Part shown: piece by piece, positions 1 to 32,884 of the stretch
Layout: each line of letters starts with the position of its first letter
Position numbering within the stretch: position 1 is the stretch's first letter
Assembly (NCBI RefSeq): GCF_001194135.2
Contig: NC_069001.1
Coordinates: 19,759,580 to 19,792,463, forward strand
Reading direction: 5' to 3'
DNA length: 32,884 bases
Source: Octopus bimaculoides
Taxonomy: Eukaryota
The notes under the pieces: model-generated
Told to the model about the DNA's origin: nothing
The model's database searches: none
What the model saw: only the letters and a program-made list of their open reading frames with translations
Translations under genes and position numbers: made by a program

Positions 1-190
1 TGTGATACACGGTCCCTATTGATCGCTTTTTTTCCCCGATCCCTTTTGATCGAACTCCCCCCTTTTTTCTTTCCTACGATCCCTTTTGATCAACCCCCCT
101 TTTTTTCTCTCCTTCCCCCTCCCCAAAAGAAACGCTCTACATTGTATTTGTCCCATTTGTGTTGAGCCCTGTGTGGCTAATAAAAGAATA
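1..190 (+). mobile_element. 3' end (3'UTR) of a Tx1/L1-like non-LTR retrotransposon
   Basis: Ends AGCCCTGTGTGGCTAATAAAAGAA and contains GATCCCTTTTGATC; both closely match the 3' end of the RT-bearing element at 4490-6590. Confidence 0.7.
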
Positions 191-276
191 GATAGATGGA
201 TGGATGGATATCCATCCATCTATCTATCTATCTATCTATCCATCCATCCATCTATCTATCTATCTATCTATCTATC
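189..276. repeat. (GATA/GGAT)n to (ATCC/TATC)n microsatellite with strand flip
   Basis: Direct reading; the repeat changes orientation around position 209/210. Confidence 0.9.
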
Positions 277-2074
277 GTCCGTGACAATTTCGGCTGAGTT
301 GTTGCGTGATTGAGTGTATGTGTGTGTTTGCCTATATTTATGTGGGTGGGTGTGTATGTGATTGACTGAAGAACGCATCTCTCTGAATGACATCTATTGT
401 AAAGTCACCAACCCTCTACCACTTCACTTAGCAACACTCCACACCAGTTCTCTTCATCCTTCTGTTTATCTGTTACCAGCCCTCTACCACTTCACTTAAC
501 TATCCACCTCACATCAGTCCTCTTACTGCTACCTCTTGTCCTTCAAAAGTTGTCCATCCGTCCATTACAATTTTATAAGTTCTATGATAAAATAATATGT
601 GCTAAATAATGCGCATGGCACTAACAGAAACGCTGACATAGTCCATGCCGAAAAACTTTTATCAAAGTCAGTTTTATTTCGTACTAACTGGAGTGAAAGA
701 ACTCATAGTTGAGTTACCATTCCATTACTCACTTAGTTTGTGACATTTCTGCACACCAAGAATACATATACTCAAGGAATGGTCCCATGTCACCAAACAA
801 GTTTAAATGAATGTTTTCCTTCCACTTTTACAACTCCTCTTAGTTCAGTAATTCCGTTCTTATCCTCCAATTCCACTCTCATCTCAATTTTTTCTTTCAC
901 CTCACCCTCTTCTCCTCCTTCTTTTCCTCCTCATACCGCTCACCTTTCCTTCTGCCTCATCAAGTTTCTCTCTCTCCAACTACATACAGTGCACGTAGGA
1001 ATCTCACGTGGTCTTGCGTTCTTCATGAGTTGCAATCAGTTTTTCTAACATGTAAAACTCTGTTGTCTTTCATTTCACTCCTGTCGACTTTTACCTGGAA
1101 AAAGAGCTGGATTTTTCACTTTTGACGGCAAGTTCACTGTACGGTTTTTATCGATTTTACTATACATACACACACGCACCCCCACCCACATATGTAAGCA
1201 TAGGAGTGCATATGTGTGTGCATATGTTTGAGTCAGTGTACAGAATTTTATGCATGCCTTTGTGTAGGCATGTATATGTATATGTGTATATATGTATGTC
1301 TGTGTGTGTGTGTGTATCTGTATATGTCTGTAAAAATTGTAAAAATATGCCTAACAGCGTGTCTCAGTGGTAAACAGTAACACTTATTTTAATGTGATGT
1401 TCATAAATGATATTCATCTCACAGGTTGAAGTACATTTTTGTCGTTGATTCTACCTTAACGGAGATATTATATATATATATATATATATATATNNNNNNN
1501 NNNNNNNNNNNNNNNNNNNNNNNNNNNNNNNNNNNNNNNNNNNNNNNNNNNNNNNNNNNNNNNNNNNNNNNNNNNNNNNNNNNNNNNNNNNNNNNNNNNN
1601 NNNNNNNNNNNNNNNNNNNNNNNNATACATACATACATTCAATTCTCATTTTGCACGGTTTTGAAATAACACGGTCCAACAAAAAGAGCCGATTATTTAT
1701 TTTTTTTTGCATTATTTTCTTTACTTTAACACGGTTTAAACATCTGTCCTTGTGTGACCACGGAATTTATTGCAAGTGGCAAGTAAAGGATTAAGTAACG
1801 TTAATCAATTATAATTTACAAAACGCCGAAACTCTACGTATTAAGTAACAATTTAGCGAAGTGAAATATAATCTAATCTATTATTTCCACATAGTGATCC
1901 CCCACTCTCAGGTGTGGGTACTGTACATACCTCTGGCTGTGTGTAACCGCTCCATCAGACGGCACGAGGAAGCAGTCGTTAGCATCGGGTCTAAGACGAA
2001 AGACGTGTCGCATGTTTCTTTCATCTTCTTCTATATTTTTTATTTGTGATCGTTATAGTGATAACCTACCCCAA

Positions 2075-3935
2075 AATGTCGGTTGACACATCTAAGAAAA
2101 ATAAAAGAGCATCAATTTCTTTGGAGACCAAGATCAATATTTTGCATCGCCTTCGTGAGGGTGAAAGTAAGCTTTCTGCCTGAACGAAGCTACGATTAGA
2201 ACGATCAAGAGGATTCATGCTGCCATTAGATCTGTAGCCTCTGGAACAAAATTATCTGCAAAGTCGTTGTCAAGGGACATGACTCAAGAAAAAATGGAGA
2301 AAGCTCTAATAATATAGATAAAAGAAAATTTTAAAAAAAAGGATACCAGTAGATGGTAAAACCACAAAACAGATGGTATTACGATTTTACAAGAAGATTA
2401 ATGACCTGGAGTGCGTTACATCTGTCTTATGATAAAAAGAATGAATTTGCTGCAAGTTCGGGATGGCTTACGAAGGACACGCACTGCATAATATCAAAAT
2501 AAGAGGTAAAATTTCATCTGTAGATAAGACTGCTGCTGAAGAATTTCTTCCAAAACTAACCAAAATAATTGAAGAAGTCGGTTACATTTCAGACCAAGTT
2601 TTCAACGCAGATGAAACTGGTCTCTTTTGGAAAAAATTGCCTAACAGAGAAAAGTTCTTGTTATGTAGCAACGCTTCAGGAGATTGTTTGTTAAAACCGA
2701 TCGATTGTTTGTTAATTAATCGATCAGTTCATTGGCGAGCCAATAAAAAATCATGGATGACAGTAGAAATATTTACTGAATGGTTTAACAACTGCTTCGT
2801 TTCTGAAGTAAGAAGACATAAGATATATTATGAATGAACTAGAAAAAGATGATACACTTTCAATCTTTAAAGCATGGAAAAAATTTACTATAATTAATTG
2901 TGTTAATGATGCTGCCCTGGTTTTATCCAAATTAAAGCCATCCACCTTAAATGCATGTTAGAGATCACTTTGGCTAAAAAGCCTAAAAATCTCGTATCTA
3001 ATACCAACACGAACGAATTACATTCTATCATCACTTTGTCACATCAGATTGACAGAGAAGATTTTGAAGAATTAACAATTGACAAAGCTCCTAATGAAGA
3101 ACGAATTATAGTGAGTATTTCAGAGAATGTATATAATTCCACGTTAGTTTATAGTAGTGATGATGAAGAAGAGGTTCCACTATCTGCAAGTACAATTCTA
3201 GAAGGACTCCAAATAGCCAATAAACTTGGAAATAATTTTCTTACAAATAATAACGTAAAAGCTGAGACATGGCGAACAACAGTTAAGTCAAATAAGTAAA
3301 TACAATCATTCATCAACAGATGCTTACGTAGTATATTTAAAATTAGATGGCCCAAACACATAAGCAATATGGAGCTATGACAAAGAACAAATCAAGTTTC
3401 GATTAGGGAGCAAATCTTTAAGAAAAAGTGGAAGTGGATTGGTAGCACAATTAGAAAAGACACACCAAATGTAGCGAAAAGTGCTTTACAGTGGAATCCA
3501 GATGGATAAAGAAAGAGGGGTAGGTTTAAGAACTCGTGGCGTAGATTAAAACAAAAGGAACTAGAGAAAGGGGAACATTCATGGCAGAGTATAAGTACAG
3601 AAGCGAAAAATTATGCGACATGGAATTCAATTATAAGTGGCCTATACTCCGCGTTGGAGGGTTAAAGGCAAGAAAAAAAATAACAATGTTGAACGAGCTG
3701 TGCAATTCCAACGTGATTTGAAAATGATTATGCACGTTATGAAGAATCATATAAAAAACTAATAAAAACAAAATCACAGCGTCTGATAACCGAATTCGTA
3801 TTCAAAACAAGTGAAACAAAAGAAACCCAATATGTTAATTTTATTCAAGATGCACATGAAGATATATTGCAATTAAATGTTTCCGATGACGAGAGTGATT
3901 TTGCGCCACCGAAAAACAACAGAAAGCGGGCACGT
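2075..3935 (+). mobile_element. Degenerate Tigger/pogo (CENP-B-like, DDE_1) transposase, interrupted by an RTE fragment
   Basis: N-terminal KRASISLETKINILHRL HTH-like start; DQVFNADETGLFWKKLP; KSWMTVEIFTEWFNNCF; C-terminal NVERAVQFQRDL...KSQRLITEFVF resumes after 3680. Multiple stops and frameshifts. Confidence 0.85.
3257..3680 (+). mobile_element. 5'-truncated RTE-clade LINE (ORF2 C-terminus plus A-rich tail)
   Basis: Reads AETW...FINRCLRSIFKIRWP...KWKWIGSTIRK...ALQWNPDG*RKRGR..SWRR, the characteristic RTE ORF2 end, followed by AAGAAAAAAAA. Confidence 0.85.
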
Positions 3936-4489
3936 TTATATATATATATAAGCATAGATACATGTATGTATGTGTGTGTGTATATAGATTGATAGATAGA
4001 TAAATAGATAGGTAACTTTCTTTATTGGCCACACAGGGCTGAACATAGAAGTGACAAATACAAAGTAGAGTTTTTTTTTTTCGGGGAGTCGAAAACAAAT
4101 AAAAATAAAAATAGGGAAAACGATCAAAAAGGGATCAAAATCGTTTGGGATANNNNNNNNNNNNNNNNNNNNNNNNNNNNNNNNNNNNNNNNNNNNNNNN
4201 NNNNNNNNNNNNNNNNNNNNNNNNNNNNNNNNNNNNNNNNNNNNNNNNNNNNNNNNNNNNNNNNNNNNNNNNNNNNNNNNNNNNNNNNNNNNNNNNNNNN
4301 NNNNNNNNNNNNNNNNNNNNNNNNNNNNNNNNNNNNNNGACCACTCATGACTAGCTAGCGCGGGTGCGCGTTCGGGACCACTCTGCTTTAGTAGTACCTA
4401 TATATATATATATATATATATATAAGCATAGATACATGTATGTATGTGTGTGTGTATATAGATTGATAGATAGATAAATAGATAGGTAA

Positions 4490-6590
4490 CTTTCTTTATT
4501 GGCCACACAGGGCTGAACATAGAAGTGACAAATACAAAGTAGAGTTTTTTTTTTTCGGGGAGTCGAAAACAAATAAAAATAAAAATAGGGAAAACGATCA
4601 AAAAGGGATCAAAATCGTTTGGGATATCCAAAAGTCGAAATAGTACAAAAAGTTCCCAAAAGTGGGAAGTAAATCCGTGGAAAGAAAAACCTACGAAAAG
4701 ACCACGGTAACCTCGGGCAGTAATGTCATACAATAACACATTTACAAGTATGTAACTCTCATTCTTCCTTTGTTTTTTTTTATGGTTTATAGGATTATGT
4801 TCAAGGTGGCTCCGCCATTCACACGTGCCATCCTTGCTACATTCACCCATCTTTTGTTGAAGCATTCGCTAGACAAAACTTCCCTCTCTACTTTCACCTT
4901 CCTTTTCAAGTGATACTTGAAGTTGATGAGTGAGTAACCAGAGAGGAAAGTGTTTGTCTCTAGTCCTTTCAGACGCGTGAAGCACACACATTCTTTCGCC
5001 ATAACCACAAGTACGATAATAATGGCTCTTCCTTCCCGTTTGAAGGAAGGAGGCGCGACAATATTCACGATAGACCGACTTGTCCCACATGTGACAGCAG
5101 TCGTTCGACATAAGCCCATAGGTCGGAAATGGTTAGACACTGCACGAGTGCGTGCAGAACGGTTTCGTCGCTCTGACCGCATCTCGGGCAGGTCAGCCAG
5201 GTGTTTTTCGAGCCATACCTATAGAGCTTATTCCAGACGGGTAGCGCTTCTCGATAGCACTGCAAGGCCAGGGATCTCTGGAAGTTGTCCATAGGTCTCG
5301 GCCCGAAAGTCGTCTTGAACAGGCGGGTCAGGTATTCCTCGTCGATGCCCAGGTTCGCCCCGAGATCATCGTCGTACCTCCCCTCCATTAATCCCATATA
5401 GAATGCTTTGGTTGTAATGCAGTCGCTCAAGGTCGACCCGGGACGGCATAGTTGCTGGAGAGAAACGTGACACCCTCGGTGCCATTCGCCTTTCCTCGGC
5501 CTCTTCTTGATCCACGACTGCAGCTCGGCCATGGAGACGAGCTGCGAAAAAGCGCGCTGCATAAACGGCGACTACACCTGTCTACGCATCATCAACCACG
5601 GCATGCCCAGCCCTCCTTTTAGAGGGTGTTGGCAGCAAACCGATCGTCTGACCATCGGAGCACTTCCTTTCCAAAGGAAGTGGAAGAGGATGCGTTTCAG
5701 TTTGGTGAGGGTAGGGTCGGGACAAGGAACGACGGTCAGGTGGTAGTAGATGACGGACGCGATGTACACATTCGCCACCTCCGTCCGACCTTTTAGGGAC
5801 AACTTTCTCTCGGCCAATTGCCGGGAGAGAGTGGCCACCCTACTTGTTATCTCGTCCCAGTTCTTCTCCGCTTGGATGTCCGGACCAAATCAGACGCCGA
5901 GCAACTCGACCGGAGGCGCTGCTGGACGGCATGAGCTTGCATCTTCAGGTGCTGAGCCGCAAACCCACTAACTTTTCCCGGTTGATAGTCTTTCAGTATC
6001 CCGCCGACCAGCTCGATGTGCACGTGGCTAGACACTATGACGGTGACATCGTCCGCGTATGTGGACACGCTCATCCCGCACCCCAGTTCTCGCGGGATTC
6101 CCTTCAGCGTCGCCAGCTTCTGTAGTAGTGGCTTGAGAGTTAATACGTACAGAAGTGACGAAAGGGGGCATCCCTGACAGACCGAACGTGCGATGTCGAA
6201 AGGTCTCGATAGATGCCCGTTCACGCGAATTACCGAACGGATGCCTCTGTACAAGGCAGTCATCCAGCCGCGGAAGACAGGACCGAATCCGGCTGTTATG
6301 AGGACAGCCTCCAAGTATCTATGGCCTATCATATCGAAAGCTTTGGATTGATCCAAATTGATCAGGGCCCTACCCATACTAGGTTCTTTAACTATCCTGT
6401 CTACGATGTAGCGCATCAGATGGAGGTTGTCATAGATGCTCCGGCCCAGCACGGCGCACGTTTGCGCCTTGTCGACCAGTTTCTCGATGACAAGCGCCAA
6501 CCTCTTGGCCAAAATTTTCAAATCTGCATTGAGCAGAGTGATGAGCCTAAAGTTATCTATTACGTCCCCCTTGTTTGGAAGAAGATTCTT
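4490..6590 (-). mobile_element. 5'-truncated Tx1-like LINE: RT, C-terminal zinc finger and 3'UTR (pseudogenised ORF2)
   Basis: NFRLITLLNADLKILAKRL, NLDQSKAFD, QGCPLSSLLY, YADDVT, CPRCGQSDETVLHALVQC; ends AGCCCTGTGTGGCCAATAAAGAAA. Confidence 0.93.
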
Positions 6591-6834
6591 TGATAAGAGA
6601 AAAGATAGGAGAAGAGAAAGATAGAAATGTGTCTGCGCTGCACAACAGAATGAAGGAAAAGAAAGATGATCACGTGAGGAAAGGAAAGATGGACGCAGCG
6701 TTCGCTACCTTACCTCGTCTGGGCCTGACGTCCCTCCCTGTTTGTATTCGTTTCGTTTAGTTTATTGTATGTCCTGTTTTTGTTACCAACTTTGACCCTC
6801 TGCAAATCCCAAATTTTATTTTGGTTCGCAGGTG

Positions 6835-6990
6835 CAACTGCCTTCAAAGTTCATTGCTCGGAATAAGGAGTAGAAGGACAGCCGACAACTGATGAAGGGT
6901 CGTTTTTATGTTACTGGCTTGTTTCCATTTGTTTCTCTCGTTTTTTGCGTACCCAACGTTATTTTCGTATTTCATGTTGCTTATACATAT
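6835..6990. repeat. Interspersed repeat with a second copy at about 17560-17700, possibly Penelope-terminus related
   Basis: Shared GACAGCCGACAACTGATGAA(G/A)GGTCGTTT and downstream TTCTCTCGTT...CGTATTTCATGTTG. The Penelope link is inference. Confidence 0.55.
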
Positions 6991-7169
6991 GTATGTATGT
7001 ATATATGAGTCTGTATATATGCATACACACACACACACACACACACATACATATATATATATTTATGTGTTATATTATTATTTGATTGAACGCCACGCAG
7101 CCATTTCCAAGTAATTTATATATATATGTGTGTGTGTATGTGTGTTTGTGAGTTTGTATAGACACACTT

Positions 7170-7280
7170 ACAGCTACAGGCATGGATAGGCACTTTGAGC
7201 AAATGTCTTCTACTATAGCGTCAACCAAAGCCCTTTGAGTGGATTTGGTAGACGGAAATTGAAAGAAGCCCACCATATAG
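7170..7280 (+). mobile_element. Internal fragment of the same tRNA-SINE family as 8847-9235
   Basis: TGTCTTCTACTATAGC...GAGTGGATTTGGTAGACGGAAATTGAAAGAAGCC matches 8900-8985. Confidence 0.8.
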
Positions 7281-7345
7281 TATGTATCTATGTATGCATG
7301 TGCGTATGTATCTGGCTCAGTAGGAATGTAGATATGTATGTGTAA

Positions 7346-7384
<39 letters not shown>

Positions 7385-7389
<5 letters not shown>

Positions 7390-7594
7390 GGCATTCGCCA
7401 TGATAGATCGCTGACCACTACATTTATATTTTTTTCTCCTTGTTTCTCTCCTTGTTTCTTTCTGTGTTCCCTTCAGTTGAAGAGCGTAGTTCGAAATGTC
7501 AAAAACTTTCTCTATTCCCGAGCGTTAAACTAATACATCCATGTGTTGTTTACACCACCTGTCTTCGTCTGTTGTTTTTTTCGTAAATTCTCCC

Positions 7595-7595
<1 letters not shown>
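7385..7595 (+). repeat. Interspersed repeat with a degenerate hammerhead-like core (Penelope-type terminus)
   Basis: GTTGAAGAGCGTAGTTCGAAATGT resembles (C)UGAAGA-stem II-GAAA but is degenerate; flanked by (TA)n. Confidence 0.35.
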
Positions 7596-7633
<38 letters not shown>

Positions 7634-8084
7634 TGAGAAAGTTGGTATGTGAAAGCACGTGGTTGGATGTATAAAAGATAAACAAGAGTGAAAAAACTAC
7701 AGAAGGCTTGTGTTACATGGTTAAAGTATATATTTAAATTGTTCTGTCAGAAAAATGTTACAAAATTTTNNNNNNNNNNTGTATTTGGAGAAATAACCGG
7801 TTTCGTGTTGTCTTTTCAAATTTCTCTACTTGTATCGTAACATGTCTTCGCTCCCGTGTGTAAAAAAGAGTTCTAGATAGGGGGAGGTAATCAGGGATTT
7901 CTTCCGGTATAAGGGAGATAATCGAAATGTAAGAGGTGGTAGATTTTGATTAATTTACCATGGTTTGGTTTAGAAGGAATAGTATGTTAGGTTTTGTTCT
8001 ATATTTTTTCCTCTCAGTGAGGTGAATTTCCTTATTTAAAAGTATTAGCAATGGTGAAGTTTGGGTTTATATTTTTGAATGAAG

Positions 8085-8846
8085 AAGGTTTCCAAGCGGC
8101 ACAGGAGATGGGGGGATTTTGCTCTACCCCCATGTGCTCGCCAGCGTAGGTCCCTGCTCCCGTAGCCTCTAAAAGAAAGAGGAAAAAGAGGAGCAGAGGA
8201 CAGTCGGTGGATGCCCCTGTGCCGCAGACTGAATCGCTGGCGGGATGTGTGCCACCAGTAGAAAAGTGTGCCGCTGACGGAGCCGCTTGAGGCCCCTTCC
8301 CGTGAGGAGGAGGAGTTTGTCCTCCTTTATCACTGGAGAGGGCCTGTAAAAGAATTCTTGGACGGACTGTGCGACCGATAACGTAAGTACTCGGATTGCA
8401 CAGCCAGTCCAGTATGGCCTCCGCAGGTGATTGCGGAGGTCGTACAATATGAGCTTTTGTCAAAGGTCGCCATGACCTTTGACAGGAATGAATTTACATT
8501 CTTCTTCACGGGCCCCGACTTGTCGGTGCAAAGTTGTCTGCAAGCGGCAAGTCAACTTGCTTGGGGGCACCGATGAAGTGGATTGAATTGAACCTTGAAA
8601 CATTAATTGTGTTTATATTGATTGTGTTTAATATTAATATTAATTGTGTTTATTATTGAACTTATTGAACAATGTTTTCGAGGGGTTATCGGTCGGCGGG
8701 CGCCGGTTCCCTCCCATTTTTATTTTCTACTTTCTTTATCACCTTCATCTCATCAATGTCTGTGTCCAGCCCGCAGCTACTTTATGTCTGTCTGTTCTTG
8801 TTTGTCCCCTCTTTGTAAGGCCTAAATGGCCAATCTAAATGAAATA
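8085..8846 (+). mobile_element. 3' part of an ORF1-only Tx1-derived element (copy C), ending at the SINE target site
   Basis: + strand reads SKRKRKK...GPVKEFLDGLCDR*...WPPQVIAEV, homologous to GPVEKYLDGLLDR...WPPQVAVEV at 11384-11752 (-). 8668-8707 is identical to the reverse complement of 11292-11331. Confidence 0.8.
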
Positions 8847-9235
8847 AAGTAGCTTGCTTACCAGCTACATGGTTCCGGGTTCATTCCCATTGCGTGGCAC
8901 CTTGGGCAAGTGTCTTCTACTATAGCCTCGGGCCGACCAAAGCCTTGTGAGTGGATTTGGTAGATGGAAACTGAAAGAAGCCTGTCGTATATATATGTAT
9001 ATATATGTATGTGTATGTATATGTTTGTGTGTCTGTGTTTGTCCCCCAACATCGCTTGACAACCGATGGTGGTGTGTTTACGTCCCCGTAACATTAGCGG
9101 TTCGGCAAAAGAGACCGATAGAATAAGTACTAGGCTTACAAAGAATAAGCCCTTGGGTCGATCTGCTCGACTAAAGACGGTGCTCCAGCATGGCCGCAGT
9201 CAAATGACTGAAACAAGTAAAAGAGTAAAAGAGTA
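8847..9235 (+). mobile_element. tRNA-derived SINE lacking its first ~25 nt (B box, body, internal TA/TG microsatellite, GAGTAAAA tail)
   Basis: Begins AAGTAGCTTGCTTACC...GGTTCCGGGTTCATTCCC (B-box-like) and ends GTAAAAGAGTAAAAGAG. The missing head is present at 12996-13030. Confidence 0.85.
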
Positions 9236-9714
9236 TATACACATACTAAACCATCAATATATATATATATATATATACATCAAAATACACAGATGGATGT
9301 ACACAGACTACATACATATATATGTAAGACGTAAATATGTGTATTTGTGTGTATATTCTTATGCTCCAAATATACACTTTACCTGTCATTATACCGAATC
9401 CTGTTTTATTGCATTATTTCTTTTATCTTACTTCCATTGTACTATTTCTAAGCATTTTTAATTATCATTATAATTTACCATACGCTCTTTATTATTATCA
9501 TATTATATTTTTCCTGATTTATATAATTTTACCAATTCCATCTTTATTATTATCCAAATTCCTTTTTATAACCCCACCCTTTTTATTATAACCCCCTTTT
9601 TCCACTTAAATTTTTATCTATTATCATCTCTCACTTACTATTATCACTTTCCTTTCATATAATGGCTTATGGTATGCTATTGATTGTATACTTCCTTATT
9701 TATTTAACACGATG

Positions 9715-11167
9715 ATTACCATCCTTATTCCTACCCTGGGTGCAGTTCTTTTTGATGTGACCAGGTTCCAGGCATTGGTGACACTTGGGGGGGGGGGCGT
9801 CCCTCAAGTATCACCGGGTACCTGGCCCCGGCCATCACCAAAAATTCAGGGAATATTAGGTCACCGGCCGACTGGGTCCAAAGGGTCAGAACTGCTTTTG
9901 ACCCAACCCAATCGGTCGCGGCTTCCACCCTGCCACCAAGGAACTTGGTTCCACTGCCACCCAGACCTCTACGAATGGTCTGTTCGATCCATTCGGACCG
10001 AACTCCGGGCAGCAGCCCACATACCCAAACCCTCATTATTTTCTTCCCACAATATNNNNNNNNNNNNNNNNNNNNNNNNNNNNNNNNNNNNNNNNNNNNN
10101 NNNNNNNNNNNNNNNNNNNNNNNNNNNNNNNNNNNNNNNNNNNNNNNNNNNNNNNNNNNNNNNNNNNNNNNNNNNNTGTTGGCACTCCGTCGCTTACGAC
10201 GTCGAGGGTTTCAGTTGATCCGATCAACGGAACAGCCTGCTCGTGAAATTAACGTGCAAGTGGCTGAGCACTCCACAGACGTGTGTACCCTTAACGTAGT
10301 GCTCGGGGATATTCAGCGTGACACAGTGTGACAAGGCTGACCCTTTGAATTACAGGCACAACAGAAACAGGAAGAAAGAGTGAGAGAAAGTTGTGGTGAA
10401 AGAGTACAGCAGGATTCGCCACCATCCCCTGCCGAAGCCTCGTGGAGCTTTAGGTGTTTTCGCTCAATAAACACTTACAACGCCCGGTTTGGGAATCGAA
10501 ACCGCGATCTTAAGACCACGAGTCATTGCACCTCCACAATCAGTAAAGATAGAACAGCAGAAAGTTCGAAACAAAGAATTTAATCGAATAGAAAAAAAAG
10601 GAAGGAAGGAAGAATAAAAAAAATAAAAACAGTCCAAAGCACAGCAACTTCGATCTTCCGGCCAACTAGTATATCCACAGGAACACAGCAACCGGAGCAA
10701 AGGGTCACAAATTACACCAACAAAAATTGGTAGAAGAAATTCCACAATACAATCTTCCGGCCACCAGTATTCCAGGTGAAATAGCAGGAACACAAAAAAA
10801 TCCTTCACAAATTGTTAGAATTTTCAAAATTTCACAAAAACAACAATTCTCGCAATTAAGTGAGACACAAAATTTTTTCACAAAAAGTTCTCAGTCCGCC
10901 GTTATGGTGACTCGAATACGCCCACCAATAACGACGAACGAGAAACACAATTTTGCTTACTGAGTGAGCAACATCTTAAATTCGCCGAAAGCAGAGGAAA
11001 CTGCCCCAGAGCTGGGCGAAATTTACTGAAAAAAAATTAAAACACAGTAAATTACATCCATCTCAAAAAACAATTACATCTACCTCGGCTGACTTCACAA
11101 ATTTTCAATTTAGGACGTGCAACTTCGTGGAACTGTAAGAAGCAACTGAACTCCGGAACCGGAAGTT
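9715..11167 (-). mobile_element. Tx1-derived element copy B: 5' end, 5'UTR and ORF1 to the CCHC knuckle; contains a gap and a SINE
   Basis: Starts AACTTCCGGTTCCGGAGTTCAGTTGCT like copy A; 5'UTR similar to 12700-12995; ORF1 RVWVCGLLP...YPVILEGRPP then CHQCLEPGHIKKNC. Confidence 0.85.
10177..10535 (-). mobile_element. tRNA-derived SINE of a second family, inserted in copy B
   Basis: Minus strand has B-box-like GGTTTCGATTCCC near 10495-10505, and the sequence is unrelated to the surrounding ORF1 element. Confidence 0.7.
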
Positions 11168-11179
11168 AGCAAGCTACTT

Positions 11180-12995
11180 AATTTCATTGAAATTATCCAC
11201 AAGGGCTGTACATAGAGTAGTAGCTGCGGGCTGGACAAAGACATTAATGTGATGAGGATGATAACGAAAGGTGAATAAAAATGAGAGAGGCACCGGCGCC
11301 CGCCGACCGATAACCCCTCGAAAACATTGTTAAATACAAATCCAATAAAAGTCAAAAGTTCAATGAAAGTTCTTTTTAAAGATCTAATCTTCCTCGCCAT
11401 CACTGGATCTCGCACAGGCAGGCCCCGAATGACGTAAGTAAAATCCTCTTTTTGACAGGACCTCCATGACTTCACTATGATTTAAAACCTCCACAGCCAC
11501 CTGTGGAGGCCAACATGGATGGTCTATACATACCGAGTCGAAACGCTCTCGGTCTAATAGGCCATCCAGATACTTTTCAACGGGCCCTCCCTTGGGGTAA
11601 CAGAAGATATACTCCGTTTCCTCATCACCAGGAGGGACCGCAACCTGCTCTGTCAGTGGCGCAAATCCCATTGACAGAGCCTCCCGATCCATCTCCCGTT
11701 TCTCCTTTTTCTTTTTTTTACTGGTTGTGGGGGTTGGGGCATCCTTCGGCACACCCGAGATGTCCTCCTCCTCTCCCGCAACCTCTATTTCTCCTGGTGA
11801 GCAACTACATTTTCTTTTTTCCTCTGCTCCGGGGCCTTACCTCGGCCCTTGGGGCAGTTCGTTTTTAAATGGCCGGATTCAAGGCACTTGTGACATTTGG
11901 GAGGACGTCCCTCAAGAATTACTGGGTACCTTGACCCAGCCATCCTTAAAAAGTCCGGAAACACCAGACTAGCAATCGACTGGGACCAGAGAGTCAACAC
12001 CGATTTTGACCCCTCCCAGTCAATTGCTGGCAAAAATTTTATATTGACGAGCTTGGTTCCGGTGCCGCCTAGACCCCGGTGGTAAGAATCCCCTATCTAC
12101 TCGGGTTTTATTTCAGGTGGCAACCCGCAGACCCAATCCCTCGTTATTTTTTGTCCACAATATGTGGGCAGAAATAAAATTTCTTTGCCCTCAATGGACC
12201 CACTCGCAAATTTGCGAGCTTCACTCAGGGAGTCAAAAAGCAACCACACGGTTGCGTATTTGACTCCCCTTAAAATATATTTAAAGTTTGTATTAAATTT
12301 TTTAAGTTCTTTTTCAATAGTGGTTTGAGGAAAGACAGTGACGCTATCCAACACCTTTGAGTAGGTTTGGAGCGTCACTGTTCTTTCGTCCAGTTCTTTC
12401 AACCACTGCTTGGGTGGGCACAATTCCCACTCCAAGACAGTGTTTATATTTTGAGGTGCCATGTCCGTTTAAGAAAAATAAGAGTTCAAAATAAATTTTA
12501 AAACAGTTCTAAGGGAAAAAATATCACAAAAATTAAAAGGATGGAAGAAAAAAACTAAACAAAAGGAAGAGACAGAATAGAAATAGATAGTAAAAATAAA
12601 AAGTCACAGACACTGAATCTTCCATATGGTACTCCAAATAGGTGCTCCGAGTAGGTACTTCAAACGTTTTCGGCTAAAAATGCCAAACGAAAAAAAAATC
12701 TTCACAGCTGTAGTGGAGCGAACACGCCCACCACAGACAGCAAACACGCAATTTTGTTCGTAATGAACACACATAAAAACTCGCCAGAGGCAAGCGAAAA
12801 TGCCACAGAGCTGGACAACAGTCTACTGAAAAATAAATAACAAGCAATAAATTGTTGCCCAGCTGAGCAACAAAAACGACTTACCCTGGCGAATTCTTCA
12901 AATTGTTCTTTTTTCTTTTTTTTTTTGGACAGAGCCAAAACTCATGTTCACCTTGGTAAACTGTAGGCAGCAACTGAACACCGGAACCGGAAGTT
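11180..12995 (-). mobile_element. Full-length ORF1-only (HAL1-like) Tx1-derived element, copy A, about 1.8 kb
   Basis: 5'UTR of about 530 nt; ORF1 12462 to about 11384 (RRM-like region, CHKCLESGHLKTNC, Lys-rich tract, C-terminal domain; two stops and a frameshift); 3'UTR ending AGCCCTTGTGGATAAT. No EN or RT. AAGTAGCTTGCT on both sides. Confidence 0.88.
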
Positions 12996-13030
12996 AGCAA
13001 GCTACTTACCACACAGCCACTCCTGCACCT
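12996..13030 (-). mobile_element. 5' head (A-box region) of the tRNA-SINE, cut at the insertion site
   Basis: Minus strand reads AGGTGCAGGAGTGGCTGTGTGGTAAGTAGCTTGCT with A-box-like TGGCTGTGTGG, and overlaps the start of the SINE body at 8847 by AAGTAGCTTGCT. Confidence 0.8.
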
Positions 13031-13448
13031 ACTAATACTGTTGTAAAATATTTATGTAATGTAGCGTGAAAATTTTAATTTTAATTTTTAATGCATTAAT
13101 TGAATTATATTTCGCATATAATTATTTTCAATATGTATTTTGAATTCGCTCTTCGATTTAAGGTTTTCTTCGATTTTTATAACAGGATGAATTTATATCA
13201 AATTCATTTATTTTGTTTATTTTATTCATTGCATGTTTAAAACTTAATTGAAAGGACCAATGAAACAAATCCATATTTAAAGATGTATCCTTTAACTAGT
13301 TTTGATTATATCGTTATTTCTGTTCTATTTTAACAAAACTGTCCGACGAACGGGAACGTGAAACTCTGAGTAACAGCTTTTGTTACATTTCTGCTGCTTT
13401 AAAATAAAGCATATATATCAAAATAAGCAACAAGGATATCCAGAGGTA

Positions 13449-13536
13449 ATGCAGTACGATCGTTTCAAGCAACTCCATTTAATTGAACAATGCAATCATT
13501 ACATCAATTTAAATGCAGAGTAATCCTCAGCTGCAT
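13449..13536 (-). ncRNA. Candidate type I hammerhead ribozyme (left arm of the inverted repeat)
   Basis: ATGCAG-CTGAGGA-long stem II-GAAA-CGATCG-TA-CTGCAT; stem I is 6 perfect bp and stem III is palindromic. The stem II closing pair is U/U (non-canonical). Confidence 0.55.
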
Positions 13537-14112
13537 AAAGACATAGAATTAAATTAAATTGTGGTAAGATTTGGTATATACTGAAAAGTATTCAAAAAAA
13601 TTTTAATCCTTTTGTTATAATATTCTTCTTAATAATCTTCTGAATAACCCTAGATTTTAACTTTATACAATATGGCAATATTGTTTAAAATATTTAACTA
13701 TAGTACTCCATGACAAATTTTCTCCCTTTAATTGTCAGCTAACATCTTGAGTTATGATTGCTTTACCAAATCTCATTATATTACTTCAAATTAATCTTGA
13801 TGATTTTACGGTTATACCCACTATGATTTGTGTCGACTCCCTCATCCCCCTTCCTAACAGACACTGCTTCTTGTTCTTTGGTCTTAGATTTTGATATACA
13901 AAGATTTGATAAACAAGACTATAAATTAAAACACCCCAAAAAACAGTGCCAAGCTAGATTTCTAACTAGTCTTTCTTCCTGATACCTTAGTAGCTTCTAA
14001 GCTGAAATGAAGACAGCATGTTCTTTGTTTATCTCTTTACCTTCTTGGAGGTTTTAGGTAAAATTATACTAATGTGTCCATCTGTTTTAATTTAATTTAA
14101 TTCTATGTCTTT

Positions 14113-14200
14113 ATGCAGCTGAGGATTGCGCTGCATTTAAATTGATATAATGATTGCATTGTTCAATTAAATGGAGTTGCTTGAAACGATCGTACTGCGT
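14113..14200 (+). ncRNA. Candidate type I hammerhead ribozyme (right arm of the inverted repeat)
   Basis: CTGAGGA 14119-14125, GAAA 14183-14186, palindrome ACGATCGT 14186-14193, GUA triplet 14192-14194, stem I 14113-14118 with 14195-14200. Confidence 0.55.
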
Positions 14201-14707
14201 TACCTCTGGATATCCTTGTTGCTTATTTTGATTTTAATCACCTTATTTTGAAATTGTATGGATAATACCGTACTAAATTCTGGTGCCTCAACTTAAGTAG
14301 CTAATTCATCTAAATCTATCTGTCTATCTATCTACCTATCTACCTATATATATATNNNNNNNNNNNNNNNNNNNNNNNNNNNNNNNNNNNNNNNNNNNNN
14401 NNNNNNNNNNNNNNNNNNNNNNNNNNNNNNNNNNNNNNNNNNNNNNNNNNNNNNNNNNNNNNNNNNNNNNNNNNNNNNNNNNNNNNNNNNNNNNNNNNNN
14501 NNNNNNNNNNNNNNNNNNNNNNNNNNNNNNNNNNNNNNNNNNNNNNNNNNNNNNNNNNNNNNNNNNNNNNNNNNNNNNNNNNNNNNNNNNNNNNNNNNNN
14601 NNNNNNNNNNNNNNNNNNNNNNNNNNNNNNNNNNNNNNNNNNNNNNNNNNNNNNNNNNNNNNNNNNNNNNNNNNNNNNNNNNNNNNNNNNNNNNNNNNNN
14701 NNNNNNN

Positions 14708-15035
14708 GAAGCAAGTTTATTTATGCCAGTAGCGTAAAAATCCTACGTTCTGGTGGTGATGAATTCATTGAAGGCGTGTTTGGCATCTTGGTTTTTGAAG
14801 CATTTCTCACGCAGGGAATTGTCGAGATGCTTGAAAAAGTGGCAGTTGGTAGGCGAGAGGTCTGGTGTCTATGGCGGATGAGGCAGAATTTCGTAGCCCA
14901 ATTCGTTCAACTTCTGAAGGGTCAGTTGTGCGACGTGCGGCCGAGCGTTGTCATGGAGAAGAATTGGTCTTTTCTATTGACCAATGCTGGCTGTTGTTGT
15001 CGGAGTTTCTTATGCATTTCATCTATTTGCTAACA
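14708..15035 (-). mobile_element. Mariner transposase C-terminal fragment
   Basis: [46 protein letters not shown] (HDNARPH and YSPDL motifs). Confidence 0.9.
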
Positions 15036-15049
15036 ATACTTCGCTGTAT

Positions 15050-16200
15050 TGGGAGTAGCCATGGGAACGAGAATTGGCCCGAACTATGTGAACGTGTTCG
15101 TAGGATATGTTGAGGCCCAAATATTCTCATGATTCACTCGTCCCACTCCCGAACTATACAGTTGTTTTATTGATGACTGTAGCGGTTCGACCTCACTCCT
15201 TCTTCTCTTTTGTCCAATCTTTCCATCCTGCCCTGAATTCTCCTGCACTATTTCCAACACTTCCGTCGCATTTCTCCACATTTCGGTCAAAATACATCAC
15301 TCACTCCGCTCTCACTACCTCCATCCATAACAAACACACCGACTCACACTCCTACCTTAACTTCTCCTCCCACCCTACCCACACCAAGCTATCTATCCCC
15401 TACTTCCAGTTCTCCCGTCTGCGCAGGCTCTGCAGTGACACCATGACTTTGAGACTCAGTCTCAACTGATGGCTCGCCACTTCATCCTTCGTAGAGATCC
15501 CCTCACCACTATCCACACAGCCCTAACTAGAGCACGTTCCGAGGACGGGTGCTTCTGCTCTCTCTCTCTCTACTTGCACCCGTCTCACCATTGCCCGTTG
15601 CCCATTTTCCATCACATACCACCCCTCCACACTGCCCCTCCAACGCACCATTCTCCGAGCCTTCCTGTGACTCCAGTCCGAAACCTACACCTCGCACATC
15701 TTCCCTTCCTTCAAATGATCCCACAACCTGCGTGACCTCCTGGTCCACAGTTTCTTCCCTAACCCCTCCTCCCAGCCTGGCTCGTTACCAAGCTCCCGCC
15801 CACGCTGCCGCACTTGCCCCTACCTCTCCAACATCACCATCCTCACAGATACCCATCATCGTTATTATCATATCACCAACTCCTTTACCTGCACTTCTAG
15901 CAACGTATTTACTGCATCTCCTGCTCTTTCTGCTCTTCTCTGTACATCGGTCAAACGTGTCGCCGCTTGGTTGACCGGTTCGCGAAGCACCTCCGGGACA
16001 TCAGACTCGGCAATGACACCCCGGTCTCGTGCCATTTCCGCTCTACCGGTCATTCACTACAACACCCGTCTGTGTTCGGATTGTCTTTGTATAGGGGCCA
16101 TCCAGACTCCCGTCTTCGTATTGAACAGGAATTAATCTTCTCTCTTCACTCCTTTGCGCCATATGGGCTCAACTCCCCTCCTCTCTTCATATGATTCCCC
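15050..16200 (+). mobile_element. Penelope-like element: RT 3' part plus GIY-YIG endonuclease (degenerate)
   Basis: GVAMGTRIGPNYVNVFVGYVE, FIDD, K.TDSHSYLNFSSHP..TKLSIPYFQFSRLRRLCS, YCISCSFCSSLYIGQTCRRLVDRFAKHLRDI, RLRIEQELIFSL. Confidence 0.9.
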
Positions 16201-16267
16201 TCACCTCCTCTCTTCATCTGATACCTACTTCCTCTCTTCACTCCTACTCACCTTGTCTCTTCATTGC

Positions 16268-16540
16268 GTTCTGGGAGACCCGCAACTAGCAGAACTGAGA
16301 AAAACATCGCAGATGTGCGTACAGCTGTGAGGGGAAATCGACGAATCACCATCTGTAACTTACCAGAGGACGTGCAGATTAATTACGGCTTAGTTCAGTC
16401 CGTCATCACCGAAAATGTGGGTATGAAATGCGTGTCTGTCAAGTTTGTGCAAAAACTGCTTTCAGCTGACAAAAAACCACTCGGGTTTGAGTTGCACAAG
16501 ATCTCCTTGATTGTGTTGAGAACGATGAAAACTTTCTGAA
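16268..16540 (+). mobile_element. Mariner transposase HTH fragment
   Basis: RSGRPATSRTEKNIADVRTAVRGNRRITI...GMKCVSVKFVQKLLS (GRP motif and WVP-like linker). Confidence 0.85.
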
Positions 16541-16807
16541 AACTTTGCGTAGGTATCACCAAGCTTTTGGCAAAATTTGATGCAGATTCTCTGCTCATCT
16601 TTCTCTGTCATGGTCAATGCGACGATCACACGCTACACACCTTCCTTCCAAGCACTGGTGTAAATAGCGAAGGTGAGGTAGGACGTTAAAGCTTAGTGCG
16701 CGTGCACAGCAAAGTTCAAGGTCAATCTGTGCCAAACGGCTTCACTCTGCGTGCTTTAGCTTCGTTAATATGGCAGCAGTCCGGGTACTTATTGATTAGA
16801 CCACATA
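16541..16807 (-). mobile_element. Mariner 5' end (TIR, 5'UTR, transposase N-terminus)
   Basis: Minus strand begins TA-TGTGGTCTAATCAATAAGTACCCGGACTG (mariner TIR-like) and encodes MTEKDEQRICIKFCQKLGDT. Confidence 0.75.
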
Positions 16808-17210
16808 CGTGCGCCCCCCCNNNNNNNNNNNNNNNNNNNNNNNNNNNNNNNNNNNNNNNNNNNNNNNNNNNNNNNNNNNNNNNNNNNNNNNNNNNNNNNN
16901 NNNNNNNNNNNNNNNNNNNNNNNNNNNNNNNNNNNNNNNNNNNNNNNNNNNNNNNNNNNNNNNNNNNNNNNNNNNNNNNNNNNNNNNNNNNNNNNNNNNN
17001 NNNNNNNNNNNNNNNNNNNNNNNNNNNNNNNNNNNNNNNNNNNNNNNNNNNNNNNNNNNNNNNNNTGGGTTTTCGAACAACTCTGATCACGAAGAAATCG
17101 TGATTTAACTCCTGTCTTTCTCATATCCATCCAGTTGAGTAGTGCCTCGGTTTACGAACGTCTCTGACCACGAATAAATCGTGCTTTATATATCTGTATA
17201 TATATATATA

Positions 17211-17432
17211 TTTATTGAACACAGAGGGCTAAACATAGAGGGGACAAACAAGGACAGACAAAGGGATTAAGTCGATTACATCGACCTTAGTGCGTAACTG
17301 GTACTATTTAATCGACACTGAAAGGATGAAAGGCAAAGTCGACCTCGGTGGATTTGAACTCAGAATGTAACGGCAGACGAAATACAGCTAAGCATGTCGC
17401 CCAGCGTGCTAACGATTCCGCCAGCTCGCAGC
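17211..17432 (-). mobile_element. tRNA-derived CORE-type SINE with a Tx1-like 3' tail
   Basis: A-box-like TGGCGGAATCG, B-box GAGTTCAAATCC, CORE-like GTCGACTTTGCCTTTCATCCTTTC..GTCGAT..AGTACCAG; tail TTGTCCCCTCTATGTTTAGCCCTCTGTGTTCAATAAA. Confidence 0.85.
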
Positions 17433-17730
17433 CCTACATATATATACAGAATAAGCAACAAGATATCGAATAGTGATGGAGTAGGACCGTTTCAAGCGGC
17501 TCCTTTTAATTGAACAATGCAATCATTACATCAATTTAAATGCAGCTGCACAAATAAATAAATGCTCGAAATGAGGAGTAGATAGACAGCCGACAACTGA
17601 TGAAAGGTCGTTTCTCTGTGTTTACTTGTCCTGTTTTCTATTTTTTTCTCTCGTTGTTTGCGTATTTAACACATTTGTTTACGTATTTCATGTTGTTTGC
17701 ACAGTTAGTGACGTTCAGTACCAATAATAC

Positions 17731-17764
<34 letters not shown>

Positions 17765-18611
17765 NNNNNNNNNNNNNNNNNNNNNNNNNNNNNNNNNNNN
17801 NNNNNNNNNNNNNNNNNNNNNNNNNNNNNNNNNNNNNNNNNNNNNNNNNNNNNNNNNNNNNNNNNNNNNNNNNNNNNNNNNNNNNNNNNNNNNNNNNNNN
17901 NNNNNNNNNNNNNNNNNNNNNNNNNNNNNNNNNNNNNNNNNNNNNNNNNNNNNNNNNNNNNNNNNNNNNNNNNNNNNNNNNNNNNNNNNNNNNNNNNNNN
18001 NNNNNNNNNNNNNNNNNNNNNNNNNNNNNNNNNNNNNNNNNNNNNNNNNNNNNNNNNNNNNNNNNNNNNNNNNNNNNNNNNNNNNNNNNNNNNNNNNNNN
18101 NNNNNNNNNNNNNNNNNNNNNNNNNNNNNNNNNNNNNNNNNNNNNNNNNNNNNNNNNNNNNNNNNNNNNNNNNNNNNNNNNNNNNNNNNNNNNNNNNNNN
18201 NNNNNNNNNNNNNNNNNNNNNNNNNNNNNNNNGAATATTTTTTCGTGAAATTTGCTACAAAAATACCTTGATGTATGTACATTTCGAGCATGTAGGAATC
18301 TTGAAGGAAACAACTGCAGGTTATTTTTGAGAAGTGTTCCCCCACAAGGTGATGTTTCGGAGCAAGTCGTCCATATTTGTTTCATTTTTCTCTATTATGT
18401 GAGTAAGTGCATCCATAGGTTTCTAATGAAGTAATAGGCAGTGAAGAGAAGCCGTCATAAGAAAACTTTTAACTACCTCTATTCCTTTCTCACCCTCTCT
18501 CTACCTCTTCTTCTCTCGCTCTCTCAAACGCATACACGTGCAAGTACACAATCATTCAGTAAAATATAACTCATGTTCGTCAATGTTTTGTAAATATACC
18601 ACGATTTTCAC

Positions 18612-18855
18612 TAGGGTATTAGGGTTAGGGTTTTAGGACCGGGGTTAGGGGTTAGAGGTTAGGGTTAGGGTTAGGATTAGTGCTACGGTTACGGTTTTAG
18701 GGTCAGGGTTAGGGGTTAGGGTTTAGGGTTAGGGTTACGGTTAGGGTTAGGATTAGTGTTACGGTTTTAAGGTCAGGGTTAGGGTTAGGGTTAGAGTTAG
18801 GGCTTAAGGTTAATGTTAGGGTTAGTGTTAGGATTAGGTTTAGGATTAGGGTTGG
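18612..18855 (+). repeat. Degenerate interstitial telomere-like (TTAGGG)n tract
   Basis: About 240 bp of TTAGGG with variants (TTACGG, TTAGGA, TCAGGG, TTAGTG). Confidence 0.92.
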
Positions 18856-20005
18856 GTAATCGTGCGGGTGTTAATCTGAAAAATTACAGATATGTGAAAA
18901 GTACCGACCCTGCCATCTATTATAACTTTTGTTGTTCTGTTTAATATATACATAGATTATGCCTCCAAAGAAGAGAGTTTGCTGGGGAAAGAAAGCAACC
19001 GGTTTAAAATGACAGCAACAGACTGTAGCAATTCACCACATTCCAGAAGCTACTTTGAACATAATGCAAAATGGTGCATCAACATCTACTGCCCAATCTG
19101 ATAGAATTCTGGCAGAACNNNNNNNNNNNNNNNNNNNNNNNNNNNNNNNNNNNNNNNNNNNNNNNNNNNNNNNNNNNNNNNNNNNNNNNNNNNNNNNNNN
19201 NNNNNNNNNNNNNNNNNNNNNNNNNNNNNNNNNNNNNNNNNNNNNNNNNNNNNNNNNNNNNNNNNNNNNNNNNNNNNNNNNNNNNNNNNNNNNNNNNNNN
19301 NNNNNNNNNNNNNNNNNNNNNNNNNNNNNNNNNNNNNNNNNNNNNNNNNNNNNNNNNNNNNNNNNNNNNNNNNNNNNNNNNNNNNNNNNNNNNNNNNNNN
19401 NNNNNNNNNNNNNNNNNNNNNNNNNNNNNNNNNNNNNNNNNNNNNNNNNNNNNNNNNNNNNNNNNNNNNNNNNNNNNNNNNNNNNNNNNNNNNNNNNNNN
19501 NNNNNNNNNNNNNNNNNNNNNNNNNNNNNNNNNNNNNNNNNNNNNNNNNNNNNNNNNNNNNNNNNNNNNNNNNNNNNNNNNNNNNNNNNNNNNNNNNNNN
19601 NNNNNNNNNNNNNNNNNNNNNNNNNNNNNNNNNNNNNNNNNNNNNNNNNNNNNNNNNNNNNNNNNNNNNNNNNNNNNNNNNNNNNNNNNNNNNNNNNNNN
19701 NNNNNNNNNNNNNNNNNNNNNNNNNNNNNNNNNNNNNNNNNNNNNNNNNNNNNNNNNNNNNNNNNNNNNNNNNNNNNNNNNNNNNNNNNNNNNNNNNNNN
19801 NNNNNNNNNNNNNNNNNNNNNNNNNNNNNNNNNNNNNNNNNNNNNNNNNNNNNNNNNNNNNNNNNNNNNNNNNNNNNNNNNNNNNNNNNNNNNNNNNNNN
19901 NNNNNNNNNNNNNNNNNNNNNNNNNNNNNNNNNNNNNNNNNNNNNNNNNNNNNNNNNNNNNNNNNNNNNNNNNNNNNNNNNNNNNNNNNNNCTCAAAACA
20001 ATATT

Positions 20006-20046
20006 TGTGTATCGCGATTTCCGGGTTATTTCCCTTCATCAGCACA
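20006..20046 (-). ncRNA. Minimal type I hammerhead ribozyme (Penelope type)
   Basis: TGTG-CTGATGA-A-GGG AAATAA CCC-G-GAAA-TCGCGA-TA-CACA. Canonical core, palindromic stem III (ATCGCGAT), 4-bp stem I, predicted cleavage between 20010 and 20009. Confidence 0.75.
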
Positions 20047-20074
20047 GAATAATTGTTCGGCTAGAGGTGAATTT

Positions 20075-22400
20075 TTTATTAGGATAATTAATATCGTACA
20101 TAGGGGGGACAAAACAGGACAATACAAACAATTATTGTTATTATGAGCTTGTATTATACTTAGTTTTTAAAAATATAGAATGATATATAATCAAAATTTG
20201 AATTTTCCTTTTTTTGTGGGATGGGATTAAACCTGATGGGCTGAAAAGCAACTATACCTTTTCCTTTTCTCATGAGGATTAAGCAGAGTCACTTGCACCC
20301 ACCTTTCTTACCAGAGCGTTCCACCTTTTCTCGGACTCACCTCGCGACAGGCATCTCCTCTCCAGCCCTATCTTGTTCTTGAGATGATATCTGAAGTATG
20401 TCAGCAAACCAGGGAGATGAAGGATCCTGTCACGAGTCCTTGCAATTTTGTCTTCCACACACGCTCTTTCAACACTGCACCTGAACAGAGAAAACATGCC
20501 TCACCTTCTTTTGAGAGTCCGGTTGGCGACACAATCTTTATTATAGACTCAGCTGATAGCTGTACTGTGCCTAGGTGTGACAACACGTGTTCAACGTACA
20601 TTATCGAGCATGAAAGCTTCCGGCACTGTACAAAAGTGTGCTGGACGGTTTATCCTCCAGCCCACATCTTGGACATGCCGTTGGCACTGACATTCCGTGC
20701 TTGGATAACTTATCGCGAACAGGCAAAGCGTTCCTGTAGCACTGCCATGTCAGAGAATTTCGGTAATTATTCAAATACTCCGGCCTGAAAGTTTTTTGGA
20801 ACAGGTTGGCAAGTTGGTTCTCGTCGAACCCCAGCGCCCCTCCTAGGACGTCATCATTTTAAAACTCTACCAGCCCTTTATACAAAACCGACATGGTATT
20901 CCCACTGCCGGCCTTGCTCGTCTTGTGGATTAGCACGAGTGCCTGTCGACACTCCTTTTGCCATTCTGTCAGATTACATCTTTTAAAAAAACCGGGTTTG
21001 AATCTCTCCAAAGAGACTGGTCGCGGAAAGAATTCCTCCGCCAGCGGAATCCACACCTTGTTACCTGGAGGTACCTGGAGGTAGCGCCAGAGATGTTTCA
21101 GCCTCAACGCATGCCTGCGCATCATTAGCCAGGGCATCCCTAACCCATCCTCTAACGGTTCCTGACAGCAGACGGAGCGCCTCACAAGTGGCTTTCCCCC
21201 TTTCCACATTAAGCGGAAGAGGAGGCGCTCGAACTTGTTTAGCCACGAATCGGGGCAAAGGACATCGGTTAGGTGGTAGGTGATTACAGATGCAAGAAAC
21301 ACCTGTACCACCTTTGCCCTTCTTTTCAGGGACAGAGTCCATCCGGACCAACTCCAGACTAGGGCCTCCATCCTGACTGCCACCTCGCTCCAATTCTTCT
21401 CGGTCTGGGAGTCCGGTCCAAACCAAATTCCAAGCAACTTAACAGGACCATCTTTCCAGTGACTCTCGACACTCGACGATATCGACTTGCTCCTCCAGGT
21501 GCCGAGGCGCAAGCCGATTAACTTGTCCTTGTTAACTTTTGCTTCTGCCACTACCTCGTATCCTTTGTTAGCGTCCTCTCCACAAGGATGATGGTGACGT
21601 CATCTGCATAAGCAGAGACCAATTTATCGCATCCGATTTCATTGGGGGTACGACCCAAATTCCCCAACTTCCGCAGTAATGGCTCAAGAGCCAACATGTA
21701 CAGAAGCGGTGACAGGGGACACCCTTGACGAACTGAGCGCTTGATCGAAAACGATTCAGACAGGATGCCATTTATCTGAACTGTGGATTTGATGCCGCTA
21801 TACATTGCGGAGATCCACCTACGGAAGACCGGGCCCAGCCCAGCCGCTTCGAGGACCGCCTCCAGGTACTGATGGTCTACCATATCAAACGCTTTACTTT
21901 GGTCTAAATGGACCAGTGCCCCACCTTTGCCGGTTAATTTACCCAACCTGTCTAAGATGCAGCGTATAAGGTGAAGATTGTCATGCATCAACCTGCCTGG
22001 AATGGCGCATGTCTGCGCCTTCCCTACAAGCTTCTCCACGACACGCATCAATCTTCTTGCTAACACCTTGGCCAAAATCTTTAACTCTACATTGAGTAGA
22101 ATTATGGGCCTGTAATTACTTTTAATGTCCCCCTTGCTCGGGTCCTTCTGGATCAGCGTCACCATTCCCCGACTCACAGAGCTGGGAATCCTCCCATTCT
22201 GTTGCCAGTTTGTGTAGACGTCTGCCAGCAGGTCCCCGAACAAGTCCGGCATGCTACGATAAAACTCATAGGGTAGACCATCCAACCCCGGCGACTTGTC
22301 CCCAGCGCACTTGGCCAACACCTCTTTGACCTCCACATGTGTAATCGGTCCTTCACAGCATTCTGACTAACGTGCCGAGAGTCGCGGCCCACCAGCGAGG
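20075..22400 (-). mobile_element. 5'-truncated Tx1-like LINE (RT, C-terminal domain, 3'UTR)
   Basis: KSPGLDGLPYEFY, NYRPIILLNVELKILAKVLARRL, HLDQSKAFD, RQGCPLSPLLY, AYADDVT. ORF2 stop at about 20279; 3'UTR ends TTGTCCCCCCTATGT...CCTAATAAAAAA. Confidence 0.95.
21551..22336 (-). pseudogene. Tx1 ORF2 reverse transcriptase domain (261-aa open stretch)
   Basis: RT motifs are in one frame; a frameshift follows YADD. Confidence 0.9.
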
Positions 22401-22419
22401 AAGCCCTTTAGGGACTCCC

Positions 22420-23565
22420 CACGCTCGAGCGTGGAAGAGAATGGTGGTTTCTTCCTAATTATCAGGGTAAAAAGCCAACGAAGATTAGGGTGGGAAGGAT
22501 CCAACCGACAATTGAGCCAGAATGGCCACTGGCAGCAATTTTTACTGCAGAAAATGAAGAAAACGAAACTGAGTTTTCTTATGATAACCAGAACCCAACA
22601 AGTAAATTGTTGGGGGTATGGTTTCGAGGTTATTATCACGGTAAGTCAAAGACTATATGAGACAATTCCGGAAACACTAGAACTGCTGAATGGAGACAAA
22701 CTGGATATAATGTTGGAGAGGAGACTTCCAAAGTGCTATGAATGTGGCGAAAGAGGACACATTAGAAGAAGGTGCCCGAAAATAACGGAAAACGTAGAAA
22801 TGGAAAGGCAAGACGGCGTGATGGATGGAAAGAAACAGACACAGGAAAAGGAACAAAAAGCCGAGTTTGTAGAAGTCAAGTCAAGGAAGGACTCATCGCC
22901 GAAAGTTGAACAAGGAAACAAATATAAATCACTGGAACAAGTGGGATCACCAAAGAAAGAGGATAAAAGCAGAACATCACTAAATAAACATACAGACTCG
23001 CAATCACACAAACAAACAGATTCACAGACTCGTAAACACACAGACATACATATACACGGAAGCATACTAGATAACACAGAGTTGCAGAAACCTAAAAGCA
23101 CAGACACACAAACACAACATGCAGACTTACAGTCACAAAAAACATGCAGACCCGCAGACAAATAAACACACAGACATACAGTCACAAAGAAACATAGAAA
23201 AACAGACGTGTGATCATGCAGAGTCACAAAAACGAAAAAGAACAGACATGCAGACACAAGAGGTGCACCGGAACAGAATATATTTGATAACATATCGGTC
23301 GACACAAAAAATAGAACTCAGCGCTCCAGTGGTGAACAATGAGGAAATTAAGAACAATATAAAATGGTAAGTAGAGATTTATTTTGAAAAGAACTGTTGA
23401 GGACTGTTGAAATAATTGAAATAACGTTACCACCCCGGAGCGGGGCTAGGGTGGCCGTCCCATCTTCATTGTATAATTTCACTATTCCATTCTTTCATGT
23501 GTTAAATGTGCCTGAATGTGTGTATTGTCTTATTCATGTTTAGCCCCTTGTGGGTAATAAAAAAA
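22420..23565 (+). mobile_element. 5'-truncated ORF1-only Tx1-derived element (family D, copy 1)
   Basis: LPKCYECGERGHIRRRCP knuckle and H/T/D/Q-rich repeats, then directly a 3'UTR ending AGCCCCTTGTGGGTAATAAA(A)n. No ORF2 sequence in between. Confidence 0.85.
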
Positions 23566-23574
23566 AATCATTAA

Positions 23575-25009
23575 AAAAATTCATAGTATATTCCATCCGG
23601 TACTTCATTTGTGTCAAATACCATTTTTCTGCATTCCGCGCTTTCTTTACAGTCTCTTATTATTTTCATTCTGTATTCTGGCACTAATGCGCCTAAAACC
23701 ATTCTTTCTATTTTCATTCCCTTCATGTCTATCACTTTTCTATCTTTCCATTGTACTAACTATTCCACCACATCCTTTTTTACGCCTTTCACTAAAGCAC
23801 AAACAAAACAAGTGGGAAGGGCGTTTTGCAATTTTTTTGTATGACAGCTGTTCTTTTTTGTGTCGGAGGGGAATACGTGGGTTTGGTGTCTGCAGGGGAG
23901 GGTGGGGTTGAGAGGGTATGTGTGGGATGGGTGCGGGCTGGGGTTCACTTAACCTGTCCTTTTCCCACTTCCTCTGTTTTCTCCCCGTATATTTCCATCC
24001 ATCCTCCTCATTTCTTTCTTCTATCATTTCTGGTTCCTTCTCTGCTCTTTCCTGGGTTGGCTTATTTTTCAGAGGGCAGTCGGCTCTAATGTAGCCTTGT
24101 TGACCACATCTATAGCAACGAAAGGATCTGCCTTCTACCCACACTTTCATCACTGTTTCTCCAATTGTCACCGTTTCCACGAGCAACTCCAAGTTTTCCA
24201 GCTTACTCTGTATTATTAGTTCCAAAATTCGACCGCATCAATTAGTGGCTTCCGTTTCTGTGGCTTGGAGTACCGTGACCTCTTTCTTGCTTCCTAGAAG
24301 CACAGCCGCCGCTACCCAAGCCACATCCATTTTATGGGTTGATTCCCTCCACTCTGACCTTGGACGTTCTTCTTCCAAGGTATATGGGTAGAAGGATTAC
24401 CCTTTCCGCTTTCATTGATTTTGTTGAGCTTTCCCTCGCTTTCAGCTTGTTCTTACGGCATCTCAACGGTGCTGTATTGGCTTACTCTGGCAAGATACGC
24501 TATGTTTTGCCAGATAGGCCTCAACGCCTTTTCAATTTCGTCCGTCTGTTTATTCTCTATCCTTTTCTCCTTGACAGGAGATTGTATACAATCTTCCTTT
24601 CTTCCATTTCCCTTATTATTTCTTGTGGTGGTGACAATTTCACATCACCACCTTCTTTTTTAGCATATTTTCATGATTCTTCAAATTTTTGAGGCTCACC
24701 CCCTCCTTGCCACTCCAGTTACTCTCGCAAAAGTTTTCTCCTTTATAGCTCTATCCATCTTCATTACAGCTTCTTCCAGCTCCTCTTCAGACGACGACAG
24801 TTCCGAATATGACACCTCCGACTCACTCACGTCCGAACAAGTTTCCGCCATCCTTCCTCAAACTGTTGAGGGACAGCTTCACAAAAAAAACAAAAAAAAA
24901 ACCCAGCTGCAACGCCGCTCACAAAATATTATAATAACAGACGAGACCACGTGGAACGAACTCACATAACCTTGGTAACGGCAAATTATCAATAAAAAGC
25001 GAAAAAAAA
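23575..25009 (-). mobile_element. Tx1-type element copy E: 5' head and degenerate ORF1
   Basis: Head GTTATGTGAGTTCGTTCC; EIEKALRPIWQNIAYLAR homologous to the ORF1 at 28371-29285; RCYRCGQQGYIRADC knuckle. Confidence 0.8.
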
Positions 25010-25027
25010 AATTGCTGGGCTAAAGGT

Positions 25028-25190
25028 TTATTCTAGGCACAAGGTCCAAACACACAGGGGACATACATAGAGATGCGGGGACAAACAACAAGTGAAAATG
25101 ATTAAATGAATATAATACAATGATATGAGACGGCTATCTCTGCCCCGCTCCGAGACGAAACCATTATTTCCTTGTATACAATTAAATCAA
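25028..25190 (-). mobile_element. 3'UTR/end of a family-D-like element
   Basis: CGGAGCGGGGC...GCCGTC.CAT.TCATTGTAT matches 23435-23480; ends GTGCCTAGAATAA. Confidence 0.7.
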
Positions 25191-25299
25191 NNNNNNNNNN
25201 CATTTCCCTCCGACACAAAAAAGAAAAAAAGAACAGCAGTCATACAAAAGAATCGCAAAACGACCTTCCCACTTGTTTTGTTTGTGCTTTAGTGAAATA

Positions 25300-28200
25300 T
25301 TTCTTTATTGCCTACTAGGGGCCGACAAAGATGGGGACCACACAACCTGATTTGGGGTCAGATGTTCGATATGTAATTACAATAAAAATGAAGTTAAAAA
25401 TTAAAGCATATATGAACGAATGATTATACATTACAAAAAGCGAAATACGTTTGTAAGGTGCGGCTGGAGATAAAGCTGCCTGTCTTGACTCCTTTCATCC
25501 TTGTCTTCCACACCGCCTCTTTCGCTTCGCTATTGCTACTACGATGCGAAAGCAATTCTTACCTTCATTTGTTAAAAATCCAGGTGGGTCAATTTTTATG
25601 ATTAACTCAGCCGACAGCTGTACTCTCCATGTGCCGGACAACAGATGTTCCGCATAAGCCCACATTTCCGATACTTCTGGACACTGAACAATAGCGTGCG
25701 GGACGGTTTCTCAATCCCGCGTATACCATGTCTTGCAAGCTTATCCCAAACGGGCAAGGCACTTCTGTAACATTGCCAGGTCAAAGATTTTTGGAAATTA
25801 TCCAACGACCTCAACCCGAATGTACGAAGGAACAGGCTGTCAAGTTGAATATGCCAGAGACCAAGACTCTCCCCCAGGCCATCGTCACATTCAGCATCTA
25901 CTAATCCTCTATAGAAGAATGCTGTAGAATCCCCACCGCTGGTATTACCCAAGCGACGGAATAGCAAGAGGGCCTTACGGCACTCCGTATGCCATGCACT
26001 CAACCTCGATCTACGAAAGCACCAGTCTTCCCGTCCGCAAAAACTAGCGAACTCGGGTAACATCTGTCTTGCTAGCGGAGACCACACCCGTTCACCATCC
26101 AGGAGAATCCAGAGATGCCTCAACTTCAGCGCATGTCTGCGCATCATCAATCAAGGCATTCCTAATCCTCCTTTTAACGGTCTTTGGCAACAGATAGAGT
26201 GTCTCACAAGTGGCGGAAGAGCTGTCTCTCCAACTTGATTAACCACGAATTCGGGCAAGGAACGACGGTCAGGCGGTGGGTAATGACCGATGTGATAAAA
26301 ATATTAGCCACCTCCACCCCCACTTTCAGGGATAGCTACCGCCAAGACCAGGTTTTGACTATGGAGGACACCCTGCTCGAAACCTCATACCAGTTCTTCT
26401 CTACCTGGAGATCTGGTCCAAACCAGACCCCTAGCAACTTAATCGGTCCCTCTGTCCAGCGTACAACGACGCTATCTGAAGGCATCGACTTGCACCCCTC
26501 CCCCCAGGTGCCGAGTTGCTAGCCGACTGATTTTCCCCGGTTAATCTTTGCTCCTGCCACCGTCTCGTAAACCTCAATAGCCTTGCCTACTTCATGTAGG
26601 CGTGCCATTGTGGTCACGCTGATGGTGATGTCATCCGCAAAGGCTGAAACAAATTTCTCATATCCTGGCTCATATCCGAGCGTTTGATACAGGACGGCTT
26701 TGAGAGAAAACCGTTAATCCGAACTATCGAGTCAATGTTGTGATACAATTGAATGATCTATCTAAGAAAGCCAAGACCCAAGCCAAACTGCACAAGAACA
26801 GTCACCAGGTACCGATGGTCAACCCTATCGAAAGCTTTAGATTGGTCTAAACGTACCAATGCCCCACCTCTGCTAGATCTATCCCCAAACCTCTCTAAGG
26901 TATATCTCCACCTTATCTAAGGATAAGGTGGAGATTATCCTGAATGGTATATGTCTGTGCCCCACCCCCATCAGACCATCCGCGACACGCGTCAACCTTT
27001 TTGCTAATACCTTTGCCAAAATCTTCACATTTAACAGAGTGATGGGCCTGAAATTATCTAAACAGTCCCCCTTGTTCGGTTTCCATTCTGACCCACATCT
27101 CCACTCCTCGGCGTACATATCTGGGGATAAACCCATTCTGTTGCCAGTTCGCGTACACATTGGCTAGCAGGTGCCCGAACAAGTCTGGCATACACTTATA
27201 CAGCTCGTGGGGAAGACCTTCCAGTCCCGGCGACCTACTCATGCCGCAGTCAGCCATAGCCTCTATCACTTCCCCAGGCGTGATCGGCCATATTCTATGG
27301 TTCATTTTAAGGCGTACCACCATTTGTTATTAATGATGGTACCTGTTAACGCCCTCTGAATTAAATATTTAATTCGCTTTCTGTACTCCTCAATCGCCAA
27401 AAGGGACGTATTGAGTTTCCAGTACCCAGATCCCTGTCTATGCATCTTATCTACGTTCAGCTACAGGTAACCACCTTGTTACTGTAGCTGACTGGATAAA
27501 ACTGTGGACACTTAACTATATCTTATCTACCTTTCTAATCAAAATCCTATCTAAATATGATCGGGAAGACCCGTCGCTGTTTGACCATGTCCACAATGGA
27601 GCGTCTGGGTGTTCCAACCTATATAGGTCTGCCAGATGGAAATAGCTTAGCAGATCCCGAAAACCAGGGTTACACGTCCTATCCTTTCTCGAGCCAATAC
27701 AATCTACGCGCGCATCGCAGATTGTGTTTAAAGTCTCCTAACAGAATGCGACGTGGCTAGAAATTTACCTAGGTCACGAAAACATTCACTTTGTGGACTA
27801 ATAAGATTGGGTGCATTAACTGCAACCAGCCTGACTGTCTTGCCGCAACTGAAAGTCAAGTCCAGAACGATCAGCCCGCTTTCTGGATCAGAAAAAAAAA
27901 ATCAACTTTTTCTCTGAAATCCGGTTTCTTTTTAATAGGAACAACACCCCACTTCTACCTTCTACCTGACACGGAAAAACGTATTTCTCGTAGCCGTTCA
28001 GGAGGGGGAGAAGATCTCTTGGCTCTCTCAACCAGGTTTCTGTAGCAACAATTACATCTAAATCCCTGCGACCTGATGTCATTTAGGAAGCGTCCTTGTT
28101 TCCAGCTCGACATCAGGCCACGTACATTCAAACAACCAATGTGAATAGCCATAAAGTTGTCTTAGTTTTTTAATTTGAATTATCAGGTGGAGGAGGAGTT

Positions 28201-29340
28201 TTCACCTTTTCCTTTTCGTCTTTTCGCGGGATCTTACGATAATTTGTTCTGTAAAATTCTGAGTCTTATTTGAGACTTCATATACATCATAGTTGGTAAA
28301 TTTCTCCGAAATGTTATCAACATTTTTTGCAGTCTTTAACAATTGAATGTCTCTCATTAGCTCGGTATCTTTAGTATATGCGGCTATTATGCCTTTTTCC
28401 TCTTTTTCTCTTCTGGCAATCTTTTTTGGTTGTTGGTCTGTAGTAGTCGCTGCTCTCGGTTGAGTTGTTGATTGTAATTTTCTTTTGTTTGTTTTCTTCT
28501 TCTTCTTCTTCCTTGTAATTCTTTCGAATGTGGCCTAATTGGCCACACAAAAAACATCGGGGTTTTCCGCCCTCAACATATACTATGAGGGCCTCCTCCC
28601 CTATCTCAATTTTCTCGGGAATCGCTTTAATTGTTTTAGGTTCCGCCTGAATGAGGAAATTGACTGTTTGATCAGTCCAGTTAGCTTTTTCGGTGACAGC
28701 AGCCTGGAGGAGAGTAATTTTCTCCTCCTGGTTGATTAGGACTGCCACCACCAACCACATAGGATCCACTTCCGGTGGGACCCTTGTGATTTTGATTCTG
28801 GACGTTCTCATCCTCATATAGGTGAGGATGAGTGCCATGTTCGTCTTCAGCGTTTCTACTGAATGTCTTTGTGCTATTTCTTTGCTAGTAAGCCTTACTT
28901 CCACCGTTCCAAATTTCCTGCCTCTTGTCAGATAAACCACGTCGCTCCAAATTGGTTTCAGGCACTTCTCTATCTTCTCTTCTGTAATTTTCTCAATTCT
29001 TCTTTGCAACGGGGAATCAAAAATTCCATTTTTAGTGGTCGATGACATGTAATTCTTCCTCCCAACGAGGGAATCAAAAATTTCTTTATCAGTAGTTGAC
29101 CTCTCGCCAGACGACATGTAATTCTTCCTCTCAACAGAGAAAACAAACATTTCTGTTTCAATGGCAGGCTCCTCGCCAGACAACATTCTCCCCCCCCCCA
29201 CCAACGGGAGAACGAACAATGCGGGCTTTCTACAAGTACTTAGACAGTGCTTTGCAAAGAAAACAGTTATTAACAAATTCGACAATTTAACAAGAAACAG
29301 CAGTTATTAACAATAAAAAATAGCAATTTTGACAACGAAC
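25300..29340 (-). mobile_element. Near-full-length two-ORF Tx1-like LINE (copy G), degenerate, deleted between EN and RT
   Basis: ORF1 28371-29285; ORF2 starts 28152 (CLNVRGL, DVIVATETW, LGDFN-like, WTWSNSDGSSRSYLDR, GSGYWKLNTSLL); RT 27320-26580; C-terminal region; ends GGCAATAAAGAAA. Confidence 0.92.
28371..29285 (-). CDS. Tx1 ORF1p (RRM-like region plus CCHC zinc knuckle), 304-aa open frame
   Basis: KIEKCLKPIWSDVVYLTRGRKFGTVEV...VYVEGGKPRCFLCGQLGHIRKNY (last Cys mutated). True start codon uncertain. Confidence 0.7.
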   Translation of the reverse strand: MSNLLITVFFAKHCLSTCRKPALFVLPLVGGGRMLSGEEPAIETEMFVFSVERKNYMSSGERSTTDKEIFDSLVGRKNYMSSTTKNGIFDSPLQRRIEKITEEKIEKCLKPIWSDVVYLTRGRKFGTVEVRLTSKEIAQRHSVETLKTNMALILTYMRMRTSRIKITRVPPEVDPMWLVVAVLINQEEKITLLQAAVTEKANWTDQTVNFLIQAEPKTIKAIPEKIEIGEEALIVYVEGGKPRCFLCGQLGHIRKNYKEEEEEENKQKKITINNSTESSDYYRPTTKKDCQKRKRGKRHNSRIY

Positions 29341-29369
29341 GAGGAACTCTCCACACGCGGTTATTCTTC

Positions 29370-29480
29370 TAAAGACTCTAACGACTATCCTGTCTATATA
29401 AGATCTGTGTGAGCCGTCGTTATTACTCCATGTCCACTGTGGAACGCTCGGCTCATCCAGTCTGGAACGGTCTACTAGAT
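29370..29480 (-). mobile_element. Isolated Tx1 APE endonuclease fragment
   Basis: PSVPQWTWSNNDGSHRSYIDRIVV, paralogous to 27560-27620. Confidence 0.75.
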
Positions 29481-29489
29481 TATAGCAAG

Positions 29490-30640
29490 GGCAGTTATGA
29501 TAACCACAACCCAACAAATAAATTGTTGGGAGTATGGTTTGGAGGTGGTTTTCACGGTAAGTCAGACAGTATACAATACCAAACCGGAGACACTGGAACT
29601 GCCAAACGAGGACATGCTGGATATAATGTTGGAAGGGAGACCTCCAAAGTGCTATGAATGTGGCAAAAGAAATCACATTAAAAGAAAGAGCCCAGAAATA
29701 ATGGAAAACATAGAAATGAAAACGCAAGAAGGCGTGATAGAGGAGAGTAAACAGACACAGGAAGAGGAACAGAGAGCTGATTTTGAGGAAACTAAGTCAA
29801 GGAAGAGAGAAAGGAAGGGCTCATTACCGAAAGTTGAACAAGGAAAGAAATATAAATCACAGGATCAAGTGGGATCACCGAGGAAAGAGTATAAAAGCAG
29901 AACATCACCAAAGAAACATACAGACTCACAATCGCACAAACAGACAGATTCACAGACGCATAAACACACAGATATACATATACACGGAAGCATACTAGAT
30001 AACACAGAGTTGCAGAAATCTAAAAGCACAGAACTTGAAATCACAGACACATAGACACAACATGCAGACTTACAGTCACAAAAACATGCTGACCCACAGA
30101 CAAATAAACACACAGATATACAGTCACAAAGAAGAACAGACGCCTGATAGTACAGAGTCACAAAAACAAAAAAGAAAGACATGCAGACGCAAGAGGTGCA
30201 CAGGAGTAGAATATATTTGATAACATATCGGTCGACACAAAAAATTGAAAGGAAAATAACTAAACTGAAAGGCATTGTTAAAGTGGACCTCTCGGAGGGT
30301 TACAATAAGGAGACGAGATGGATTTTAATGAAAAAAGATAAGTATAGAAAGTTAAAAGAGGCTTTTCCATTAGATATAAACCAACTGGGGCCCGAGGTGA
30401 ATTTCAAACCCATCGCTCCAATGGTGAACTACGAGGAAATTAAGAACTATATAAAATGTTAAGTAGAGTTTTATTTTGAAAAGAACTTGAAATAATTGAA
30501 ATAACGTAACCACCCGGAGCGGGGCTGGGGTGGCCGTCCCATCTTCATTGTATAATTTAACTATCCCATTCTTTCATGTGTTGATTGTCCCCGCATGTGT
30601 GTATTGCCCCATCTATGTTTAGCCCCTTGTGGGTAATAAA
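29490..30640 (+). mobile_element. 5'-truncated ORF1-only element (family D, copy 2)
   Basis: Colinear with 22570-23565; LEGRPPKCYECGKRNH; C-terminal LGPEVNFKPIAPMVNY; ends AGCCCCTTGTGGGTAATAAA. Confidence 0.85.
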
Positions 30641-30644
30641 TCAG

Positions 30645-31437
30645 TTACAGGATTTACCTATTTTCCCTTTTTTTTAAACAAAATGTTTAACCAAATATTT
30701 TTCTGTCTTTCACAATTTTTAAAATAAATCACGACTTACCACTTTATCTTCTCCTTTTTGTCCACATAATTCACCACCGAGGCACGAGGTTCAACATCCA
30801 CCTCCGGCCCTAGTGGATTCACTCTTTCATAATGTCTTTCAATTTTGAAATTCTTTTAACTTTTAGGGAGTCCTATTTCATTTAAAAACCTTGCTTCTGT
30901 TTGTGTCTTACGTGTTTGTGTTTTTTGTCTCTGTATGTCTAATTTTTGGCCTTCCTCTGATTGTGTCTCTGTGTCCGTGTGTCAGTGTGTTTGTGTGTCA
31001 GTGTGTTCGTTTGACTGTGATTCGGAGTGTTTCGTCTGTATTTCTATGTTTTTAGGTTTCCGTAATTCTGAGTTATCTTGTTTCTGTTCGTCTATACTTC
31101 TGTGCTTTTGCATGTTTGTGTGTCTGTGGGTCTGAATGTATATGTACTTGCAAGTCCTTTACTGGTGATTCTACTGGTAAATTTTCCCCGTTTCTCGTCG
31201 TAGGTTAGATTACCTCTTCCATTGTTTTGTAATTCTTCAGTTCCACTATCGTTGGTGACTTCCTCCTCTCTCTTTTCTGTTTGCTTTCACCTCCGCAAAA
31301 TTCCCGTCTGGTTCTGTTAACTGTTTCTGTTGTTTCTCCACTATTATATTGTCCTGAATACTCTCCTCTACAATTTCCACTGCTGCTCTCGGGCATTTCT
31401 TTCGCAAGCGCCCTCTTTCACCATATTCGTAACACTT
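30645..31437 (-). mobile_element. ORF1 3' half of a family-D relative (copy F)
   Basis: PTKCYEYGERGRLRKKCP; later NPLGPEVDVEPRASVVNY, homologous to the family D C-terminus. Confidence 0.75.
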
Positions 31438-31480
31438 TGTGGGTATCGCGATTTCCGGGTTATTTCCCTTCATTAGCACA
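31438..31480 (-). ncRNA. Second copy of the minimal hammerhead, probably inactive
   Basis: Same block as 20006-20046, but the core is CTAATGA (G5 to A) and stem I is disrupted. Confidence 0.6.
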
Positions 31481-31509
31481 GAATAATTTGTTCGGCTAGA
31501 GGTGAATTC

Positions 31510-32560
31510 TTTATCACAATAATGAATATCATATAAAGATTGGACAATACGGGATAATACACACAAATAATGTTATGATGAGTTCCAATGTAACTTATGG
31601 ATTAAAAATATTGAAGAAATATATATGTATAATATATTTTAACTTTACTCTTTTTTTTGGGGGGGGGGGATTATACCTGGTTGCCTGAAAGGCCCAGTAG
31701 CTATCCTTTTCCTTTTTCTAATGACGATTAAGTAGGGTTACTTACATCCACCTTTCTTATCACAGCCTTCCATCTTTTTTCAAACAAGCTTCGCGATAGA
31801 ATCCTCCTCTCCAGCCCTGTATTGCTCTTCAGATGGTATCTGAAGTATAGTAGCAGTCCCGGACCGGAGATGAAGGATCCCGTTACGACTCCTTGCATTC
31901 TAGTCCTCCACACACACTCTTTCATCACTGTAACTGTAGAGAGAAAACATTCTTCACCTTCGTTTGAGAGTCCGGTTGGTGGCACAATCTTTATTATAGA
32001 TTCAGACGATAGCTGTACTTTACCCAGATGTGACAACATGTGCACTACGACAGTGTACAAGAGCGTGTTGAACGGTATCCTCGCCCAGCCCACATCTTGG
32101 ACATGTCGGTGGCACTGACGTTCCGTGCCTGCATAACTTTTCGCAAACAGGTAAAGCGTCCCTATAACACTGCCAGGTCAGGGATTTTTGGTAATTATCC
32201 AAATACCCTGGCCTGAAAGTGTGTCTCCTCGTTGTTACTTGTAAAGCCCTTTCCCATCGCAGGGAAATCCTTTCGGGATGCAATGTTAAATTCCATCACA
32301 ACACTTTTTAAACCTAGTCACAAATGACAAATTCACAGAAATTAATGTAATACCCAGTCACGGGTAAAAAAAAAAAGCAGCTCAATAAGTTTTCAAGATA
32401 ATATTCTAAGAGAATGTTCTGCCCTGTAGGGCGAAAATTACTGTTTCTCGACGTACAACAGTTCAAAGGAAAACAAAGTATCCAAAATATGGCATACAAA
32501 AACACACAGGAACGAACTCACATAACGTTAGGTAGCAAATTCTCAATCACGACGCAAAAA
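31510..32560 (-). mobile_element. Internally deleted Tx1 element (copy H): 5' head/UTR fused to ORF2 C-terminus and 3'UTR
   Basis: Head motif at 32509-32526 is identical to 24953-24970; NYQKSLTWQCYRDALP, CPRCGLGEDTVQHALVHC; 3'UTR colinear with 20075-20280; 18-19-bp motif on both flanks. Confidence 0.82.
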
Positions 32561-32580
32561 AATTGTTTGGTTAGAGGTAG

Positions 32581-32760
32581 TTTCTTTATTTGAGCAGACA
32601 GGCTCTTACAAAGAGGGGACGATACATGGACAGACAACAACACAGTAGGGTACATAAAAATATATAACGAATGAAATAATGAATTATAATGATAAAATGA
32701 TAAAATGAAAAATGCAATGTTTTACCTGCCCCCCATTCGCAGGCAGTGTCATTTTACTGT
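32581..32760 (-). mobile_element. 3'UTR/end of another Tx1-type element
   Basis: Ends GTCCCCTCTTTGTAAGAGCC...AATAAAGAAA; GTCCCCTCTTTGTAAG is shared with the end of copy C. Confidence 0.7.
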
Positions 32761-32884
32761 TCATTTATAACATTTAACATACAGTTCATTGTTCACTTTT
32801 TGCATCGTTTTTTAAAAGTCACTATTTAAAATTTTAAACATTTTACTTATTTCATTTACATTATGTGTTCTATTAAGTTTTTAA

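Follow-up and report, generated by a model that had tools for sequence, protein, structure and literature searches.

An ORF1-only, LINE-derived retroelement family found at a single 12-bp site within the tRNA-like head of a SINE in octopus

Organization of the locus

The window analyzed in this work is a stretch of 32,884 nucleotides of Octopus bimaculoides (GCF_001194135.2 NC_069001.1:19759580-19792463), and all coordinates count from its first letter. Positions 8085 to 13030 hold copies of one repeat family, called A, B, and C, together with SINE sequences. Copy A is a full-length element of 1816 bp on the minus strand (12995-11180). It consists of a 5'UTR (12995-12463), a single ORF (12462-11384), and a 3'UTR (11383-11180). 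The ORF, broken by a stop codon (12099-12097) and by a frameshift near 11790, encodes a CCHC knuckle (11895-11854) and a C-terminal domain, YIFCYPKGGPVEKYL (11611-11567). The 3'UTR is far better kept than the coding part (86% identity vs ~69%) and includes a GC-rich block of 33 nt (11292-11324, minus strand), identical in A and C, that is predicted to fold into a hairpin. This block is a candidate recognition site for the reverse transcriptase that would mobilize the element. It was not found elsewhere in the window, in the three loci used for comparison (L001-L003), or in the scanned collections of non-octopus DNA.

Copy B is found in pieces. On the minus strand, its 5'UTR (11167-10546) is followed by an unrelated repeat (10545-10177), an assembly gap of 121 N (10056-10176), and the middle of the ORF (10055-9734; A coordinates 833-1150), which includes a CCHC knuckle (9783-9742). 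Identity to A is 92% over the first 37 nt of the 5'UTR and ~69% over the remainder; this 5'UTR is nearer to the copy of Octopus sinensis described below. The unrelated repeat carries a tRNA-like B box (GGTTTCGATTCCC), spans at least 369 bp, enters the gap, and splits copy B at about its start codon; no second copy of it was found in the sequences compared. The parts of B that flank the gap run collinearly on one strand, and the gap adjoins none of the 12-mer junctions described below. It would need to hold ~297 bp of the ORF of B (A coordinates 534-830) and the end of the foreign repeat, so that either its length is underestimated or B has a deletion. Homology of B to A ends just past the CCHC knuckle, and the copy has no 3' end. 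The scaffold is gap-rich, and another gap (4153-4338) has an exact 216-bp duplication on its flanks.

Copy C (8085-8846, plus strand) belongs to the same family as A and consists of a linker followed by the C-terminal domain (FVLLYHWRGPVKEFL, 8316-8360) and the 3'UTR, with the hairpin block at 8675-8707. Downstream of it lies a SINE body (8859-9240, plus strand), and AT-rich non-repeat DNA (9241-9733) extends from the SINE tail to the broken end of B.

A 12-mer at the element junctions

The window holds three exact matches to the 12-mer AAGTAGCTTGCT (8847-8858 on the plus strand, 11168-11179 and 12996-13007 on the minus strand), and a search allowing one mismatch gave no additional match. Shuffled sequences held on average 0.10 matches, and none of 100 shuffles held three or more. 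Every match adjoins an end of a copy of the family, which agrees with the original prediction that the 12-mer marks three junctions. Read on the minus strand, the putative target-site copy at 12996-13007 lies between the SINE head, GGAGTGGCTGTGTGGT, and the 5' end of A, AACTTCCGGTTCCGGTGTTCAGTTGCT. The one at 11168-11179, on the same strand, is the sole sequence joining the 3' end of A (...TTTCAATGAAATT) to the 5' end of B (AACTTCCGGTTCCGGAGTTCAGTTGCT). On the plus strand, the putative target-site copy at 8847-8858 separates the 3' end of C (...TCTAAATGAAATA) from the SINE body (TACCAGCTACATGGTTCCGGGTTCA...).

The limits of homology between copies coincide with the 12-mer at both the beginning and the end. 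On the 5' side, A and B are alignable from the first base past the 12-mer, and their upstream flanks are unlike (SINE head vs 3' end of A). Similarly, the 3'UTRs of A and C are alignable as far as AATGAAAT, and their downstream flanks are unlike (5' end of B vs SINE body). The 12-bp duplication at the element junctions comes with neither LTRs nor terminal inverted repeats; AACTTCCGG... at one terminus and ...AATGAAAT at the other are not inverted repeats of each other. A, the 12-mer, and B form a head-to-tail tandem with no SINE sequence in between, a pattern of copies split by the duplication like that of SINEU-3 (PMC4494074). Since identity between A and B falls from 92% to ~70% after 37 nt, this junction is not a tandem duplication. 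The bare 12-mer between two copies only ~70% identical also speaks against a reading in which the element permanently includes the SINE pieces, one of the outcomes that the original prediction had named as its refutation. All three junctions lie within gap-free stretches (7780-10055 and 10177-14355), and a de Bruijn misjoin over 12 common bases at the A/B junction would be unlikely.

We compared the locus with a copy from Octopus sinensis (L001) that was picked by protein similarity alone (66% identity). Its 5' end adjoins a SINE head and the 12-mer, as predicted for a target-site duplication that is hit repeatedly: GCATGGCTGTGTGGT plus the 12-mer are identical to the window at 25 of 25 positions, and this is the single match to the 12-mer in 63 kb of other loci. 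The 5' junction is offset by 2-4 nt (between GCT and TCCTG), as expected for microhomology joining. The element sequence beside the 12-mer is hardly alignable with A, and the flanks farther upstream of the SINE head are unrelated to those of the window. Perfect identity of head and 12-mer next to a diverged element fits fresh hits into SINE copies, not co-evolving modules. The junction records a third insertion, independent of the other two and found in a separate assembly of a second species. Hence, the 3 independent insertions (A, B/C, and L001), from two genomes and at least two subfamilies, are all at the same 12 bp, and the 12-mer is found at five of the five inspectable element ends (A 5', A 3', B 5', C 3', and L001 5'). 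The sequence evidence supports the original proposal of a 12-bp target-site duplication within a repeatedly hit SINE head.

The putative SINE target and the probable origin of copy C

The part of the SINE upstream of A (13008-13030, minus strand) is the 5' portion of its tRNA-like head and has an A-box-like motif, TGGCTGTGTGG. The body downstream of C comprises the rest of the tRNA-like head with a B-box-like GGTTCCGGGTTCA, a domain with CTTGGGCAAGTGTCTTCTAC..., which we take to be CORE-like, a microsatellite, and a tail. Dispersed copies of the body and tail occur at 7189-7314 of the window and in L001. When head and body are joined by one 12-mer, ARAGORN returns a tRNA-like cloverleaf, at a relaxed threshold only, with the anticodon stem GTAAG/CTTAC and the loop TAGCTTG; when they are joined with zero 12-mers it returns none. 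In this predicted fold, the 12-mer spans the complete 7-nt anticodon loop, with 3 nt of one strand of its stem and 2 nt of the other. No intact SINE head (empty site) was found in 54 kb of octopus DNA, and the relaxed-threshold fold is indirect evidence for an empty site with a single 12-mer. An octopus SINE named OR1 was reportedly described as a tRNA-derived CORE-SINE by Ohshima and Okada in 1994. The target may be an element of this kind, for which a tRNA-related head with A and B boxes, a CORE domain, and a LINE-like tail are expected. PMC4824008 names OR1 as a CORE-SINE of octopus.

The SINE head and the SINE body are on opposite strands and are therefore not one SINE copy as assembled. 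B ends around A coordinate 1150-1156 and C starts around 1176-1241, in opposite orientations and 1.65 kb apart; the linker between these ends is poorly conserved, and the breakpoints are known to ~25-90 nt. The simplest reading makes C the probable 3' half of B in inverted orientation. The window would then hold two insertions rather than three, both in a single SINE copy, and the AT-rich DNA at 9241-9733 would flank the SINE on its 3' side. Copy C has no 5' part and no 5' junction, with neither SINE head nor 12-mer on that side, which fits an inversion of B better than a 5' truncation. An independent C would be missing the SINE head and 12-mer expected of it. The three junctions of A, B, and C thus stand as they were originally read, whereas the third copy probably does not.

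Coding capacity and classification

The knuckle of copy A matches Pfam zf-CCHC with an E-value of 0.012, and its relatives are above threshold. The ORF shows distant similarity to the CCHC ORFs that LINE fragments of the window carry, as well as to the ORF1 found upstream of Exo_endo_phos/RVT_1 in L002 (25% identity across 157 aa by tblastn, with E 2e-8 against a small database; probability of 90% by hhalign). In a profile search, all hits were CCHC proteins of this type from cephalopods. The structure model (pLDDT 35) is too poor to read an RRM-like fold in the N-terminal part. These similarities point to a coding capacity of LINE origin, namely an ORF1-type nucleic-acid-binding protein.

Copy A has no reverse transcriptase or endonuclease, and the element is therefore not itself the carrier of a sequence-specific enzyme. 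In both A and L001 the ORF1-type gene runs into the C-terminal domain and leaves no space for an ORF2, and C ends with the C-terminal domain and the 3'UTR. This layout is seen through the start of the C-terminal domain in A and L001, and in the B/C lineage in pieces only. The reverse transcriptase fragments of the window (RVT_1 and zf-RVT only) have ends unlike those of the element, and no partner bearing a reverse transcriptase or endonuclease and sharing its ends was found in the window, in L001-L003, or in the scanned non-octopus collections. Judged by its sequence, the family is a non-autonomous LINE-derived retroelement with ORF1 only.

The closest autonomous LINE found, a distant relative, has two copies, L002 and L003, in ENA assembly ERZ21867824. 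Its 3' end (...GAAATAAA) lacks poly(A), and a 5'-truncated copy has a 12-bp target-site duplication (ATTAGCGAAGTG). It shares with the family the lack of poly(A), the duplication length, and the ORF1 knuckle context ...VEGRxPxCxxCGxxGH.... In contrast, it encodes its own APE, reverse transcriptase, and zf-RVT, its ORF1 is only ~25% identical, and its two copies have unrelated flanks, i.e., it is not site-specific.

Comparison with known systems

The closest parallel is the Tx1-Mar/SINEU-3 system of crocodilians, with a 16-bp target-site duplication within a Mariner element (Kojima 2015, PMC4494074). In SINEU-3, "tandem insertions sandwiching a TSD" were interpreted as sequential insertions (PMC4494074). 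Both systems involve retroelements at a fixed site in another transposon family, a long duplication, and tandems sandwiching one copy of it. They differ in the target, a Mariner DNA transposon vs the tRNA-like head of a SINE, and in content, since SINEU-3 is non-coding with an snRNA-derived head whereas the octopus family retains an ORF1-type gene. The partner of SINEU-3 is identified (Tx1-Mar), whereas none was found for the octopus family in the window, L001-L003, or the non-octopus collections scanned.

Tx1L in Tx1D (Xenopus), Keno (U2 snRNA), Mutsu (5S rRNA), and Dewa are sequence-specific LINEs of the Tx1 group (PMC4494074, PMC3706591). They represent an APE-type LINE lineage homing to multicopy sequences, a choice attributed to the endonuclease, and the octopus family would resemble them in this; unlike it, they are autonomous and have an ORF2. 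Dewa had been cited as a parallel for targeting tRNA arrays, but it inserts in the spacer of tRNA-Leu arrays, not inside a tRNA or tRNA-like sequence (PMC3706591). None of these four is reported to aim at a SINE in the literature searched, and a link of the octopus family to the Tx1 clade is drawn by analogy.

ORF1-only or internally deleted non-autonomous LINEs include L1 and Vingi derivatives and Bov-A (PMC4494074). As in the octopus family, the LINE 5' and 3' ends are retained, ORF2 is gone, and mobilization in trans is presumed. HAL1 is a further element of this kind. Such LINEs are not site-specific, whereas the octopus family keeps this layout and one target in at least two diverged subfamilies and two species.

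Alternative explanations

The SINE head, SINE body, and 12-mer could be fixed terminal modules of a larger retroposon, a SINE with a 1.8-kb insert, and no target would then be duplicated. We consider this very unlikely, even if the head is present on A and L001, the two full-length copies whose 5' side is not in tandem, the sole 3' end with a non-tandem flank (C) carries the body, and 54 kb of octopus DNA hold no empty site. Where A meets B, the 12-mer stands alone, with no head on B and no body on A. Retroposons are very seldom 3'-truncated, and only by chance would a 5' truncation of B fall exactly on the first base of the 12-mer. Fixed modules also sit poorly with the perfectly conserved head and 12-mer of L001 beside a hardly alignable element. 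Another reading is a wide insertion spectrum of the family or its partner LINE, in which this SINE, or else AT-rich hairpin-like sites, would merely be preferred, a bias overstated by two copies in one SINE. The sample is three events, L002 and L003 lie at unrelated sites, and SINEU-1 and SINEU-2, mobilized by Tx1, show just 13-23% target association (PMC4494074). Yet all three independent events, in two species and at least two subfamilies, are at an identical 12 bp (give or take 2-4 nt at one 5' junction), and a mere preference is unlikely.

Dada-type DNA transposons insert at specific sites within tRNA genes, lack terminal inverted repeats, and form tandems (PMC3706591), features that all recall the octopus family. 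However, Dada elements have a DDE transposase and target-site duplications of 6-7 bp, whereas here the duplication is 12 bp and the sole gene encodes a LINE ORF1-type CCHC protein. Moreover, the 3' end and the duplication length agree with the related LINE, and the conserved portion is a 3'UTR hairpin, not sub-terminal inverted repeats, which makes a transposon of this type extremely improbable. We give equally little credit to an artefact in which misjoined repeats or ectopic exchange between SINEs created the tandem and the SINE junctions. The gap-rich scaffold, with one gap between exact 216-bp duplicates, and the B/C arrangement, which requires an inversion that may itself be a misassembly, leave some room for it. 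Against it stand the gap-free sequence around each 12-mer junction, the identical 5' junction in the independent assembly of another species, and the 12 common bases, expected to be too few for a k-mer misjoin.

A model of site-specific insertion

From the observed junctions, anatomy, ORF1 homology, and third independent insertion in O. sinensis, we consider it likely that the locus as a whole reflects a site-homing ORF1-only retroelement, two hits on a SINE, and an inversion. The element of ~1.8 kb, with a 5'UTR, one ORF1-type gene (CCHC and C-terminal domain), and a 3'UTR hairpin, but neither poly(A) nor ORF2, would integrate by target-primed reverse transcription at a single site in the tRNA-like head of a putative CORE-type SINE of octopus. 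We infer a bottom-strand nick at 5'-AGCAAGCTACTT^ACCACACAGCC-3' and a top-strand nick at 5'-AAGTAGCTTGCT^TACCAGC-3'; a stagger of 12 bp between them would duplicate the 12-mer. Each insertion would leave two usable copies of the site, and the next element could land alongside, giving a tandem that sandwiches one 12-mer. The site-specific endonuclease and the reverse transcriptase would come from an unseen autonomous LINE, the latter presumably recognizing the 3'UTR hairpin. In the window, one SINE copy would have been hit twice, by subfamilies A and B, and the 3' half of B (copy C) may afterwards have been flipped along with the SINE body, through an inversion of 8085-9733 or through misassembly. 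Site-specific LINE-type insertion is an ordinary mechanism, and the tRNA-like head of a SINE would be a target not yet described for it.

Three junctions share one 12-bp sequence

The sequence AAGTAGCTTGCT occurs three times in the window, at 8847-8858 on the plus strand and at 11168-11179 and 12996-13007 on the minus strand. Allowing one mismatch gave no additional match in the 32,884 bases, and dinucleotide shuffles contained on average 0.10 matches, with at least three in none of 100 shuffles. Followed downward from 13030, the minus strand carries the tRNA-like head of a SINE (GGAGTGGCTGTGTGGT, 13008-13030), then the 12-mer, copy A of a retroelement, a second 12-mer, and copy B. Copy A spans 1816 bp (12995-11180), starting with AACTTCCGGTTCCGGTGTTCAGTTGCT and ending with ...TTTCAATGAAATT, and copy B starts with AACTTCCGGTTCCGGAGTTCAGTTGCT directly after the second 12-mer. 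On the plus strand, copy C (approximately 8085-8846) ends in ...TCTAAATGAAATA and is followed by the 12-mer and by the SINE body, TACCAGCTACATGGTTCCGGGTTCA... (8859-9240). In alignments, the 12-mer bounds the homology between copies, and the sequences flanking them on the outside differ. With three exact matches, homology edges at the 12-mer, and differing flanks, the three junctions of the original prediction are confirmed. All of them lie within gap-free stretches (7780-10055 and 10177-14355).

The junction between A and B consists of the 12-mer alone, B being devoid of a SINE head and A of a SINE body, and the two copies are approximately 70% identical beyond the first 37 nt. Given these two features, the arrangement is not, judging from the sequences, a tandem duplication, and we do not expect it to result from a k-mer misjoin.

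The 12-mer as a probable target site in the SINE head

When the SINE head and body are joined by one 12-mer, ARAGORN folds them into a tRNA-like cloverleaf, at a relaxed threshold only, with anticodon stem GTAAG/CTTAC and loop TAGCTTG. No cloverleaf was returned by this program with zero 12-mers between head and body, and nothing was found in the window with its default settings or with Rfam gathering thresholds. According to the cloverleaf, the 12-mer covers the final three stem bases on one side, the entire loop, and two bases of the other stem strand. In this relaxed-threshold fold, and in line with the prediction that the site lies between the A and B boxes, the A-box-like TGGCTGTGTGG and the B-box-like GGTTCCGGGTTCA flank the 12-mer. 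The flanks of the SINE are AT-rich and, as regards its own target-site duplication (TSD), have only AGTAT in common. Judging by its CORE-like motif, the SINE is probably OR1 (Ohshima and Okada, 1994). OR1 is listed among the CORE-SINEs (PMC4824008). At 7189-7314 on the plus strand there is an older piece of this SINE (79% identity, SINE positions 73-200); it has a deletion in the B-box region, a (TG)n tract ahead, and no head. Neither the 12-mer in an octopus context nor the SINE sequence was found in the literature searched. The intact SINE target and a conserved block of the element's 3'UTR (see below) both had 0 matches in metagenome, prokaryote-genome, and viral contigs, which are collections without octopus DNA.

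A locus of Octopus sinensis (L001, CM016886.1) encodes a relative of the element's protein. Since it was retrieved by protein similarity alone, it represents a fair test of the prediction that a SINE head and the 12-mer precede the element. Both are present: approximately 525 bp upstream of the start codon we found GCATGGCTGTGTGGT, AAGTAGCTTGCT, and TCCTGTGCATGCG... in succession, and head plus 12-mer are identical to those of the window at 25 of 25 positions. The element sequence next to the 12-mer can barely be aligned with A, and the DNA upstream of the head is unrelated. In the MAFFT alignment, the element begins on the final CT of the 12-mer. Microhomology shifts of 2-4 nt are usual at LINE 5' junctions, and this offset is of the same kind. 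The 5' end of the L001 type reads TCCTGTGCATGCGTTGATTAGTTGC, and the other 5' end sequence of the family AACTTCCGGTTCCGGWGTTCAGTTGCT. The O. sinensis copy is broken off on its 3' side, approximately 130 bp past the stop codon and beside a TG/TA-rich tract, with no 3' junction there. Across the four other loci compared, the 12-mer has no further occurrence.

The SINE head is identical in two copies whose element sequences have strongly diverged. This conserved head, the A/B junction, the cloverleaf, and the 12-bp TSD of a LINE relative favour a TSD over a fixed part of the element. Hence, the best explanation, which we hold with good confidence, is a 12-bp target duplication in the SINE head that has been repeatedly hit. 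The original prediction of such a site-specific TSD is partly supported by the junctions and by the O. sinensis locus, with the qualification that the family is non-autonomous and represented by only three independent insertions, that one of the three window copies is probably half of another, and that no empty SINE site was found among the sequences compared.

Copies B and C

On the minus strand, B consists of a 5'UTR (11167-10546), an unrelated repeat (10545-10177), an assembly gap (10056-10176) that none of the three 12-mer junctions touches, and a mid-ORF piece (10055-9734) corresponding to A coordinates 833-1150. Order and strand on the two sides of the gap agree with a single interrupted copy. 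The missing sequence would have to include approximately 297 bp of ORF and the end of the foreign repeat, against 121 N, so either the true gap is longer than written or part of B has been deleted. The repeat at 10177-10545 (minus strand) has a tRNA-like B box (GGTTTCGATTCCC), lies at about the start codon of B, and apparently lacks a head of its own. The gap obscures the end of this repeat; among the sequences compared, no second copy was found.

B ends right after the zinc knuckle, at 9734 (A coordinate ~1150-1156), and has no 3' end. The element-derived part of C starts between 8085 and 8147 (A coordinate ~1176-1241), and its 5' side has neither SINE head nor 12-mer, unlike what is expected of a 5'-truncated insertion in the SINE. 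The two pieces are in opposite orientation and 1.65 kb apart. If C were independent, the chance of a truncation within ~25-90 nt of the break in B would be a few per cent; we think it rather likely that C is the inverted remaining half of B. The SINE head and body do not, as assembled, form one SINE copy, because the former is on the minus strand and the latter on the plus strand. One inversion of 8085-9733, or a misassembly in that contig piece, would restore the minus-strand order head, 12-mer, A, 12-mer, B, 12-mer, SINE body, and flank, as expected from two successive insertions into one SINE copy. The independent insertions of the window would thus probably number two instead of three, and three in total with the O. 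sinensis locus.

Anatomy and coding capacity of the element

Copy A has a 5'UTR of 533 nt, an ORF of approximately 360 codons interrupted by one stop and one frameshift, and a 3'UTR of 204 nt without poly(A) tail. The ORF encodes a CCHC zinc knuckle (11895-11854; Pfam zf-CCHC E 0.012, under the curated cut-off in A), then a lysine-rich linker and a C-terminal domain (...EYIFCYPKGGPVEKYLDGL...). No reverse transcriptase (RT) or endonuclease was found in copy A. In both A and the O. sinensis copy, the ORF1-type gene is continuous into the C-terminal domain, and in C this domain is directly followed by the 3'UTR. On the architecture of these three copies, the ORF1-only layout looks like the normal form of the family. 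A and C are 86% identical in the 3'UTR and ~69% in the coding parts. A 33-nt block of the 3'UTR (TTTTCGAGGGGTTATCGGTCGGCGGGCGCCGGT) is identical in A (11292-11324, minus strand) and C (8675-8707, plus strand), and is predicted from just these two sequences to form a GC-rich hairpin.

The 5' ends of both A and B contain TTCCGG twice (ACTTCCGGTTCCGG), a doubling that we take to resemble the ETS-type sites of an internal promoter, and AACTTCCGG is a candidate transcript start sequence. They also contain GGTTCCGG(T/A)GTTCA, at 12974-12988 in A and 11146-11160 in B (both minus strand), which resembles the SINE B-box region (8871-8883, plus strand) located 12 nt past the target. After insertion, the A box of the SINE again has a B-box-like motif downstream at a similar distance. 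This motif is not retained in the O. sinensis subfamily, and the likeness may be due to chance or be a vestige of the element's origin.

The word-based protein search with the ORF identified a single relative, the intact O. sinensis protein of 281 residues encoded at L001 (P0001, LOC115225585; 66% identity). Its ORF of 281 codons (L001 10001-10846) is intact and annotated as a gene, which is why some copies of the family may still be expressed. A profile search among 1.84 billion representatives gave only 80 proteins, all of this CCHC type and lacking RT; the best matches belong to O. sinensis, O. vulgaris, O. bimaculoides, and Argonauta hians. A profile built from distant relatives matched P0001, one 75-aa fragment, and nothing more, and an exact look-up of the first ORF piece of A gave no record. 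The element ORF shows distant similarity to further CCHC ORFs of the LINE fragments in the window and to the ORF1 of a related LINE (L002, described below; tblastn 25% over 157 residues, hhalign probability 90%), which precedes Exo_endo_phos and RVT_1 genes. Based on these likenesses, we read it as a homologue of LINE ORF1. A profile search of the PDB with the ORF retrieved zinc knuckles only, and the AlphaFold model of P0001, made from an alignment of four rows, had a pLDDT of 35, too low for use.

A related LINE and other repeats

The related autonomous LINE occurs in two contigs of the ENA assembly ERZ21867824 (L002, 7189-12969, and L003, 9417-13222), with the structure ORF1(CCHC)-APE-RT-zf-RVT and 89% identity between loci. 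It ends in ...GAAATAAA and lacks poly(A); the 12-bp duplication ATTAGCGAAGTG flanks a 5'-truncated copy of this type. Duplications of 12 bp and such a 3' end thus fit the lineage. This LINE is not site-specific, having unrelated flanks at two copies, and neither the octopus SINE nor the ORF1-only element was found in ERZ21867824. An RT query from the window matched almost solely contigs of one non-octopus ENA assembly.

LINE fragments of the window, with RT (RVT_1, zf-RVT) or CCHC ORFs, lie at 5065-6521, 20859-22336, 25602-27287, 23740-24225, and 28371-29285 on the minus strand and at 22431-23165 and 29497-30054 on the plus strand. Several CCHC ORF1-type ORFs of this nest are distant relatives of the element's ORF, and the element's 3'UTR block was found in none of the fragments. 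On visual comparison, the ORF at 29497-30054 (plus strand) appears very similar to P0087, an O. bimaculoides protein of 75 residues, in agreement with an origin of the window from this species or a close relative. Two segments are duplicated, 29495-30640 being similar to 22579-23561 (83-86%) and 31431-32220 to 19997-20792 (77%). The 216-bp sequences at 3937-4152 and 4411-4626, 100% identical on either side of the gap 4153-4338, look like duplicated contig ends, an assembly artefact. At 2463-2837 (plus strand), an ORF with a DDE_1 match (pogo/Tigger-type transposase) marks a DNA transposon fragment. Adjoining the SINE head is a 164-bp inverted repeat pair (13398-13560, minus strand, and 14089-14252, plus strand; 93%, ~530 bp apart); a third copy of this short dispersed repeat lies at 17437-17546 (85-87%).

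Mechanism and relation to known systems

Starting from the observed junctions and anatomy, we infer nick positions, a partner, and a role for the hairpin. The favoured mechanism is target-primed reverse transcription, with an autonomous LINE, as yet unseen, supplying the enzymes. A nick in the bottom strand at CTACTT^ACCACA would prime on the 3' end of the element, with the conserved hairpin of the 3'UTR as the likely recognition site, and a top-strand nick at TTGCT^TACC, 12 bp off, would give the duplication. Every insertion would rebuild the site on either side, making tandem arrays possible. Alternatively, there may be no ORF2-bearing sibling and no dedicated site-specific LINE endonuclease: the element would borrow a non-specific LINE of the L002 type and home by its own ORF1p or C-terminal domain, or by a SINE-carrying read-through RNA that pairs with the target. 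We regard this as improbable. Given runs of at least four T from position 56 in A and 98 in B, Pol III is unlikely to read through the element from the split SINE promoter. A template-switch chimera of the U6/L1 type would leave the 3' junction with the SINE body unexplained.

The targets known for site-specific LINE-type elements comprise loci for rRNA, snRNA, and tRNA, along with microsatellites, telomeres, and a small number of transposons. The Tx1 clade, to which the original prediction likened the family, is defined by RT phylogeny, and the octopus element has no RT. Target-specific non-LTR retrotransposons are well described, and their targets include "transposons" (PMC5035012). Among documented systems, Tx1-Mar and SINEU-3 in crocodilians come closest, with a fixed site in Mariner and a 16-bp TSD; their "tandem insertions sandwiching a TSD" are interpreted in that study as sequential insertions (PMC4494074). 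Tx1L targets Tx1D, Keno U2, and Mutsu 5S rRNA (PMC4494074, PMC3706591), and Dewa the spacer of tRNA-Leu arrays, which is not part of a tRNA (PMC3706591). Dada DNA transposons, which are inserted into tRNA genes and can lie in tandem, have 6-7-bp TSDs and a DDE transposase (PMC3706591), neither of which fits the octopus family. No LINE-type element targeting a SINE was reported in the literature searched, in which this target class is therefore not described.

Site-specific LINE-type elements are natural models for programmable RNA-templated insertion, and cephalopod genomes are rich in SINEs. If our reading is true, the short, defined 12-bp target would serve to identify and test the responsible endonuclease. 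Should the ORF1-only layout prove general and a dedicated partner not exist, the determinant of the target becomes a testable question; if the element itself directs homing, target choice would reside in a non-autonomous retroelement. Such insertions split SINE copies and make nested tandem arrays, which repeat annotators are likely to miscall. If true, a retroposon would join the list of targets, at the anticodon loop of an abundant SINE, and cephalopods would harbour a three-level chain of parasites, from a LINE to its ORF1-only rider to the SINE host.

Follow-up and report, generated by a model that had tools for sequence, protein, structure and literature searches.

The window, as we call the whole stretch of DNA analysed, comprises 32,884 nt of the Octopus bimaculoides genome (NC_069001.1, 19,759,580-19,792,463), and the region studied covers roughly 20-33 kb of it. 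Judging by its sequence, this region consists of nested arrays in which L1/Tx1-like LINE copies follow one another head to tail on the minus strand; its features (window coordinates) are as follows.

20009-20073, minus strand: copy A of a conserved island, made up of AATTC, the junction motif, ATTCTGTG and a hammerhead-like stretch to GCGATAC.
20051-20068, minus strand: junction motif A, ACCTCTAGCCGAACAATT, between the E_A tail and the hammerhead-like block.
20069-22345, minus strand: E_A, a 5'-truncated L1/Tx1-like copy with RT (RVT_1), ORF2 C-terminal region, 3'UTR and tail ..AATAAAAAATTCAC.
22579-23561, plus strand: Y1, an ORF1-only unit with an intact zf-CCHC knuckle, ending GGGTAATAAA, without the motif.
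23570-25009, minus strand: E_E, with T-run, head, 5'UTR and ORF1 (start near 24850; knuckle CYRCGQQGYIRADC), followed by a short RT N-terminal stretch halted at the Y1 insertion.
25010-25027, minus strand: junction motif D', ACCTTTAGCCCAGCAATT, separating an orphan Y-like 3'UTR from the T-run and head of E_E.
25028-25190, minus strand: D', an orphan 3'UTR fragment of 163 nt, about 74% identical to the Y2 3'UTR, ending AGAATAAA and bordered by the gap 25191-25200.
25292-25312, minus strand: true tail of E_D, GGCAATAAAGAAATATTTCAC, without the motif and followed by an unrelated flank.
25436-27323 (RT and C-terminus), about 27400-28250 (endonuclease) and 28371-29285 (ORF1), minus strand: E_D, an ORF2 copy.
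29495-30640, plus strand: Y2, another copy of the Y1 unit (83-86% identical) that shares both its 5' and its 3' end and has no motif.
30650-31476, minus strand: Y3, a decayed ORF1-type remnant starting inside the block and running from VLMKGNNPEIAIPT through a damaged CCHC knuckle (KCYEYGERGRLRKKCP) and a low-complexity tail to the end ...VVNYVDKKEKIKW and the first part of a 3'UTR.
31443-31508, minus strand: copy B of the conserved island, 64/66 identical to A, with CUAAUGA (G5 to A) and a weaker helix I.
31485-31503, minus strand: junction motif B, ACCTCTAGCCGAACAAATT, between the E_B tail and the block.
31504-32560, minus strand: E_B (copy H), internally deleted to 1.06 kb, with T-run, about 100 nt of head, ORF2 C-terminus (zf-RVT), 3'UTR and tail GATAAAGAATTCAC.
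32561-32578, minus strand: junction motif C, ACCTCTAACCAAACAATT, between the E_C tail and the T-run and head of E_B.
32579-32884, minus strand: E_C, a further copy extending past the window edge, present here as its 3'UTR and tail (..CAAATAAAGAAACTAC).

In domain content the elements are L1/Tx1-like LINEs. ORF2 matches RVT_1 (7e-26) and zf-RVT (1.4e-8), ORF1 carries a zf-CCHC knuckle, and Exo_endo_phos is matched weakly, at 2.7e-4, which falls short of the Pfam cut-off. Among solved structures human L1 ORF2p is nearest (9e-33), and the best database matches are unnamed proteins at about 50% identity. Tx1-clade elements have an apurinic-type endonuclease, an RT and a C-terminal zinc-binding region in ORF2, with ORF1 upstream; the array elements have this domain set, which is common to the L1 clade and so does not separate Tx1 from L1.

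All four copies of the junction motif lie on the minus strand, with zero to three mismatches to ACCTCTAGCCGAACAATT, the 18-nt match at B spanning 31486-31503; 0.02 would be expected by chance, and none of 100 shuffles reaches four. The recurrence extends over 16-18 bases, and L1/Tx1-like copies end exactly against it: at every site AATAAA or GATAAA precedes the motif by 0-6 nt, and the bases right after the four tails read CT(C/T)TA(G/A)CC.A.CAATT. The motif always has a tail on one side and the 5' boundary of another retroelement unit on the other, a full-length head at two of the four sites and the same ORF1-derived fragment at the remaining two. Homology between loci begins at the motif and extends downstream, while the upstream tails belong to different subfamilies. 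The similarity between C and D' (HSP 24953-25027 versus 32509-32578), for example, starts exactly at the motif and reaches into the head. A preliminary description of this DNA had reported four Tx1-type 3' ends abutting the motif, two of them tandem junctions that share a head and lack a ribozyme. We find the motif at all four of these tails, the head GTTATGTGAGTTCGTTCC twice (at 24953-24970, some 35-40 nt past motif D', and at 32509-32526, equally far past motif C), and real junctions without the hammerhead-like block at C and D'.

The fourth of these 3' ends needs qualification. It lies beside the assembly gap 25191-25200, which separates the D' 3'UTR from the E_D side. To the left of the gap, the D' 3'UTR is closest to those of Y1 and Y2; to the right lies an inverted 96-nt ORF1 fragment and then the tail GGCAATAAAGAAATATTTCAC of E_D. 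Continuity of the D' 3' end with the E_D ORF2 copy across the gap is not supported by this arrangement: E_D has its own motif-less tail beyond the gap, the region is rearranged, and the fourth end is an orphan tail fragment.

The elements' own 3' ends follow a family-wide pattern, ...TGTTTAGCCC.TGTGGGnAATAAA and a few A-rich bases ending in YAC. There are at least ten tails of the superfamily in the window; four adjoin the motif, three adjoin microsatellites and three adjoin unique flanks. The six that lack the motif end in AATAAA..YAC and have unrelated flanks. Because tails that do not abut the motif run into microsatellites or unique sequence, the motif is flank and not tail, as had been argued before, and its standing as a real, non-random junction sequence outside the element tail is supported in outline. 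Tails of at least three subfamilies (C, D' and A/B) meet it at the same base, which makes a preferred insertion or junction site likely; the recurrent joins point to site-specific or array-forming insertion. As A and B perhaps represent one event that was later duplicated, there may be only about three independent junctions. The window contains no empty (uninserted) target site.

Copy H (31504-32560) has the motif on both sides, and the pair had been taken for a target-site duplication (TSD). The two flanking motifs are, however, two substitutions and one indel apart over 18-19 nt, and the 3' one equals the locus A motif except for one extra A. The case for a TSD is therefore weak.

At loci A and B the motif is part of a longer island of striking similarity. 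A and B form a single colinear HSP of 800 bp in the same orientation, 11.4 kb apart, within which the island is identical at 64 of 66 columns (97%). Identity is 68% in the 3'UTR, 76-81% in the C-terminal part of ORF2 and 59% in the next 17 nt (Fisher p = 2e-7 and 1e-4); from at least 900 nt downstream the two loci are unrelated. The earlier observation of near-identical blocks beside more diverged 3'UTRs is thus borne out. In locus A an 873-nt gap begins 17 nt past the island, where the contig ends. No further island copies were found in the sequence collections searched.

The same block had been described as a hammerhead at both loci. The conserved hammerhead core is C3-U4-G5-A6-N7-G8-A9, G12-A13-A14, A15.1-U16.1 and H17. 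Copy A has the full core on the minus strand at 20042-20010, with CUGAUGA at 20042-20036 and predicted cleavage between 20010 and 20009; it alone combines the boxes CUGAUGA, GAAA and UA/C (the slash marks cleavage) with a 3-bp helix II, a 4-bp helix I and the 8-nt palindrome AUCGCGAU. The 3' edge of the island is at most 1 nt from the predicted cleavage site. Copy B reads CUAAUGA and so has lost the essential G5. Helix II consists of GGG paired with CCC (3 bp), leaving either an A.G at 10.1-11.1 or an extra A after A9 together with an extra G before G12. A relaxed type-I descriptor matches copy A only (0.017 matches expected per window by chance), and a strict hammerhead descriptor has no match in the window. 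The relaxed match is significant for one window and would be unremarkable in a genome-wide scan. Rfam hammerhead models have no match to slices of 209 and 251 nt at the gathering score or at E ≤ 10. The block folds no better than its shuffles (z-scores -0.5 to +0.9), and the two copies show no compensatory change in the helices (n=2). There are resemblances to metazoan type-I hammerheads, namely the A left unpaired after A9, helix III with its palindrome and the loop AAAUAA; in canonical hammerheads, by comparison, helix II closes on the core with G10.1-C11.1 and has 4 bp, and in the minimal hammerheads of Penelope elements 6-8 bp (PMC4209133). The block has neither the G10.1-C11.1 pair adjoining the core nor a helix II of such length.

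The block also reads as protein: it runs in frame into the CCHC zinc-knuckle ORF1 remnant. In tblastn, the sequence downstream of the B block matches the ORF1-only unit Y1 at E = 3e-13, the alignment beginning within the block, at the L of VLMKG. The first half of the block, SVLMKGNNP, aligns to V.VEG..P, the motif found ahead of the knuckle in five other ORF1 copies (partners IVYVEGGKP, DIMLEGRPP and TVVVEGRKP). DNA similarity of the block to Y1 has p = 0.006 for A and 0.04 for B; to Y2 it is not significant. In the ORF1 frame the change of G5 to A in copy B is a synonymous CTG-to-CTA substitution. Relative to other ORF1s, the block has an insert of 15-18 nt (GAAATCGCGATAC..) that supplies exactly the GAAA box, the 8-nt palindrome and the cleavage site.

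Most likely, then, the hammerhead-like block would be a decayed ORF1 segment that lay directly before the zinc knuckle in a non-autonomous relative with ORF1 only. In that case codons would account for its resemblance to a minimal type-I hammerhead, with Leu-Met-Lys giving CUGAUGA, Gly and Pro giving GGG and CCC, and Glu-Ile giving GAAA, and it would be no Penelope-type ribozyme. The island is bounded too sharply for decay of ORF1 coding sequence to account for it, given that the knuckle next to it in B is destroyed. We tentatively attribute the 66-nt near-identity to constraint on a 5'-terminal or target-recognition region, to read-through template copying or to a short gene-conversion tract.

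For the arrangement as a whole we propose site-preferring arrays at the motif and the ORF1-derived block, a reading to which we give about an even chance. Resident units would carry the motif at their 5' edge. Incoming copies would be nicked and primed at AC/CTCTAG (the slash marks the nick), immediately upstream of it, by target-primed reverse transcription with a Tx1-style site preference, and repeated insertions at the motif would build the arrays.

An alternative dispenses with target specificity: the motif is the true RNA 5' end, and the tail-head joins arise by end-to-end template jumping, in which the RT passes from one RNA's 5' end to another's 3' end, so that single events produce chimeric arrays. 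At each of the four sites homology runs without a break from the motif into the downstream unit, the joins between tail and 5' end are exact and there is no convincing TSD. By eye, the E_D head has a diverged motif-like stretch before its ATTG.TAAT..TGC element, and conservation of the first ~60 nt in a non-coding derivative would suit an internal promoter. We nevertheless consider template jumping unlikely. Chimeras of three parts would have to be assumed at two places. A tail stands before each of the four recognisable 5' ends, and ordinary genomic flank before none. Site-specific insertion is known for the Tx1 clade (PMC4494074).

Local duplication of one composite array that later diverged, with the island as a short gene-conversion tract or a contig-end assembly effect and with no specificity or function, strikes us as rather improbable. 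The colinearity of A and B in the same orientation agrees with it, as does the order common to both arrays (tail, motif, head ... tail, motif, block), and the assembly does contain artefacts at gaps (3937-4152 is identical to 4411-4626). Against it, the C tail is no homologous copy of the D' tail, and A and B are unrelated from at least 900 nt downstream. The final 17 nt in A differ from B, which is at odds with simple borrowing from a B-like copy at the contig end.

Could the island nonetheless be functional? It might be a minimal type-I hammerhead module on a site-specific L1/Tx1-like LINE, arisen from a former ORF1 segment when the 15-18-nt insertion brought in the GAAA box, the cleavage site and a palindrome able to form dimers. 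It would then either set the 3' end of the template by self-cleavage at GAUA/C or be a conserved target that places a ribozyme 3' of each insertion. We think this quite improbable.

The model of the preliminary description was a multicopy hammerhead repeat of Penelope or retrozyme type, formed by the motif and a 45-nt block, into which Tx1 elements insert with a TSD, leaving an active ribozyme 3' of the insertions. Its site preference survives as a likely preferred junction shared by at least three subfamilies; its Penelope target does not, and the complete model is very improbable. Hammerheads of Penelope pLTRs sit in a repeat flanking an RT plus GIY-YIG ORF. Beside either block no Penelope reverse transcriptase, GIY-YIG endonuclease or flanking repeat was seen; instead a LINE tail precedes the block and an in-frame ORF1 remnant with its CCHC knuckle follows. 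The G5 change and weakened helix I of copy B, the lack of an Rfam match and of a folding signal, and the fact that the motifs flanking H differ from each other more than its 3' copy differs from that of A also count against it. In its favour are the 97% conservation of the island, the motif on either side of H, the relaxed-descriptor match of copy A and the break of the A contig 17 nt past the island, as possible at high-copy repeats. The 2-bp helix III with its palindromic CGCG loop and the extra nucleotide after A9 are as in metazoan and Penelope hammerheads, although the 3-bp helix II, with its extra G before G12 or A.G at 10.1-11.1, is not (PMC4209133).

Least probable of all is that motif and hammerhead form a 3'-terminal module of the E_A/E_B subfamily RNA, with self-cleavage at GAUA/C setting the template 3' end, new copies carrying the island and the sequence after it being the target. 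A type-I hammerhead remains on the upstream cleavage product and would thus be heritable as such a module; the island extends from near the poly(A) signal to at most 1 nt from the predicted cleavage site, and identity falls from 97% to 59% at its end, with a 2-nt difference at the junction. Yet in B a single ORF1-like reading frame runs through the island and the knuckle downstream, which would need insertion at exactly the homologous ORF1 position. Moreover, other superfamily tails end at YAC without a module, C and D' have the motif and no block, the B core is dead, and the sequence downstream of A is known for 17 nt only.

Site-preferring arrays of the kind we propose have parallels in target-specific Tx1-clade LINEs, which are documented to insert into other transposons, microsatellites and small RNA genes: Tx1L in the Xenopus Tx1D transposon, Tx1-Mar in Mariner-N4_AMi, Tx1-8_Crp and Tx1-4_AMi in LTR retrotransposons, and Kibi and Koshi in microsatellites (PMC4494074). 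Here too, an L1-like endonuclease-plus-RT LINE has 3' ends repeatedly at one short sequence in other repeats, and sister tails in the window adjoin microsatellites, as with Kibi and Koshi. Unlike in those systems, the recurrent sequence lies at the 5' edge of other LINE-derived units, giving head-to-tail arrays. With the minimal type-I hammerheads of Penelope elements and metazoan retrozymes (PMC4209133, PMC7229834), copy A shares CUGAUGA, GAAA, UA/C, one additional nucleotide after A9 and short helices: helix I is short, and helix III is very short with a palindromic loop. It differs from them in its helix II (3 bp, not 6-8) and the extra G before G12; the block has no flanking-repeat context, tandem or nearby partner, covariation or Rfam match, lies in an ORF1-like frame, and has G5 changed to A in one of its two copies.

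A further comparison is the 5' HDV-like ribozyme of R2, a site-specific LINE whose co-transcript it processes (cited in PMC3414825). In both cases the idea is of a self-cleaving RNA where such a LINE meets neighbouring transcribed sequence, but the R2 ribozyme cleaves at its own 5' end and stays with the element, whereas the putative type-I hammerhead here would stay with the upstream RNA. According to McGurk and Barbash (bioRxiv 10.1101/158386, PMC5932611), tandem TE dimers arise from repeated insertion at a preferred site. The arrays in our window likewise consist of head-to-tail retroelement joins that insertion-site preference may explain, with another junction motif and other elements.

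The minus-strand ORFs match RVT_1 (7e-26) and zf-RVT (1.4e-8), Exo_endo_phos is matched weakly by the stitched endonuclease region (2.7e-4, under the Pfam cut-off) and a CCHC knuckle is present in the ORF1s. Among solved proteins human L1 ORF2p is nearest (9e-33), with R2 at 1e-19, and the database relatives are unnamed eukaryotic proteins at ~50% identity, among them a cuttlefish protein at 46%. Judged from these matches, the elements fit the L1/Tx1 group, within which we leave the Tx1 and L1 clades undivided.

The preliminary description placed a common 18-nt motif at the junctions of these elements, and this is borne out: a scan of the window allowing ≤3 mismatches finds four occurrences, all on the minus strand, against a chance expectation of 0.02.

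20051-20068, minus: site A, motif running into the "hammerhead block"
25010-25027, minus: site D', motif running into a head shared with site C
31486-31503, minus: site B, motif running into the "hammerhead block"
32561-32578, minus: site C, motif running into the shared head

Read on the minus strand, AATAAA or GATAAA lies 0-6 nt ahead of each of the four motifs. At C and D' a T-run comes next after the motif, then a common head of ~75-100 nt, which at D' leads to an ORF1 starting near 24850; the head sequence GTTATGTGAGTTCGTTCC occurs twice in the window, at 24953-24970 and 32509-32526. At A and B ATTCTGTG and the block come after the motif. The similarity between C and D' starts exactly at motif base 1 (HSP 24953-25027 vs 32509-32578), yet the tails upstream belong to different subfamilies, since that of D' is closer to Y1 and Y2, two plus-strand ORF1-only units, than to that of C. 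Two tails have therefore been joined independently to the same motif-plus-head.

An alignment of 3' ends gives the superfamily consensus ...GTCCCC..TGTTTAGCCC.TGTGGGnAATAAA, then a short A-rich stretch, usually ending YAC. A pattern scan of the window finds at least ten such tails: four at the motif, three at microsatellites and three with unique flanks.

167-225, plus: tail running straight into (GATA/GATG)n
4470-4512, minus: tail running straight into (CTAT)n, with an assembly duplicate at 4038
17190-17228, minus: tail running straight into (TA)n
23561: tail of Y1, unique flank
30640: tail of Y2, unique flank
25292-25312: tail with unique flank

Since only four of the at least ten tails abut it, the motif lies outside the tail and is a flank common to a subset of insertions; that it is the element's own 3' tail is rejected, given six tails of the same superfamily that lack it. 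The three microsatellite-abutting tails, which belong to the same LINE superfamily and read CCCTGTGTGGCYAATAAA or CCCTCTGTGTTCAATAAA, may by analogy with some Tx1-clade families represent a microsatellite-targeting sister lineage.

In the most likely mechanism, incoming L1/Tx1-like tails are joined between AC and CTCTAG..., directly upstream of a 16-nt sequence at the 5' edge of resident LINE-derived units; the junctions themselves, like the independence of the tails and the place of the motif outside them, are observed. The endonuclease would presumably cut between AC and CTCTAGCCGAACAATT, a specificity for the motif that we infer, and repeat events would produce the head-to-tail arrays E_C, E_B, Y3 (Y3 being a decayed ORF1-type remnant) and D', E_E...E_A, Y4. 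A serious rival to such cutting is template jumping from end to end onto a 5' terminus that the units share; a fuzzy search of the window found no empty motif sites. The motif had also been read as a TSD of copy H (E_B, 31504-32560). It is present on both sides of this copy, but the pair differs by two substitutions and one indel, and the 3' motif matches that of A apart from a single additional A; the case for a TSD is a weak one. Tx1-clade LINEs are well documented to insert site-specifically into other transposons, microsatellites and small RNA genes (PMC4494074), to which motif-directed insertion, if confirmed, would be an addition. Should the site preference hold genome-wide, a Tx1-like lineage would be targeting the edge of its own relatives and building head-to-tail arrays, one of the ways in which dispersed retroelements can turn into tandem repeats.

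Beyond the window, the motif is absent from a related LINE locus in an ENA assembly (L001, ~50% RT identity); that genome is GC-rich, and the ORF2-to-ORF1 join there reflects another rearrangement. Two exact scans of metagenome contigs, one for a 23-mer and one for a 21-mer of the block region conserved between A and B, gave no match, and a protein search found no homologues of the ORF spanning B's block or of the ORF2 C-terminal end.

Site D' had been described as a fourth Tx1 3' end. Motif and tail are both there, but the tail is an orphan fragment: that it continues beyond the adjacent gap (25191-25200) is not supported. Left of the gap, 25028-25190 (minus) is a 163-nt 3'UTR whose closest relatives are the 3'UTRs of plus-strand Y1 and Y2, with 90/122 columns identical to Y2. 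Right of it, 25202-25297 is a 96-nt inverted ORF1 piece, 86% identical to 23787-23874, which represents either a local rearrangement or a misjoin. Past this piece a separate LINE tail, GGCAATAAAGAAATATTTCAC at 25292-25312, lies just downstream of an ORF2 C-terminus (25436-25665) and is followed by unrelated flank; because of this adjacency, the ORF2 copy 25436-27323 owns the motif-less tail.

A (19997-20792) and B (31431-32220) align colinearly in a single HSP of ~800 bp, 77% identical overall, with 76-81% in the ORF2 C-terminal part and 68% in the 3'UTR. It contains an island, motif included (A 20009-20073, B 31443-31508), in which 64/66 columns are identical, whereas in the 17 nt just past it identity is 59% (Fisher tests: island vs 3'UTR, 2e-7; island vs next 17 nt, 1e-4); at A these 17 nt border the gap 19119-19991. 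The near-identical block beside diverged 3'UTRs was thus correctly reported, and the agreement of motif counts and A/B identity profile makes the earlier description of the sequence accurate.

Its interpretation is supported in part. In B a frame is open across the block, giving ...SVLMKGNNPEIAIPTKCYEYGERGRLRKKCP..., and from the L of VLMKG onward it matches the ORF1-only unit Y1 (tblastn E = 3e-13 over 172 residues), with which the DNA alignment of the stretch is consistent. Protein alignment to five further ORF1 copies puts SVLMKGNNP at the conserved V.VEG..P motif ahead of the knuckle, with six additional residues, EIAIPT, directly after it; relative to the same number of other ORF1s, the A and B fragments have, immediately ahead of the knuckle, an insertion of 15-18 nt (GAAATCGCGATAC...; 20009-20023 and 31443-31460, minus). 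The DNA of the block alone shows modest similarity to Y1 (p = 0.006 for A, 0.04 for B) and no significant similarity to Y2. B's knuckle is destroyed (CYEYG...R...C), which marks the stretch as an old pseudogene; farther downstream it ends like Y1 and Y2, with ...VVNYVDKKEKIKW, a stop and the start of a 3'UTR, and then meets Y2 tail to tail.

Could the block nonetheless be a ribozyme? Copy A (minus) contains UGUG, CUGAUGA, A-GGG-AAAUAA-CCC-G, GAAA, UCGCGA, UA|C and ACA in order, with every hammerhead core box present, helices of 3 bp (II), 4 bp (I) and 2 bp with a CGCG loop (III), and the 8-nt palindrome AUCGCGAU at helix III. A strict descriptor requiring the 10.1-11.1 pair has no match in the window. 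Copy A is the sole match there to a relaxed descriptor, for which 2000 dinucleotide shuffles give 0.017 chance hits per window; this is notable for a single window, and a few hundred chance matches would be expected in a 0.5-1 Gb genome if the 32.9-kb window is typical. Copy B reads CUAAUGA, the essential G5 being lost through a CTG-to-CTA change that is synonymous in the ORF1 frame, and its helix I pairs more poorly than that of A. The Rfam hammerhead models gave no hit at gathering score over the whole window, nor at E ≤ 10 in ~200-nt slices of both loci, and the minimum free energies of the block are no better than those of shuffles, so that there is no folding signal.

We consider it improbable that a real ribozyme module is present, whether it serves as the target or belongs to the E_A/E_B subfamily as a 3' module. 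In its favour, the island is conserved too well, and its limits are too sharp, for an ORF1 fragment in decay, its 3' edge lies no more than 1 nt from the predicted cleavage site, and the 15-18-nt insertion supplies exactly the GAAA box, the palindrome (a perfect 8-nt one, ATCGCGAT) and the cleavage site. What weighs most against the 3'-module version is B, where the island runs on into the knuckle as one continuous ORF1-like segment. The island may tentatively be put down to a constrained 5'-terminal or recognition region in a non-autonomous unit, to read-through template copying during target-primed reverse transcription or to a short gene-conversion tract, none of which involves a ribozyme. 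We know of no report of an APE-type LINE using a hammerhead to define its RNA end, and a literature search found none. If true, the ribozyme idea would be far weightier than a site preference; the present evidence lends it no support. The chief practical lesson is one of caution, since a minimal hammerhead can be imitated by conserved codons of an ORF1.

The proposal that the target is a Penelope-type hammerhead repeat is not supported: the block reads into an ORF1-like segment, and no Penelope-type ORF or repeat adjoins A or B. Penelope and metazoan hammerheads have an extra base after A9, a short palindromic helix III and a helix II of 6-8 bp (PMC4209133). The block shares the first two features, but its helix II is far shorter, it has an extra G before G12 that is unprecedented there, and, unlike Penelope hammerheads, it has neither flanking-repeat context nor a partner copy nearby (PMC4209133). 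A small RNA gene as target (snRNA, snoRNA C-box, 5S, tRNA) is rejected, there being no Rfam support and no UGAUGA box in B.

Y1 (22579-23561, plus) and Y2 (29495-30640, plus) are ~1.0-1.15 kb long and 83-86% identical, with common ends (5' ATGATAACC..., 3' GGGTAATAAA) and unrelated flanks. They encode only the C-terminal half of ORF1, with the CCHC knuckle and a long low-complexity tail, followed by a LINE-like 3'UTR, and by this organization look like an ORF1-only non-autonomous LINE derivative. An RT N-terminal motif lies on both sides of Y1 (23575-23700 and 22250-22345, minus; PDGIYYEFF and GLDGLPYEFY) at only ~70% DNA identity; simple nesting of Y1 in one E_E/E_A element is rejected on this ground, so that two elements are present, one represented by the head-plus-ORF1 piece and the other by the RT-to-tail piece. 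The head-plus-ORF1 piece has no endonuclease domain. Another broken LINE piece, a short endonuclease C-terminal fragment (PQWTWSNNDGSHRSYIDRIVV; 29380-29445, minus), has the 5' end of Y2 on one side and the 5' region of ORF1 28371-29285 on the other. Y3 (30650-31476, minus) starts inside B's block.

A 216-bp pair, 3937-4152 and 4411-4626, is 100% identical, flanks the gap 4153-4338 and takes in a LINE tail with its (CTAT)n flank; most likely this is an artefact of assembly in which overlapping contig ends were left unmerged, so that tail and flank appear twice. Microsatellites of the (TA)n type border some gaps (e.g. 1494-1624, 17765-18232), appear as YIYIYI in ORF translations and probably caused these assembly breaks. 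Finally, an ORF at 2463-2837 (plus) containing ...DQVFNADETGLFWKKLP... looks by eye like a candidate pogo/Tigger-type DDE transposase fragment.
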